A stretch of DNA of 61,816 bases, taken from the IMG/VR virus record IMGVR_UViG_2740892042_000003; one strand, given 5' to 3'. Shown piece by piece: positions 1-61,816 of this stretch. The notes under the pieces were generated by a model. The model worked only from the letters and a program-made list of their open reading frames with translations, did not search any database and was not told where the DNA came from. Both the position numbers and the translations under genes were made by a program. The stretch's first letter is position 1; the number at the start of each line of letters is the position of its first letter. The DNA comes from a virus (taxonomy: Duplodnaviria > Heunggongvirae > Uroviricota > Caudoviricetes).

Positions 1-1143
1 CTATGCTGTTTTAATATCTACGATAACCCAGTCTTTACCACGATCATCATTGTATCGGTCGGTCATTTTTCTGGATTTATGACCTAACAACTTTTGCGTA
101 TCCAGACCCTGTTCCCGATATAACCGTTCTGACAGAGATCGCTGCTCATGAAATGTGGGCGCAGTTCCTTGCTCCCATTTTATGCCACATTTTTCCCGGG
201 CCTTTTTAAAAGCCGTTGTCAGAGTATTTGCAGAAACCTGGTCTCCTCTGTTTGCTTGAGAGGTAGTGTGACGGTAATGGACCAGATATTTACTAACAAC
301 AGCATCCCTGCACTGAGATATAACTTCACGAAGGGTAATATTCAGAGCATCGCATTTCAGGTTAAGCGGAATAGCAAGTTTTGAACCGGTTTTTTCCTGA
401 GTAATGTGCAACATGTCGTCCCATATATCAGAGAATTTCAAATTGCAGATATCGCCTAAACGTTGTCCAGTAACAAGAGCAAGTAGCATCCCGCATTTTA
501 AATAGGGCTGCCGTCTGCTTACGCTGTCAAATATTGCCTGCCATTCGGGCAGTGATAATCTTTGGCGGTTTACTCGATTTCGCGGTTGTTTTGTTGCCTG
601 CGCTGGGTTAAATCCTGGCGGAACATGTCCGGCGTGTTGTGCTTCTTTGAAGACGTCGATCAACACCATTCTCACGACTTGCGCCATCCTGTTATGACCT
701 TCAGCCTTTACAGCATCAATTATTTCGGCAATATCAAGTGCGGTAATATCCTTGAGGTGTTGCATTCCACAATGCTCACGGAAAAGACGAATGGGTTTGC
801 CTTTTTGCCGATAGGAGTTGGGTCTTAGTTCATTATGTTGCAGCCTGTCCTCCTGGATAGAAATATATTTATCAAGCCATTCTGTCACCGTAATGTCTGA
901 GCGCCTGCCTTTCATTCTTTCCAGACGCTCATTGACGCTTAATATTTGTCGGGTACGTTGTTCAGCAATAATGGTATTTGCTTCAGTAGCAACTTGTTTT
1001 GCTTCATTCTCATCAGTTCCTAAGCTATGAAAACGACCGGATAGTGGATGTTTGTATTGCCAATATACCTTTCCGGTTCGCTTATCTAATTTGCAATATA
1101 AATTGGGTATAGAGATTTTGTGAGATCGGGGTCTAGCAGCCAT
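1..1143 (-). CDS. int: lambda-family tyrosine integrase (DLP12 IntD-like)
   Basis: 380-aa ORF; C-terminus HEQRSLSERLY...LLGHKS...RYNDDRG matches lambda Int catalytic region; first gene of prophage left arm, overlapped by xis. Confidence 0.9.
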   Translation of the reverse strand: MAARPRSHKISIPNLYCKLDKRTGKVYWQYKHPLSGRFHSLGTDENEAKQVATEANTIIAEQRTRQILSVNERLERMKGRRSDITVTEWLDKYISIQEDRLQHNELRPNSYRQKGKPIRLFREHCGMQHLKDITALDIAEIIDAVKAEGHNRMAQVVRMVLIDVFKEAQHAGHVPPGFNPAQATKQPRNRVNRQRLSLPEWQAIFDSVSRRQPYLKCGMLLALVTGQRLGDICNLKFSDIWDDMLHITQEKTGSKLAIPLNLKCDALNITLREVISQCRDAVVSKYLVHYRHTTSQANRGDQVSANTLTTAFKKAREKCGIKWEQGTAPTFHEQRSLSERLYREQGLDTQKLLGHKSRKMTDRYNDDRGKDWVIVDIKTA

Positions 1144-1369
1144 CAGCGATTATCCGTTGGAGTTTTGGGTTTGCGTTTATTGGGAGTTGCGGTTCTGCAA
1201 GCGTTCCTACAAAACGGGAATTTCGGTCAATCATCCAGTAGCGACCAACTTTTATAGCGGGTGGGGCCATCATTTTCCCTTGCGCGTATTTTTTCAGAAC
1301 TCGCTCACTTGGTGCTAAGTCCCCAAATTCTTCTTTAGCCCAGTCCTGTAAAGTGATTAGTCGAGACAT
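1133..1369 (-). CDS. xis: excisionase
   Basis: 78-aa ORF overlapping int start by 11 nt; N-terminus LITLQDW resembles lambda Xis; int-xis synteny. Confidence 0.75.
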   Translation of the reverse strand: MSRLITLQDWAKEEFGDLAPSERVLKKYAQGKMMAPPAIKVGRYWMIDRNSRFVGTLAEPQLPINANPKLQRIIADGC

Positions 1370-1508
1370 TTGTCCTCCTCTTAGCTGCTGAGGGAGTTTG
1401 TGACCGATATATCTGACATGATATTAAGCTCATGGCAGGTACATCTCTTGACTGGTCATAGAGATAAATTTAATGCTGAGAAATGCAGTATTGAATTTAT
1501 CAATTTTT

Positions 1509-1748
1509 CTATTTCCTGCGTATGGCACGTAACTTCTTAATGTGTTCTGCCGTTTCGATCTCTTCTGCTATCCGATCTGCATCAGCTTTATTCACAGGTT
1601 CAAAGTCATGATTAAAGCGGAACATGCTGGCGATACATGTTCTGCCTTTTCGGATGTAGTGAACTTTGTTGTGGGTAGAACGCAGGATTCTGCAGGGAGT
1701 GCCGTGGTGGTCGACGTACCAGGTGTTAGGAAAAATGATTCTGAACAT
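1509..1748 (-). CDS. hypothetical early-left protein
   Basis: 79-aa ORF in the int-xis to exo interval, same strand as neighbours. Confidence 0.4.
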   Translation of the reverse strand: MFRIIFPNTWYVDHHGTPCRILRSTHNKVHYIRKGRTCIASMFRFNHDFEPVNKADADRIAEEIETAEHIKKLRAIRRK

Positions 1749-1795
1749 TTTTACACCTCAGTTGGACGATGTTGAAATTTACTGCTTTGAGGCCA

Positions 1796-2014
1796 TCACA
1801 GTCCCCATTGTTTGTTCTTAAGTTCGATCTCCTCCTGGCAACTTGCACAAGTCCGACAACCCTGAACAGCCAGGCGTCTTCGCTCATCTATCGGATCGCC
1901 ACATTCACAACAATGAGTTGCGGATACAGTCTGGTAGTTCAGACGACGCATTTTTATTGCTGTATTGCGCTGTAATTCTTCGATTTCTGATGCTGAATCA
2001 ATGATGTCTGCCAT
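1796..2014 (-). CDS. TraR/DksA-family C4 zinc-finger protein
   Basis: 72 aa with CxxC...CxxC (CCECGDPI...CRTCASC) arrangement typical of phage TraR-like proteins. Confidence 0.7.
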   Translation of the reverse strand: MADIIDSASEIEELQRNTAIKMRRLNYQTVSATHCCECGDPIDERRRLAVQGCRTCASCQEEIELKNKQWGL

Positions 2015-2112
2015 CTTTCATTAATCCCTGAATTGTTGGTTAATACGCTTGAGGGTGAATGCGAACAATAAAAAAGGAGCCTGTAGCTCCCTGATGATTT
2101 TGCTTTTCATGT

Positions 2113-2394
2113 TCACCGTTCCTTAAAGACGCCGTTTAACATGCCGATCGCCAGGCTTAAATGAGTCGGTGTGAATCCCATCAGCGTTACCGTTTCGCGG
2201 TGCTTCTTCAGTACGCTACGGCAAATGTCATCGACGTTTTTATCCGGAAACTGCTGTCTGGCTTTTTTGATTTCAGAATTAGCCTGACGGGCAATACTGC
2301 GAAGGGCGTTTTCTTGCTGAGGTGTCATTGAACAAGTCCCATGTCGGCAAGCATAAGCACACAGAATATGAAGCCCGCTGCCAGAAAAATGCAT
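2113..2394 (-). CDS. hypothetical protein (lambda orf61-like position)
   Basis: ORF in the lambda orf61 position; likely true start at internal MTPQQ. Confidence 0.4.
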   Translation of the reverse strand: MHFSGSGLHILCAYACRHGTCSMTPQQENALRSIARQANSEIKKARQQFPDKNVDDICRSVLKKHRETVTLMGFTPTHLSLAIGMLNGVFKER

Positions 2395-2404
2395 TCAGTG
2401 GTTG

Positions 2405-2596
2405 TCATACCTGGTCTCTCTCATCTGCTTCTGCTTTCGCCACCATCATTTCCAGCTTTTGTGAAAGGGATGTGGCTAACGTATGAAACTCTTCGTCTGT
2501 TTCTGCTGGTATTGGCACAAACCTGACTCCAATTTGAGCAAGGCTATGTGCCATCTCAATGCTCGTTCTTAACTCAACAGGAGATGCTTTGTGCAT
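2405..2596 (-). CDS. lambda orf63-like protein
   Basis: 63-aa ORF, sequence recalled as lambda orf63 ([23 protein letters not shown]...). Confidence 0.5.
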   Translation of the reverse strand: MHKASPVELRTSIEMAHSLAQIGVRFVPIPAETDEEFHTLATSLSQKLEMMVAKAEADERDQV

Positions 2597-2757
2597 ACAG
2601 CCCCTCGTTTATTATTTATCTCCTCAGCCAGCCGCTGGGCTTTCAGTGGATTTTGGATAACAGAAAGGCCGGGAAATACCCAGCCTCGCTTTGTAACGGA
2701 GTAGACGAAAGTGATCGCACCTCCCCGGATATTATCGTGAGGATGCTTCATCGCCAT
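2569..2757 (-). CDS. lambda orf60a-like protein
   Basis: 62-aa [14 protein letters not shown]... immediately upstream of exo as in lambda. Confidence 0.5.
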
Positions 2758-3428
2758 TGCTCCCCAAATACAAAACCAATTTCAGCCAGTGCCTCGTCCA
2801 TTTTTTCGATGAACTCCGGCACCATCTCGTCAAAACTCGCCATGTAATTTTCATCCCGCTCAACCACGACATAATGCAGGCCTTCACGCTTCATTCGTGG
2901 GTCATAGTTTGCAAAGTACCAGGCATCTTTTCGCGTCACCCACATGCTGTACTGCACCTGGGCCATGTAAGCCGACTTTATGGCCTCGAAACCACCGAGC
3001 CGGAATTTCATGAAATCCCGGGAGGTAAACGGGCATTTCAGTTCAAGGCCGTTGCCGTCACTGCATAAACCATCGGGAGAGCAGGCGGTGCGCATACTTT
3101 CGTCGCGATAGATGATCGGGGATTCAGTAACATTCACGCCGGAAGTGAACTCAAAGAGGGCTCTGGCGTCGTTCTCGTACTGTTTTCCCCAGGCCAGCGC
3201 CTTAGCGTTAACTTCCGGAGCCACACCGGTGCAAACCTCGGCAAGCAGGGTGTGGAAGTAGGACATTTTCATGTCAGGCCATTTCTTTCCGGAGCGGGGT
3301 TTTGCTATCACATTGTGAACTTCTGAAGCGGTGATGACGCCGAGCCGTAATTTGTGCCACGCATCATCCCCCTGTTCGACAGCTCTCACGTCGATCCCGG
3401 TACGCTGCAGGATAATGTCCGGTGTCAT
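2748..3428 (-). CDS. exo: lambda exonuclease (Red alpha)
   Basis: 226 aa, near-identical to lambda Exo ([40 protein letters not shown]...). Confidence 0.95.
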
Positions 3429-4210
3429 GCAGCCACCTTCTGTTCAGAGGCTTTCTGTTTCAGGAATCCAAGAGCTTTCATTGCTTCGGCCTGTGTCAGT
3501 TCTGACGATGCGCGAATGTCGCGGCGAAATATCTGGGAACAGAGCGGCAATAAGTCGTCATCCCATGTTTTGTCCAGGGCAATCAGCATAGTGTTAATCT
3601 CCTGCATGGTTTCATCGTTAACCGGAGTGATGTCGCGTTCCGGCTGACGTTCTGCAGTGTATGCGGTATTTTCGACAATGCGCTCGGCTTCATCCTTGTC
3701 ATAGATACCAGCAAATCCGAAGGCCAGACGGGCACACTGAATCATGGCTTTATGCCGTAACATCCGTTTGGGATGCGACTGCCACGGCCCCGTGATTTCT
3801 CTGCCTTCGCGGGTTTTGAATGGTTCGCGGCGGCATTCATCCATCCACTCGGTAACGCAGATCGGATGATTGCGGTCCTTGCGGTAAATCCGGCATGTGC
3901 AGGATTCATTGTCCTGCTCAAAGTCCATACCATCAAACTGCTGGTTTTCATTGATGATGCGGGACCAGCCATCAACGCCCACCACCGGAACGATGCCGTT
4001 CTGCTTATCAGGGAAGGCGTAAATTTCTTTCGTCCACGGATTAAGGCCGTACTGGTTGGCGACGATCAACAATGCGATGAACTGCGCATCGCTGGCATCA
4101 CCTTTAAATGCCGTCTGGCGAAGAGTGGTGATCAGTTCCTGTGGGTCGACAGAATCCATGCCGACACGTTCAGCCAGCTTCCCTGCCAGCGTTGCGAGTG
4201 CTGTACTCAT
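3425..4210 (-). CDS. bet: Red beta single-strand annealing protein
   Basis: 261 aa, near-identical to lambda Bet; 4-nt overlap with exo. Confidence 0.95.
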
Positions 4211-4215
4211 CCGTT

Positions 4216-4512
4216 TTATACCTCTGAATCAATATCAACCTGGTGGCGGGCAATAGTTTCAACCATGTACCGGATGTGTTCTGCCATGCGTTCCTGAAAC
4301 TCAACATCGTCATCAAACGCACGGGTAATGGCTTTTTTGCTGGCCCCGTGGCGTTGCAAATGATCGATGCATAGCGATTCAAACAGGTGCTGGGGCAGGC
4401 CTTTTTCCATGTCGTCTGCCAGTTCTGCCTCTTTCTCTTCACGGGCGATCTGCTGGTAGTGACGCGCCCAGCTCTGAGCCTCAAGACGATCCTGAATGTA
4501 ATAAGCGTTCAT
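4216..4512 (-). CDS. gam: Gam (RecBCD inhibitor), short form
   Basis: 98 aa matching the C-terminal 98 residues of lambda Gam ([21 protein letters not shown]...). Confidence 0.9.
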
Positions 4513-4587
4513 GGCTGAACTCCTGAAAATGGCTGTGAAAATATCGCCCGCGAAATGCCTGGCTGATTAGGAAAACAGGAAAGGGGA

Positions 4588-4830
4588 TTAGTGATTCAGG
4601 CCGTTACCGCGTCCGTCGAGAAAAACTTCTACGAGCAAATCACGGGTATAAGTGCGCTCGATGCCGCGATGCAGATAAAGCCGTCCGCGTAAATTAGCTG
4701 ATGCAGTCCAGGTACCATCTTTGTGTTTGACCAGCATTCCTGGCATGACCGCACCTCGATTAACGGTCTGCGTTCCGTAATGTTGATGAACCATAAAAAA
4801 CTCCTGCCCGTAAGCTGGGCTGCTGAACAT
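4588..4830 (-). CDS. hypothetical protein in kil position
   Basis: 80-aa ORF directly downstream of gam on the same strand; identity not recognised. Confidence 0.4.
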
Positions 4831-5240
4831 ATTGAGACTTCTGCGCGTATTCAGGCGGTGGATGGCCGCCGGTTGTCATAACTAAGTCGCCTCGTTGAAG
4901 CGACTGAGGTATGAAGTGTTGAGTTGATTTCAGCTGGTCATACCGACGTTCACGCGTCCGCTTCACCCCTCGCACTCCCCGGAGCCTGCTGAAATTCAAG
5001 CTGCGGATCTAAGCGGTCATCGCAACGGTGAATCAGGTGGTTGCCGTATCGTTGTGTTGTTGCGATATGGTGATAATAGCTATTGCTATTGGTGATATCA
5101 ATACTTATCGCTATTGGCTGATGTGTTTTGATATTAAATGTTTGATAGCAAAAAGAATTAATTTTGTGACTTGCATCGCATAGCGATAACTGAAGCGGGG
5201 GTTATGGTGGTTTTTCGAACGGTTTGTGTGATGAGGGGGA

Positions 5241-5270
5241 GGCAAAAGAAAACCCGGCACGGTGGCCGGG
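5241..5270 (-). terminator. rho-independent terminator ending the repressor operon
   Basis: 6-bp GC stem cccggc/gccggg (5253-5270) with adjacent A-run on plus strand (U-tract on minus) immediately 3' of the 310-aa ORF. Confidence 0.55.
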
Positions 5271-5278
5271 TAGCATCA

Positions 5279-6211
5279 CTATTCGATTTTTTTAACCATG
5301 TAGTTACGTCGTGATGTTCCTAATCTTTCATTGTGAATCTCAGAAACGCTTACTACGAGCGATATTCGTTCACCAACTTTATATTTACTTTGAATTTCTC
5401 CTAACATATCAATCGGATAAGAAGCCTTTATTTTTCCAAGCTCGCTTGCAATCTCCAATTTCCCGTACATGGATAAAATAGCAAGTTCGCCTGATATATG
5501 CTCATCCGGTAGCTGAATGACCTTCGTTAAAGCTAAGCGAGCATTCAGTTTTTTTATATCTTCTGAAGAAATTGACACTTGTCTGGTACCATCACTTAAA
5601 GGTCCAATCCAAGTAAGATCAAAGTTAAGACTATATTTTTCGCACTCATTTATGATGTTTTTTAGGTTAGCTGTTGATTGCGAACCAATTTCGGCAATTT
5701 TAGCCGTGAATGTTTCTTCATCAATGGATGAGAGTAGTGCAAAAATCTCCTTAACAGCATGACTGGATACTGTTTCGATGAGCTCGCAAGAACCAGTAGA
5801 AAAAGTAACACCTAACTTCGTCGAACCTGGACGCAAGTCTGCCAATCTCATGTCTAATGATTTTTTAACATCAATCGGCACACGACTAGAATCTTTCCCA
5901 GATCCAAGTCGGTAAACTGCTTTCTGTACAAGGGATGCGAGATTACCTGAAATTACAGATAGAATATCTAACGGAATAGACCCGAAATCGACCAAAACAC
6001 CTTTTAATCTCAACTCCATGAAATCACGTAAAGGATGTTGGTTATCGATTGCACGTTGTCTCTCTCGGAGATCGCTCAGATGGGAGTCAAGTGATCTAAA
6101 TATAATGTCATCAGCAAATGATCTCCCCTTATTTTGAGCAAGCAGATCCACATCGCGTTGAATGAACGCAATTCGCTCCTTGAGGGAGTTGAATGTTTTT
6201 TCTTCGCTCAT
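5279..6211 (-). CDS. hypothetical 310-aa protein, distal gene of repressor-linked two-gene operon
   Basis: long ORF, no recognised domain; start ATG overlaps stop of upstream ORF (ATGA); followed by terminator. Confidence 0.7.
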   Translation of the reverse strand: MSEEKTFNSLKERIAFIQRDVDLLAQNKGRSFADDIIFRSLDSHLSDLRERQRAIDNQHPLRDFMELRLKGVLVDFGSIPLDILSVISGNLASLVQKAVYRLGSGKDSSRVPIDVKKSLDMRLADLRPGSTKLGVTFSTGSCELIETVSSHAVKEIFALLSSIDEETFTAKIAEIGSQSTANLKNIINECEKYSLNFDLTWIGPLSDGTRQVSISSEDIKKLNARLALTKVIQLPDEHISGELAILSMYGKLEIASELGKIKASYPIDMLGEIQSKYKVGERISLVVSVSEIHNERLGTSRRNYMVKKIE

Positions 6212-6681
6212 AACATTACCCTCACGAGGCCTTTAGGATTCTCCTTCCGATCAAAACCAAACCACCCTCTCCAGTAACTTCGCCTTTCACTATAATCGAT
6301 TTCTGGATGATTTTCAGGCAGCAAAAGAACGTCAATGCTGTAGTTTTCTTTAATAAAATCTCTATTTAACAATGAGCTAACCAATGGCATCAGCGTGTTT
6401 GGCAAAGAGTTTAGGGCCAAATAATCGACGACCACGAGTATATCTATGTCATCAGGTTCAGGTTTCTCTGTAGTGAATGAACCATCGATCCACACTTCAG
6501 AGAAACATAGACACTGCTGATTAACAAGTTTAAATTGCTCAATAAGCTGTATAAAATTACAGTATAGCATACTTCTTCTAACGGATTTTGGGAAGGTGTC
6601 GACACAAAGAGACTTGATGCCATCACTATCCATATCATGAAATCCTGCTGTAAGAAGAGGTGGGAAGCTAGGCTTTTCCAT
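6208..6681 (-). CDS. minimal nucleotidyltransferase-like protein (Pol-beta superfamily motif)
   Basis: 157 aa with WIDGSF...PEPDDIDILVVVD...YSIDVLLL, fitting the GS-x(n)-DhD plus third acidic strand pattern of MNT/SMODS-type NTases; AAGGA RBS upstream; 81 bp downstream of repressor. Confidence 0.7.
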   Translation of the reverse strand: MEKPSFPPLLTAGFHDMDSDGIKSLCVDTFPKSVRRSMLYCNFIQLIEQFKLVNQQCLCFSEVWIDGSFTTEKPEPDDIDILVVVDYLALNSLPNTLMPLVSSLLNRDFIKENYSIDVLLLPENHPEIDYSERRSYWRGWFGFDRKENPKGLVRVML

Positions 6682-6762
6682 CCTAAGTCCTTGTTTATGC
6701 CATATAGCGTTCTATTTAATATTCTTGAAAAGAGTGTGCCTTAAAAAGCTACAGGCTAATTA

Positions 6763-7491
6763 TTAACCATGCTTCCTGTACGTCTGCGGCATGCTCCCAA
6801 TAACCTTACCGAAGATGAACACCCGGTTCATCTCGTCTTTCTCGATCGGGTCCCACGGTGAGTAGCTCTTGTTATCAGAGATAACCAGTAGCTTATCTTT
6901 CATCATTTGCAGGCGCTTTACATGGGCTGTGTCGTCGTACAGAAACGCATAGATACCATCACCGTCGAAAGATTTAACCGTGATATCAACGAACAGCAGA
7001 TCACCTGGTTCGATCGTTCCTGACATGCTGTCACCACGCACGTTAATGATGCGGATATTTTCCGCCTTCCTGCCATCGAACATGTGACGAGCATCGTCAA
7101 ACGAGTACTCAACCGAGCGTAGAACTTCTACAAACTCACGGTTGATTACACCCGGCCCGGCACTGACTTCTATATCAAGAACGTCAATTTTGAAGTATTT
7201 GGAATGGCTGACAGCAGGCTTCCCTGATTGTTGACCGTCATTTCTCATCGGGCCTATGCCTGATGAGAGCCATTCTGTTCGAACACCCAATGCATTAGCT
7301 ATTTCAACAATTTTTGTTGAGCCGCGCGCGTTGCCGCTTGTCAGTCTCCAGATTGTGGGTTGAGCTACGCCAGACGCCTTTGCAAGAGCGCCTTGAGACA
7401 TTCCAGATTGTTCCATCGCTAGGTTTAAGCGATCAGCAAGAGTTTCTTTTTTCATAAGTTTTAATTTATACGCTTGCGTATTGATGGTCAA
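6763..7491 (-). CDS. CI-type repressor (HTH plus S24 LexA-like autopeptidase)
   Basis: N-terminal HTH (MSQGALAKASGVAQPTIWRL), C-terminal GDSMSGTIEPGD with downstream KRL; divergent from cro-like gene; start may be internal ATG at 7455. Confidence 0.85.
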   Translation of the reverse strand: MTINTQAYKLKLMKKETLADRLNLAMEQSGMSQGALAKASGVAQPTIWRLTSGNARGSTKIVEIANALGVRTEWLSSGIGPMRNDGQQSGKPAVSHSKYFKIDVLDIEVSAGPGVINREFVEVLRSVEYSFDDARHMFDGRKAENIRIINVRGDSMSGTIEPGDLLFVDITVKSFDGDGIYAFLYDDTAHVKRLQMMKDKLLVISDNKSYSPWDPIEKDEMNRVFIFGKVIGSMPQTYRKHG

Positions 7492-7531
7492 AACACGTTT
7501 TGCTATTGCTTGGATTAATACGCATTGCTAT
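7468..7531. promoter_or_regulatory. operator/promoter region between repressor and cro
   Basis: palindrome atacgcttgcgtat (7468-7481) and related atacgcattgctat (7518-7531) in the divergent intergenic region. Confidence 0.5.
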
Positions 7532-7559
7532 TATTCATTCATTGCAATACCAGTAGGAA

Positions 7560-7793
7560 TTGATAATGACAAATCAAACCATTCAACTCGCAATCAGTAT
7601 TACAGGTAGTCAAAAACGACTGGCAGATCTATGCGGTGTAGCCCAACCCACTGTTTGGCGTTGGCTACACGGTGGCGGAATTGATGCCCGCTATGTAATG
7701 AAAATTGTCTCAGCCACTGGTGGAAAGATTAAACCAGCAGATATTCGTCCCGACCTCGCACCATTGTTTAACGCGAGTAATTCTGCCGCCTAA
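7560..7793 (+). CDS. Cro/YdaS-like HTH regulator
   Basis: 77 aa, HTH (QKRLADLCGVAQPTVWRW), divergently transcribed from repressor. Confidence 0.75.
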   Translation: MIMTNQTIQLAISITGSQKRLADLCGVAQPTVWRWLHGGGIDARYVMKIVSATGGKIKPADIRPDLAPLFNASNSAA

Positions 7794-7817
7794 ACTGCGG
7801 CGTTAACTGATAAGGCA

Positions 7818-8363
7818 ATGACTATGCAACCACTTACATACCAACAGACTAGCGGATTTATCCCGACTGCGGTGATAAATCGTTCTCAAATAAAACAGGT
7901 GCCAGGCCACGAAAAAATCCGTGATGCCATCCGCGCCTGGTCGGCTGTAGATAATCAGGATGTCGTTGCCGCACTCATTGTGAATGAGTATCGAGCACAG
8001 GGCGGCGGCACTATCGATTTTCCTGATGATGTCAGTCGTGCACGCCAGAAGCTGTTCCGCTTTCTCGATAACAAATTCGATTCTGAAAAATACCGAAATA
8101 ACGTGCGTGAACTGACTCCAGCAATTCTGGCAGTACTACCGCTGAAATATCGCGGCCACCTGGTTGAGCAGGATAGCTTCATGGCTCGGCTGGCTGAAAT
8201 GGAAAAGGAACTCAGTGAGGCAAAACAGGCTGTCATTCTCAACGCACCACGCCACCAGAAACTGAAGGAGATGAGTGAAGGCATTGTGTCGATGTTTCGT
8301 GTGGACCCGGATTTGGCTGGTCCACTGATGGCGATGGTCACCACCATGCTGGGGGCAATATGA
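7818..8363 (+). CDS. hypothetical protein in cII position
   Basis: 181-aa ORF between cro-like gene and O; no recognised domain. Confidence 0.45.
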   Translation: MTMQPLTYQQTSGFIPTAVINRSQIKQVPGHEKIRDAIRAWSAVDNQDVVAALIVNEYRAQGGGTIDFPDDVSRARQKLFRFLDNKFDSEKYRNNVRELTPAILAVLPLKYRGHLVEQDSFMARLAEMEKELSEAKQAVILNAPRHQKLKEMSEGIVSMFRVDPDLAGPLMAMVTTMLGAI

Positions 8364-8449
8364 CAGGTTCAGAAATGGCGAAAGCCGGTCTGCGCGAACA
8401 GAACCGACTTTCAGGTGCAAATCGTAACACACTCATTGCGGGAGGAATT

Positions 8450-9379
8450 ATGGCAAACACTGCTGAGATATTCAATTTTCCAGTGCCGGATGTGGCACAA
8501 AAGGAGCCGCGCGTGGCAGATCTCGATGATGGTTATACGCGCATTGCAAATGAGTTGCTGGAAGCTGTGATGCTGGCCGGATTAACACAGCACCAGCTTC
8601 TGGTCTTCCTGGCTGTCATGCGCAAAACATATGGCTTTAATAAAAAACTGGATTGGGTGAGCAACGAGCAACTTTCCGAATTGACCGGGATATTGCCGCA
8701 CAAGTGTTCTGCTGCAAAAAGCGTTCTGGTAAAGCGTGGGATTCTTATTCAGAGCGGGCGGAATATCGGCATTAATAATGTGGTCAGTGAATGGTCAACA
8801 TTACCCGAATCAGGTAAGAAAAATAAAGTTTACCTGAAAGAGGTAAATTTACCTGAATCAGGTAAGAAAAGTTTACCCAAATCAGGTAAAGGCGTTTACC
8901 CGAATCAGGTAAACACAAAAGACAAACTAACAAAAGACAATATAAAACCTTTTTCGTCCGAGAATTCTGGCGAATCCTCTGACCAACCAGAAAACGATCT
9001 TCCTGTGGAGAAGCCAGATGCTGCAATTCAGAGCGGCAGCAGGTGGGGGACAGCAGAAGACCTGACCGCCGCAGAGTGGATGTTTGACATGGTGAAGACC
9101 ATCGCGCCATCAGCCAGAAAACCGAATTTTGCAGGGTGGGCTAACGATATCCGCCTGATGCGTGAACGTGACGGACGTAACCACCGCGACATGTGCGTGC
9201 TGTTCCGCTGGGCATGCCAGGACAACTTTTGGTCTGGTAACGTGCTGAGCCCGGCCAAACTTCGCGACAAGTGGACCCAACTCGAAATCAACCGTAACAA
9301 ACAACAGGCTGGCGTGACAGCCGGAAAACCAAAACTCGACCTGACAAACACAGACTGGATTTACGGGGTGGATCTATGA
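8450..9379 (+). CDS. O: replication initiator O-like protein
   Basis: ATG at 8450 preceded by GGAGG; contains in-gene iterons; followed by P with 4-nt overlap; C-terminus resembles lambda O P-binding region. Confidence 0.8.
   Translation: MANTAEIFNFPVPDVAQKEPRVADLDDGYTRIANELLEAVMLAGLTQHQLLVFLAVMRKTYGFNKKLDWVSNEQLSELTGILPHKCSAAKSVLVKRGILIQSGRNIGINNVVSEWSTLPESGKKNKVYLKEVNLPESGKKSLPKSGKGVYPNQVNTKDKLTKDNIKPFSSENSGESSDQPENDLPVEKPDAAIQSGSRWGTAEDLTAAEWMFDMVKTIAPSARKPNFAGWANDIRLMRERDGRNHRDMCVLFRWACQDNFWSGNVLSPAKLRDKWTQLEINRNKQQAGVTAGKPKLDLTNTDWIYGVDL
8803..8910 (+). repeat. replication origin iterons inside O
   Basis: four copies of palindromic core acc[c/t][g/a]aatcaggt at 8803, 8851, 8875, 8898 plus one degenerate copy. 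Confidence 0.65.
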
Positions 9380-10077
9380 AAAACATCGCCGCACAGATGA
9401 TTAACTTTGACCGTGAGCAGATGCGTCGGATCGCCAACAACATGCCGGAACAGTACGACGAAAAGCCGCAGGTACAGCAGGTAGCGCAGATCATCAACGG
9501 TGTATTCAGCCAGTTGCTGGCAACTTTCCCTGCGAGCCTGGCTAACCGTGACCAGAACGAACTGAACGAAATTCGCCGCCAGTGGGTTCTGGCTTTCCGG
9601 GAAAACGGGATCACCACAATGGAACAGGTTAACGCTGGAATGCGCGTAGCCCGTCGGCAGAATCGACCATTCCTGCCATCACCCGGGCAGTTTGTCGCCT
9701 GGTGCCGGGAAGAAGCATCCGTTACCGCCGGGCTGCCAAACGCCAGCGAGCTGGTTGATATGGTTTACGAGTATTGCCGGAAGCGCGGGCTGTATCCGGA
9801 TGCAGAGTCTTATCCGTGGAAATCAAACGCGCACTACTGGCTGGTTACCAACCTGTATCAGAACATGCGGGCTAATGCGTTGACTGACTCGGAATTACGG
9901 CGCAAGGCTGCCGATGAACTTGCCCATATGACTGCGAGAATTAACCGTGGTGAGGCTATACCTGAACCAGTAAAACAACTTCCTGTCATGGGCGGTAGAC
10001 CTCTAAATCGTGCACAGGCTCTGGCGAAGATCGCAGAAATCAAAGCTAAGTTCGGACTGAAAGGAGCAAGTGTATGA
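9376..10077 (+). CDS. P: replication protein P (DnaB loader)
   Basis: 233 aa, near-identical to lambda P. Confidence 0.95.
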   Translation: MKNIAAQMINFDREQMRRIANNMPEQYDEKPQVQQVAQIINGVFSQLLATFPASLANRDQNELNEIRRQWVLAFRENGITTMEQVNAGMRVARRQNRPFLPSPGQFVAWCREEASVTAGLPNASELVDMVYEYCRKRGLYPDAESYPWKSNAHYWLVTNLYQNMRANALTDSELRRKAADELAHMTARINRGEAIPEPVKQLPVMGGRPLNRAQALAKIAEIKAKFGLKGASV

Positions 10078-10378
10078 CGGGCAAAGAGGCAATTATTCAT
10101 TACCTGGGGACGCATAATAGCTTCTGTGCGCCGGACGTTGCCGCGCTAACAGGCGCAACAGTAACCAGCATAAATCAGGCCGCGGCTAAAATGGCACGGG
10201 CAGGTCTTCTGGTTATCGAAGGTAAGGTCTGGTGAACGGTGTATTACCGGTTCGCTACCAGAGAAGAACGGGAAGGAAAGGTGAGCACGAATCTGATTTT
10301 TAAGGAGTGTCGCCAGAGTGCCGCGATGAAACGGGTATTGAGGGTATATAAAAGAACATCAATGGGTACACAATGATG
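10074..10378 (+). pseudogene. ren: ren, inactivated by in-frame TGA after codon 53
   Basis: MTGKEAIIHYLGTHNSFCAPDVAALTGATV...GKVW then TGA at 10233-10235 where lambda Ren has Arg; downstream Ren codons continue in frame. Confidence 0.75.
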
Positions 10379-10443
10379 AAACAGGTGAGTTGAGTTCAAA
10401 CTGTAGTACAATTCTCTCCAGTTTGAACAGGAAAGAATATGTT

Positions 10444-10776
10444 ATGAACCCTTATATTTATCTTGGTGGTGCAATACTTGCAGAGGTCATTGGTACAACC
10501 TTAATGAAGTTTTCAGAAGGTTTTACACGGTTATGGCCATCTGTTGGTACAATTATTTGTTATTGTGCATCATTCTGGTTATTAGCTCAGACGCTGGCTT
10601 ATATTCCTACAGGGATTGCTTATGCTATCTGGTCAGGAGTCGGTATTGTCCTGATTAGCTTACTATCATGGGGGTTTTTCGGCCAACGGCTGGACCTGCC
10701 AGCCGTTATAGGCATGATGTTGATTTGTGCCGGTGTGTTGGTTATTAATTTATTGTCACGAAGCACACCACATTAA
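10444..10776 (+). CDS. emrE: small multidrug resistance efflux transporter EmrE
   Basis: 110 aa MNPYIYLGGAILAEVIGTTLMKFSEGF... matches E. coli EmrE; AT-rich flanks. Confidence 0.95.
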   Translation: MNPYIYLGGAILAEVIGTTLMKFSEGFTRLWPSVGTIICYCASFWLLAQTLAYIPTGIAYAIWSGVGIVLISLLSWGFFGQRLDLPAVIGMMLICAGVLVINLLSRSTPH

Positions 10777-11020
10777 AAATAATTTCTTTTAAAAGACTGA
10801 AATATGGCGGTTCATATCTTTACATGGGCCGCTTTTGTTAATGTTTTTAGTTTTTGTGTATTCTTTTGTGCCTTCAAGATTATTGCGTAAGCAAATTGCA
10901 ATACGATTATTGTTGTATATTCAAAAGAATGTGATCGTAATTGTCTTTTTAAATAAAAATTAAACAAAAATTATATCTCACCACTAAGGTTTATAAAAGC
11001 ATACGTTAGCAGGTGTCACC

Positions 11021-12547
11021 ATGAAAAAAGCCATAGCATATATGCGATTTTCATCACCAGGTCAGATGTCTGGCGACTCATTAAACCGACAGAGAAGACT
11101 TATTGCTGAATGGTTAAAGGTAAATAGTGATTATTATCTTGATACCATAACATATGAAGATTTAGGATTAAGTGCATTCAAAGGAAAGCATGCACAATCA
11201 GGAGCTTTTTCGGAATTTTTAGATGCTATAGAGCATGGTTATATATTGCCAGGAACTACATTGCTAGTTGAAAGTCTGGACAGACTTTCAAGAGAAAAAG
11301 TCGGTGAAGCGATTGAGCGTCTGAAATTGATTTTGAATCACGGTATTGATGTTATAACTCTTTGCGATAATACAGTCTATAATATTGACTCTTTGAATGA
11401 TCCATATTCATTAATAAAAGCCATACTTATAGCACAAAGGGCAAATGAAGAAAGCGAGATAAAGTCAAGTCGGGTTAAATTATCATGGAAGAAAAAACGG
11501 CAGGATGCACTGGAGTCAGGCACGATTATGACGGCGTCTTGTCCGAGATGGCTCTCATTGGATGACAAAAGAACAGCTTTTATTCCAGACCCCGACAGGG
11601 TGAAAACGATTGAGCTAATTTTTAAACTCAGGATGGAAAGGCGATCATTGAATGCAATAGCCAAGTATTTAAATGATCATGCTGTAAAAAATTTCTCAGG
11701 AAAAGAAAGTGCATGGGGGCCTTCTGTAATTGAAAAATTATTAGCGAATAAAGCTCTGATAGGTATATGCGTACCTTCATATCGTGCAAGAGGTAAAGGA
11801 ATAAGTGAAATCGCTGGCTATTATCCCAGAGTCATATCAGATGATTTGTTTTACGCTGTGCAGGAAATTCGGTTGGCACCTTTTGGTATTAGCAATAGTA
11901 GCAAAAATCCTATGTTGATAAATCTACTTCGAACAGTTATGAAGTGCGAGGCTTGTGGTAATACCATGATTGTTCATGCGGTATCTGGAAGTTTGCATGG
12001 CTATTATGTTTGTCCGATGAGAAGACTGCATCGATGTGGCAGGCCATCAATAAAGAGAGATTTGGTTGATTATAATATCATTAATGAGTTGCTTTTTAAT
12101 TGTAGTAAAATCCAACCAGTTGAAAACAAGAAAGATGCTAATGAAACTTTAGAGTTGAAAATTATTGAGCTCCATATGAAAATTAATAATTTAATTGCTG
12201 CATTATCTGTTGCGCCTGAAGTTACCGCTATAGCAGAAAAAATCAGAGTATTAGATAAGGAATTACGAAGGGCTTCTGTATCATTAAAAACTTTGAAGAG
12301 TAAAGCGGTGAGCTCACTTGGTGATTTTCATGCTATTGACTTAACCAGTAAAAATGGGCGAGAGCTATGTCGTACACTTGCCTATAAAACATTCGAAAAA
12401 ATCATAATCAATACAGATAATAAAACCTGTGATATCTATTTTATGAATGGCATTGTTTTTAAACACTATCCTTTAATGAAAACAATATCCGCCCAGCAGG
12501 CGATAAGTACTCTCAAATATATGGTTGATGGTGAGGTTTATTTTTGA
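11021..12547 (+). CDS. ybcK: large serine recombinase YbcK
   Basis: 508 aa; N-terminal resolvase-type catalytic domain (AYMRFSSPGQ), large C-terminal domain with Cys cluster; matches DLP12 YbcK. Confidence 0.9.
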   Translation: MKKAIAYMRFSSPGQMSGDSLNRQRRLIAEWLKVNSDYYLDTITYEDLGLSAFKGKHAQSGAFSEFLDAIEHGYILPGTTLLVESLDRLSREKVGEAIERLKLILNHGIDVITLCDNTVYNIDSLNDPYSLIKAILIAQRANEESEIKSSRVKLSWKKKRQDALESGTIMTASCPRWLSLDDKRTAFIPDPDRVKTIELIFKLRMERRSLNAIAKYLNDHAVKNFSGKESAWGPSVIEKLLANKALIGICVPSYRARGKGISEIAGYYPRVISDDLFYAVQEIRLAPFGISNSSKNPMLINLLRTVMKCEACGNTMIVHAVSGSLHGYYVCPMRRLHRCGRPSIKRDLVDYNIINELLFNCSKIQPVENKKDANETLELKIIELHMKINNLIAALSVAPEVTAIAEKIRVLDKELRRASVSLKTLKSKAVSSLGDFHAIDLTSKNGRELCRTLAYKTFEKIIINTDNKTCDIYFMNGIVFKHYPLMKTISAQQAISTLKYMVDGEVYF

Positions 12548-12658
12548 GTAATAATCACTTTTTCAACCGTGCTATAGTAAGAAAGTTAGGTAAGTACAAT
12601 AAAATTATCTATCCTGAACGAAGCGTCCTGAGCTATGGTTTTACTATAGGGACTGCCA

Positions 12659-12982
12659 ATGGATGCTGGCGTTCTCGTTCTAGCAGTTCAACAATCCCCA
12701 ATCACAAAACAATTCACTGATAACGAACTTTGCACACTCGCCTGGTTATGGCGAGCAGGGAATGTGATGTTAATTGCCTACCAGAACGTTACTCATCTTC
12801 TTCAGGATGCGGAGCATGGTGAAGCTGGTCACTTCACTTCCATCGAGCAAGAATATCCCCAGATACTCAACAGAGCGCGAGCAATCCTCGTCCGAGAAAC
12901 GGCACATGTAAAACTTCAGCCGTGGCAGGATGATAAGTGGAGTCGAGTATTGCCGCATTTACCTCAGAATCTGTTTCAATAA
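12659..12982 (+). CDS. hypothetical protein
   Basis: 107-aa ORF, no recognised domain. Confidence 0.35.
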   Translation: MDAGVLVLAVQQSPITKQFTDNELCTLAWLWRAGNVMLIAYQNVTHLLQDAEHGEAGHFTSIEQEYPQILNRARAILVRETAHVKLQPWQDDKWSRVLPHLPQNLFQ

Positions 12983-13156
12983 AGGCGCTAGTTAGTAAGG
13001 CTTCCGTCATTCTGCGATGACGGAAGTGCGGGCTGCGTACGGGAGAGCAATTGCATGAATAATATAAATATTCCGCTCACTCCATATAGCGATTTCTGAT
13101 ACAAACTTATCTATTGTGGTAAAATTATAGAAACAAACTTATAGCGTACTAACCAT

Positions 13157-13939
13157 ATGGACAATATTAATAAACACGGGCTCTCAAGAAGAATACCTGA
13201 GACAATAAAACGTCAGATAAGGCAAAGGTGCGGCTTTGGCTGTGTAATTTGTGGATTTGGATTTTATGATTATGAGCATTTTAAACCTGACTTCGTTGAT
13301 GCCAAAGTACATGATCCGAATGGAATGACACTTCTTTGCTCCCAATGCAATCAAAAAAGAGCTCGTGGTAGACTTTCAGCACAGACAGTGGAAATAGCTG
13401 ACAGAAATCCCAAGTGCTTACAGGCTGGTTTTGCAAATGAAATGTTTGATTTTCATAATGAGCCTATAACAGTAAAATTTGCAGGAGTGACGTTTCATAA
13501 CTGTCAAAATTTGATTGTAGTCAACGAACAACCCATTCTTTCTGTGAAACCTTCACCCATACCACATGGACCGATGCTTTTATCAGGAATTTTCTGTAAT
13601 TCTATTGGTAAGGAGACTTTACTGATAGATGAAAATGAATGGAAAGCTAAATCAGACAATTGGGATGTGGAGTGTACCGGCCCGCGTATAACAATACGAC
13701 GTGGGCCAGGAGAGTTTGCCCTCGTTCTAAAAATGGAACCTCCAACAGGATTGATTGTTGAGCGTCTTGATATGTTGTATGAAGGGGTCAGGATGAAAGG
13801 AGATAAAGATCTGCTGGAAGTTTCGATTAATGGAGGTCCCTTGCACAGATGGCAATCATGCTCAATGTCAAATTGCCATACAGGGCTTGCGATTCAGGGC
13901 GGTATTAGAGCTGCTAATGATCCTTTGTATTGCGCCTAA
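13157..13939 (+). CDS. HNH endonuclease-domain protein with uncharacterised C-terminal domain
   Basis: N-terminus CGFGCVICGF...YEHFKPDF...HDPNGMTLLCSQCN fits the HNH CxxC...H...N...CxxC pattern; 260 aa. Confidence 0.65.
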   Translation: MDNINKHGLSRRIPETIKRQIRQRCGFGCVICGFGFYDYEHFKPDFVDAKVHDPNGMTLLCSQCNQKRARGRLSAQTVEIADRNPKCLQAGFANEMFDFHNEPITVKFAGVTFHNCQNLIVVNEQPILSVKPSPIPHGPMLLSGIFCNSIGKETLLIDENEWKAKSDNWDVECTGPRITIRRGPGEFALVLKMEPPTGLIVERLDMLYEGVRMKGDKDLLEVSINGGPLHRWQSCSMSNCHTGLAIQGGIRAANDPLYCA

Positions 13940-14131
13940 ATCCACTAAATTGATTTTCAACAATCAACTTGCCATAATTAAGTCACCGGAGTTTGAACTC
14001 CTCCGGTGACTTCTGCGCTAAACGGGGACGTTTATGCGCACATACAATCCAACCTCTCTTCTCCATTCACAGATGCAGAAATGCACCTGCGATATTTTGC
14101 ATCCAGCGTTTGATCTCTGCGGAGGTGAAGC

Positions 14132-14587
14132 GTGAACCTCCCACAAGATGGTATCAAATTGCATCGCGGTAACTTCACCGCTATCGGTCGGCAGATCCAG
14201 CCTTATCTGGAGGACGGCAAATGCTTTCGCATGGTGCTTAAACCGTGGCGCGAGAGACGCAGTCTTTCCCAGAATGCACTCAGCCACATGTGGTACAGCG
14301 AAATCAGTGAATACCTCATCAGCAAGGGTAAAACGTTCGCCACTCCAGCTTGGGTAAAAGATGCTCTCAAACACACATATCTCGGTTATGAAACCAAAGA
14401 CCTGGTTGATGTCGTAACCGGTGATATCACCACTATCCAGTCGTTACGCCATACCTCCGATCTTGATACCGGAGAGATGTATGTCTTCCTGTGTAAGGTT
14501 GAAGCCTGGGCGATGAATATTGGCTGCCACCTGACTATTCCGCAGAGCTGCGAGTTCCAGCTGCTGCGTGATAAGCAGGAGGCGTAA
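14132..14587 (+). CDS. ybcN: YbcN (DLP12 nin-region protein)
   Basis: 151 aa, matches remembered E. coli YbcN. Confidence 0.85.
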
Positions 14588-14757
14588 TGGCTACACCGCT
14601 TATTCGTGTCATGAACGGACACATCTACAAAGTACCAAATCGTCGTAAGCGTAAGCCTGAGCTGAAACCATCCGAAATACCAACACTGCTCGGATATACC
14701 GCCAGCCTGGTTGATAAAAAATGGTTGCGACTGGCAGCAAGGAGGAATCATGGCTGA
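14587..14757 (+). CDS. ninE: NinE family protein
   Basis: 56-aa ORF ([26 protein letters not shown]...) starting in the TAATG overlap with ybcN; below the ORF-track length cutoff. Confidence 0.7.
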   Translation: MATPLIRVMNGHIYKVPNRRKRKPELKPSEIPTLLGYTASLVDKKWLRLAARRNHG

Positions 14758-15040
14758 TTTGAGAAAAGCAGCGCGTGGTCGGGAATGCCAGGTAAGAATC
14801 CCTGGCGTATGTAATGGCAATCCTGAAACGTCAGTACTGGCACATATCCGGCTGGCTGGATTGTGCGGTACCGGTATCAAACCGCCAGACCTGATTGCCA
14901 CCATTGCATGTTCTGCCTGCCACGACGAAATCGACCGTCGCACGCATTTTGTTGACGCTGGATATGCAAAAGAATGTGCGCTGGAAGGTATGGCGAGAAC
15001 ACAGGTTATCTGGCTGAAAGAGGGGGTAATTAAGGCGTGA
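14750..15040 (+). CDS. ybcO: YbcO (DUF1364)
   Basis: 96 aa from [23 protein letters not shown]..., AGGAGG RBS; Cys-rich. Confidence 0.8.
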
Positions 15041-15399
15041 ATACTTACAGCATCACATTACCCTGGCCTCCGAGCAATAATCGCTATTACCGCCATAATC
15101 GCGGGCGCACGCACATCAGCGCAGAGGGGCAGGCATACCGCGATAACGTCGCCCGAATCATCAAAGGCTCCATGCTGGATATCGGCCTGGCTATGCCAGT
15201 GAAAATCCGTATTGAGTGCCACATGCCGGATCGCCGTCGCCGTGACCTGGATAATCTGCAAAAAGCCGCTTTTGACGCACTCACCAAAGCAGGTTTCTGG
15301 CTGGATGATGCTCAGGTCGTTGATTACCGCATTGTGAAGATGCCTGTTACCAAAGGTGGGAGGCTGGAACTGACCATCACCGAAATGGGGAATGAATGA
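15037..15399 (+). CDS. rusA: Holliday junction resolvase RusA
   Basis: 120 aa matching RusA ([18 protein letters not shown]...). Confidence 0.9.
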
Positions 15400-15536
15400 T
15401 GTTTGAGTTTTATATGGCAGAACTTCTTCGCCACCGCTGGGGGCGTCTGCGCTTATATCGTTTCCCCGGTTCTGTTTTGACCGATTACCGAATACTGAAG
15501 AATTACGCCAAAACCCTGACAGGAGCAGGAGTATGA
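15396..15536 (+). CDS. ylcG: YlcG small protein
   Basis: 46-aa [18 protein letters not shown]... overlapping rusA stop. Confidence 0.6.
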
Positions 15537-15621
15537 AGTCAGAGATAACAATCAACTAATACTGTTTTGTTGATTTTTGCTTGTAATTGGCGTTCTGGTC
15601 TGATTTTTGTGGAGTAAGTTG

Positions 15622-15999
15622 ATGCGTGATATTCAGATGGTTCTTGAGCGTTGGGGAGCGTGGGCGGCTAATAATCATGAAGATGTGACCTGGTCGTCCA
15701 TTGCCGCCGGTTTTAAGGGATTAATTCCTTCAAAAGTAAAATCTCGCCCACAATGTTGTGACGATGACGCGATGATCATTTGCGGGTGCATGGCCCGTCT
15801 GAAAAAGAACAACAGCGATTTGCATGATTTATTGGTGGACTATTATGTCGGCGGCATGACTTTTATGGCGCTTGCACGTAAGCATGGGCGATCTGATTGT
15901 TGGGTTGGCAGGATGCTCCAGAAAGCTGAGGGCGTAGTGGAGGGTATGCTGATGGTGTTGGATCTCCGATTGGAGATGGATGCTGATTGTTCGAAATAA
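15622..15999 (+). CDS. quuD: late antiterminator Q
   Basis: matches DLP12 QuuD from [14 protein letters not shown]...; Cys cluster [12 protein letters not shown]. Confidence 0.8.
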
Positions 16000-16098
16000 T
16001 TAAAGGAAAAGTTGCTGTCTGATTGTCATTAGTCTAACATTTTAAATGTTGGAATCGCAACGTAGTTATTATCATATAACAGCTTGTTTCCTGATTTA

Positions 16099-16126
16099 GC
16101 CAGCCTCCCCAAAGGCTGGTTTTTTC
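16099..16126 (+). terminator. tR'-like rho-independent terminator downstream of Q
   Basis: stem gccagcc/ggctgg with loop tccccaaa followed by ttttttc about 100 nt after Q stop. Confidence 0.5.
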
Positions 16127-16153
16127 TAATAAGTATCATTTCGGGTAGGGATT

Positions 16154-16678
16154 TTATTGTTTAACCCATAATAATTCATTGACATTGAATCCCAACTTTT
16201 GAGCGGTTCGCACATAGTCTGCTTTTACTTTATCTGGAATAGTTGAGGTCCTTGCCAGAATCCATAGGTATTCTCTGTTCGGACCACTGACAAGAGCATA
16301 CTTATACTCATCATCCAGTTTGATTACATTATAGCCACCATAGAAGGGGCCAAAAAACGAAACCTTCAACGCTGCAGTTTTAGTATCTCCAGTAAAGTAT
16401 GCTTTACCTTCGCTCTCGCTCCATTTATTTTTCGTTGGATCGTATCCACGGTTAAGTACACGAATCCCTCCGTCGTTCCGTTTTCCATAAGTAGCGCTGA
16501 CCTGTTCCAGACCACGTTCGAACCGGTTCTCGAGGCGAGCTATTTCATACCATTTTCCGAGGTAGCGGTTGGCGTCAAAATTTGTAATCGGCTGCACACC
16601 TTTAGGTGGTGTCGGGGCCTTACATGCTATAAGAGTGAAAGAGAGCGCAATGCCAGTCAACACAGGCCATAACTTCAT
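16154..16678 (-). CDS. Blc-like outer-membrane lipocalin lipoprotein
   Basis: 174 aa with lipobox LIAC and lipocalin signature NFDANRYLGKWYEIARLENRFERG; homologous to, not identical with, E. coli Blc. Confidence 0.85.
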   Translation of the reverse strand: MKLWPVLTGIALSFTLIACKAPTPPKGVQPITNFDANRYLGKWYEIARLENRFERGLEQVSATYGKRNDGGIRVLNRGYDPTKNKWSESEGKAYFTGDTKTAALKVSFFGPFYGGYNVIKLDDEYKYALVSGPNREYLWILARTSTIPDKVKADYVRTAQKLGFNVNELLWVKQ

Positions 16679-16870
16679 AATAAATCCTGTACTTTTGATA
16701 GTTGAGAGTAAGTATGAAAGATAGATGATTACGACCGATCACTTAAAGAACTTTCATACTATATTAGGAATAGTCCATAACAGAAAAATTGTCAGTGATG
16801 ACGCCAGAAAGGCAATTTATTCCGTGCACTACACAGTTTATGTGTTAATGAATTAGTCAAGGGGGAGGAT

Positions 16871-17830
16871 ATGATAAAAAAACCTGTGATTGGAATCAGC
16901 GGTTGTTTGGCCGGTTCTGCTGTTCGTTTTGATGGTGGTCACAAAAGAGCTGACTTTTTAATGGACAAATTAGTGGAATGGGTAACATTCAGACCAGTAT
17001 GTCCGGAAATGGCTATAGGGCTGCCAGTTCCGCGTCCTGCTCTACGTCTTGTGCGCTCGACGCAAGGAAATATACGGATGTGTTTCAGCCACGACCAGAA
17101 TGAGGATGTGACAGAGAGAATGACAGAGTTTAGTCGTTCTTATATGGACAAATTAAAGGATGTATCGGGGTTTGTGGTTTGTGCTAAATCTCCCAGCTGT
17201 GGCATGGAGCGCGTGCGTGTCTATGATGAAAATGGTAATCGAGGTCGTAAAGATGGAGTGGGACTATTTACGAGCACTTTGATGGAAAAGTTTTCCTGGC
17301 TACCGGTTGAAGAGGATGGGCGATTACATGATCCAGTGCTTCGTGAGAATTTTGTTGAAAGAGTTTTTGCTTTGCATGAGCTCAATCACCTTTACAAGGA
17401 GAAATTATCAAGAAGAGAGTTATTGGCTTTTCATAGTCGTTATAAGCTTCAGTTGTTGGCGCATAGTCAGACAGGCTATAAAGATATGGGACCATTTGTG
17501 GCTGCAATACACGAGTGGGCGGATCTTGAATCATACTTTGAGGTGTATCGTGATAAGCTGATGGCGATTCTCAGAAAACCTGCATCACGTAAAAATCACA
17601 CGAATGTGCTGATGCATATACAGGGGTATTTTAGTAACTACTTAAGTACACGCCAGCGTAAAGAGTTGAGCGAGGTTATACTTAACTATCGTTCTGGCAC
17701 ATTACCTCTTCTTGCGCCGTTGACTCTGCTGAAGCATTATCTGGGTGAGTATCCTAATGATTACTTGCTTACACAGAATTACTTCGATCCCTATCCGGAC
17801 GAACTGGCTCTAAGACTGATGGTAAATTAA
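16871..17830 (+). CDS. DUF523-DUF1722 fusion protein (TudS/YbgA-like)
   Basis: N-terminal GISGCLAGSAVRFDGGH...CPE...CGMER Cys pattern (DUF523) followed by YbgA-like C-terminal region. Confidence 0.65.
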   Translation: MIKKPVIGISGCLAGSAVRFDGGHKRADFLMDKLVEWVTFRPVCPEMAIGLPVPRPALRLVRSTQGNIRMCFSHDQNEDVTERMTEFSRSYMDKLKDVSGFVVCAKSPSCGMERVRVYDENGNRGRKDGVGLFTSTLMEKFSWLPVEEDGRLHDPVLRENFVERVFALHELNHLYKEKLSRRELLAFHSRYKLQLLAHSQTGYKDMGPFVAAIHEWADLESYFEVYRDKLMAILRKPASRKNHTNVLMHIQGYFSNYLSTRQRKELSEVILNYRSGTLPLLAPLTLLKHYLGEYPNDYLLTQNYFDPYPDELALRLMVN

Positions 17831-18172
17831 TTGTATGCGATATCATCCAAAAGGATGAGTTCCTGCATACAGGATATTTACAATCGTAAAAACTACACTA
17901 TGATACCCAGAGTGTCAGTTTGTATAAAAACTCTGTTTACGCTGAAGAAACCATTGAGATGCAACTTAAATTTGGTAAACATGCCAGTCAAAATATATGA
18001 TATTATGATTCCACGCAGCTATATATAATATAACAGATTGGTTTAATAATTTGTCTTTGTGAGTTAAATACATAATTTTATACTTGTGATGCAATGAGAT
18101 TTTCCTTATTGTTGAACTGGCGAATATTGATTTTCCACCTATACTTACCTGGTGTAACCCCAATGATATCAG

Positions 18173-18913
18173 GTGGATAATATGCCATACATATGTTCTA
18201 TCATTTTGGTGTTGAACTCGTTTGATGTCCGAATTGGTAAAGAAGATATTTTGTTTAAAAAAGGAAGTGCTGTTCTCATTGATTACAATTTAAAAGATTT
18301 TTTTTCATCAAATATAGATCATGTAATGATCGTAGATGTTGAAGAGAAAACAGTTAATGATTTCTTTAAAAGCAACACACTCTCACCTTTTTCTGTAAGA
18401 AGGTTTTATCCGGCATACTTGATGGTGGAATGTGAAGATTTTTCATTGTTAAAGAACTTGATTGCATGCTTGAATTGTGATGGCAGAACTGTGGATTTTG
18501 TTAGAAATCAAATATCACTTGCATGTCTTGCTATCTTATCTTCAGAGAAAATAGTGCAAAGTTTTTTATTTGGATGTCTTAATAGTTTAGGAAGTAAAGT
18601 TAAGGCTATTATTCACACGGATATATCTGCAACATGGAGACTTTGTGATATATCTTCAAGACTGTATCTGAGTGAAAGTCTGTTAAAAAGAAAATTAAAG
18701 CACGAAGGCTTATCATTTAGTAAATTAATTCTTGAAGAGCGAATGGTGATGGCGGAAAGGTTATTAAGCTACAATTTATATTCTGTTGGAAAAGTTGCTG
18801 AGATATGCGGTTATGAAAACACGTCATATTTTGTAAGTGTTTTCAGAAGATATTTTGGTGTTCCTCCCCATCAATATTCATCAAGATTTTTTTTAGAAAA
18901 AGACATGATGTAA
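18173..18913 (+). CDS. AraC-family transcriptional regulator
   Basis: C-terminal AraC HTH (KVAEICGYENTSYFVSVFRRYFGVPPHQY); architecture like AppY/YbcM. Confidence 0.75.
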   Translation: MDNMPYICSIILVLNSFDVRIGKEDILFKKGSAVLIDYNLKDFFSSNIDHVMIVDVEEKTVNDFFKSNTLSPFSVRRFYPAYLMVECEDFSLLKNLIACLNCDGRTVDFVRNQISLACLAILSSEKIVQSFLFGCLNSLGSKVKAIIHTDISATWRLCDISSRLYLSESLLKRKLKHEGLSFSKLILEERMVMAERLLSYNLYSVGKVAEICGYENTSYFVSVFRRYFGVPPHQYSSRFFLEKDMM

Positions 18914-18974
18914 CGTGATGCGTTTTAATGATTTTGTAATTTTCGTATTTGATAATTGTATGATGCTTTCAGCT

Positions 18975-19006
18975 ACGCCAGAATAATCGCTGGCGTTTTT
19001 CTTTTT
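18975..19006 (+). terminator. rho-independent terminator
   Basis: stem acgccag/ctggcgt, loop aataatcg, then ttttctttt. Confidence 0.55.
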
Positions 19007-19101
19007 GAATAGATGTTCAAGCCTTACGCTAATGTAACTTCTATACCTTTCCTCTTCGTTCCGAACCGTGTACACCATCCGTTATTTGCGGAGGTGAGGC
19101 T

Positions 19102-19317
19102 ATGAAATCCATGGATAAGTTAACAACGGGCATTGCCTACGGCACCTCCGCAGGCAGTGCTGGCTACTGGTTTTTACAGCTGCTCGATAAAGTCACGCCC
19201 TCACAGTGGGCAGCAATAGGTGTGCTGGGTAGCCTGGTATTTGGCCTGCTGACGTACCTGACAAACCTTTATTTCAAGATTAAAGAAGATAAGCGCAAGG
19301 CTGCGAGAGGTGAATAA
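19102..19317 (+). CDS. essD: holin
   Basis: 71 aa with one hydrophobic helix and charged C-terminus, immediately upstream of lysozyme. Confidence 0.85.
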
Positions 19318-19814
19318 TGCCTCCATCATTACGAAAAGCCGTTGCTGCTGCTATTGGTGGCGGAGCAATTGCTATAGCATCAGTGTTAATCACTGGCCCA
19401 AGTGGTAACGATGGTCTGGAAGGTGTCAGCTACATACCATACAAAGATATTGTTGGTGTATGGACTGTATGTCACGGGCATACAGGAAAAGACATCATGC
19501 TCGGTAAAACGTATACCAAAGCAGAATGCAAAGCCCTCCTGAATAAAGACCTTGCCACGGTCGCCAGACAAATTAACCCGTACATAAAAGTTGATATACC
19601 GGAAACAATGCGCGGCGCTCTTTACTCGTTCGTTTACAACGTGGGCGCTGGCAATTTCAGAACATCGACGCTTCTTCGCAAAATAAACCAGGGCGATATC
19701 AAAGGCGCATGTGATCAGCTACGTCGCTGGACATATGCTGGCGGTAAGCAATGGAAAGGTCTCATGACTCGTCGTGAGATTGAGCGTGAAATCTGTTTGT
19801 GGGGTCAGCAATGA
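19317..19814 (+). CDS. rrrD: phage lysozyme (T4 lysozyme family)
   Basis: 165 aa matching DLP12 RrrD. Confidence 0.9.
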
Positions 19815-20269
19815 ACAGAGTAACCGCGATTATCTCCGCTCTGGTTATCTGCATCATCGTCTGCCTGTCATTGGCTGTTAATCATTACCGTGATAACGCA
19901 ATCGCCTACAAAGAGCAGCGCGATAACAAGGCCAGTGAACTGGAGAAGGCGAACGCCACCATCGCTGACATGCGGAAGCGTCAACGTGATGTAGCAGAAC
20001 TCGACGCAAGATACACAAAGGAGCTTGCTGATGCTAACGCGACTATCGAAAGTCTCCGTGCTGATGTTTCTGCTGGGCGTAAGCGCCTGCAAGTCGCCGC
20101 CACCTGTGCAAAGTCAACGACCGGAGCCAGCGGCATGGGCGATGGAGAAAGCCCAGGACTTACAGCAGATGCTGAACTCAATTATTACCGTCTCCGAAGT
20201 GGAATCGACAAGATAACCGCGCAGGTTAACTACCTGCAGGAATACATCAGGACGCAATGCCTGAAATAA
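19811..20269 (+). CDS. rzpD: i-spanin Rz
   Basis: N-terminal TM helix and coiled coil; ATG at 19811. Confidence 0.85.
20025..20216 (+). CDS. rzoD: o-spanin Rz1 lipoprotein, nested in Rz in +1 frame
   Basis: 63 aa with lipobox LLGVSAC and Pro-rich region, embedded entirely within Rz. Confidence 0.75.
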
Positions 20270-20470
20270 TTTTTTTGCAAATCACAAAGTCCATTTAATG
20301 AGCCTCGCGATGCGGGGCTTTTTGCAATAAATGCGTACCGCAACGCATGTTTTTTACACCGAACCTGCCCCTTTGGAATGGGCCTTTGAGGATACCAGTT
20401 AGTGCTGGCGAGCCTCGGTGGGCTGGTTTCCTGTGCGGCAAAGGTTCATTTCAAAGAGTAGGTACACGCT

Positions 20471-20968
20471 ATGAAATCATTAACCCTCTTCAATCAACCA
20501 ATTCGTATCGGTGAAGATGGCATGATCTGCCTCACTGATATGTGGAAAGCCAGTGGTAAAAGTGAATCTGAATCGCCTTACCACTACCTGCGAAACAAGC
20601 AGACCAAAGAGTTCTTAGCCGAGCTGGAGAAAAACCACGAATCTGTGGTTTTTACTGAGCGCGGTGTACACGGTGGAACATATGGCGGGAAGTTTGTTGC
20701 TTACGATTATGCGGCTTGGTTAAACCCCGGGTTCAAGTACGCGGCCTATAAAGTCCTCGATGACTACTTCACCGGAGAACTTCAGCATCGCAACAGCTTA
20801 AGTGCGCAGCTCAACATGAAATGTCATGAGTTTGACCAGAAGAAAGACATGGCGAGCTTCTGCGGACAAGGGCTGGCAGCATGGCGCTATACGAAGCCAG
20901 TGTTGGTCGCTGAGATTAACTCCCTGGCTAACCAGCTGCAGATTACGATCCCCGGGCTTCCGGGATGA
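20471..20968 (+). CDS. KilA-N domain protein
   Basis: ICLTDMWKASGK...GTYGGKFVAYDYAAWLNPGF pattern typical of KilA-N domains. Confidence 0.65.
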   Translation: MKSLTLFNQPIRIGEDGMICLTDMWKASGKSESESPYHYLRNKQTKEFLAELEKNHESVVFTERGVHGGTYGGKFVAYDYAAWLNPGFKYAAYKVLDDYFTGELQHRNSLSAQLNMKCHEFDQKKDMASFCGQGLAAWRYTKPVLVAEINSLANQLQITIPGLPG

Positions 20969-21246
20969 GTGATCGGGTTATTGAATGCGCCTCCAGAGCG
21001 GGGCGCGACTTCTCAGAGTTCATGAAAGGCGAGAAGGGCATGATGGAAGCATTGGCCTCGGTGGATGAGTTTGGCGAGCAGCTGCGCCTCAACGGCTGTG
21101 TCAATCATCACTTTGTTAGCTACATGATGCGGAACTCGATCATGCAGGCATTCATGGACATGGCAAAAGCCGAGAGGAAAGAAGAGCGCCGGCGTAAGCG
21201 AGCGGAAGCAAAAGCAAAAGCAAAAGCAAAAGCAAAAGTGAAGTAG
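20965..21246 (+). CDS. hypothetical protein with C-terminal (AK)n repeat
   Basis: 93 aa; C-terminus encoded by (gcaaaa)x5 at 21208-21237. Confidence 0.4.
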   Translation: MSDRVIECASRAGRDFSEFMKGEKGMMEALASVDEFGEQLRLNGCVNHHFVSYMMRNSIMQAFMDMAKAERKEERRRKRAEAKAKAKAKAKVK

Positions 21247-21834
21247 CCATTACAAAGCCCATTTACGGGTGGGCTTGATAATGAAACCGGAATTTATTCT
21301 GGGCCACCAGTTAACGGCAGTACCACGAAACAACCCAAGCCAGTAAGTGGGGAAATAACACCGGCAGCCACTGAAAGATGAACCTCCTGCCTTATGGCAA
21401 AAAAGATTCTTTGTGGTGGCGGACTGATGGAAAGACATCCTAATTTCAGCCAAACATTGAAGGAGTTGTTATGTCAGCAGAAGGTTTCAATAACCCATCA
21501 AAATTTCGGGATGAGTGGGATAGCAGCGTAAAGAGTAAGTGATGCCATCACAAAAGCCATTCCCTACAGAGTGGCTTTGATAATGGCTTATACCCTACAC
21601 GGGATAACTTAACTGATATCCCTTTTAAAGGATAAAGGTATTCAAGCCTGACACATCATGCGCTGTATCGTCGCCGTATTCCCGTATTAACAGAGACCGT
21701 AGCCCGACGGGGAATTCCTTCTGCGTGAGTGTGCGGGAATAATCAAAAACGATGCACACCGGGGTTACCGGGTACACATATTTCATCATGCCAGCGAGTC
21801 CGGTTCTGGCGCGGAAGAAACCGGACGTTATGAT

Positions 21835-22245
21835 TTAGTGCGGAAATATTTGTGTAGTGTTCTGAATGTTCTCAGTAAATAGTAATGAATTATCAAAGGT
21901 ATAGTAATACCTTTTGTTTTCGTGGATATTTGTAATCCATCTGAAAACCCCTGCTGTAGCAAGATTTTTCCTGTATTCGTAAAATGATAACTCTCCTGAT
22001 TTGAATCCTTTTAAGGTGGCTTCTATAAGGCATTTATTTTTTGAAAATCTTACATTTACAACCTTACCCTGTCCTTTTATTAAAACCGTATTATCGTTTT
22101 CAAGAACAAGATGAATATTCTCTGTGGCTAAATAGTAAATGTAATGTGAGACATTGTGACGTTTTAGTTCAGAATAAAACCAGTGATAGTTTAAATTATT
22201 TCGCACTTTATCGAATATTTGTTTAAAAATGGCAACCTGAGCCAT
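21835..22245 (-). CDS. DUF1398 family protein (YbcV-like)
   Basis: resembles DLP12 YbcV from [23 protein letters not shown]... Confidence 0.55.
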
Positions 22246-22302
22246 TGTAGTACCTTCCATGTGATATGATGGGGCGTAGTCTGCACGATTATCTAAATTG
22301 CT

Positions 22303-22536
22303 TCAATCTGGTCTGACCTGTTTTCTGAGCAATTCAGTAATGTCACTCTTTTCTTTGTTTGCTTCAGGCGAAACTCTTTTTTCTGAGCACAGTCTCCGGC
22401 GGCAGGCTTCAATGACCCAGGCTGAGAAATTCCCGGACCCTTTTTGAACAAGAGCGATGTTAATTTGTTCAATCATTTGGTTAGGAAAGCGGATGTTGCG
22501 GGTTGTTGTTCTGCGGGTTCTGTTCTTCGTTGACAT
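22303..22536 (-). CDS. small DNA-binding-like protein (YlcI/DUF3950-like)
   Basis: 77 aa Arg-rich N-terminus and RHH-like segment NIRFPNQMIEQINIALVQKGSGNFSAWVIEAC. Confidence 0.4.
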   Translation of the reverse strand: MSTKNRTRRTTTRNIRFPNQMIEQINIALVQKGSGNFSAWVIEACRRRLCSEKRVSPEANKEKSDITELLRKQVRPD

Positions 22537-22726
22537 GAGGTTGCCCTGTATTCAGTGTCGCTGATTTGTATTGTCTGAAGTTGTTTTTACGTTAAGTTGA
22601 TGCAGATCAATTAATACGATACCTGCGTCATAATTGATTATTTGACGTGGTTTGATGGCGTAGATGCACGTTGTGACATGTAGATGATAATTATTATCAT
22701 TTTGCGGGTCCTTTCCGGCGATCCGA

Positions 22727-22760
22727 CAGGTTACGGGGCGGAAGGCGCGCGGGTTTTCGC
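22727..22760. other. helper prophage cos site with divergent cosN
   Basis: flanks match lambda cosQ/cosN/cosB (cgggtcctttccggcgatccgacaggttacgggg ... cgcgggttttcgctatttatgaaaattttccgg) but central 12 nt read gggcggaaggcg instead of lambda gggcggcgacct. Confidence 0.6.
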
Positions 22761-22924
22761 TATTTATGAAAATTTTCCGGTTTAAGGCGTTTCCGTTCTT
22801 CTTCTCCGTAACTTAATGTTTTTATTTAAAACACCCCCTGAAAAGAAAGGAAACGACAGGTGCTGAAAACAGGCCTTTTGGCCTCTGTCGTTTCCTTTCT
22901 CTGTTTTTGTCCGTGGAATGAACA

Positions 22925-23444
22925 ATGGAAGTCAACAAAAAGCAGCTGGCTGACATTTTCGGTGCGAGTATCCGTACCATTCAGAACTGGCAGGAGCAGG
23001 GAATGCCCGTTCTGCGAGGCGGTGGAAAGGGTAATGAGGTGCTTTATGACTCTGCCGCCGTCATAAAATGGTATGCCGAAAGGGATGCTGAAATTGAGAA
23101 CGAAAAGCTGCGCCGGGAGGTTGAAGAATTACGGCTGGCCAGCGAGGCAGATCTTCACCCCGGAACACTTGAATTTGAGCGCCATCGCCTGACTCGTGCT
23201 CAGGCGACGGCGCAGGAACTGAAAAATGCCAAAGAATCGGCTGAAGTGGTGGAAACCGCATTCTGTACTTTCGTGCTGTCGCGTATAGCAAGGGAAATAT
23301 CCAGTATTCTCGACGGTATTCCTCTGTCGGTGCAGCGACGTTTTCCTGAGCTGGATAACCGGCATATTGATTTCCTGAAACGGGATATCATCAAAGCCAT
23401 GAACAAAGCAGCCGCGCTGGATGAACTGATACCGGGGTTGCTGA

Positions 23445-23470
<26 letters not shown>
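22925..23470 (+). CDS. Nu1: terminase small subunit Nu1
   Basis: 181 aa near-identical to lambda Nu1. Confidence 0.95.
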
Positions 23471-26451
<2,981 letters not shown>

Positions 26452-26528
26452 AACCCTTGCTGCGTCTGGAATGTCGTTTTCCATGCTTTTGATGACCGTT
26501 CATCACCCTTCCAGTTTTTCGCGGTTTT

Positions 26529-26581
26529 GTGTATTGCAATGTGTATTGCAAATTGGCGATCGGGATGGGTGTGTATTGCAA
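26529..26581 (+). repeat. integrase arm-type repeats (left end of island)
   Basis: gtgtattgcaa at 26529, 26541, 26571, directly upstream of island int. Confidence 0.55.
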
Positions 26582-26599
26582 ATCTCTTGAGGGCTTTTA

Positions 26600-27841
26600 A
26601 TGGCTATTGAAAACAAACTCAGTGACAAACTGTTAAAGAGTCTTGTCGGAAAACGGCAGGACAAACAAAAAACAATAGCGGATGGGCGCGGGTTGTCTGT
26701 GCGTGTAAGCATGGTTGGGGGGATCAGCTTTGTTTTTTACTATCGTCTTGGTGGCAGGGAATCCCCTCCGGTATGGCTTACACTTGGTCGCTATCCTGAC
26801 ATGTCTCTTGCAACGGCCAGGCGCATGCGTGATCAGTGCCGTGAATGGCTGGCTGAAAATCTGGACCCCCGCAGGCAAATAAAACTTGCTGCCGAAAAAA
26901 CTATGCAACCAGTGACCGTAAGGGATGCGCTGTTTTACTGGTACGACAATCACGCCACAACAGCCAGAAAAGAGCATGAATATTTAATAAAACGATTTGA
27001 AAAGCATATCTTCCCCTATATCGGTGATATGGCTATAGAACAGTGCAAATTACACACATGGCTTACCGTCTTTGACAGGATCAAAAAAAATGCGCCTGTT
27101 ATGTCTGGTGCAATTTTTCTTGATATCAAACAGGCGTTGCGTTTTTGTCGCGTCAGGCAATACATCGCGTGCGATCCCTTTGGAGATATTAACGTAAGTT
27201 ATGTCGGGCGCTCATCCGGTATAAGGGATCGCGTTCTTAATATCAATGAAACCGCTGATGTATGGTCTTATGCTTACGGTAATAATTTGCTAACTCTGTC
27301 ATCAATATATAACCGAAGAATAATGGTTATCTGCCTGGTGTTTGGTTGCCGACAGCAGGAGGCGAGGCTATCCACCTGGGACGAATGGGATTTAAAAAAC
27401 TGGGTATGGACAGTCCCAAAAGAGCACAGCAAAAACAAGGAGGCTATAGTAAGGCCTGTTCCTGACGGAATAAAACAATGGATCGTTAATCTTTACGCAG
27501 AAACAAAAAATCGCGGTTATGTTGTCGGTTGTGCTTTGCAAAGGGCGACAATAACAGGGGCTGCAAACAGAATATGCAGGCGTCTTGGTCATGATACTAA
27601 TGGCTTGTGGTGCATACATGATTTCAGGCGCACATTTTCCACTACGCTTAATGATATGGGGGCGGATCCTTATATTGTCGAACTTCTTTTAGGTCATAAA
27701 GTGAAAGGGGTTGCTGGTGTTTACAATAAAAGCAGGCATATAAAGAAAAAACTTGAGGTGCTTAATATGTGGGTTAATTACCTTAATACGATAGCAGGAT
27801 TTAACAACAACGTTATCGAGCTTAATAAAGAGGTGGTGTGA
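26600..27841 (+). CDS. tyrosine integrase (P4/PICI-type)
   Basis: 413 aa; C-terminal HDFRRTFSTTL...LLGHK...GVAGVY catalytic region. Confidence 0.9.
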   Translation: MAIENKLSDKLLKSLVGKRQDKQKTIADGRGLSVRVSMVGGISFVFYYRLGGRESPPVWLTLGRYPDMSLATARRMRDQCREWLAENLDPRRQIKLAAEKTMQPVTVRDALFYWYDNHATTARKEHEYLIKRFEKHIFPYIGDMAIEQCKLHTWLTVFDRIKKNAPVMSGAIFLDIKQALRFCRVRQYIACDPFGDINVSYVGRSSGIRDRVLNINETADVWSYAYGNNLLTLSSIYNRRIMVICLVFGCRQQEARLSTWDEWDLKNWVWTVPKEHSKNKEAIVRPVPDGIKQWIVNLYAETKNRGYVVGCALQRATITGAANRICRRLGHDTNGLWCIHDFRRTFSTTLNDMGADPYIVELLLGHKVKGVAGVYNKSRHIKKKLEVLNMWVNYLNTIAGFNNNVIELNKEVV

Positions 27842-27842
27842 T

Positions 27843-28100
27843 ATGGCAATTTATTCTCTTGTTGATGAAAACGATTTGCGCACAATGAAGGACATTGATC
27901 GGTTCATTCGTGAAAAAGAGTGCATAGCACTTACCACGCTGGCAAACTCAACACGCTGGAAAATGGAGCAGGCAGGTAAATTCCCGCGACGTATCAAGAT
28001 CGGTGAACGTGCTGCAGGGTATCGACTTTCAGAGGTTCAGGCATGGATCCGTGGTGAGTGGCATCCTGGATGGAAACCTGGAAAAACAAAACAGCAATAA
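27843..28100 (+). CDS. AlpA-family regulator/excisionase
   Basis: 85 aa; directly after int; AlpA-like HTH region. Confidence 0.7.
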   Translation: MAIYSLVDENDLRTMKDIDRFIREKECIALTTLANSTRWKMEQAGKFPRRIKIGERAAGYRLSEVQAWIRGEWHPGWKPGKTKQQ

Positions 28101-28156
28101 CCAGTAAATAATGCCCCTCATCACGAGGGGTTTTTTGTCTATAAGGTAAAAACGCG

Positions 28157-28735
28157 ATGAATAAAAATATTGCCGTGACGGGCAAGGGGTACGCTCGTCC
28201 AGTGAAAAAATTCTGCGATATTCGTGATCTCGTCGTTCTGCGCTTTGATAGTGTGAACGTTCGTGTGGTGTATCTGAACGGCGATCCGTGGTTTGTTGCA
28301 AAAGATGTTTGTGCTGCGCTGGAACTAACCAATTCGCGTACGGCGTTGCAGATGCTTGATGATGATGAAAAGGGAGTAAATTTAACTTACACCCCAGGAG
28401 GAAATCAGAATATGAGAATTATCTCTGAGTCAGGTTTCTACAAACTAATAGCCCGCAGCCGCAAAGCAACGACGCCTGGCACATTTGCTCATCGTTTCAG
28501 TAACTGGGTATTCAGAAATGTGATACCAGGTATCAGAAAAACGGGGACTTATGGTATCCCGTGGGGTGCATTACAGGATTTTTCCCGCCGTAAAGAGCAA
28601 TATCAAATAAGTGCCAGCGAGAAGGGGAGGGAGCTACAGGCATGTAAGCGCAAAAAGCGTGAGCTGGAGGAAGAAGAAAAAACGCTGATACGTGAATATC
28701 AGCCTGAGTTTTACTTTGGTAACCGCATTCAGTGA
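28157..28735 (+). CDS. Bro-N domain antirepressor-like protein
   Basis: VVYLNGDPWFVAKDVCAALEL... Bro-N signature. Confidence 0.7.
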   Translation: MNKNIAVTGKGYARPVKKFCDIRDLVVLRFDSVNVRVVYLNGDPWFVAKDVCAALELTNSRTALQMLDDDEKGVNLTYTPGGNQNMRIISESGFYKLIARSRKATTPGTFAHRFSNWVFRNVIPGIRKTGTYGIPWGALQDFSRRKEQYQISASEKGRELQACKRKKRELEEEEKTLIREYQPEFYFGNRIQ

Positions 28736-29068
28736 CAAAACAAAGGCGACCGCAAAAGGGTCGCCAGTGGGAACAAGGGAAAACAAAAGCATCACCAACA
28801 ATGCCACATTTGCGGCTGGTGGGCAATGTGATCAGTCAGATTTGGTTCGTTCCAAGGTTTGCAACGAGAGCTTTTTCCTGTGCTCTTTAAGGAATTTCTC
28901 AAGAGCAAACGAACAAGGTGCGAATCTTTCTGATTCATGTTCATGCGCTATATTTTTGCGTCGCCTCTTACGAGTTGGTGATGGTGTTTTGGTTGATTCT
29001 GTGTCGCTCATGGTGCTGTCCTGTAAAGCAATGCGCCTGCGTTCCTCAAACTATGGCGCTGATATTGG

Positions 29069-29374
29069 CTATTCATGCTCTTTGACCTTGCGTCGCTGGA
29101 GTTCTTCACGCGCGACGGTGACGAGTTGCCCGATCTCCTCGGCTGCTTTGATGCCGATTTGTTCGACCTTAGCCAGGGCATCCAGTGACGACACAAGGGG
29201 ATTTTCTCCGCTGCCTTCTGCTTGGCGGCGGGCTATTTCTCCGCGCATGGCGGTTACGATAAATCCGGCATTGCTTTCACCGTCCAGCTTAACGGATTCC
29301 ATCCCTTGCATAACATCTAGTGGGACTCTGACAGTTGTCAGTTGTGATTTTGCGTTTTTGTTAGCCGTTGCCAT
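29069..29374 (-). CDS. putative ribbon-helix-helix repressor
   Basis: 101 aa; N-terminal QLTTVRVPLDVMQGME beta-strand/helix pattern; divergent from promoter/operator at 29436-29473. Confidence 0.45.
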   Translation of the reverse strand: MATANKNAKSQLTTVRVPLDVMQGMESVKLDGESNAGFIVTAMRGEIARRQAEGSGENPLVSSLDALAKVEQIGIKAAEEIGQLVTVAREELQRRKVKEHE

Positions 29375-29435
29375 TTCTGAAACTCCTAATCATCGGTGTG
29401 TTTCAGTATACACAAAAAAAGAAATACAAAAAGCC

Positions 29436-29473
29436 TTGACGTGTGTTTCATGCGCTCATAACATGAAACACAC
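29436..29473 (+). promoter_or_regulatory. sigma70-like promoter overlapped by a 12-bp perfect inverted-repeat operator
   Basis: ttgacg-17 nt-taacat; inverted repeat gtgtgtttcatg (29441-29452) / catgaaacacac (29462-29473). Confidence 0.5.
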
Positions 29474-29564
29474 CGAAAGGATTGTTGAAATACAAAGAGC
29501 AACGCCCCGCAGTGCTGGGAACACATACGGGGCGTCTAACCAACAACGTAAACTAGGAGCCGTT

Positions 29565-29762
29565 ATGGTTGCTGTAAATCATATACCACACCTTGTACAC
29601 ACACAAACGGCCTTTGTGTGGCGTTTTCTGGCACTGAGTGCCGGAGAATCTCAAATCATCCACGTAACCGCCTGGACGGAACGCGAAGCGCGTAGCCGTT
29701 GCCCGTCCGGTTGTGTTGCTGTATTCGCTGCAAAAATCCGCCAGGGAGTGAGTCATGCTTAA
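29565..29762 (+). CDS. small Icd-like protein (host cell-division inhibitor family)
   Basis: 65 aa MVAVNHIPHLVHTQTAFVWRF..., AGGAG RBS; pattern of P4-type Icd-like proteins. Confidence 0.5.
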   Translation: MVAVNHIPHLVHTQTAFVWRFLALSAGESQIIHVTAWTEREARSRCPSGCVAVFAAKIRQGVSHA

Positions 29763-29940
29763 AACCTTCCGTGTATTTGCCCGAGCTGTTAACCCAATAG
29801 GCCACACAATTGGTATCGCTCAGAATGTGAAGGCTGTTAATGTTCAGACGGCTATTGCTGCGGTGAGAAGCGAATCATCAGAATATGGCTTATCACAAGT
29901 CATTATTTCAGCAGTGTATGAATTAAAAGAGGTGCATTAA
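29755..29940 (+). CDS. hypothetical protein
   Basis: 61-aa ORF in island early operon. Confidence 0.3.
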   Translation: MLKTFRVFARAVNPIGHTIGIAQNVKAVNVQTAIAAVRSESSEYGLSQVIISAVYELKEVH

Positions 29941-30131
29941 TGCAGGAAATTACATTACACGAAGCCGCTGAACGTGCGCACCAGACAGAAATTATTTGCC
30001 GCCTTCTTGAGGTATACCCGAACAAAATTACAGATGCTGATATATCCGCACTGGCGAGCCTACTGGCGCGTCTTTCGGGAAGTGTCGCTAGTTTTTTGAT
30101 TGAGGAAGAAAGTAAGCTGGTGGGGGATTAA
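29940..30131 (+). CDS. hypothetical protein
   Basis: 63-aa ORF, tightly packed in operon. Confidence 0.3.
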   Translation: MQEITLHEAAERAHQTEIICRLLEVYPNKITDADISALASLLARLSGSVASFLIEEESKLVGD

Positions 30132-30353
30132 ATGAATACAGAACGGGAAGTCTTTTTTAAATTGTTAGCATGTGCAGAAAGTTCATTAACTTTAAATAAT
30201 TCAGCAAAAGCAATATTAAATATGTGGCTTGATTGCATAAATGACAATGAAGATGCAAATATTGCTTATGGCCTGTTGTCACTTATTGATGAATCAGCAG
30301 AAAAACTCAATGACGCAATAAATAGTGCCCTGCTATCAAATAAGTCGAGTTAA
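30132..30353 (+). CDS. hypothetical protein
   Basis: 73-aa ORF, AT-rich codon usage unlike neighbours. Confidence 0.3.
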   Translation: MNTEREVFFKLLACAESSLTLNNSAKAILNMWLDCINDNEDANIAYGLLSLIDESAEKLNDAINSALLSNKSS

Positions 30354-30370
30354 GTCGAGGAATAAATAAT

Positions 30371-30670
30371 ATGGAAATGAAAAATTCTGGCTTTATTGCT
30401 AGCGGCCCCGCTCGACCTGAATTTATGAACGGCGATATTTACCGCGATAAATACGGCGGCACGGTAACGATTAAAGGCGTGGCAGAACGGCGCATCACTT
30501 ACCGCCGTGAGGGGTATAGCTATGACTGCGTGATGCCTGTTTATCAGTTCCGGCGTGATTTTTCCCTGGTATATGCCGCACCCCGCAGTAAGCCCATCAG
30601 CAGGGAAAAAGCGTGGGGAAATATCCAGAAAATGAAAACCATGATTAACGGATTCAGAGGTAAAAAATGA
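30371..30670 (+). CDS. hypothetical protein
   Basis: 99-aa ORF overlapping primase start. Confidence 0.4.
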   Translation: MEMKNSGFIASGPARPEFMNGDIYRDKYGGTVTIKGVAERRITYRREGYSYDCVMPVYQFRRDFSLVYAAPRSKPISREKAWGNIQKMKTMINGFRGKK

Positions 30671-32418
30671 AACTGGCACCGAACTTAAAAAAACAGCCAC
30701 GCGACAGACTGACAGAGATAATCATCTTTGCAGGTAGTGATGCGTGGAGCCATGCGAAAGAGTGGCAGGAATGGGCGGGTAAACATATTGCCGCCGACGA
30801 TGTGCCGCCTGTCGTGTTGGCTGATGAGCAACTGAAAAACATCACCGATTACCGGATCATTGATGAAGATCGTCAGTGTGTGCGTGTTTACCGCGCAGGA
30901 CATATCACAGAGCACAGCATGACGCAGATTGTTACGTTACTGGCTGTGGCTGGAGTGAAGACCGTACACGAATACGCGGGGATTACTGACACCAGCCCAG
31001 TGGATTTATCCGACCAGTTGCCGCGACTCAAAGAGGAATGCGAGCGTGGGGAAAGCCTGGTGCTTAATCTTCCGACGAAGCAAAAGGCGCAACTTTCACA
31101 GATGGCAGACAGTGAGCGCGCGCAGCTGCTTGCCGAGCGCTTTGATGGCGTTTGTGTGCATCCGGAAAGTGAAATCGTTCACGTATGGCGCGGCGGGGTA
31201 TGGTGTCCGATCAGCACAATGGAGCTGAGCCGCGAAATGGTGGCGATCTATTCAGAGCACAGGGCCACTTTCAGCAAACGCGTGATCAATAACGCCGTTG
31301 AAGCGTTAAAAGTTATTGCCGAACCAATGGGCGAGCCGTCCGGCGATTTGCTGCCGTTCGCCAATGGTGCGCTTGACCTGAAAACGGGGGAATTTTCCCC
31401 GCACACGCCGGAGAACTGGATCACCACGCACAACGGCATTGAGTACACGCCACCAGCACCAGGGGAGAACATCCGCGATAACGCGCCAAACTTTCATAAA
31501 TGGCTTGAGCACGCAGCCGGAAAAGACCCGCGCAAGATGATGCGTATATGTGCCGCGCTGTACATGATTATGGCGAACCGGTACGACTGGCAGATGTTCA
31601 TTGAGGCCACCGGAGACGGGGGAAGCGGTAAGAGTACATTTACCCATATTGCCACCCTGCTTGCTGGCAAACAGAACACCGTAAGCGCAGAGATGACATC
31701 ACTCGATGATGCAGGAGGGCGCGCGCAGGTTGTCGGGAGTCGTCTTATCGTCCTTGCCGATCAGCCGAAATATACGGGGGAAGGCACGGGCATCAAGAAA
31801 ATCACGGGAGGCGATCCCGTTGAAATCAACCCGAAATATGAGAAGCGATTCACGACGATAATAAGGGCGGTGGTACTGGCAACCAATAACGACCCGATGA
31901 TCTTTACCGAACGGGCCGGAGGTGTGTCACGCCGTCGGGTGATTTTCCGGTTCGACAACATTGTAAGGGAGGACGAAAAAGACAAGGAATTACCGGAAAA
32001 GATAGCGGCAGAAATCCCCGTAATTATCCGCCGCTTGCTGGCTAATTTTGCTGACCCTGAAAAGGCACGGGCTTTATTACTGGAACAGCGTGACGGTGAT
32101 GAAGCTCTGGCAATAAAGCAGCAAACGGATCCGGTTGTTGAGCTTTGCGCGGCGCTGGAGTTTCTGGAGGAAGCTCGTGGGCTAATGATGGGCGGTGGTG
32201 GTGACACCGTGAAGTACACGACCAGAAACAGCCTTTACCGTGTCTATATGGCCTTCATGGCATATACAGGAAAGGGGAAATGTTTGAGCGTGAATGAGTT
32301 CGGAAAGGCTATGAGGTCAGCGGCGAAAGTTTACGGATATGAATATATTACGCGAAAAGTTAAGGGAGTCACGCAGACCAACGCAACGACTACTGATGAT
32401 TGCGATGCGTTTTTATAA
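30667..32418 (+). CDS. primase-helicase (P4 alpha/PICI Pri-Rep-like)
   Basis: 583 aa; Walker A GDGGSGKST and D5/P4-type helicase region. Confidence 0.85.
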   Translation: MKLAPNLKKQPRDRLTEIIIFAGSDAWSHAKEWQEWAGKHIAADDVPPVVLADEQLKNITDYRIIDEDRQCVRVYRAGHITEHSMTQIVTLLAVAGVKTVHEYAGITDTSPVDLSDQLPRLKEECERGESLVLNLPTKQKAQLSQMADSERAQLLAERFDGVCVHPESEIVHVWRGGVWCPISTMELSREMVAIYSEHRATFSKRVINNAVEALKVIAEPMGEPSGDLLPFANGALDLKTGEFSPHTPENWITTHNGIEYTPPAPGENIRDNAPNFHKWLEHAAGKDPRKMMRICAALYMIMANRYDWQMFIEATGDGGSGKSTFTHIATLLAGKQNTVSAEMTSLDDAGGRAQVVGSRLIVLADQPKYTGEGTGIKKITGGDPVEINPKYEKRFTTIIRAVVLATNNDPMIFTERAGGVSRRRVIFRFDNIVREDEKDKELPEKIAAEIPVIIRRLLANFADPEKARALLLEQRDGDEALAIKQQTDPVVELCAALEFLEEARGLMMGGGGDTVKYTTRNSLYRVYMAFMAYTGKGKCLSVNEFGKAMRSAAKVYGYEYITRKVKGVTQTNATTTDDCDAFL

Positions 32419-32434
32419 AAAATGGCAATGGTTA

Positions 32435-32670
32435 TCTACCTTGTCTACCTGACTGAAATAAAATACTTTTATTTCAATGTATTAATGCAGGTAGATAACT
32501 ATTTTTCACTGTCTACCTGTTATCTACCTTATCTACCCATTTTTGTAGACAGGTAAGGAGACGGGTAGAGATGAGGTAGACAGCTATTTGGGGCTGTCTA
32601 CCTCCCTGAAACCCGCGCCATTACTGGCCTGATAACTAATCAAGTAGACAAGGTAGACAAGGTGGTGGTG
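32435..32670. repeat. island replication origin iterons
   Basis: more than 12 copies of gtctacc / ggtagac in both orientations immediately 3' of the primase gene. Confidence 0.65.
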
Positions 32671-32707
32671 CACAAAAAACTTTTTAAACGAGGGGGTAAA
32701 AATAAAA

Positions 32708-32965
32708 ATGCACACATCAGGAAAACTGAACAAACATATAAAGCCACATTACCGCGCCCTTGATATGGCTGAACACTGGCTAAGGGTGGCGATTAAGGCA
32801 ATAGACCGCAACGCCGGGGAAGGATACGCGAAAGCACATCCCGAACTGATAAGCGCATTCATGACAACGGCGGCTGCAAACTTTGCCACGCTGACCGAAC
32901 GGGAGATTGCCGAAGCGGAACAGGTGACAACCATCAATGTTAAAACCGGAGAGCAGACAGCATGA
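32708..32965 (+). CDS. hypothetical protein
   Basis: 85-aa ORF overlapping ssb start. Confidence 0.35.
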   Translation: MHTSGKLNKHIKPHYRALDMAEHWLRVAIKAIDRNAGEGYAKAHPELISAFMTTAAANFATLTEREIAEAEQVTTINVKTGEQTA

Positions 32966-33384
32966 CAGCACAGATAGCGGCTTACGGGCGGCTGGTGGCT
33001 GACCCGCAGTTAAAGACCACCAGCAAAGGGACACAAATGGCGATGGCGAGTATGGCGGTTCCCCTGCCGTGCAGCCAGGCAGATGACGGAACGGCGACGA
33101 TGTGGTTATCCGTCCTGGCGTTTGGCAGACAGGCCGACGCACTGGCAAAACACCACAAAGGCGAACTGGTGAGCGTGGCGGGTAACATGCAGGTAAGCCA
33201 GTGGACAGGCCAGAACGGCGAAACGCGGCGGGGCTGGCAGGTTATCGCAGACAGCGTAATCAGTGCGCGAACGGCGCGACCGGGCGGCAAAAAAGGCCAG
33301 CAGGGGCAGGCCACTGACGCACTGAACAGGGCAAAACAACAGTCGGGGAATGATGATCCGTACGGCGATAATATACCGTTTTAA
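32962..33384 (+). CDS. ssb: single-stranded DNA-binding protein
   Basis: 140 aa; OB-fold N-terminus, Gly/Gln-rich linker and C-terminal ...DDPYGDNIPF tail. Confidence 0.8.
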   Translation: MTAQIAAYGRLVADPQLKTTSKGTQMAMASMAVPLPCSQADDGTATMWLSVLAFGRQADALAKHHKGELVSVAGNMQVSQWTGQNGETRRGWQVIADSVISARTARPGGKKGQQGQATDALNRAKQQSGNDDPYGDNIPF

Positions 33385-33595
33385 ATTCTGCAAACAAAAA
33401 GATGCCGGAAAAAAATAGATTTTCCGGCATGCTACATAAATCCCGACCAAAGGAAGTAAATACATTAACACGAATTATCAGCACTGAAGTTGTTACGGCA
33501 TATTTTATACAACATTGCACTTGGTTGCATGTATTCGCATAGCAGACATCGGTAATAGAATATATTCACAATTATTTGTAATGAATGTAAAGAGG

Positions 33596-34643
33596 ATGAG
33601 TATGGTTGATTTATATTCGCCTACACAGCTTGTGCAGGTGGCTAATGCTGAAGATGTGCAAAAAAAAATTAAATGCGTTGTTTACCAGTTTGTTTTTCAC
33701 TCGCTCGGTAATGTTTGAATCGAGAGACATTATTCTTGATACGATCGACGATCCAAATATCCCGATCGCGGCGTTTTGCTCTCCTATGGTGGGCAGTAAA
33801 GTTTCACGAGATGAGGGATACGAATCAAAAACAATTCGTCCAGGTTATATGAAGCCGAAAAGCAGCATTGATCCAAATAAGTTAGCTGTGCGCCCTGCTG
33901 GTGTGTCACCTGAGCAATACAATGCTTTTGGGGCGCGTAATATTAAAGTTAAACAGGCGATTGTAAATCAGGCTAAAGCTATTCGTGCACGTATTGAATG
34001 GCTTGCTGTTCAGGCAATCACAACGGGGAAAAATATCATTGAGGGCGATGGTATTGAACGTTATGAGCTGGACTGGAATATAAAACCACAAAATATCATC
34101 ACTCAGTCTGGCGGTACTGAGTGGTCAGGTAAGGATAAAGAAACTTTTGATCCAAATGATGATATTGAGAGCTACGCAGAATTTAGTGAGGGCGTCACTA
34201 ATATCATCATTATGGGTGGTAATGTATGGAAGAAATACCGTTCATTCAGAGCGATAAAAGAGGCTTTGGATACCCGTCGTGGTTCTAATTCCGAACTGGA
34301 AACGGCCCTTAAAGACCTTGGTGATTCGGTGAGTTTTAAAGGGTATATGGGCGATGTTGCGATTGTTGTTTACAGCGGGCGTTATACCGACGAGGACGGA
34401 ACAGAAAAACATTTCCTTGATCCTGATTTGATGGTGCTTGGCAATACGGCTCTTCAGGGGATTGTCGCCTATGGCGGTATTCAGGATCCGGAGCTAATCC
34501 GAATGGGGCTGACTAAAGCCGAACTTGCACCGAAAAACTATATTGTGCCTGGTGATCCGGCTATTGAATATGTGCAGACACATTCAGCACCACAGCCAAT
34601 ACCGGCCCGCATCAATCGTTTTGTTACCGTTCGCATTGGCTAA
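33596..34643 (+). CDS. gpE-like major capsid protein, frameshifted at an A9 tract
   Basis: AAGAGG RBS and ATG at 33596; MSMVDLYSPTQLVQVANAEDVQKK aligns with lambda E N-terminus, then homology continues in +1 frame after A9 run 33660-33668 (LNALFTSLFFTRS... to end); about 40 percent similar to prophage E. Confidence 0.75.
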
Positions 34644-34652
34644 GGGGGAGCA

Positions 34653-34994
34653 ATGGCTACTCATTACACTGAACTCATGGCTGGCACTGAAGCACTGGTG
34701 ACTACGCTGGGGATATTTTCAGCTAATAAAGGGGTAATTCCTGCATTTACGCCACTGATGCAGGAAGATGCAACAGGTGCACTGGTGGTATGGGATGGTT
34801 CGAGCGTAGGTAAAGCGGTTTATGTTTCCGCTGTACAAATCGACACAGCGAAAAAAACACAGGCACAGGTTTATAAGACAGGTGTTTTAAATGTTGATGC
34901 TCTGAACTGGCCTGAGTCTGTAAAAGAACTGTCGGCAAAGGTTGCCGCGTTTGTTGGCTCAGGTATTTCTGTTCAGCCGCTGGCTCGTGTGTAA
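34653..34994 (+). CDS. gpD-like head decoration protein
   Basis: 113 aa; TPLMQEDATGALVVWDGSS aligns with lambda [21 protein letters not shown]. Confidence 0.7.
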   Translation: MATHYTELMAGTEALVTTLGIFSANKGVIPAFTPLMQEDATGALVVWDGSSVGKAVYVSAVQIDTAKKTQAQVYKTGVLNVDALNWPESVKELSAKVAAFVGSGISVQPLARV

Positions 34995-35005
34995 AGGGGG
35001 ATACA

Positions 35006-35389
35006 ATGCAGAATCATTACAATGACCTTAAGCCAATTGCCGAAATGATGTATCCGGATCCAGCAGTAGAGGAATTAAAGGCTATTGCTGACAAAATGCG
35101 TTTAAGTGAACGCCTTGTTGATATGAATCAGGTGATGGAACTTACTACCCTTAGCCGTCGCACATTGCTAAACCTTGAGGCTCGCGGAGAGTTCCCCGAA
35201 CGCGTACAGGTTACGGAAGGGCGTAAGGCCTGGTATTTAAGTGAAGTGATCGACTGGATAAACAATATTCCTCGATCTTCTGAATATTGCCGCGTACCTG
35301 TCCCAAAAAAGCCAGATGCGGCGCTATGCCTCAAGATTGAGCGTGTACGTCGCAATGCACGGGATGGTCGCTATAAGTTGATTGGTTGA
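35006..35389 (+). CDS. AlpA-family transcriptional regulator
   Basis: ELTTLSRRTLLNLEARGEFPERVQVTEGRKAWYLSEVIDWI AlpA-type HTH. Confidence 0.6.
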   Translation: MQNHYNDLKPIAEMMYPDPAVEELKAIADKMRLSERLVDMNQVMELTTLSRRTLLNLEARGEFPERVQVTEGRKAWYLSEVIDWINNIPRSSEYCRVPVPKKPDAALCLKIERVRRNARDGRYKLIG

Positions 35390-35445
35390 TGAAATTAGGG
35401 CCCGTTCTGGCTGGCGGGTCCTTTCCGGCGATCCGGTAGGCTACG

Positions 35446-35479
35446 GGGCGGCGACCTCGCGGGTTTTCGCTATTTATGA
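35446..35479. other. island cos site with lambda-identical cosN
   Basis: gggcggcgacctcgcgggttttcgctatttatga, preceded by cosQ-like cgggtcctttccggcgatccggtagg. Confidence 0.65.
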
Positions 35480-35590
35480 GCCTTTTTCGGGTGCTGGTGG
35501 TGGTTTTGTTGCTCGCTCTATCTCTATGAATAAAAAGGAAAAGATAAAGCCAATACACCAACCTGAAACATTACTTAAGTGGGGATATTG

Positions 35591-36133
35591 ATGAAATCGC
35601 ACCTGATGAACAAAAAAAACATGGCGCAAAGCTGCCGTGTAAGTGCGACAGCGTTCGACAAGTGGGGAGTGACTCCCGTTGAACGTAAAGGCCGCGAGGC
35701 GTTTTATGATGTTGCCAGCGTAATAGACAATCGGGTTAGCAATGCAATTAACCAGATTACAGACGACAAAGGCGAGATTGATGATGATGAACTCCTACGA
35801 GTCAGGATCAGATTGCTGACAGCACAGGCAGAGGCGCAGGAGCTTAAAAACGAGCGCGAACGCGGCGACGTTATTGATACAGCGTTTTGTATATACGTGC
35901 TTTCAAAATTGGCGAGTCAGATTTCTTCAATCATGGACAGCCTGCCGCTTGCCATGACAAGGAAGTTTCCCGACATGAAGCCGTCTATGCTGGATGGACT
36001 GAAAAAAGAAGTTATCAGAGCCTGTAACGCATGCGCAAAACTTGACGAAAACATACCGCTGATGCTGTCCGATTATCTGATGGAAACTGCCGGAAACGTA
36101 CCGGATAAGTTGCAGCCGAATAAAGATAAGTAA
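35591..36133 (+). CDS. Nu1-like terminase small subunit
   Basis: aligns with lambda Nu1 (NKKQ...; ELKN...VIDTAFCIYVLSKLASQISSIMDSLPLAMTRKFPDM vs ELKNAKESAEVVETAFCTFVLSRIAREISSILDGIPLSVQRRFPEL). Confidence 0.7.
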   Translation: MKSHLMNKKNMAQSCRVSATAFDKWGVTPVERKGREAFYDVASVIDNRVSNAINQITDDKGEIDDDELLRVRIRLLTAQAEAQELKNERERGDVIDTAFCIYVLSKLASQISSIMDSLPLAMTRKFPDMKPSMLDGLKKEVIRACNACAKLDENIPLMLSDYLMETAGNVPDKLQPNKDK

Positions 36134-36144
36134 CGTAGTACGCT

Positions 36145-36426
36145 ATGACTGAATCCGAAATACTGCGATTAATCCGCCGTGCTTGTGGAATCAGCAAGCA
36201 GCATGACGAACAGGCCACGCAGCCGGACAGCGTGACCGCAGATAATTATGTGCGTGTAGTGGCTGAGGTGATGCGCCGTGACGGTATTGAGCTTAACGGC
36301 GTGGATATGCGCAACATACGAACAAGAGTCCTTGAGTTGCTGGCATATCGTCGCCGTTCTCAACAACGGAGGGAGAGCGCGAAAAATACTTACCAGTGGA
36401 AGAAGCCGGAACGATTGCGGCGGTAA
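36145..36426 (+). CDS. hypothetical Arg-rich protein
   Basis: 93-aa ORF directly after island terS. Confidence 0.35.
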   Translation: MTESEILRLIRRACGISKQHDEQATQPDSVTADNYVRVVAEVMRRDGIELNGVDMRNIRTRVLELLAYRRRSQQRRESAKNTYQWKKPERLRR

Positions 36427-36680
36427 CTTGCTGATATTCCCGATAACGCAAAATTGCGCTGGCTGACTTGTTGCATTGCAAAAAGTTAAGCAGGAAGGCA
36501 CGGCCTGTAAGATGGGATGCAGTAAGTAGTTCAAGGCTACCTTGTGCTGGCACGCACAGTTAAGCCGTCGGTGCTGGATATCCCCCACTGGGGGAAAAGC
36601 TGGCTACATCCCTCACATCTGAGGACTGATAACGCGACATTGCGCTGGCTGGCAAAGTGCAAAATTGCACGATGGCCTAA

Positions 36681-36817
36681 CCCATTGATTATTTCGAAAA
36701 CCTGCAATGCAGGAAATCGGGGAAGTAAGCCTAAGCTATTGATTGTTTCGAAAACCCCCATTGGGGGATGTCGGGAAAGTAAGACTAACCCATTGATTCT
36801 TCCACAATCCTCAATTT
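36681..36817 (+). repeat. three direct repeats near island right end (candidate TerS/cosB-like binding sites)
   Basis: cccattgattatttcgaaaacc, gctattgattgtttcgaaaacc, cccattgattcttccacaatcc, each near a G5/C5 hairpin. Confidence 0.45.
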
Positions 36818-37140
36818 GAGGAGGCCGGAACGTCTACATAGCTGCATCGCCGTAATGATGATTCAGCCCACCAGTCAAATCAGCACAGCAACGACAGAAT
36901 AGCCCGACACAGAAAAACCACGAATATGGGGTTTTTGTTATGACATGGTCATGATGACCACTCATACAAAACAGGTAAAGCCCACCAGCCTGATTAAAGG
37001 TTAACCGGAAAAAAGCCAGGTATCCAATCTCGATATGGGGATCCCTATATCGACATTAACGCCCACTAAAACTGTGCATATATGCATAGAAAAAGCATCC
37101 ACCAGCTTTATGACGGATGCCGCTCATCTTATAAATAATC

Positions 37141-37162
37141 GTGTATTGCAGTGTGTATTGCG
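37141..37162 (+). repeat. integrase arm-type repeats (right end of island)
   Basis: gtgtattgca gtgtgtattgcg, same motif as left-arm repeats. Confidence 0.55.
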
Positions 37163-37235
37163 ACTCCTTTAAACGATAGGTCTGAGCATTCGTAATGTAC
37201 TGTTTTTAAATTTTATTTTTTCCTGTCTTTTCATA

Positions 37236-38015
37236 AAGGCGATGTATGCCGCCACCATTGAGAGTGAGCTGGATACGCAGTCAGCGATGGATTTTATTCT
37301 GGGCGCGAACAGTAAGGAGCAGCGGGACAAGCTGACCGGCTGGATTGGTGAAATTGCCGCGTATTACGCCGCAGCACCGGTCCGTCTGGGAGGCGCAAAA
37401 GTGCCGCACCTGATGCCGGGGGACTCACTGAACCTGCAGACGGCTCAGGACACGGATAACGGCTACTCCGTGTTTGAGCAGTCACTGCTGCGGTATATCG
37501 CTGCCGGACTGGGTGTCTCGTATGAGCAGCTTTCCCGGAATTACGCCCAGATGAGCTACTCCACGGCACGGGCCAGCGCGAACGAGTCGTGGGCGCACTT
37601 TATGGGGCGGCGAAAATTCGTCGCATCCCGTCAGGCGAGCCAGATGTTTCTGTGCTGGCTGGAAGAGGCCATCGCCCGCCGCGTGGTGACGTTACCTTCA
37701 AAAGCGCGCTTCAGTTTTCAGGAAGCCCGCAGTGCCTGGGGGAACTGCGACTGGATAGGCTCCGGTCGTATGGCCATCGATGGTCTGAAAGAAGTTCAGG
37801 AAGCGGTGATGCTGATAGAAGCCGGGCTGAGTACCTACGAGAAAGAGTGTGCAAAACGCGGCGATGACTATCAGGAAATTTTTGCCCAGCAGGTCCGTGA
37901 AACGATGGAGCGTCGTGCAGCCGGTCTTAAACCACCCGCCTGGGCGGCTGCGGCATTTGAATCCGGGCTGCGACAATCAACAGAGGAGGAGAAGAGTGAC
38001 AGCAGAGCTGCGTAA
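37236..38015 (+). pseudogene. B: portal protein B, C-terminal 257 codons
   Basis: MYAATIESELDTQSAMDF... matches lambda gpB residues 277-533; 276 + 257 = 533. Confidence 0.85.
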
Positions 38016-39327
38016 TCTCCCGCATATTGCCAGCATGGCCTTTAATGAGCCGCTGATGCTTGAACCCGCCTATGCGCGGGTTTTCTTTTGTGCGCTTGCA
38101 GGCCAGCTTGGGATCAGCCGCCTGACGGATGCGGTGTCCGGCGACAGCCTGACTGCCCAGGAGGCACTCGCGACGCTGGCATTATCCGGTGATGATGACG
38201 GACCACGACAGGCCCGCAGTTATCAGGTCATGAACGGCATCGCCGTGCTGCCGGTGTCCGGCACGCTGGTCAGCCGGACGCGGGCGCTGCAGCCGTACTC
38301 GGGGATGACCGGTTACAACGGCATTATCGCCCGTCTGCAACAGGCTGCCAGCGACCCGATGGTGGACGGCATTCTGCTCGATATGGACACGCCAGGCGGA
38401 ATGGTGGCGGGGGCATTTGACTGCGCTGACATCATCGCCCGTGTGCGTGACATAAAACCGGTATGGGCGCTGGCCAACGACATGAACTGCAGTGCAGGTC
38501 AGCTGCTTGCCAGTGCCGCCTCCCGGCGTCTGGTCACGCAGACCGCCCGGACAGGCTCCATCGGCGTCATGATGGCTCACAGTAATTACGGTGCTGCCCT
38601 GGAGAAACAGGGTGTGGAAATCACGCTGATTTACAGCGGCAGCCATAAGGTGGATGGCAATCCCTACAGCCATCTTCCGGATGACGTCCGGGAGACACTG
38701 CAGTCCCGGATGGACGCAACCCGCCAGATGTTTGCGCAGAAGGTGTCGGCATATACCGGCCTGTCTGTGCAGGCTGTGCTGGATACCGAGGCTGCAGTGT
38801 ACAGCGGTCAGGAGGCCATTGATGCCGGACTGGCTGATGAACTTGTTAACAGCACCGATGCGATCACCGTCATGCGTGATGCACTGGATGCGCGTAAATC
38901 CCGTCTCTCAGGAGGGCGAATGACCAAAGAGACTCAATCAACAACTGTTTCAGCCACTGCTTCGCAGGCTGACGTTACTGACGTGGTGCCAGCGACGGAG
39001 GGCGAAAACGCCAGCGCGGCGCAGCCGGACGTGAACGCGCAGATCACCGCAGCGGTTGCGGCAGAAAACAGCCGCATTATGGGGATCCTCAACTGTGAGG
39101 AGGCTCACGGACGCGAAGAACAGGCGCGCGTTCTGGCAGAAACCCCCGGAATGACCGTGGAAACGGCCCGCCGCATTCTGGCTGCAGCACCACAGAGTGC
39201 ACAGGCGCGCAGTGACACTGCGCTGGATCGTCTGATGCAGGGTACACCGGCACCGCTGGCTGCAGGTAACCTGGCATCTGATACCAATAAAGAATTACTT
39301 AATACACCTGAAGCTTTACCGGTATAA
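37996..39327 (+). CDS. C: capsid protease/scaffold C (Nu3 nested in frame)
   Basis: near-identical to lambda gpC from GTG start (V)TAELRNLPHIASMAF... Confidence 0.9.
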   Translation: MTAELRNLPHIASMAFNEPLMLEPAYARVFFCALAGQLGISRLTDAVSGDSLTAQEALATLALSGDDDGPRQARSYQVMNGIAVLPVSGTLVSRTRALQPYSGMTGYNGIIARLQQAASDPMVDGILLDMDTPGGMVAGAFDCADIIARVRDIKPVWALANDMNCSAGQLLASAASRRLVTQTARTGSIGVMMAHSNYGAALEKQGVEITLIYSGSHKVDGNPYSHLPDDVRETLQSRMDATRQMFAQKVSAYTGLSVQAVLDTEAAVYSGQEAIDAGLADELVNSTDAITVMRDALDARKSRLSGGRMTKETQSTTVSATASQADVTDVVPATEGENASAAQPDVNAQITAAVAAENSRIMGILNCEEAHGREEQARVLAETPGMTVETARRILAAAPQSAQARSDTALDRLMQGTPAPLAAGNLASDTNKELLNTPEALPV

Positions 39328-39336
39328 GAGGCAGTT

Positions 39337-39669
39337 ATGGCGACAAAAGAAGAGTTTAACCATTACCAGCCGCTGGGTAACAGTGATCCGGCTCATACAG
39401 CAATTGCGCCTGGCGGATTGAGTGCGAAAACGCCTGCAATGACCCCGCTGATGCTGGATGGCACTACCCGTAAGCTGGTTGTGTGGGATGGCACCACCGA
39501 CGGTGCAGCCGTTGGCATTCTGGCGGTTGCTGCTGACCAGACCAGCACCACACTGACGTTCTACAAGTCCGGCTCGTTTCGTTATGAGGATGTGCTCTGG
39601 CCGGAGGCTGCCAGCGACGAGACTAAAAAACGGACCGCGTTTGCCGGAACGGCAATCAGCATCGTTTAA
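39337..39669 (+). CDS. D: head decoration protein D
   Basis: 110 aa matching lambda gpD. Confidence 0.95.
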
Positions 39670-39724
39670 TCTTCCCCTTCATCAACAAAGGCCGCCTGTG
39701 CGGCTTTTTTTATGGAAATAATTT

Positions 39725-40750
39725 ATGTCTGTATATACAACTGCAGAATTACTGGCATCGACCCAGCATCACTTTAAGTTCGATCCGCTGTTTCTGCGCC
39801 TGTTTTTCCGTGAAACCTATCCTTTCACCACGGAAAAAGTCTATCTCTCACAAATTCCGGGACTGGTAAACATGGCGCTGTACGTTTCGCCGATTGTTTC
39901 CGGTGAGGTTATCCGATCCCGTGGCGGCTCCACCTCTGAATTTACGCCGGGTTATGTCAAACCCAAGCATGAGGTGAATCCGCAGATGACCCTGCGTCGC
40001 CTGCCGGATGAAGATCCGCAGAACCTGGCTGACCCGGCTTACCGTCGTCGCCGTATTATTCGGCAGAATATGCTGGATGAAAATCTGGCGATTGCCCAGG
40101 TCGAAGAGATGCAGGCAGTTTCTGCCGTGCTTAAGGGCAAATACACCATGACCGGTGAAGCCTTCGATCCGGTTGAGGTGGATATGGGCCGCAGTGCGGC
40201 GAATAACATCACGCAGTCCGGCGGCACAGAGTGGAGCAAGCGTGACAAGTCCACGTATGACCCGACCGACGATATCGAAGCCTACGCGCTGAACGCCAGC
40301 GGTGTGGTGAATATCATCGTGTTTGATCCGAAAGGCTGGGCGCTGTTCCGTTCCTTCAAGGCCGTCAAGGAGAAGCTGGATACCCGTCGCGGCTCTCATT
40401 CCGAGCTGGAGACAGCGGTAAAAGACCTGGGCAAAGCGGTGTCTTATAAGGGAATGTATGGCGATGTGGCCATCGTCGTGTATTCCGGACAGTACGTGGA
40501 AAACGGCGTCAAAAAGAACTTCCTGCCGGACAACACGATGGTGCTGGGGAACACTCAGGCACGCGGTCTGCGCACCTATGGTTGCATTCAGGATGCGGAC
40601 GCACAGCGCGAAGGCATTAACGCCTCTGCCCGTTACCCGAAAAACTGGGTGACCACCGGCGACCCGGCGCGTGAGTTCACCATGATTCAGTCAGCACCGC
40701 TGATGCTGCTGGCTGACCCTGATGAGTTCGTGTCCGTTCAACTGGCGTAA
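39725..40750 (+). CDS. E: major capsid protein E
   Basis: 341 aa matching lambda gpE. Confidence 0.95.
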   Translation: MSVYTTAELLASTQHHFKFDPLFLRLFFRETYPFTTEKVYLSQIPGLVNMALYVSPIVSGEVIRSRGGSTSEFTPGYVKPKHEVNPQMTLRRLPDEDPQNLADPAYRRRRIIRQNMLDENLAIAQVEEMQAVSAVLKGKYTMTGEAFDPVEVDMGRSAANNITQSGGTEWSKRDKSTYDPTDDIEAYALNASGVVNIIVFDPKGWALFRSFKAVKEKLDTRRGSHSELETAVKDLGKAVSYKGMYGDVAIVVYSGQYVENGVKKNFLPDNTMVLGNTQARGLRTYGCIQDADAQREGINASARYPKNWVTTGDPAREFTMIQSAPLMLLADPDEFVSVQLA

Positions 40751-40791
40751 TCATGGCCCTTCGGGGCCATTTTCTCTCTGTGGAGGAGTCC

Positions 40792-41187
40792 ATGACGAAA
40801 GATGAACTGATTGCCCGTCTCCGGTCGCTGGGTGAGCAACTGAACCGTGATGTCAGCCTGACGGGGACGAAAGAAGAACTGGCGCTCCGTGTGGCAGAGC
40901 TGGAAGAGGAGCTTGATGACACGGATGACGCAGCCGGTCAGGACACGTCTGTCAGCCCGGAAAATGCGCTGACCGGACATGAAAATGAGGTGGTATCAGC
41001 ACAGACGGATACCGTGACTGATACGGCTGCTCTGGTCACGGTTGTGGCACTGGTGACGCTGCATACCGATGCACTTCACGCCACGCGGGATGAGGCTGTG
41101 GCATTTGTGCTGCCGGGAACGGCGTTTCGTGTCTCTGCCGGTGTGGCAGCCGAAATGACAGAACGTGGCCTGGCCAGAATGCAATAA
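40792..41187 (+). CDS. FI: DNA packaging protein FI
   Basis: matches lambda FI from MTKDELIARLRSLGEQL... Confidence 0.85.
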   Translation: MTKDELIARLRSLGEQLNRDVSLTGTKEELALRVAELEEELDDTDDAAGQDTSVSPENALTGHENEVVSAQTDTVTDTAALVTVVALVTLHTDALHATRDEAVAFVLPGTAFRVSAGVAAEMTERGLARMQ

Positions 41188-41198
41188 CGGGAGGCGCT

Positions 41199-41552
41199 GT
41201 GGCTGATTTCGATAACCTGTTCGATGCTGCCATTGCCCGCGCCGATGAAACGATACGCGGGTACATGGGAACGTCAGCCACCATGACATCCGGTGAGCAG
41301 TCCGGCGCAGTAATACGTGGTGTTTTTGATGACCCTGAAAATATCAGCTATGCCGGACAGGGCGTACGCGTTGAAGGCTCCAGCCCGTCCCTGTTTGTCC
41401 GGACTGATGATGTGCGGCAGCTGCGGCGCGGCGACACGCTGACCATCGGTGAGGAAAACTTCTGGATAGACCGGATTTCGCCGGATGATGGCGGAAGCTG
41501 TCATCTCTGGCTTGGGCGGGGCGTACCGCCTGCCGTTAACCGTCGCCGCTGA
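41199..41552 (+). CDS. FII: head completion protein FII
   Basis: 117 aa matching lambda FII. Confidence 0.9.
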   Translation: MADFDNLFDAAIARADETIRGYMGTSATMTSGEQSGAVIRGVFDDPENISYAGQGVRVEGSSPSLFVRTDDVRQLRRGDTLTIGEENFWIDRISPDDGGSCHLWLGRGVPPAVNRRR

Positions 41553-41563
41553 AAGGGGGATGT

Positions 41564-42142
41564 ATGGCCATAAAAGGTCTTGAGCAGGCCGTTGAAAACC
41601 TCAGCCGTATCAGCAAAACGGCGGTGCCCGGTGCCGCCGCAATGGCCATTAACCGCGTTGCTTCATCCGCGATATCGCAGTCTGCGTCACAGGTTGCCCG
41701 TGAGACAAAGGTACGCCGGAAACTGGTAAAGGAAAGGGCCAGGCTGAAAAGGGCCACGGTCAAAAATCCGCAGGCCAGAATCAGGGTTAACCGGGGGGAT
41801 TTGCCCGTAATCAGGCTGGGTAACGCACGGGTTGTCCTGTCCCGCCGCAGGCGTCGTAAAAAGGGGCAGCATTCATCCCTGAAAGGTGGCGGCAGCGTGC
41901 TTGTGGTGGGTAACCGTCGTATTCCCGGCGCGTTTATTCAGCAACTGAAAAATGGCCGGTGGCATGTCATGCAGCGTGTGGCCGGGAAAAACCGTTACCC
42001 CATTGATGTGGTGAAAATTCCGATGGCGGTGCCGCTGACCACGGCGTTTAAACAGAATATTGAGCGGATACGGCGTGAGCGTCTTCCGAAAGAGCTGGGC
42101 TATGCGCTGCAGCATCAACTGAGAATGGTAATAAAGCGATGA
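41564..42142 (+). CDS. Z: tail completion protein Z
   Basis: 192 aa matching lambda gpZ. Confidence 0.9.
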   Translation: MAIKGLEQAVENLSRISKTAVPGAAAMAINRVASSAISQSASQVARETKVRRKLVKERARLKRATVKNPQARIRVNRGDLPVIRLGNARVVLSRRRRRKKGQHSSLKGGGSVLVVGNRRIPGAFIQQLKNGRWHVMQRVAGKNRYPIDVVKIPMAVPLTTAFKQNIERIRRERLPKELGYALQHQLRMVIKR

Positions 42143-42534
42143 AACATACTGAACTCCGTGCAGCCGTACTGGATGCACTGGAGAAGCATGACACCGGGGC
42201 GACGCTTTTTGATGGTCGCCCCGCTGTTTTTGATGAGGAAGATTTTCCGGCAATTGCCGTTTATCTCACCGGCGCTGAATACACGGGCGAAGAGCTGGAC
42301 AGCGATACCTGGCAGGCGGAGCTGCATATTGAAGTTTTCCTGCCTGCTCAGGTGCCGGATTCAGAGCTGGATTCGTGGATGGAGTCCCGGATTTATCCGG
42401 TGATGAGCGATATCCCGGCACTGTCAGATTTGATCACCAGTATGGTGGCCAGTGGCTATGACTACCGGCGCGACGATGATGCGGGCCTGTGGAGTTCAGC
42501 CGATCTGACTTATGTCATTACCTATGAAATGTGA
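42139..42534 (+). CDS. U: tail terminator U
   Basis: 131 aa matching lambda gpU. Confidence 0.9.
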
Positions 42535-42541
42535 GGACGAT

Positions 42542-43282
42542 ATGCCAACACCAAATCCTCTGGCACCGGTGAAAGGGGCCGGGACCACACTGTGGGTTTA
42601 TAACGGGAGCGGCGACCCTTATGCAAACCCGCTTTCAGACAATGACTGGTCGCGTCTGGCAAAGGTTAAAGACCTGACGCCCGGCGAACTGACCGCTGAG
42701 TCCTATGACGACAGTTATCTCGATGATGAAGATGCGGACTGGACCGCGACCGGACAGGGGCAGAAATCTGCCGGAGATACCAGCTTCACGCTGGCGTGGA
42801 TGCCCGGAGAGCAGGGGCAGCAGGCGCTGCTGGCGTGGTTTAATGAAGGTGATACCCGTGCCTATAAAATCCGCTTCCCGAACGGCACGGTCGATGTGTT
42901 CCGCGGCTGGGTCAGCAGTATCGGTAAGGCGGTGACGGCGAAGGACGTGATCACCCGCACGGTGAAAGTCACCAACGTAGGACGTCCGTCGATGGCAGAA
43001 GATCGCAGCACGGTAACAGCGGCAACCGGTATGACCGTGACGCCAGCCAGCGCTTCCGTAGTGAAAGGGAAGAGCACCACGCTGACCGTGGCATTCCAGC
43101 CGGAAGGCGCAACCGACAAGAGCTTCCGTGCGGTGTCAGCGGATAAAACAAAAGCCACCGTGTCGGTCAGTGGTATGACCATCACCGTGAATGGCGTTGC
43201 TGCAGGTAAGGTCAACATTCCGGTCGTATCCGGTAATGGTGAGTTTGCTGCGGTTGCAGAAATCACCGTCACCGCCAGTTAA
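42542..43282 (+). CDS. V: major tail protein V
   Basis: 246 aa from [14 protein letters not shown]..., matches lambda gpV including C-terminal Ig-like domain. Confidence 0.9.
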
Positions 43283-43297
43283 TCCGGAGAGTCAGAG

Positions 43298-43720
43298 ATG
43301 TTCCTGAAAACCGAATCATTTGAACATAACGGTGTGACCGTCACGCTTTCTGAACTGTCAGCCCTGCAGCGTATTGAGCATCTCGCCCTGATGAAACGGC
43401 AGGCAGAACAGGCGGAGTCAGACAGCAACCGGAAGTTTACTGTGGAAGACGCCATCAGAACCGGCGCGTTTCTGGTGGCGATGTCCCTGTGGCATAACCA
43501 TCCGCAGAAGACGCAGATGCCGTCCATGAATGAAGCCGTTAAACAGATTGAGCAGGAAGTGCTTACCACCTGGCCCACGGAGGCAATTTCTCATGCTGAA
43601 AACGTGGTGTACCGGCTGTCTGGTATGTATGAGTTTGTTGTGAATAATACCCCTGAACAGACAGAGGACGCCGGGCCTGCAGAGCCTGTTTCTGCGGGAA
43701 AGTGTTCGACGGTGAGCTGA
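43298..43720 (+). CDS. G: tail assembly chaperone G
   Basis: 140 aa matching lambda gpG. Confidence 0.9.
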   Translation: MFLKTESFEHNGVTVTLSELSALQRIEHLALMKRQAEQAESDSNRKFTVEDAIRTGAFLVAMSLWHNHPQKTQMPSMNEAVKQIEQEVLTTWPTEAISHAENVVYRLSGMYEFVVNNTPEQTEDAGPAEPVSAGKCSTVS

Positions 43721-44136
43721 GTTTTGCCCTGAAACTGGCGCGTGAGATGGGGCGACCCGACTGGCGTGCCATGCTTGCCGGGATGTCATCCACGGAGTAT
43801 GCCGACTGGCACCGCTTTTACAGTACCCATTATTTTCATGATGTTCTGCTGGATATGCACTTTTCCGGGCTGACGTACACCGTGCTCAGCCTGTTTTTCA
43901 GCGATCCGGATATGCATCCGCTGGATTTCAGTTTGCTGAACCGGCGCGAGGCTGACGAGGAGCCTGAAGATGATGTGCTGATGCAGAAAGCGGCAGGGCT
44001 TGCCGGAGGTGTCCGCTTTGGCCCGGACGGGAATGAAGTTATCCCTACTTCCCCGGATGTGGCGGACATGACGGAGGATGACGTAATGCTGATGACAGTA
44101 TCAGAAGGGATCGCAGGAGGAGTCCGGTATGGCTGA
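43702..44136 (+). CDS. T: T segment of G-T fusion made by -1 frameshift
   Basis: -1-frame ORF matching lambda T; slippery gggaaag at about 43694-43700. Confidence 0.8.
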   Translation: MFDGELSFALKLAREMGRPDWRAMLAGMSSTEYADWHRFYSTHYFHDVLLDMHFSGLTYTVLSLFFSDPDMHPLDFSLLNRREADEEPEDDVLMQKAAGLAGGVRFGPDGNEVIPTSPDVADMTEDDVMLMTVSEGIAGGVRYG

Positions 44137-46708
44137 ACCGGTAGGCGATCTGGTCGTTGATTTGAGTCTGGATGCGGCCAGATTTGACGAGCAGATGGCC
44201 AGAGTCAGGCGTCATTTTTCCGGTACGGAAAGTGATGCGAAAAAAACAGCGGCAGTCGTTGAACAGTCGCTGAGCCGACAGGCGCTGGCTGCACAGAAAG
44301 CGGGGATTTCCGTCGGGCAGTATAAAGCCGCCATGCGTATGCTGCCTGCACAGTTCACCGACGTGGCCACGCAGCTTGCAGGCGGGCAAAGTCCGTGGCT
44401 GATCCTGCTGCAACAGGGTGGTCAGGTTAAGGACTCCTTCGGCGGGATGATCCCCATGTTCAGGGGGCTTGCCGGTGCGATCACCCTGCCGATGGTGGGG
44501 GCCACCTCGCTGGCGGTGGCGACCGGTGCGCTGGCGTATGCCTGGTATCAGGGCAACTCAACCCTGTCCGATTTCAACAAAACGCTGGTCCTTTCCGGCA
44601 ATCAGGCGGGACTGACGGCAGATCGTATTCTGGCCCTGTCCAGAGCCGGGCAGGCGGCAGGGCTGACGTTTAACCAGACCAGCGAGTCACTGACGGCGCT
44701 GGTGAATGCCGGTGTGCGTGGTGGTGAGCAGTTTGAGGCGATCAGCCAGAGTGTGGCGCGTTTCTCCTCTGCATCCGGCGTGGAGGTGGACAAGGTCGCT
44801 GAAGCCTTCGGGAAGCTGACCACAGACCCGACGTCGGGACTGACAGCGATGGCACGTCAGTTCCATAACGTGACGGCGGAGCAGATTGCGTATGTTGCTC
44901 AGTTGCAGCGTTCCGGAGATGAAGCCGGGGCATTGCAGGCGGCGAACGAGGCCGCAACGAAAGGGTTTGATGACCAGACCCGCCGCCTGAAAGAGAACAT
45001 GGGCACGCTGGAGACCTGGGCAGACAGGACAGCACGGGCATTCAAATCCATGTGGGATTCGGTGCTGGATATTGGTCGCCCGGACACTGCCCGGGAAATG
45101 CTGGAGAAAGCAGAAAAGGCTTTTGATGAGGCGGACAAAAAATGGCAGTGGTATCAGAGCCGGAGCCACCGGCGCGGTAAAACATCCGCATTTCTTGCCA
45201 ATCTCCGGGGAGCATGGGAGGACAGAGCGAATGCGCAACTTGGGCTTTCAGCCGCCACGTTGCAGGCCGATCTTGAAAAGGCCAGAGAGATGGCAGCAAA
45301 GGACTGGGCCGAGTCTGAGGCATCACGGCTGAAATATACCGAAGAGGCGCAGAAGGCTTATGAACGCCTGCAGACGCCGCTGGAGAAATATACCGCCCGT
45401 CAGGAAGAACTGAACAAGGCACTGAAGGACGGGAAAATTCTGCAGGCAGATTACAACACGCTGATGGCGGCGGCGAAAAAGGACTATGAAGCGACGCTGA
45501 AAAAGCCGAAACAGTCCGGCGTGAAGGTGTCTGCGGGCGATCGTCAGGAAGACAGTGCTCATGCTGCCCTGCTGACGCTTCAGGCTGAACTCCGGACGCT
45601 GGAGAGGCATGCCGGAGCAAATGAGAAAATCAGCCAGCAGCGCCGGGATTTGTGGAAGGCGGAGAGTCAGTTCGCGGTACTGGAGGAGGCGGCGCAACGT
45701 CGCCAGCTGTCTGCACAGGAGAAATCCCTGCTGGCGCATAAAGATGAGACGCTGGAGTACAAACGCCAGCTGGCTGCACTTGGCGACAAGGTTACGTATC
45801 AGGAGCGCCTGAACGCGCTGGCGCAGCAGGCGGATAAATTCGCACAGCAGCAACGGGCAAAACGGGCCGCCATTGATGCGAAAAGCCGGGGGCTGACTGA
45901 CCGGCAGGCAGAACGGGAAGCCACGGAACAGCGCCTGAAGGAACAGTATGGCGATAATCCGCTGGCGCTGAATAACGTCATGTCAGAGCAGAAAAAGACC
46001 TGGGCGGCTGAAGACCAGCTTCGCGGGAACTGGATGGCAGGCCTGAAGTCCGGCTGGAGTGAGTGGGAAGAGAGCGCCACGGACAGTATGTCGCAGGTAA
46101 AAAGTGCAGCCACGCAGACCTTTGATGGTATTGCACAGAATATGGCGGCGATGCTGACCGGCAGTGAGCAGAACTGGCGCAGCTTCACCCGTTCCGTGCT
46201 GTCCATGATGACAGAAATTCTGCTTAAGCAGGCAATGGTGGGGATTGTCGGGAGTATCGGCAGCGCCATTGGCGGGGCTGTTGGTGGCGGCGCATCCGCG
46301 TCAGGCGGTACAGCCATTCAGGCCGCTGCGGCGAAATTCCATTTTGCAACCGGAGGATTTACGGGAACCGGCGGCAAATATGAGCCAGCGGGGATTGTTC
46401 ACCGTGGTGAGTTTGTCTTCACGAAGGAGGCAACCAGCCGGATTGGCGTGGGGAATCTTTACCGGCTGATGCGCGGCTATGCCACCGGCGGTTATGTCGG
46501 TACACCGGGCAGCATGGCAGACAGCCGGTCGCAGGCGTCCGGGACGTTTGAGCAGAATAACCATGTGGTGATTAACAACGACGGCACGAACGGGCAGATA
46601 GGTCCGGCCGCTCTGAAGGCGGTGTATGACATGGCCCGCAAGGGTGCCCGTGATGAAATTCAGACACAGATGCGTGATGGTGGCCTGTTCTCCGGAGGTG
46701 GACGATGA
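44129..46708 (+). CDS. H: tape measure protein H
   Basis: 859 aa matching lambda gpH. Confidence 0.95.
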   Translation: MAEPVGDLVVDLSLDAARFDEQMARVRRHFSGTESDAKKTAAVVEQSLSRQALAAQKAGISVGQYKAAMRMLPAQFTDVATQLAGGQSPWLILLQQGGQVKDSFGGMIPMFRGLAGAITLPMVGATSLAVATGALAYAWYQGNSTLSDFNKTLVLSGNQAGLTADRILALSRAGQAAGLTFNQTSESLTALVNAGVRGGEQFEAISQSVARFSSASGVEVDKVAEAFGKLTTDPTSGLTAMARQFHNVTAEQIAYVAQLQRSGDEAGALQAANEAATKGFDDQTRRLKENMGTLETWADRTARAFKSMWDSVLDIGRPDTAREMLEKAEKAFDEADKKWQWYQSRSHRRGKTSAFLANLRGAWEDRANAQLGLSAATLQADLEKAREMAAKDWAESEASRLKYTEEAQKAYERLQTPLEKYTARQEELNKALKDGKILQADYNTLMAAAKKDYEATLKKPKQSGVKVSAGDRQEDSAHAALLTLQAELRTLERHAGANEKISQQRRDLWKAESQFAVLEEAAQRRQLSAQEKSLLAHKDETLEYKRQLAALGDKVTYQERLNALAQQADKFAQQQRAKRAAIDAKSRGLTDRQAEREATEQRLKEQYGDNPLALNNVMSEQKKTWAAEDQLRGNWMAGLKSGWSEWEESATDSMSQVKSAATQTFDGIAQNMAAMLTGSEQNWRSFTRSVLSMMTEILLKQAMVGIVGSIGSAIGGAVGGGASASGGTAIQAAAAKFHFATGGFTGTGGKYEPAGIVHRGEFVFTKEATSRIGVGNLYRLMRGYATGGYVGTPGSMADSRSQASGTFEQNNHVVINNDGTNGQIGPAALKAVYDMARKGARDEIQTQMRDGGLFSGGGR

Positions 46709-47034
46709 AGACCTTCCGCTGGAAAGTGAAACCCGGTATGGATGTGACATCGGCTCCTTCTGTCAGGGAGGTGCGCTTTGGTGATGGCTATTCCCAGCGT
46801 GCGCCTGCCGGGCTGAACGCTGACCTGAAAACGTACAGCGTGACGCTGTCTGTCTCCCGTGAGGAGGCCACGGCGCTGGAGTCGTTTCTGGCTGAGCACG
46901 GGGGCTGGAAGGCCTTTCTGTGGACGCCGCCTTATGGTTACAGGCAGATAAAGGTGACCTGCGCAAAATGGTCGTCGCAGGTCAGTATGTTGCGTGTTGA
47001 GTTCAGCGCAGAGTTTAAACAGGTGGTGAACTGA
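46705..47034 (+). CDS. M: minor tail protein M
   Basis: 109 aa matching lambda gpM. Confidence 0.9.
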   Translation: MKTFRWKVKPGMDVTSAPSVREVRFGDGYSQRAPAGLNADLKTYSVTLSVSREEATALESFLAEHGGWKAFLWTPPYGYRQIKVTCAKWSSQVSMLRVEFSAEFKQVVN

Positions 47035-47732
47035 TGCAGGATATCCGGCAGGAAACACTGAATGAATGCACCCGTGCGGAGCAGTCGGCCAGCGTGGTGC
47101 TCTGGGAAATCGATCTGACAGAGGTCGGTGGTGAACGTTATTTTTTCTGTAATGAGCAGAACGAAAAAGGTGAGCCGGTTACCTGGCAGGGGCGACAGTA
47201 TCAGGCGTATCCCATTCAGGGGAGCGGTTTTGAACTGAATGGCAAAGGCACCAGTACGCGCCCCACGCTGACGGTTTCTAACCTGTACGGTATGGTCACC
47301 GGGATGGCGGAAGATCTGCAGAGTCTGGTCGGCGGAACGGTGGTCAGGCGTAAGGTTTACGCCCGTTTTCTGGATGCGGTGAACTTCGTCAACGGAAACA
47401 GCGACGCCGATCCGGAGCAGGAGGTGATCAGCCGCTGGCGCATCGAGCAGTGCAGCGAACTGAGCGCAGTCAGTGCCTCTTTTGTACTGTCCACGCCGAC
47501 GGAAACGGACGGCGCTGTTTTTCCGGGACGTATCATGCTGGCCAACACCTGCACCTGGACCTATCGCGGTGATGAGTGCGGTTATAGCGGTCCGGCGGTC
47601 GCGGATGAATATGACCAGCCAACGTTCGATATCACGAAGGATAAATGCAGCAAATGCCTGAGTGGCTGTAAGTTCCGCAATAACGTCGATAACTTTGGCG
47701 GCTTCCTTTCCATTAACAAACTTTCGCAGTAA
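47034..47732 (+). CDS. L: minor tail protein L
   Basis: 232 aa matching lambda gpL. Confidence 0.9.
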   Translation: MQDIRQETLNECTRAEQSASVVLWEIDLTEVGGERYFFCNEQNEKGEPVTWQGRQYQAYPIQGSGFELNGKGTSTRPTLTVSNLYGMVTGMAEDLQSLVGGTVVRRKVYARFLDAVNFVNGNSDADPEQEVISRWRIEQCSELSAVSASFVLSTPTETDGAVFPGRIMLANTCTWTYRGDECGYSGPAVADEYDQPTFDITKDKCSKCLSGCKFRNNVDNFGGFLSINKLSQ

Positions 47733-47737
47733 ATCTC

Positions 47738-48481
47738 ATGACAGAGACAGAATCAGCGATTCTGGCGCACGCCCGGCGATGTGCGCCAGCGGAGTCGTGC
47801 GGCTTCGTGGTGAGAACGCCGGAGGGGGAAAGATATTTTCCCTGCGTGAATATTTCCGGTGAGCCGGAGGAGTATTTCCGGATGGCTCCGGAGGACTGGC
47901 TGCAGGCAGAGATGCAGGGTGAGATTGTGGCGCTGGTCCACAGCCACCACGGTGGTCTGCCCTGGCTGAGTGAGGCCGACAGGCGGCTGCAGGTGCAGAG
48001 TGATTTGCCGTGGTGGCTGGTCTGCCGGGGTGAGATTCATAAGTTCCGCTGTGTGCCGCATCTCACCGGGCGGCGCTTTGAGCACGGGGTGACGGACTGT
48101 TACACGCTGTTCCGGGACGCTTACCATCTGGCGGGGATTGAGATGCCGGACTTTCATCGTGAGGATGACTGGTGGCGTCACGGTCAGAATCTCTATCTGG
48201 ATAATCTGGAGGCAACGGGGCTGTATCAGGTGCCGTTGTCAGCGGCGCAGCCGGGCGATGTGCTGCTGTGCTGCTTTGGTTCATCGGTGCCGAATCATGC
48301 CGCCATTTACTGTGGTGACGGCGAGCTGCTGCACCATATTCCTGAACAACTGAGCAAACGAGAGAGGTATACCGACAAATGGCAGCGACGCACACACTCC
48401 CTCTGGCGTCACCGGGCATGGCGCGCATCTGCCTTTACGGGGATTTACAACGATTTGGTCGCCGCATCGACCTTCGTGTGA
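47738..48481 (+). CDS. K: tail assembly protein K
   Basis: 247 aa matching lambda gpK; overlaps I. Confidence 0.9.
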   Translation: MTETESAILAHARRCAPAESCGFVVRTPEGERYFPCVNISGEPEEYFRMAPEDWLQAEMQGEIVALVHSHHGGLPWLSEADRRLQVQSDLPWWLVCRGEIHKFRCVPHLTGRRFEHGVTDCYTLFRDAYHLAGIEMPDFHREDDWWRHGQNLYLDNLEATGLYQVPLSAAQPGDVLLCCFGSSVPNHAAIYCGDGELLHHIPEQLSKRERYTDKWQRRTHSLWRHRAWRASAFTGIYNDLVAASTFV

Positions 48482-49050
48482 AAACGGGGGCTGAAGCCAT
48501 CCGGGCACTGGCCACACAGCTCCCGGCGTTTCGTCAGAAACTGAGCGACGGCTGGTATCAGGTACGGATTGCCGGGCGGGATGTCAGCACGTCCGGGTTA
48601 ACGGCGCAGTTACATGAGACTCTGCCTGATGGCGCTGTGATTCATATTGTTCCCAGAGTCGCCGGGGCCAAGTCAGGTGGTGTATTCCAGATTGTCCTGG
48701 GAGCAGCCGCCATTGCCGGATCATTCTTTACCGCCGGAGCCACCCTTGCAGCATGGGGGGCTGCCATTGGTGCCGGTGGTATGACCGGCATTCTGTTTTC
48801 TCTCGGTGCCAGTATGGTGCTCGGCGGTGTGGCTCAGATGCTGGCACCGAAAGCCAGAACTCCCCGCACACAGACAACGGATAACGGTAAGCAGAACACC
48901 TATTTCTCCTCATTGGATAACATGGTTGCCCAGGGCAATGTCCTGCCTGTTCTGTACGGTGAAATGCGCGTGGGGTCACGTGTGGCATCTCAGGAGATCA
49001 GCACGGCAGATGAAGGGGACGGTGGTCAGGTTGTGGTGATTGGTCGATGA
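48379..49050 (+). CDS. I: tail assembly protein I
   Basis: 223 aa matching lambda gpI. Confidence 0.85.
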   Translation: MAATHTLPLASPGMARICLYGDLQRFGRRIDLRVKTGAEAIRALATQLPAFRQKLSDGWYQVRIAGRDVSTSGLTAQLHETLPDGAVIHIVPRVAGAKSGGVFQIVLGAAAIAGSFFTAGATLAAWGAAIGAGGMTGILFSLGASMVLGGVAQMLAPKARTPRTQTTDNGKQNTYFSSLDNMVAQGNVLPVLYGEMRVGSRVASQEISTADEGDGGQVVVIGR

Positions 49051-49110
49051 TGCAAAATATTTTATGTGAAACCGCCTGCGGGCGGTTTTGTCGTTTATGG
49101 AGCATGACGA

Positions 49111-52100
49111 ATGGGTAAAGGCAGCAGTAAGGGGCATACCCCGCGCGAAGCGAAGGACAACCTGAAATCCACGCAATTACTGAGTGTGATCGATGCCATC
49201 AGCGAAGGGCCGATTGAAGGTCCGGTGGATGGATTAAAAAGCGTGCTGCTGAACAGTACACCGGTGCTGGACAGTGAGGGGAATACCAACATCTCCGGTG
49301 TTACGGTGGTGTTCCGGGCAGGTGAGCAGGAGCAGACACCGCCGGAGGGATTTGAATCCTCCGGTTCCGAGACGGTGCTGGGTACGGAAGTGAAATACGA
49401 CACGCCGATCACCCGGACCATCACGTCTGCAAACATCGACCGTCTGCGCTTTACCTTCGGTGTGCAGGCACTGGTGGAAACCACCTCAAAGGGTGACAGG
49501 AATCCGTCGGAAGTCCGCCTGCTGGTTCAGATACAACGTAACGGTGGCTGGGTGACGGAAAAAGACATCACCATTAAGGGCAAAACCACCTCGCAGTATC
49601 TGGCCTCGGTGGTGGTGGGTAACCTGCCGCCGCGCCCGTTTAATATCCGGATGCGCAGGATGACGCCGGACAGCACCACAGACCAGCTGCAGAACAAAAC
49701 GCTCTGGTCGTCATACACTGAAATCATCGATGTGAAACAGTGCTACCCGAACACGGCACTGGTCGGCGTGCAGGTGGACTCGGAACAGTTCGGCAGCCAG
49801 CAGGTGAGCCGTAATTATCATCTTCGCGGGCGCATTCTGCAGGTGCCATCGAACTATAACCCGCAGACGCGGCAATACAGCGGTATCTGGGACGGGACGT
49901 TTAAACCGGCATACAGCAACAACATGGCCTGGTGTCTGTGGGATATGCTGACCCACCCGCGCTACGGCATGGGGAAACGTCTTGGTGCGGCGGATGTGGA
50001 CAAATGGGCGCTGTATGTCATCGGCCAGTATTGCGATCAGTCAGTGCCGGATGGCTTTGGTGGCACGGAGCCGCGCATCACCTGTAACGCTTACCTGACC
50101 ACACAGCGTAAGGCGTGGGATGTGCTCAGTGATTTCTGTTCGGCGATGCGCTGTATGCCGGTATGGAACGGGCAGACGCTGACGTTCGTGCAGGACCGAC
50201 CGTCGGATAAGGTGTGGACCTATAACCGCAGTAATGTGGTGATGCCGGATGATGGCGCGCCGTTCCGCTACAGCTTCAGCGCCCTGAAGGACCGCCATAA
50301 TGCCGTTGAGGTGAACTGGATTGACCCGAACAACGGCTGGGAGACGGCGACAGAGCTTGTTGAAGATACGCAGGCCATTGTCCGTTACGGTCGTAATGTC
50401 ACGAAGATGGATGCCTTTGGCTGTACCAGCCGGGGGCAGGCACACCGCGCCGGGCTGTGGCTGATTAAAACTGAACTGCTGGAGACGCAGACCGTGGACT
50501 TCAGCGTGGGTGCCGAAGGGCTTCGCCATGTACCGGGCGATGTCATTGAAATCTGTGATGATGACTATGCCGGTATCAGCATCGGTGGTCGCGTGCTGGC
50601 GGTGAACAGCCAGACCCGGACGCTGACGCTCGACCGTGAAATCACGCTGCCATCCTCCGGCACCACGCTGATAAGCCTGGTTGACGGAAGTGGCAATCCG
50701 GTCAGCGTGGAGGTTCAGTCCGTCACCGACGGCGTGAAGGTAAAAGTGAACCGGGTTCCTGACGGTGTTGCCGAATACAGCGTATGGGGGCTGAAGCTGC
50801 CGACGCTGCGCCAGCGCCTGTTCCGCTGTGTGAGTATCCGTGAGAACGATGACGGCACGTATGCCATCACTGCCGTGCAGCATGTGCCGGAGAAAGAAGC
50901 CATCGTGGATAACGGGGCGCACTTTGACGGCGACCAGAGCGGAACGGTGAACGGTGTCACGCCGCCAGCAGTGCAGCACCTGACCGCAGAAGTCACCGCA
51001 GACAGCGGGGAATACCAGGTGCTGGCGCGCTGGGATACGCCGAAGGTGGTGAAGGGGGTGAGCTTTATGCTTCGCCTGACCGTGGCAGCGGATGACGGCA
51101 GTGAGCGGCTGGTCAGCACGGCCCGGACGACGGAAACCACATACCGCTTCAGGCAACTGGCGCTGGGAAACTACAGACTGACGGTCCGGGCGGCAAATGC
51201 CTGGGGGCAGCAGGGCGATCCGGCGTCGGTATCGTTCCGGATTGCCGCACCGGCAGCACCGTCGCAGATTGAGCTGACGCCGGGCTATTTTCAGATAACC
51301 GCCACGCCGCATCTTGCCGTTTATGATCCGACGGTACAGTTTGAGTTCTGGTTCTCGGAAAAGCGGATTGCGGATATCAGGCAGGTTGAAACCACAGCCA
51401 GCTATCTTGGCACGGCGCTGTACTGGATAGCTGCCAGTATCAATATTAAGCCGGGTCATGATTATTATTTTTACGTTCGCAGTGTGAACACCGTTGGCAA
51501 ATCGGCATTCGTGGAGGCTGTCGGTCGGGCGAGCGATGATGCGGAAGGTTACCTGGATTTTTTCAAAGGCCAGATAACCGAATCCCATCTCGGCAAGGAG
51601 CTGCTGGAAAAAGTCGAGCTGACGGAGGATAACGCCAGCAAACTGGAGGAGTTTTCGAAAGAGTGGAAAGACGCCAACGATAAATGGAATGCCATGTGGG
51701 GCGTCAAAATTGAGCAGACCGAAGACGGCAGGCATTATGTCGCGGGGCTTGGCCTCAGCATGGAGGATACAGAGGAAGGCAAACTGAGCCAGTTCCTGGT
51801 TGCCGCTAACCGTATCGCGTTTATTGACCCGGCAAACGGGAATGAAACGCCGATGTTTGTGGCGCAGGGCAACCAGATATTCATGAACGACGTGTTCCTG
51901 AAGTATCTGACGGCTCCCACCATTACCAGCGGCGGCAATCCTCCGGTATTTTCCCTGACACCGGACGGGCGGCTGACGGCGAAAAATGCCGATATCAGCG
52001 GTAACGTGAATGCGAACTCCGGGACGCTCAACAACGTCACGGTAAATGAAAACTGTACGATTAAGGGCATGCTGGAGGCGAACCAGGTCAGAGGTGACTT

Positions 52101-52524
52101 CGTTAAAACTGTATCCAAACCATTTCCGAAAAAGGCTGGTACGTGGGGTAACACGGAAACACCAAACGGGACGGTTACAGTCACCATCAGTGATGATCAT
52201 AACTTTGACCGTCAAATCATTATTCCGCCCATTATCTTTAACGGAATAGCGTATAGCGATCCGGGAAGTGGTAATAACCCGGGAGGTACAAGATACACGG
52301 GTTATGGTTTTGAAGTTCGCAAAAACGGTGTATTAATCGCATCCAGAGAAACTAAAGGGGCCATTCCCGGTAGCTACAGTGCGGTTATTGATATGCCGAG
52401 TGGCAGGGGAAGCGTCACTCTGGAGTTTAAGATTTTCCAGAAAGGCAATCAGTGGGCAGGTAATATCACCGATTGTACGGTGATTGTGACCAAAAAAGCC
52501 GCTTCCGGCATCAGTATTCGTTGA
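49111..52524 (+). CDS. J: central tail fibre / host specificity protein J
   Basis: 1137 aa matching lambda gpJ over most of its length. Confidence 0.95.
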
Positions 52525-52593
52525 AATTGTTATAACCCATATAAGGGCACCAGAAATGGTGCCTTTTTTATTGCAGAAAAGCGAGAGGTAATT

Positions 52594-53193
52594 ATGCGTA
52601 AACTTTATGCCGCCATTTTTTCCGCAGCCATCTGTCTGGCCGTATCCGGTGCGCCTGCATGGGCATCTGAACATCAGTCCACGCTGAGCGCGGGGTATCT
52701 TCATGCCTCGACGAACGTTCCCGGCAGCGATGATCTTAACGGGATTAACGTGAAATACCGTTATGAGTTTACGGACACACTGGGGCTGGTGACGTCATTC
52801 AGCTATGCAGGAGACAAGAATCGCCAGCTTACCCGTTACAGCGATACCCGCTGGCATGAAGATTCCGTGCGTAACCGCTGGTTCAGCGTGATGGCGGGGC
52901 CGTCTGTGCGCGTGAATGAATGGTTCAGTGCTTATGCGATGGCGGGTGTGGCTTACAGCCGTGTTTCGACGTTCTCCGGGGATTATCTCCGCGTAACTGA
53001 CAACAAGGGGAAAACGCACGATGTGCTGACCGGAAGTGATGACGGTCGCCACAGCGACACGTCTCTGGCGTGGGGAGCTGGCGTGCAGTTTAACCCGACC
53101 GAATCCGTGGCCATTGATATTGCTTATGAAGGTTCCGGCAGTGGCGACTGGCGTACTGACGGTTTCATCGTGGGTGTCGGTTATAAATTCTGA
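52594..53193 (+). CDS. lom: outer membrane protein Lom (Ail/Lom family)
   Basis: 199 aa with signal peptide and beta-barrel, C-terminal F; matches lambda Lom. Confidence 0.9.
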
Positions 53194-53257
53194 TTAGCCA
53201 GGTAACACAGTGTTATTACAGCCCGCCGGTTCAGGCGGGCTTTTTTGTGGAGTGGAT

Positions 53258-55615
53258 ATGGCAGCAGTAAAAATCTCAGGTGTGCTGAAAGATGGTGCGG
53301 GAAAACCAATACAGAACTGCACTATTCAACTGAAGGCAAAGCGTAACAGCACCACGGTACTGGTGAACACGGTGGCCTCTGAAAATCCGGATGAAGCCGG
53401 GCGTTACAGCATGGATGTTGAGTATGGCCAGTACAGCGTCACCCTGCTGGTTGAAGGTTTTCCGCCTTCACATGCCGGGATCATTACCGTCTATGAAGGT
53501 TCCAGACCCGGTACGCTGAATGATTTTCTCGGTGCCATGACGGAAGATGACGTCATGCCGGAGGCATTGCGTCGTTTTGAGGCAATGGTGGAAGAAGCGG
53601 CACGCAACGCCGAAGCCGCCTCTCAGAGCGCAGCGGCGGCAAAGAAATCCGAAACGGCTGCGGCATCATCGAAGAACGCGGCGAAAACCTCAGAAACGAA
53701 TGCAGCTAACAGCGCACAGGCGGCAGCGGCCTCGCAGACTGCATCGGCAAACTCCGCGACAGCAGCCAAAAAATCAGAAACCAACGCGAAAAATAGCGAG
53801 ACAGCCGCAAAGACGAGCGAAACCAACGCAAAGTCCAGCCAGACGGCAGCGAAAACCAGCGAAACGAATGCCAAAGCCAGTGAAACTGCGGCGAAAAATA
53901 GCCAGAATGCAGCAGCCGAAAGCGAGAGTGCGGCAGCTGGTTCTGCGACTTCAGCAGCTGGATCAGCAACTGCTGCGGCTAACAGCCAGAAAGCAGCGAA
54001 GACGAGCGAAACTAACGCAAAGTCCAGCCAGACGGCAGCGAAGACCAGCGAAACGAATGCCAAAGCCAGCGAAACTGCGGCGAAAAGCAGTCAGGATGCA
54101 GCAGCTGAAAGCGAGAGTGCCGCAGCTGGTTCTGCAACAGCGGCAGCTAATAGCCAAAAAGCTGCAAAAACCAGTGAAACTAACGCAAAGACGAGTGAAA
54201 CAAAAGCAGCAGCTAGCGAGACAGAAGCAACGTCAGCCGCAACAAGAGCAGAGAATGCAGCCCGGATTGCAGAAGATGCCGCTGATCCTGCTTCTGTCCC
54301 TCCGCTTCCTGATATCTGGCTACCCTTGAATGATTCTCTGGAAGCGATAACAGGGTATGCCCCGGGCTATAAAACAATAACCATCGGCAGTGATGAAATA
54401 ACAATGCCTGTTAATGGCATATGCCAATTTAGCCGGGCTTCATCTGCAACGTATATTGATAAGTCCGGGCATATTACCGTGGCAGGGAATAACGTTCCTC
54501 GTTTTGAAAAATATGGTTTGCTGATAGAGAATCAGCGAACAAACATGTTCGTAAATAGTTTTAATCCTGATGCCTGGAATAAAAGCGGTGGTATATCTGT
54601 AACATCATCAACAGATGAATTTGAGTTTAAATATGGACGTTTCACGGTAGGAAGCGATATAGCAGGAACGACAACAGGGAGAAATATATGCACAGTTGCT
54701 GGTAACAAAGGCATAGATGTGACTGGCGATGATCAGTACAGTAAAGGTCCGTATGTTACCGCGTCGTTCAGGGTAAGAAGTGATCTCAATGTTCGCGCAC
54801 GTATCCGTTTTGAACGGTATAACTCGGAAGGATACACCTTCCTTTGCGACGCCTATTTGTCATTACAGACCCATGAACTACAAATTACTGGTGGCAATGC
54901 CCAGCTATTAACAGCAAACTTTGAAATCGATCCTGGTAGTGGATGGATATACTTTCAGGCAACACTGAAATGTCTGCCAGAATGGGGAATGGTTGGTACG
55001 CAGCTGCAAATTGCAGCCGACAGAGCTGTGGGGTCTTTTGCAACAGGTGACTGGATAGAAGTAACCACCCCGCAATTCGAGTATGGTGCTTGTGCAACTT
55101 CCTTCATCATAACGACAACAGAGCCAGCGACTCGTGCATCAGATTTATGTAAATTTCCGCTGATGAAAAATATGTATACCATGCCTTTTACGTTCATGGT
55201 GGAAGTCCATAAAAACTGGTTTATTTCTCATAATGCTGCACCGCGTGTCATTGATTCAGAAAATCACCAGTCCGGAGGCCCATTTATTATGGGGTTTGGT
55301 TCTTCTGGAACTATTAGTCAGGACGGTTATTCGTATTGCGATATAGGCGGGGCTAACCGACGTGTATATGAATCATGCGGAGTAAGGGATCTCGTTATGG
55401 GATTCAGGGTTAAGGCTGACGGCATGACATGCTCATTTGCAAATAAGCATATAAGCACTGAAACAAAAACAGTATGGAAATATATTCGTGAAGCAGCCGT
55501 GATTCGTATCGGGGGGCAAACGACGACAGGATTACGACACCTTAATGGTCATATAAAAAACCTCCGTTTCTGGAACAGAGCATTGTCAGATACGCAGCTT
55601 AAGGAATACGTATAA
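53258..55615 (+). CDS. stf: side tail fibre protein Stf
   Basis: N-terminus MAAVKISGVLKDGAGKPIQNCTIQLKA... as lambda Stf; long tandem-repeat region; divergent C-terminal domain. Confidence 0.85.
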   Translation: MAAVKISGVLKDGAGKPIQNCTIQLKAKRNSTTVLVNTVASENPDEAGRYSMDVEYGQYSVTLLVEGFPPSHAGIITVYEGSRPGTLNDFLGAMTEDDVMPEALRRFEAMVEEAARNAEAASQSAAAAKKSETAAASSKNAAKTSETNAANSAQAAAASQTASANSATAAKKSETNAKNSETAAKTSETNAKSSQTAAKTSETNAKASETAAKNSQNAAAESESAAAGSATSAAGSATAAANSQKAAKTSETNAKSSQTAAKTSETNAKASETAAKSSQDAAAESESAAAGSATAAANSQKAAKTSETNAKTSETKAAASETEATSAATRAENAARIAEDAADPASVPPLPDIWLPLNDSLEAITGYAPGYKTITIGSDEITMPVNGICQFSRASSATYIDKSGHITVAGNNVPRFEKYGLLIENQRTNMFVNSFNPDAWNKSGGISVTSSTDEFEFKYGRFTVGSDIAGTTTGRNICTVAGNKGIDVTGDDQYSKGPYVTASFRVRSDLNVRARIRFERYNSEGYTFLCDAYLSLQTHELQITGGNAQLLTANFEIDPGSGWIYFQATLKCLPEWGMVGTQLQIAADRAVGSFATGDWIEVTTPQFEYGACATSFIITTTEPATRASDLCKFPLMKNMYTMPFTFMVEVHKNWFISHNAAPRVIDSENHQSGGPFIMGFGSSGTISQDGYSYCDIGGANRRVYESCGVRDLVMGFRVKADGMTCSFANKHISTETKTVWKYIREAAVIRIGGQTTTGLRHLNGHIKNLRFWNRALSDTQLKEYV
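53620..54240 (+). repeat. tandem in-frame repeats within stf
   Basis: repeated units encoding KTSETNAKxSxTAAK and AAESESAAAGSATAAANSQKAAKTSETNAK; one approximately 200-bp unit is duplicated. Confidence 0.65.
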
Positions 55616-55884
55616 TGCGGGATATAACATTACGATTCGATAACAGAGAACAGTTTAACGCAATTGTATATGACAGTGGCCTGTTCAGTCTTGAAGAAGA
55701 AAACGGGGTTCTTGTTGATGTTATTGGCTGCATTATCGATTACGAGGAGCCAGAAAACGAAAGATGTACAGGCATTGATCGCGGTGGTTTTTTCGTAAAC
55801 ATGAGGATTGTTGATAGCAGTAAAAACATATCTTCTTTAATGCCTTTCATTACGACAGATCAGCATGTAAGGACATGGGCTTAA
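55615..55884 (+). CDS. hypothetical protein
   Basis: 89-aa ORF overlapping stf stop (TAATG). Confidence 0.35.
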   Translation: MRDITLRFDNREQFNAIVYDSGLFSLEEENGVLVDVIGCIIDYEEPENERCTGIDRGGFFVNMRIVDSSKNISSLMPFITTDQHVRTWA

Positions 55885-55896
55885 TGGAGTAAGACA

Positions 55897-56937
55897 ATGG
55901 TTACAAAAACAGTAATTCCTGATGACATCAAAACGCTAAAATCCGATGTTAGTAAACTAAAAACTGATCAAGGAAGCTATGCAACAAAATCATATGTAGA
56001 CAATAAAACAACATGGAATAGTTATTGCAATGTAATCTATGATCAAAAGGCATTGCCGACCACTGGAACTATATTTAGCGGTAAGATTCACTTGTCAAAT
56101 AAGGCAGGAGAAACCGAAAACGCTTATAGCGAGATGTACACCAGAAAAAATATTGACGGCACTAAAGATACAATGACAAGGATTGTCACACACAACGGAA
56201 CAAAAGGTATCTTCTGGGATTTTAGCGATCTTTACGGTGGGACATTGATTTTCCCAGGAAATGAAGGTTACTTAAAAATGGGTAAGTGCCTCATGTCTTA
56301 TGGGAATCGTGTTGATAACGCCATTATTAAATTTGATTACACAGACACATTACAAATCAAATACGCTAATCATGGGTCAACCATGACATTAAACACACAG
56401 GGAACCGCTCACGCTGGCGTAACAACTAGACTATGGGGTAGTTCTAGCCGTCCGGTTGTTTATGAAGTTGGCGTAGATGAGGCTCTGTATATGTTCTACG
56501 CACAGAAAACTACCAGCAATACCTACGAATTAACGGTTAACGGCGCGTGCAATGCAAGTGCATTTAATCAAGGCTCTGACCGGGATCTGAAAGACAATAT
56601 TCAGGTGATCGATAATGCAACCGACCGCATTCGTAAAATGAACGGCTATACATACACGCTTAAAGAAAACGGTATGCCTTACGCTGGTGTTATTGCACAA
56701 GAAACCCTGGAAGCCATCCCCGAAGCCGTAGGGGCTATGATGAAATATCCAGACGGCGGGAGTGGATTAGATGGAGAAGAAGGTGAACGGTATTACACTG
56801 TAGATTATTCTGGTGTTACTGGCTTGCTTGTTCAGGTAGCCAGAGAGTCAGACGACAGGATAACAGCACTGGAAGAAGAAAACGCAGAATTAAGACAAAG
56901 ATTATCTGCAATTGAGGCGGTGCTTGCGTCTAAATAA
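55897..56937 (+). CDS. tail fibre protein with C-terminal intramolecular chaperone (peptidase S74-like) domain
   Basis: C-terminal SDRDLKDNIQ...YTYTLKENG...AGVIAQE...LEEENAELRQRL pattern of self-cleaving fibre chaperone domains. Confidence 0.7.
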   Translation: MVTKTVIPDDIKTLKSDVSKLKTDQGSYATKSYVDNKTTWNSYCNVIYDQKALPTTGTIFSGKIHLSNKAGETENAYSEMYTRKNIDGTKDTMTRIVTHNGTKGIFWDFSDLYGGTLIFPGNEGYLKMGKCLMSYGNRVDNAIIKFDYTDTLQIKYANHGSTMTLNTQGTAHAGVTTRLWGSSSRPVVYEVGVDEALYMFYAQKTTSNTYELTVNGACNASAFNQGSDRDLKDNIQVIDNATDRIRKMNGYTYTLKENGMPYAGVIAQETLEAIPEAVGAMMKYPDGGSGLDGEEGERYYTVDYSGVTGLLVQVARESDDRITALEEENAELRQRLSAIEAVLASK

Positions 56938-56964
56938 TATTAAGGGGCCGAGCGCCCCATTTTA

Positions 56965-57273
56965 TTGGGTAGGATGAAAATGGATATAACACCTTTCCTT
57001 CATGCACTTTGTGCTGTGGCTGCGCAGCTACTGATTGGTCTTTTTACCGGGAACTGGGCTTACGGAGCGATAGCCGGTTGTACGTTCTTCATTGCGCGTG
57101 AACACACCCAGGCAGAATATCGCTGGATCGAAATGTTCGGGCATGGCAAGCGAATGAATATGCCGTGGTGGGGCGGTTTTGATACACGTGCATGGGATGT
57201 GGCAAGCCTGATGGATTTTGCTGTGCCGGTGGTGGCGTGTCTGCTGGTCTGGCTGTTGGTTAATCGTGGGTGA
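56965..57273 (+). CDS. hypothetical membrane protein
   Basis: 102-aa ORF with two hydrophobic segments. Confidence 0.35.
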   Translation: MGRMKMDITPFLHALCAVAAQLLIGLFTGNWAYGAIAGCTFFIAREHTQAEYRWIEMFGHGKRMNMPWWGGFDTRAWDVASLMDFAVPVVACLLVWLLVNRG

Positions 57274-57949
57274 AAAAAGGTGAGCTGTATATGCAACGGA
57301 GGAAGAAACCCCGTTGCTGGAAGCCTGGAAAAAGTATCGGATGCTGCTAAACCGTGTGGACACTTCCGTAGCACCAGATATCGAGTGGCTTATTCAACCA
57401 TAATAAACAGTATGTATATCATAGGTTATTAATTGTGAGTTTTTTCGGTGTGTTATTTGTTTGTTTGATGTTATGCTTTTGCGCCCCAAAAGGTTGTTTA
57501 GATGTATTTTATCAATTGATTTTCAATATCGTTTAATAAAGAAAAATTAAGCAAGCTGGATGTTGGTTTTTTGTTAATTGAATGGTTCTAATAATGTTTT
57601 TTTACTGTTGTTGAATGTGACTTGATAAGAAATGCAAGTAAAAATGATACTCTTTTTATTTTAAATTCAAACGGTTGACATATATATAGCAAGAGGTTTC
57701 AGGTGCGTTGTAGTGAGTTTATGTTAATAAAAAGCATAGTAATCGTTGAAAAAATGTAACTTTGAAATACGTTAGAATAAAAAACAATATACATATAATA
57801 ATTTAATCTTAAATGAAATTTATTAAAATTTGCAAACTATAATTTTGTGTATAAAAATATAAATGCACATCATCCTGATTATGATTGTGTATTTAATTGG
57901 TTGTTATTTGACTACTATCAACTTGTTTTAATTTTATGATAGGTGCAAG

Positions 57950-58699
57950 ATGGATTATGTTTGCTCCGTAGTTTTCATCTGTCAATCATTTGATTTAATT
58001 ATAAACAGGAGAGTTATCTCGTTCAAAAAAAATTCATTGTTTATTGTAAGCGACAAAATTAGAAGAGAGTTACCAGTATGCCCCTATAAACTAAGAATTG
58101 TTGATATAGATAAGAAAACATGTTTATCCTTTTTTATCGACGTGAATAATGAGTTGCCTGGCAAATTTACTCTTGATAAGAATGGCTATATTGCTGAAGA
58201 GGAACCTCCATTATCGCTTGTTTTTTCTCTGTTTGAAGGGATTAAAATAGCAGACTCACACTCCCTTTGGTTAAAAGAAAGACTATGTATATCCTTACTT
58301 GCCATGTTCAAAAAACGCGAAAGTGTAAATTCATTTATACTAACAAATATAAATACATTTACCTGTAAAATTACTGGAATAATCAGTTTTAATATTGAGC
58401 GGCAATGGCATTTAAAAGATATTGCGGAATTGATTTATACGAGTGAAAGTTTAATAAAAAAAAGATTAAGGGATGAAGGAACGTCATTTACTGAAATATT
58501 GAGAGATACTAGGATGAGGTATGCAAAAAAACTCATAACTTCAAACTCTTATTCTATCAATGTCGTAGCCCAGAAATGTGGCTATAACAGTACTTCATAT
58601 TTCATATGTGCATTTAAAGATTATTATGGTGTCACGCCATCTCATTATTTTGAGAAAATAATCGGCGTCACAGATGGAATAAACAAAACAATTGACTGA
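57950..58699 (+). CDS. appY: AraC-family regulator AppY
   Basis: 249 aa matching E. coli AppY; AT-rich upstream region. Confidence 0.9.
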
Positions 58700-58948
58700 T
58701 AATATTTATTACAAGTTGTCTACATGTTAATTATAATATTATACAGCGTGTTTTTTGATGTGATATTCTGGAACCATTAATTTGTAATTGGGTTGCTGTC
58801 GCCTATTTTATACACACTATAATTGATGGTTTTCTATGTGATTTAGTTAATAACCTTCTGGGTTTATTTTAAGGGTTAATTGTTACATTGAAATGGCTAG
58901 TTATTCCCCGGGGCGATTTTCACCTCGGGGAAATTTTAGTTGGCGTTC

Positions 58949-59902
58949 TTAAAATGTGTACTTAAGACCAGCAGTAGTGATGAAGTTATAGTTTTCTATG
59001 CCTGCTCCATTTTTGCTGTAGTCTGAAGTGTTATTATTGTGATCATAAAGTGAAGTATTACCTTTTTTATTCGTAACCCGATTCCATGCGCCTTCAACAT
59101 AAACTTTTGCGTTAGGTGTGACGTAATAACCTGCATTGACTGCAACAGAATAGTAATTTTGGTCTTTGACCTTACTGCGATAAGTGATTCTTTTTCCCGG
59201 GTCATAGTGTTCATCGTTATCAGATGATTCCACCCAGCCGCTGTATTTAAATGTGCCACCTAGCTCAAAATCTTCATAACGATAACTTCCAGTCAAGCCA
59301 ATGTAGGGCATTTTAAAACGTTGTTTGTAGCCGATTGCTCTTTCTCCATTCGGGAAGGAGCCGATATCATCTCTGAATCCCTCCTCAGAACTGTAGATAT
59401 AGGAACCACCTCTGGCTGTAAAGCTATAACGGCTTTCCTGATATCCGGCCATGAGTCCCAGGCGGTAATTGGGTTCGTTGAGGAGCCAGCCTTTGATATT
59501 CAGATCAAATTCGTTGGCATAATTGAGTTGTGTATCAGGATGTCTACTTTCATCCGTCCAGGTTCCGGGGTTACTGGAATCCATCCAGTCCTGATCGACC
59601 ATATTGCCACCTCGGCTGCCGAGTGTTGTCCAGCCAGCAGCCCCGATAGATATCTGAGGCATCAAATCCCAATTAATTGCACCTTTAATAATTGCAGCGT
59701 TATTGAATTTCCAGTCAAGTTGACTGACTTTTCGGCTTCCTTCTTCGGCTAGATAAACACGCTCTTTTGTTTTTCCGCTCAGAGTTCCAAGACTAATGTC
59801 CGCATTTATGTTGTCAGGAGTAAACGATAAAGTCTCGGTAGAAGCAAAAGAGTTGATCGCAATAGGGGTTGTCAGGACTATTCCCAGAAGTTTCGCCCGC
59901 AT
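58949..59902 (-). CDS. ompT: outer membrane protease OmpT (omptin)
   Basis: 317 aa matching E. coli OmpT. Confidence 0.95.
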   Translation of the reverse strand: MRAKLLGIVLTTPIAINSFASTETLSFTPDNINADISLGTLSGKTKERVYLAEEGSRKVSQLDWKFNNAAIIKGAINWDLMPQISIGAAGWTTLGSRGGNMVDQDWMDSSNPGTWTDESRHPDTQLNYANEFDLNIKGWLLNEPNYRLGLMAGYQESRYSFTARGGSYIYSSEEGFRDDIGSFPNGERAIGYKQRFKMPYIGLTGSYRYEDFELGGTFKYSGWVESSDNDEHYDPGKRITYRSKVKDQNYYSVAVNAGYYVTPNAKVYVEGAWNRVTNKKGNTSLYDHNNNTSDYSKNGAGIENYNFITTAGLKYTF

Positions 59903-60446
59903 AAAAGTTCTCCATTCAATCGTTTTAATGATTGAATATGTATTTTTTATATCTAACTTAATGAGTCAATTACATATTGCTCCACTGTTTATATTTTGTT
60001 TAGTATTGAATGATTATCACAATGCGCTATCTGTTTTTGGTTTAATTATCTGTTATTGTTTCATATTGCGGTTTTACTGTGTGGTTTTTTTATGATTTTG
60101 TGGTGCTTTTATCTATTTAAGTGCCATGCCTTTAGAGGCATATAAGCGAAAATAGCATGAGGTTTATCCTCAATTACTATGTTTTTTAGTACAAAAAAGA
60201 GGGACAAAACTGAGACACATAAGGCCTCACAAAGGTCTGCAAGGCCTCACATGTATTGAGATGTTAATAAAATGTAGGCTTGTAATTTTGATATAAATGG
60301 TAGATAAAACCTTTCCCCAAAATAAAAACGAACGTCAATGAAATCAAACGGTTGAATAAAGTTGATTTTGGCTAATAAAAAGACAATAAAATAATTTTTA
60401 TCATTAAATATCAATGAATTGAACTTAATGTTTTTATATACTGCTG

Positions 60447-60605
60447 CGCCATATGGGCTGGACTGAAGCCGCAGACCTGATTGTTAAAGGTATGGAAGGC
60501 GCAATCAATGCGAAGACCGTAACCTATGACTTCGAACGTCTGATGGAAGGCGCTAAGCTGCTGAAATGTTCAGAGTTTGGCGATGCGATCATCAAGAACA
60601 TGTAA
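60447..60605 (+). pseudogene. icd: 3' fragment of isocitrate dehydrogenase gene icd
   Basis: encodes (M)[49 protein letters not shown], the last 52 codons of Icd, with no upstream icd body. Confidence 0.7.
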
Positions 60606-60868
60606 TTACTATATGTGTTAAATATTATAACGGGCGTATAACACGCCCGTTGTTTTATGTAAGTTTTCTAACGGTTATCAAAATAAGTTATCAAAACCTC
60701 TTAGTTGTTTGGGGTCGGTTGGTCAGTCAGATGACAGTTCTACGGCCAGGTTCCTATTAGACATTCCTCTATTTGGTGGACGCTCGTTAATATTTAGATC
60801 CGCTATGTGTCAGGTGCGGACATTGTTATAAATGCCAATTGATATAACGTCAGCTCGTTTATCTCATC

Positions 60869-61429
60869 TTACAGAACCTCAACAACTTCAAACTCTTCCA
60901 TAATCAACTCCATATCTTCAGAAAAATGACCTTCCTGGGTGAAAAATCGTTGATGCTCTCTCTGCCAATATTCAAGGCTCAAATCGCCTTCACCTTCCTT
61001 GCGAGCTAACTCGGCAGTAACATCACAAAAACACACCAGTTGCATCGACACCAGCCTGGTCACTCATACCGGTACATCCTGGCCGTCAAGGATGATGTTA
61101 TAGCTCCCAATCCTTGGGGCAAATTCTTCCTTCTGATAAGAGGCATAAGAGCCACAGGAGGCCGTTTTAATCCCTTTTTCTATAAGTGCTGCAAGCTCGT
61201 TAGCCAGTTCAGGGCTGTCGCCCATTTGCCAGGCATTCGCGTCCGGATATTTCATCTTTAGTTCATCAACCTTACCCATTACACGTCCTTTCTGATTGTA
61301 AATAATAGAGAAATAGCTGAGCATTAATTGTTCGAATATTAACAGTGATGCTTTCTTGCTAATATCATAGTTCGTTTTTCGCTCAAAGCGGGCTGTTTGG
61401 TTCTTTTTCATGTGGGGTGAGAAATTCAA
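60869..61429 (-). pseudogene. ASCH-domain protein interrupted by in-frame TGA
   Basis: two adjacent ORFs in the same frame separated only by TGA at 61064-61066; C-terminal EGEGDLSLEYWQREHQRFF resembles ASCH proteins. Confidence 0.55.
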
Positions 61430-61479
61430 GGAGGCGTTGAGACGTTTAAATTTTCACAACGCTACTTTGCGCCATTCTT

Positions 61480-61816
61480 TACCTCAATTATCATGATAAC
61501 GATCGGTTTGACGAAAGTGATCGCGCCTACGCGGATATTATCGTGAGTATGCTTCATCGCCATTGCTCCCCAAATACAAAACCAATTTCAGCCAATGTCT
61601 CGTCCATTTTTTTGATGAACTCCGGCACCATCTCGTCAAAACTCGGCATGTACTTCTCATGTCAGGCTACTTATTTCCTGAACGGGGTTTTGCTATCACG
61701 TTGTGAATTTCAGAAGCGGTAATGACGCTGAGCCGTAATTTGTGCCACGCATTATCTCCCTGTTTGACAGCCCTCATGTCGATCCCGGTACGCAGCAGGA
61801 TAATGTCCGGTGCCAT
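61480..61816 (-). pseudogene. exo: second copy of orf60a/exo with internal deletion (runs off window)
   Basis: 61495-61650 is about 90 percent identical to 2700-2850 and 61680-61816 to 3290-3428, with the intervening exo body missing; exo N-terminus [29 protein letters not shown]. Confidence 0.7.

What the first reader, a model, noticed from the sequence alone, without database searches (positions are those of the whole stretch)
60447..61066. icd 3' fragment and an ASCH gene with an in-frame stop beyond ompT
A stand-alone copy of the last 52 codons of icd (60447-60605) is the signature left by e14-type elements that integrate into icd and duplicate its 3' end, marking a former or current attachment scar. 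Next to it an ASCH-domain gene is interrupted by a single in-frame TGA at 61064-61066, apparently at a conserved Cys position.
Basis: partly seen in the sequence, partly recalled or inferred. Interest (0 to 1): 0.4.

Follow-up and report, generated by a model that had tools for sequence, protein, structure and literature searches.

The report
Prophage attachment scar in icd
The stray end of the icd gene is the ordinary right-hand junction of a phage-21-type prophage sitting in the isocitrate dehydrogenase gene of Escherichia marmotae, and the neighbouring ASCH gene is a real but ordinary lineage-specific pseudogene.

Summary
Both observations are real. Window 60442-60605 is the last 164-165 nt of icd. 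It is the host's own 3' end, displaced when the roughly 60.4-kb lambdoid prophage that fills window 1-60441 integrated into icd. The prophage runs from a phage-21-type integrase at 1-1143 to appY-ompT cargo and the phage P arm. E. marmotae strains without the prophage are 100% identical to the window from 60442 to 61816, and there that stretch continues an intact 416-aa icd. Sister lysogens have full icd 113 bp from the same integrase, with a phage-supplied, synonymous 3' end. The fragment is therefore attR, equivalent to icdC of E. coli K-12.

The ASCH gene (60869-61279, minus strand) carries TGC>TGA at codon 72. That Cys is invariant in the 120 closest homologs. The identical truncated product occurs in at least 24 independent contigs, with and without the prophage, so it is a fixed nonsense allele and not a sequencing error. 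No SECIS-like structure follows it.

ASCH sits in an older decayed prophage remnant with e14-type repeats, an internally deleted exo, then emrE, ybcL and ybcM.

Verdict: known biology, low interest. Seen in passing: a satellite embedded in the prophage portal gene, and a weak STnc150-like match.

The parts
1..1143 (-). Integrase of the resident prophage: lambda-type tyrosine recombinase with an arm-binding domain. The window starts at its stop codon.
   Evidence: PF09003 and PF00589. The identical protein lies 113 bp from a full-length icd in 6 of 6 loci. Three of those are E. marmotae, and their first 5143 nt are 99.1-99.98% identical to the window (99.96-99.98% for L020 and L022).
57950..59902 (.). 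appY (57950-58699, plus) and ompT (58949-59902, minus): cargo genes at the right end of the prophage.
   Evidence: The same order (tail fibres, appY, ompT, icd') is annotated in E. coli strain 582.
60201..60441 (+). P arm of attR, the phage DNA left of the crossover. It contains the only phage-21-type arm site in the window, TTCCCCAAAA at 60313-60322.
   Evidence: 92.8% identical to the phage 21 attP left arm. Arm-site search. Four-way att alignment.
60442..60457 (+). 16-nt identity block TGCTGCGCCATATGGG shared by attB, attL, attR and attP. Strand exchange is inferred to lie inside it.
   Evidence: Left of it attR equals phage and attL equals host. At 60458 attR and attB have C while attL has T.
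60442..60605 (+). Displaced native 3' end of icd, an icdC-type pseudogene forming the B' side of attR.
   Evidence: 100% identical to the icd 3' end of prophage-free E. marmotae contigs L012 and L017. It differs from the phage-supplied copy in attL at 7 positions, all synonymous.
60627..60653 (.). Bidirectional intrinsic terminator of icd.
   Evidence: Conserved in attB, attL, attR and attP.
60675..60696 (+). Two tandem TTATCAAAA repeats resembling the P' arm of e14. Read as a fossil of an older icd-integrated element. The other E. marmotae allele has a third copy, an 11-nt indel.
   Evidence: These are the only two copies in the window, and they align with the three repeats next to icd in K-12 e14 attL.
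60619..60849 (-). Sub-threshold similarity to the Salmonella sRNA STnc150, which lies next to icdA. The match covers the terminator and the repeats, and would form the 3' UTR of the ASCH gene.
   Evidence: 41.5 bits, gathering score 60. Similar weak hits occur on the K-12 e14 attL arm and on the other E. marmotae allele. Salmonella location from PMC2515195.
60869..61279 (-). ASCH-domain gene (136 codons) inactivated by TGC>TGA at codon 72 (61064-61066).
61554..61816 (-). Remnant of a lambda-type exo gene: residues 1-49 (61667-61816) and 196-226 (61554-61649), with about 411 nt deleted internally. Part of a decayed second prophage.
   Evidence: In sister contigs it is followed by emrE, an esterase, ybcL, ybcM and csp, which are DLP12-like genes.

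Best explanation
The window comes from Escherichia marmotae and is almost entirely one lambdoid prophage integrated into icd, as phage 21 does. Its integrase recombined the phage attP with a 16-nt core inside icd, 164 nt before the stop codon. The phage attP carries its own copy of the last ~165 nt of icd, plus the terminator.

After integration the chromosome reads as follows:
- The icd 5' part joined to the phage-supplied, synonymous 3' end, then the terminator, three TTCCCCAAAA arm sites and int. This is attL, just left of the window.
- The ~60 kb prophage.
- appY, ompT and the phage P arm, then the displaced native icd 3' end. This is attR, at 60442-60605.

The fragment is therefore a promoterless, non-functional by-product that also serves as half of the excision substrate. 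Int/Xis-mediated excision would rejoin it to icd.

To its right lies native E. marmotae DNA that is itself an older, decayed prophage remnant. It holds e14-type arm repeats, an ASCH accessory gene, an internally deleted exo, and then emrE, ybcL and ybcM. In one E. marmotae sublineage the ASCH gene acquired a TGC>TGA nonsense mutation at Cys72. This removes the C-terminal half of the domain, so the gene is a pseudogene.

Shown here: the sequence identities, the att architecture and the spread of the TGA allele. Inferred: the exact crossover position, that the full icd lies just outside this window, and that the prophage can still excise.
For: - Empty site: contigs L012 and L017 carry a full icd and are 100% identical to window 60442-61816.
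- Occupied site: L013, L014 and L015 have the same prophage end and the same flank, 99.76-99.99% identical.
- attL: the identical integrase lies 113 bp from a 416-aa icd in 6 of 6 loci. Three are E. marmotae with chromosomal flanks 99.5-99.8% identical to L012.
- The four-way attB/attL/attR/attP alignment shows the reciprocal arm exchange, and only synonymous differences between the two icd ends.
- The P arm and the icd copy are 92-95% identical to the attP region of phage 21 and related phages, where int and xis follow.
- E. coli strain 582 has the same prophage, 99-99.9% identical, with PGAP-annotated partial icd at its end followed by iraM, as for K-12 icdC.
- Species: protein names. The icd-purB flank of prophage-free sister contig L012 is at most 94.6% identical to any of 5426 E. 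coli genomes.
- ASCH: Pfam hit. TGC in the intact allele, which differs from the window by only 4 SNPs across the 1.07 kb right of 60744.
- TGA allele: the exact 115-aa truncated product is on 24 contigs read, and indexed in 40 blocks, both beside an intact icd and beside the prophage. It is deposited as a hypothetical protein of E. marmotae.
- Cys72 is invariant in 120 homologs.
- The RNA downstream of the TGA folds no better than shuffled sequence, z = +0.84.
- Published mechanism for e14 and phage 21 at icd: PMC6379469, PMC12803456 and PMC10111431.
Against: - The window stops at the int stop codon, so attL and the full icd of this particular genome are not seen. They are inferred from near-identical lysogens.
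- The attP of this exact phage was not observed as a free phage. The crossover block is deduced from sister strains, and it assumes that the T at the position matching 60458 in attL is phage-derived.
- The prophage carries a 10.8-kb insertion in its portal gene, so its ability to produce particles, though not necessarily to excise, is uncertain.
- Loss of ASCH function is inferred from the truncation. No expression data exist.
Confidence: 0.93

Rival explanations
1. The fragment is the phage-borne duplicate (P' side) of a second, tandem prophage lying to its right, whose int and xis were lost. On this reading it is not the host's own icd end.
For: Directly after the terminator come two TTATCAAAA repeats that align with the e14 P' arm of K-12. 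These are followed by phage-type genes: ASCH, which is prophage cargo elsewhere in Escherichia, then an exo remnant and DLP12-like genes. SNPs between the two E. marmotae alleles are concentrated at 60509-60744 (10 SNPs plus an 11-nt indel), against 4 SNPs in the next 1.07 kb. That pattern suggests past phage-mediated replacement of the icd end.
Against: In prophage-free E. marmotae this very sequence is the working 3' end of icd, 100% identical. With respect to the present prophage it is therefore the native B' arm. The rival may be true only as deep history: the native end itself may descend from an ancient e14-type insertion.
Confidence: 0.1
2. The TGA in ASCH is a sequencing or assembly error, and the gene is intact.
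For: It is a single-base difference from an otherwise near-identical intact allele.
Against: The exact truncated 115-aa product is found on at least 24 contigs from independent NCBI, ENA and Logan assemblies, in two different genomic configurations. It is also deposited under several E. marmotae accessions.
Confidence: 0.01
3. The TGA is decoded rather than terminating. It could be read as selenocysteine at a Cys/Sec position or read through, or translation could restart at the adjacent GTG (UGAGUG) to give a two-piece ASCH protein. Function would then be kept.
For: UGA in place of a strictly conserved Cys is the classic Sec/Cys signature. A GTG follows the stop immediately, and the downstream 64 codons remain open. 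The allele persists in a sublineage.
Against: No stable hairpin follows the UGA: minimum free energy -19.1 kcal/mol against a shuffled mean of -21.4, z = +0.84. No RNA family hit lies there. The downstream sequence is the same as in TGC alleles, so no SECIS has evolved. No Shine-Dalgarno sequence precedes the GTG. The Cys is replaced by Ala in PDB 1t62, so it is not a redox or catalytic essential across the family.
Confidence: 0.02
4. The fragment is simply the end of a complete icd gene that the first reader overlooked.
For: None found.
Against: Upstream of 60442 the sequence matches the phage 21 attP left arm and then ompT and appY. Homology to icd of sister strains begins abruptly at 60442.
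Confidence: 0

Closest known systems
icdC pseudogene at attR of the e14 element in E. coli K-12
   Same: A 165-nt orphan copy of the icd 3' end at the int-distal end of an icd-integrated prophage. Functional icd is preserved by a phage-supplied 3' end.
   Different: The resident element here is a full-size lambdoid prophage with phage-21-type arm sites, not the 15-kb defective e14. The host is E. marmotae. The two ends here are fully synonymous, whereas in K-12 the two copies differ at two residues: D/E in the ...LM(D/E)GAK... motif and D/E in ...FG(D/E)AII....
Phage 21 attP / int module (OL657228, M61865)
   Same: Same layout: P arm, icd' copy, terminator, three YYTTCCCCAAAA sites, then int and xis. 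92.5% nucleotide identity over window 60300-60660.
   Different: The rest of the prophage differs. It carries appY-ompT cargo instead of phage 21's sit genes. In the window only the P-arm half is joined to host DNA.
Prophage at icd in E. coli strain 582 (NZ_CP120568.1), and the '61icd' composite of PMC10111431
   Same: Strain 582 carries the same prophage, 99.9% and 98.95% identical over the two blocks, with identical attR up to 60658. The 61icd composite is likewise a ~50-kb icd prophage carrying an ~11-kb satellite inside a late gene.
   Different: Strain 582 lacks the 10.8-kb insertion, and iraM follows its attR. In the published composite the satellite sits in the capsid gene, whereas here the portal gene is split.
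ASCH domain proteins of the YhfF / COG4405 type (PF04266; PDB 1t62, 3s9x)
   Same: Full-length match to the ASCH profile. 1t62 gives E 3e-26 and 3s9x gives E 2e-18.
   Different: The window copy is truncated at residue 71. The biochemical function of this subfamily is unknown. There is no hit in PADLOC, PHROGs or NCBIfam.
Salmonella sRNA STnc150 (RF01402)
   Same: Same position and orientation: antisense, immediately downstream of icd, ending at the icd terminator. The 3' ~80 nt are shared, including two UUUUGAUAA repeats.
   Different: The score of 41.5 bits is below the gathering score of 60. The 5' two-thirds match poorly. No expression data exist for E. marmotae.

Membership tests
attR junction of an icd-integrating lambdoid prophage (phage 21 / e14 type) | An orphan copy of the last ~165 nt of icd, not preceded by the rest of the gene. 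| tested here: met
   Homology covers 60442-60605. Upstream is phage P arm and ompT.
attR junction of an icd-integrating lambdoid prophage (phage 21 / e14 type) | Prophage DNA is contiguous on one side, and host DNA on the other side is identical to an unoccupied site. | tested here: met
   Left side: prophage 99-99.9% identical to that of E. coli 582. Right side: 100% identical to the empty-site contigs L012 and L017.
attR junction of an icd-integrating lambdoid prophage (phage 21 / e14 type) | At the other prophage end, a complete icd carrying a phage-supplied 3' end next to int (attL). | tested here: inconclusive
   This lies outside the window, which starts at the int stop codon. It is met in 6 of 6 loci that encode the identical integrase, including three E. 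marmotae lysogens.
attR junction of an icd-integrating lambdoid prophage (phage 21 / e14 type) | A lambda-family tyrosine integrase with an arm-binding domain, plus cognate arm-type sites. | tested here: met
   PF09003 and PF00589. One TTCCCCAAAA site in the P arm and three in the P' arm of sister attL, matching the consensus annotated for phage 21.
attR junction of an icd-integrating lambdoid prophage (phage 21 / e14 type) | Int/Xis-dependent excision that regenerates attB and attP. | not testable with these tools
   Needs induction followed by PCR or sequencing. Indirect support only: both occupied and empty sites exist within the same TGA sublineage.
ASCH domain (PF04266) | Profile match above the Pfam gathering score. 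| tested here: met
   76.7 bits against a cut-off of 21.2 on the sequence with codon 72 repaired.
ASCH domain (PF04266) | An uninterrupted reading frame encoding the whole domain. | tested here: not met
   TGA at codon 72. Gene callers split it into a 115-aa and a 58-aa product.
Bacterial selenoprotein gene | A SECIS hairpin immediately 3' of the in-frame UGA. | tested here: not met
   The fold is no better than shuffled sequence, z = +0.84. No Rfam hit lies there.
Rfam RF01402 STnc150 | A covariance-model score at or above the gathering score of 60 bits. | tested here: not met
   41.5 bits in the window, 25.6 bits in L009 and 28.7 bits on K-12 e14 attL.
e14 element | An e14-type P' arm followed by e14 genes (ymfD, ymfE, lit, intE). 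| tested here: not met
   Only the arm-like repeats resemble e14: 85.6% identity over 60442-60696. What follows is ASCH and an exo remnant, and there is no int.

The most novel reading that the evidence does not exclude
The sequence just downstream of icd (terminator plus tandem TTATCAAAA repeats, 60619-60700) may be a fossil e14-type attachment arm that has been exapted as RNA. The experimentally validated Salmonella sRNA STnc150 shares exactly this module. On that reading, the minus-strand transcript ending at the icd terminator in E. marmotae, which is the 3' UTR of the now-dead ASCH gene, would be an STnc150-like regulatory RNA born from a phage att site. A more radical reading, which is practically excluded (about 1-2%), is that the UGA at Cys72 is recoded.
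Probability: 0.15. Interest if true: 0.35.

Novelty: already known. Interest (0 to 1): 0.12.

Why it matters
The value is mainly for annotation. The fragment marks the exact right boundary (60441/60442) of an apparently complete prophage. That prophage is shared at 99-99.9% identity between E. coli and E. marmotae, whose housekeeping genes are only about 94% identical. It carries the virulence-associated protease gene ompT and the regulator appY as cargo.

The locus also shows layering at icd: a current phage-21-type prophage on top of an older remnant with e14-type repeats. This illustrates why the 3' end of icd is a recombination mosaic in enteric bacteria. None of it changes current understanding. 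The ASCH pseudogene is a routine decay event in a prophage remnant.

Tried and rejected
- A scan of species-representative genomes for a 26-mer from the ASCH/exo spacer found nothing. The species was instead identified from protein names and identity levels.
- PADLOC, PHROGs and NCBIfam gave no family for the ASCH protein, so no defence or phage function can be assigned.
- A pooled Rfam search of four loci returned nothing because of stricter filters. The same regions searched singly gave weak STnc150 hits.
- My first guess was that the 249-aa gene was envY. It is appY.
- My first model had the fragment as the phage-borne copy of a tandem second prophage. I dropped it as the proximate explanation once the empty-site contigs proved 100% identical.
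- Selenocysteine recoding was considered and rejected.
- The e14 sRNA C0293 has no counterpart here. The equivalent distance downstream of icd falls inside the ASCH gene.

Full report

Yes. The ORF at 60453-60605 translates to the C-terminus of isocitrate dehydrogenase. Pfam Iso_dh matches profile positions 306-348 of 348. Nothing icd-like precedes it.

The ASCH gene lies at 60869-61279 on the minus strand. It has a single in-frame TGA at 61064-61066. Repairing that codon gives a full-length PF04266 match with E 2.5e-21.

**2. What the window is**

The first gene, at 1-1143 on the minus strand, is a lambda-family integrase with an arm-binding domain. The window then runs through recombination, immunity, replication, lysis, head and tail genes to J, lom, tail fibres, appY (57950-58699) and ompT (58949-59902).

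Apart from one insertion, window 1-60658 is collinear with a prophage of E. coli strain 582. Identity is 99.9% over 1-26404 and 98.95% over 37236-60658. In strain 582 PGAP annotates int next to icd at one end. At the other end it annotates a partial 'isocitrate/isopropylmalate family dehydrogenase' followed by iraM. That is the same layout as e14 and icdC in K-12.

The host here is not E. coli:
- Proteins of the flanking chromosome are deposited as Escherichia marmotae.
- The icd-purB segment of a sister strain is at most 94.6% identical to any of 5426 complete E. coli genomes.

**3. Proof that the fragment is attR and is the native end of icd**

An exact-sequence look-up of the truncated ASCH product returned two kinds of contig. 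The first kind is E. marmotae without the prophage (L012, L017, L019). There a full 416-aa icd is followed directly by the ASCH gene, and these contigs are 100% identical to window 60442-61816 over 1375 nt with no mismatch. The second kind carries the same prophage end: icd' 50-aa ORF, omptin, AraC-type regulator, tail fibres. L013 is 99.99% identical over 10.7 kb.

A look-up of the integrase returned six loci in which the identical protein lies 113 bp from a convergent, complete icd. Three are E. marmotae, with chromosome 99.5-99.8% identical to L012 and the first 5143 nt of the prophage 99.1-99.98% identical to the window.

I aligned attB (L012), attL (L020), attR (window) and attP (phage 21). 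The pattern is the textbook one:
- attR equals the phage P arm up to 60441 and equals attB from 60442 on.
- attL equals the host up to the same point, then carries the phage-type icd copy, the terminator and three TTCCCCAAAA arm sites before int.
- The block shared by all four is TGCTGCGCCATATGGG (60442-60457). At 60458 attR and attB have C and attL has T, so strand exchange is inferred to lie inside that block.

The two icd ends differ at seven positions within the homology, all synonymous, so Icd is unchanged by lysogeny. One phage-21-type arm site lies in the P arm at 60313-60322, the only one in the window. Window 60300-60660 is 92-95% identical to the attP region of phage 21 and several lambda-like phages, where int and xis follow. 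This mechanism is established for e14 and phage 21 (PMC6379469, PMC12803456, PMC10111431).

**4. What lies to the right**

The DNA after the terminator is native E. marmotae sequence, but it is itself phage-derived.
- Two tandem TTATCAAAA repeats at 60675-60696 align with the triple repeat in the e14 P' arm of K-12. The other E. marmotae allele has a third copy, an 11-nt indel.
- The pieces at 61667-61816 and 61554-61649 are residues 1-49 and 196-226 of a lambda-type exonuclease, with about 411 nt deleted between them.
- Sister contigs continue with emrE, an esterase, ybcL, ybcM and a csp gene. Their E. coli counterparts are DLP12-type prophage genes.

So the resident prophage sits on top of an older, decayed lambdoid remnant that has lost int and xis.

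Differences between the two E. marmotae alleles cluster at 60509-60744 (10 SNPs plus the indel). The next 1.07 kb has only 4 SNPs. This fits repeated phage-mediated replacement of the icd end, but that is an inference.

**5. The ASCH gene**

The closest intact allele is P0001/P0151, recorded on 218 contigs and named ASCH domain protein of E. marmotae. It has TGC where the window has TGA. Cys72 is invariant in all 120 listed homologs, which are at least 79% identical. It is Cys in PDB 3s9x and Ala in PDB 1t62.

The TGA allele is not an error. The exact truncated product is on 24 contigs read, indexed in 40 blocks, from NCBI, ENA and Logan assemblies. It occurs both beside an uninterrupted icd and beside the prophage. 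The mutation is therefore independent of the prophage and fixed in a sublineage.

The 83 nt around and after the UGA fold no better than shuffled sequence (z = +0.84), and no RNA family matches there. Selenocysteine recoding is therefore unsupported. The truncation removes the C-terminal half of the domain, including the conserved EGEGD segment. I call it a pseudogene; this rests on inference, with no expression data.

The gene is ordinary chromosomal DNA in Enterobacter ludwigii. In E. coli 2547 and E. fergusonii it is cargo in P2-like prophages. No PADLOC, PHROG or NCBIfam family covers it, and the biochemical role of this ASCH subfamily is unknown.

**6. Comparison with the known, and verdict**

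The fragment is the E. marmotae equivalent of icdC. The integration module is phage-21-type, and the same prophage is already annotated in E. coli. Novelty: already known. Interest: low.

**7. Seen in passing**

- A 10.8-kb element at 26405-37235 splits the prophage portal gene. It carries an integrase, a Bro-N protein, a D5-type primase, SSB, a capsid-E-like protein, AlpA and a Nu1-like small terminase. This is a helper-embedded PICI-type satellite of the kind described in PMC10111431.
- The minus strand at 60619-60849 gives a sub-threshold hit to the Salmonella sRNA STnc150 (41.5 bits against 60). STnc150 is encoded next to icdA (PMC2515195). The e14 arm of K-12 gives a similar weak hit.

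Noticed in passing
window 26405-37235: A 10.8-kb insertion splits the lambda-family portal gene of the prophage into halves at 25570-26451 and 37242-38015. It is absent from the otherwise near-identical prophage of E. coli 582. It encodes its own tyrosine integrase (26600-27841), a Bro-N protein, a D5_N/DUF5906 primase-helicase (30667-32418), SSB, a capsid-E-like protein (33606-34643), AlpA and a Nu1-like small terminase. This looks like a helper-embedded PICI-type satellite as described in PMC10111431, but with the portal gene as its target.
   Followed up: partly
window 60619-60849 (minus strand): Sub-threshold Rfam match to the Salmonella sRNA STnc150 (41.5 bits, gathering score 60, E 2e-7). 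The match is strongest over the icd terminator and the two TTATCAAAA repeats. STnc150 is encoded next to icdA in Salmonella. The e14 attL arm of K-12 (L003 1887-2093) and the other E. marmotae allele also give weak hits. This hints that the sRNA's 3' module and the e14-type attachment arm share an origin.
   Followed up: partly
window 1-60658 vs L026 (E. coli 582): The prophage is 99-99.9% identical between E. coli and E. marmotae, while the neighbouring housekeeping genes are only about 94% identical. This implies recent transfer of the phage between species. It carries appY and ompT as cargo, which in K-12 belong to the DLP12 remnant at argU.
   Followed up: partly
window 60509-60744: The two E. 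marmotae alleles of the icd end and downstream spacer differ at 10 SNPs plus an 11-nt repeat-unit indel within 236 nt. The next 1.07 kb has only 4 SNPs. This is a local mosaic consistent with past phage-mediated replacement of the icd 3' end.
   Followed up: no
window 60211-60254 (minus strand): A long imperfect hairpin (18 pairs, built on a repeated GAGGCCTT motif) followed by a T run lies between ompT and the phage P arm. It is terminator-like by the simple scan and was not examined further.
   Followed up: no
L026 39473-39775 (E. coli 582 prophage): The ren gene of the related prophage is annotated with an internal stop. I did not check whether the window copy shares it.
   Followed up: no

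Follow-up and report, generated by a model that had tools for sequence, protein, structure and literature searches.

A degraded lambdoid prophage remnant with an exo pseudogene, lying behind a DLP12-type prophage at icd, almost certainly in Escherichia marmotae

Tandem or adjacent prophages at one chromosomal site are known, and cryptic prophages exchange DNA with lambdoid phages, lambda qsr' from DLP12 and lambda reverse from Rac being examples. Phage 21 and elements of the e14 type reportedly integrate into icd. We analysed a viral record (IMGVR_UViG_2740892042_000003), hereafter called the window, a stretch of 61,816 nucleotides that holds a large prophage with intact orf60a and exo genes (copy A) near its beginning and ends in a second, damaged copy of both genes (copy B, orf60a'-exo'). 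The reading that we favour, and to which we give a probability of about 85%, is that orf60a'-exo' is the relic of an old DLP12-like prophage at icd, and that a newer DLP12-type phage later inserted between the gene and the relic. Serial phage integration and decay at one site is an ordinary, known kind of feature.

Firstly, we characterised the repeat by ungapped offset comparison and BLAST. A repeat finder run on the window returned two blocks in the same orientation as copy A, which bears out the claim of a first-pass annotation that orf60a/exo is directly repeated at the window end. Block 1 (2704-2854 against 61510-61660; 151 nt, 93% identical) covers the 5' end of orf60a and the 3' end of exo, and block 2 (3266-3428 against 61654-61816; 163 nt, 89% identical) covers the 5' end of exo. 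Their BLAST E-values, about 1e-60 to 4e-60 and about 1e-68 to 3e-68 respectively, are well past chance, and uninterrupted identity extends over at most 46 bp in block 1, where the next run is 32 bp, and over at most 23 bp in block 2. The offsets of the two blocks, 58806 and 58388, differ by 418 bp; copy B thus lacks 418 bp of the exo body between the blocks, and the absence of that body had been rightly noticed. The limits of the repeat had to be redrawn. It had been made to start at 61480, but 61480-61509 is unrelated to copy A and homology begins abruptly at 61510. The retained piece of orf60a, described as the 3' end, is actually the 5' end (54 nt, 18 codons), because the gene lies on the minus strand. 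The 5' end of exo (61654-61816) is retained as claimed, and the 3' end (61554-61660), which had gone unmentioned, is kept as well. In a related contig (L004), the homology of block 2 extends 38 bp past the window end into bet; so extended, the block is a BLAST match of 201 bp at 88%, and homology in copy A reaches position 3466, in bet.

Secondly, we compared the coding state of the two copies. Pfam shows in copy A the order bet (RecT), then a complete exo (2748-3428, minus strand; 226 aa; YqaJ, PF09588, E=2.5e-30), then a complete orf60a (2569-2757, minus strand; 62 aa; DUF1317, PF07026, E=1.8e-38), and this exo is 97.6% identical to that of isolated phages, for example Escherichia phage 4A7. 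Copy B is broken in several places. Its orf60a' (61510-61563, minus strand) is homologous over the first 18 codons only, after which the frame enters unrelated sequence; it matches positions 1-16 of the 60 in the DUF1317 profile PF07026, and the full domain is absent. Its exo' consists of a 5' part (61661-61816, minus strand), whose start codon is formed by the last three bases of the window, and a 3' part (61554-61660, minus strand), the last 35 codons, which is out of frame with the 5' part. Roughly codons 55-193 (418 bp) are missing between them, and codon 50 is TAG (61667-61669) where copy A has TGG, so that 49 codons are read. The catalytic core of lambda Exo comprises Asp119, Glu129 and Lys131; going by the lambda Exo structure, the deleted part includes this core. 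At the DNA level exo' remains recognisable as a homologue of copy A, a member of the YqaJ family (89-93%); a complete YqaJ (PF09588) reading frame is absent, and the 49-aa peptide alone gave no Pfam hit. Over its 54 N-terminal codons exo' differs from copy A by 10 nonsynonymous changes, the stop included, and 8 synonymous ones, a ratio that would fit relaxed constraint. Because of the stop at codon 50, the loss of 418 bp and the remaining parts that are out of frame, exo' is a pseudogene, and orf60a'-exo' as a whole (61510-61816, 307 bases at the very end of the window) is, judged by its sequence, a non-functional relic. The end of the window should be annotated as such, and not be called an exo gene.

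The edges of the missing stretch bear on how it was lost. The 8-bp sequence ATTTTCAT occurs in copy A at 2847-2854, at the edge of the stretch deleted in copy B, and again at 3265-3272, 418 bp from the first, which is the length of the deletion. Copy B retains a single copy of the microhomology (TTCTCAT, 61654-61660) at the deletion junction, where the two blocks overlap by 7 nt. The 418-bp spacing of ATTTTCAT indicates a deletion of the slippage type, and we infer slipped mispairing or a microhomology-mediated event as its mechanism, read as it is from the present-day sequence of a different allele, copy A.

Thirdly, we followed copy B beyond the window. It had been proposed to be the left portion of another lambdoid prophage, one that is degraded and without int-xis, and the contigs that continue past the window end support this by their collinear lambdoid fragments. 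In the orientation of the window, the window and L004 together give the order icd tail, e14-like arm, ASCH-domain gene, a break at 61510, orf60a', exo' and 38 bp of bet; L004 then continues with a ren fragment, emrE, an esterase gene, ybcL, ybcM, and nin, holin (S) and cos/nohA fragments. The remnant is collinear for about 5.9 kb beyond the window end, or about 6.3 kb counted from 61510, and is followed by alkene-reductase, LysR and EthD genes, which start about 5.9 kb beyond the window. All of its patches are collinear with the large prophage and in direct orientation. No block of homology that the two elements share is longer than emrE (about 85-545 bp past the window end in L004, against 10333-10793 in the window; 461 bp, 90.7% identical, with perfect runs of at most 52 bp), which falls outside the coordinates considered at first pass; in the cos/nohA fragments, one stretch of 290 bp (90%) and one of 270 bp (85%) match window 22699-23457. 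In the roughly 6.3 kb from 61510 we found no int, cI, O, P, head or tail genes, and within 10 kb beyond the window no second icd fragment or attR at the right end of the remnant. The remnant shows a lambdoid order from which the integration, immunity, replication and structural modules have been lost, and its left end is the e14-like arm. Its ybcL and ybcM are 89% identical to those of K-12, and emrE, ybcL and ybcM taken together are 89-90% identical to the genes of K-12 DLP12. Located directly downstream of icd, the remnant is a relative of DLP12, not DLP12 itself.

The ASCH-domain gene (60869-61279, minus strand; Pfam ASCH, E=2.5e-19 for the joined sequence) carries an in-frame stop at 61064-61066 and is a pseudogene in the window. 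It is a single intact gene call in three related contigs (L003, L005 and L006), is split likewise in two others (L007 and L008), and is uncalled in L004, although that contig is 99.97% identical to the window there. The presence of both intact and split calls among the contigs shows that the pseudogene state is polymorphic. The best match of the ASCH module is in a P2-like prophage of E. coli.

The site is the phage 21/e14 attachment site in icd and not the argU site of DLP12, since the crossover point coincides with the annotated start of e14 within K-12 icd. Alignment of attL (L014), attR (the window) and the empty site (L003) revealed a common core around CTGCTGCGCCATATGGG. The attL side bears a substitute icd tail supplied by the phage, the attR side bears the displaced host-side tail, and the two tails are alike over roughly 215 bp. 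The displaced tail is a 3' fragment of icd at 60442-60605 (plus strand; the last 164 bp of the gene, with an ORF at 60453-60605) on the attR side of the large prophage. Its translation matches positions 306-348 of the 348 in the Pfam Iso_dh profile, the C-terminal tail of isocitrate dehydrogenase, and it shows no difference from the 3' end of icd in L003, where the locus is unoccupied. At the other end of the window, the integrase (1-1143, minus strand), sought as the exact protein, is separated by 114 bp from a complete icd in those contexts that are shown for the 24 contigs read. The 60-kb element is an icd-integrating prophage, with its integrase by icd, its attL and attR tails and an empty site in L003. 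An integrase that adjoins icd, an icd tail held in the window and att sequences that align at icd leave no place for a DLP12/argU setting.

Directly past the icd stop, positions 60606-60696 hold e14-like sequence, which by alignment we attribute to the older element as its left arm. Against the icd tail and flank that K-12 owes to e14, window 60442-60696 aligns at 84.7% identity, and 60606-60696 differs from the native icdC/iraM flank; an e14-like arm in this place is the trace that would be expected from an old integration at icd. The site evidently takes diverse elements. About 25,000 blocks of assembled sequence contain a 50-aa icd-tail peptide, and most of them are E. coli in which icd is occupied by other elements. 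On one such contig (L029, GCA_017332245.1; E. coli), the identical icd-tail peptide is followed by DarT-like and macrodomain genes, which may be labelled a DarTG-type toxin-antitoxin or defence pair, and by another lambda-type integrase.

Compared with K-12 DLP12, the large prophage is collinear and 92-99% identical. The segments common to both are exoD, peaD, renD-emrE-ybcK, ylcH to quuD, essD-rrrD, nohD and tfaX-appY-ompT, the last of them 98.9% identical, and the large prophage is on this comparison a full-length DLP12 relative with a different integration module. A prophage of E. coli strain 582 is 99.8-99.9% identical to it. The right end of that prophage, which holds J, lom, tail fibres, appY, ompT and the icd fragment, matches the window at 99.7% identity as far as 60664, and past the equivalent of this position strain 582 continues with iraM, ycgX and bluR, the usual neighbours of icd in K-12. 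The emrE/ybcK/appY/ompT prophage (window 1-60442; also L014, L015 and L001) is thus found at 99.9% identity in E. marmotae and in E. coli 582, while the host cores are about 93% identical, which indicates a recent spread of the phage across species. An appY-ompT-emrE set carried by a DLP12-type phage that is 99.9% alike in the two species gives a picture of DLP12 before its decay, and of ompT as a gene borne between species by phage.

Two further features were observed within this prophage. An integrative element of about 10.8 kb (26392-37248) splits its lambda-family portal gene into an N-terminal part (25570-26451) and a C-terminal part (37242-38015), which match Pfam PF05136 at positions 2-242 and 238-354; in the 99.8% identical prophage of E. 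coli 582 the portal gene is uninterrupted. A direct repeat of 13 bp, AAGGCGAT(T/G)TATG, flanks the insert. Its genes code for a tyrosine integrase, a Bro-N protein, a D5-type primase, an SSB, a capsid-E-like protein and a Nu1-like small terminase, and it holds a 77-nt copy of the prophage cos region (35414-35490 against 22704-22780, 84%); by its gene content it looks like a capsid-forming, PICI-like phage satellite in the portal gene of its likely helper. Since the insert splits the portal gene, the prophage, though of full length, is in its present state probably not autonomous. The other feature is a family of 126-nt direct repeats (53698-54243; 61-75% identity, with spacings that are multiples of 21) in an 801-aa tail-fibre gene (53210-55615), probably a periodic, collagen-like or similar repeat of the fibre shaft.

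The order of events was established from the related contigs. The 49-aa exo' peptide is present in 85 blocks of the assembly collection, and among the 24 longest contigs read, 10 belong to the L003 type, in which an intact 416-aa icd stands directly by the ASCH gene, the DUF1317 stub, exo', and emrE-like, esterase, ybcL-like and ybcM-like genes. L003 has no prophage at icd and is 99.93% identical to window 60442-61816. Four contigs (L004 to L007) have the appY/ompT prophage between icd and the remnant, arranged as in the window. L004 is 99.97-99.98% identical to the window (99.98% over 10,150 bp), and in L005 and L006 the same appY-ompT right end is preceded by a different set of tail-fibre genes. 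The unoccupied locus of L003 and the occupied loci of L004 to L007 demonstrate that the remnant is the older element and that the prophage inserted between icd and the remnant.

The same contigs speak to the host. The neighbours of the empty site (roxA, phoQ, phoP, purB, hflD, mnmA, nudJ, rluE and icd) are only 90-95% identical to K-12, while these core genes, from roxA to icd, are 99.9% identical to CP072689 and CP146380, both named Escherichia marmotae in a 2026 survey paper (PMC12826111). By way of the near-identical contigs, the host of the window is almost certainly E. marmotae and not E. coli. Neither the ASCH-orf60a'-exo' join nor the whole remnant occurs in any of 5,426 complete E. coli genomes, which rules out E. 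coli proper as the usual carrier. Scans of genome contigs gave no match to a 37-mer across the exo' junction or to a 25-mer from purB of the E. marmotae type.

A different origin for the remnant, which we consider quite unlikely, is that it is the E. marmotae counterpart of DLP12, or a mix of decayed elements, moved next to icd by rearrangement or recombination. Both forms of this explanation agree with a remnant that has no integrase. The identity of its emrE, ybcL and ybcM to K-12 DLP12 (about 90%) is near that of the host core (92-93%). A composite, for example of an e14-like arm, an ASCH module and DLP12-like segments, would accord with an ASCH match that is best in a P2-like E. coli prophage, with the abrupt start of lambdoid homology at 61510 and with a right end that has no icd fragment within 10 kb. 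Against both forms, however, the sequence right after the icd stop is the e14-like arm and not the native iraM flank, and from orf60a' to nohA' the genes keep the order of one lambdoid genome.

An in-place duplication of the left end of the resident prophage, followed by decay, would also give a second copy of the same orientation and gene order as the upstream one. We rejected it as hardly credible: the copies differ by 7-12% whereas the prophage is 99.9% identical to its E. coli 582 twin, the remnant is present without the prophage in L003, and its cargo is different, with esterase-ybcL-ybcM in place of ybcK. The best-matching exo genes of E. coli prophages and deposited phages, all of them intact, are about 93% identical to copy B; with 89-93%, copy A is thus not specially related to it. 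The repeat is homeology between two independent phage lineages, not a duplication, and has no effect by itself. We equally discard a tandem arrangement produced by assembly, through repeat collapse or a chimeric join: prophage repeats are a frequent cause of misjoins, and L008 ends inside the icd fragment, but the same ompT-icd'-ASCH-orf60a'-exo'-emrE join recurs in at least four independent assemblies from two archives (NCBI isolate, ENA metagenome) on contigs of 280-350 kb, exo' is also carried by a contig of more than 1 Mb in one block, and the repeats are too short and too diverged to confuse an assembler.

On the preferred reading of an old relic and a later arrival, a heavily deleted DLP12-like lambdoid prophage would have come to sit immediately downstream of icd in E. 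marmotae. Its exo would have been inactivated at least twice, by the out-of-frame 418-bp deletion between 8-bp repeats and by the change from TGG to TAG at codon 50, and further losses would have taken int-xis and what follows as far as mid-orf60a, as well as the whole bet-to-ren interval. A later DLP12-type phage with emrE, ybcK, rusA, appY, ompT and an integrase of the phage 21/e14 type would then have entered the icd att core by site-specific integration, placing itself between icd and the remnant and leaving two collinear lambdoid elements in tandem. The locus would be a serially used icd attachment site in E. marmotae, and not DLP12. A more speculative idea, which we hold to be doubtful, is that E. 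marmotae (at icd) and E. coli (at argU) independently domesticated a DLP12-type phage, the remnant being a homeologous partner with which the Red system of incoming DLP12-type phages swaps ybcK for esterase-ybcL-ybcM. If so, the same loss from exo to ren in company with a retained emrE, ybcL and ybcM would point to selection for this module.

Finally, we considered recombination between the repeats, which had been predicted to delete the whole prophage along with appY and ompT. Part of this prediction holds: the repeats are direct, so that unequal crossing over would remove the DNA between them, and appY and ompT lie in that interval. The whole prophage would not go. The predicted crossover loses the interval from exo to ASCH, including appY, ompT, the icd fragment and the ASCH gene, and leaves behind int and xis together with some 2.7 kb of left arm. 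Loss of the entire prophage would more plausibly occur through Int/Xis at the flanking icd-tail duplication of about 215 bp. As recombination substrates the repeats appear weak. With a divergence of 7-12% and perfect runs of 46, 32 and 23 bp they would be marginally sufficient, the minimal processing segment for RecA-dependent recombination reportedly being roughly 25 bp, and rejection of the exchange by mismatch repair would be expected at 7-12% mismatches. Longer homologies sit outside the window, in emrE (461 bp) and cos/nohA. The product int-xis-full orf60a joined to exo' or the remnant was absent from the 24 longest exo' contigs and the 24 longest integrase contigs, and comparison of the prophage repeat blocks with the 99.9% identical E. 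coli 582 twin revealed no remnant-type bases, that is, no conversion tract. We infer that RecA or Red could at most use the repeat, as they could several other short and diverged stretches, for a rare deletion or an exchange of modules. The instability that it confers would be minor, deletion being possible in principle, probably rare, and observed in none of these two sets of 24 contigs.

The locus can be set beside three known systems. As in tandem prophages, two lambdoid elements lie collinear and in the same direction, with homology in patches; here, however, we detected no recombinant, deletion product or conversion tract. The integration resembles that of phage 21 and e14, with an integrase by icd, a substitute icd 3' end and a displaced tail at attR. 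It departs from e14 in that the body of the window prophage is DLP12-like, not e14-like. The remnant itself can be compared with K-12 DLP12. In both, a truncated exo of the lambda type (exoD in K-12, exo' in the remnant) lies on the minus strand and is followed first by a large deletion in the early region and then, on the plus strand, by ren', emrE, ybcL and ybcM, the shared genes being about 90% identical. K-12 exoD retains the 3' 304 bp (97% identical to copy A) and its 5' end is gone, whereas exo' retains both ends and the middle 418 bp are gone; a lesion inherited from a common ancestor was rejected, as the breakpoints differ. DLP12 lies at argU with intD and xisD, whereas the remnant lies at icd without int or xis and carries an esterase gene in place of the ybcK of DLP12.
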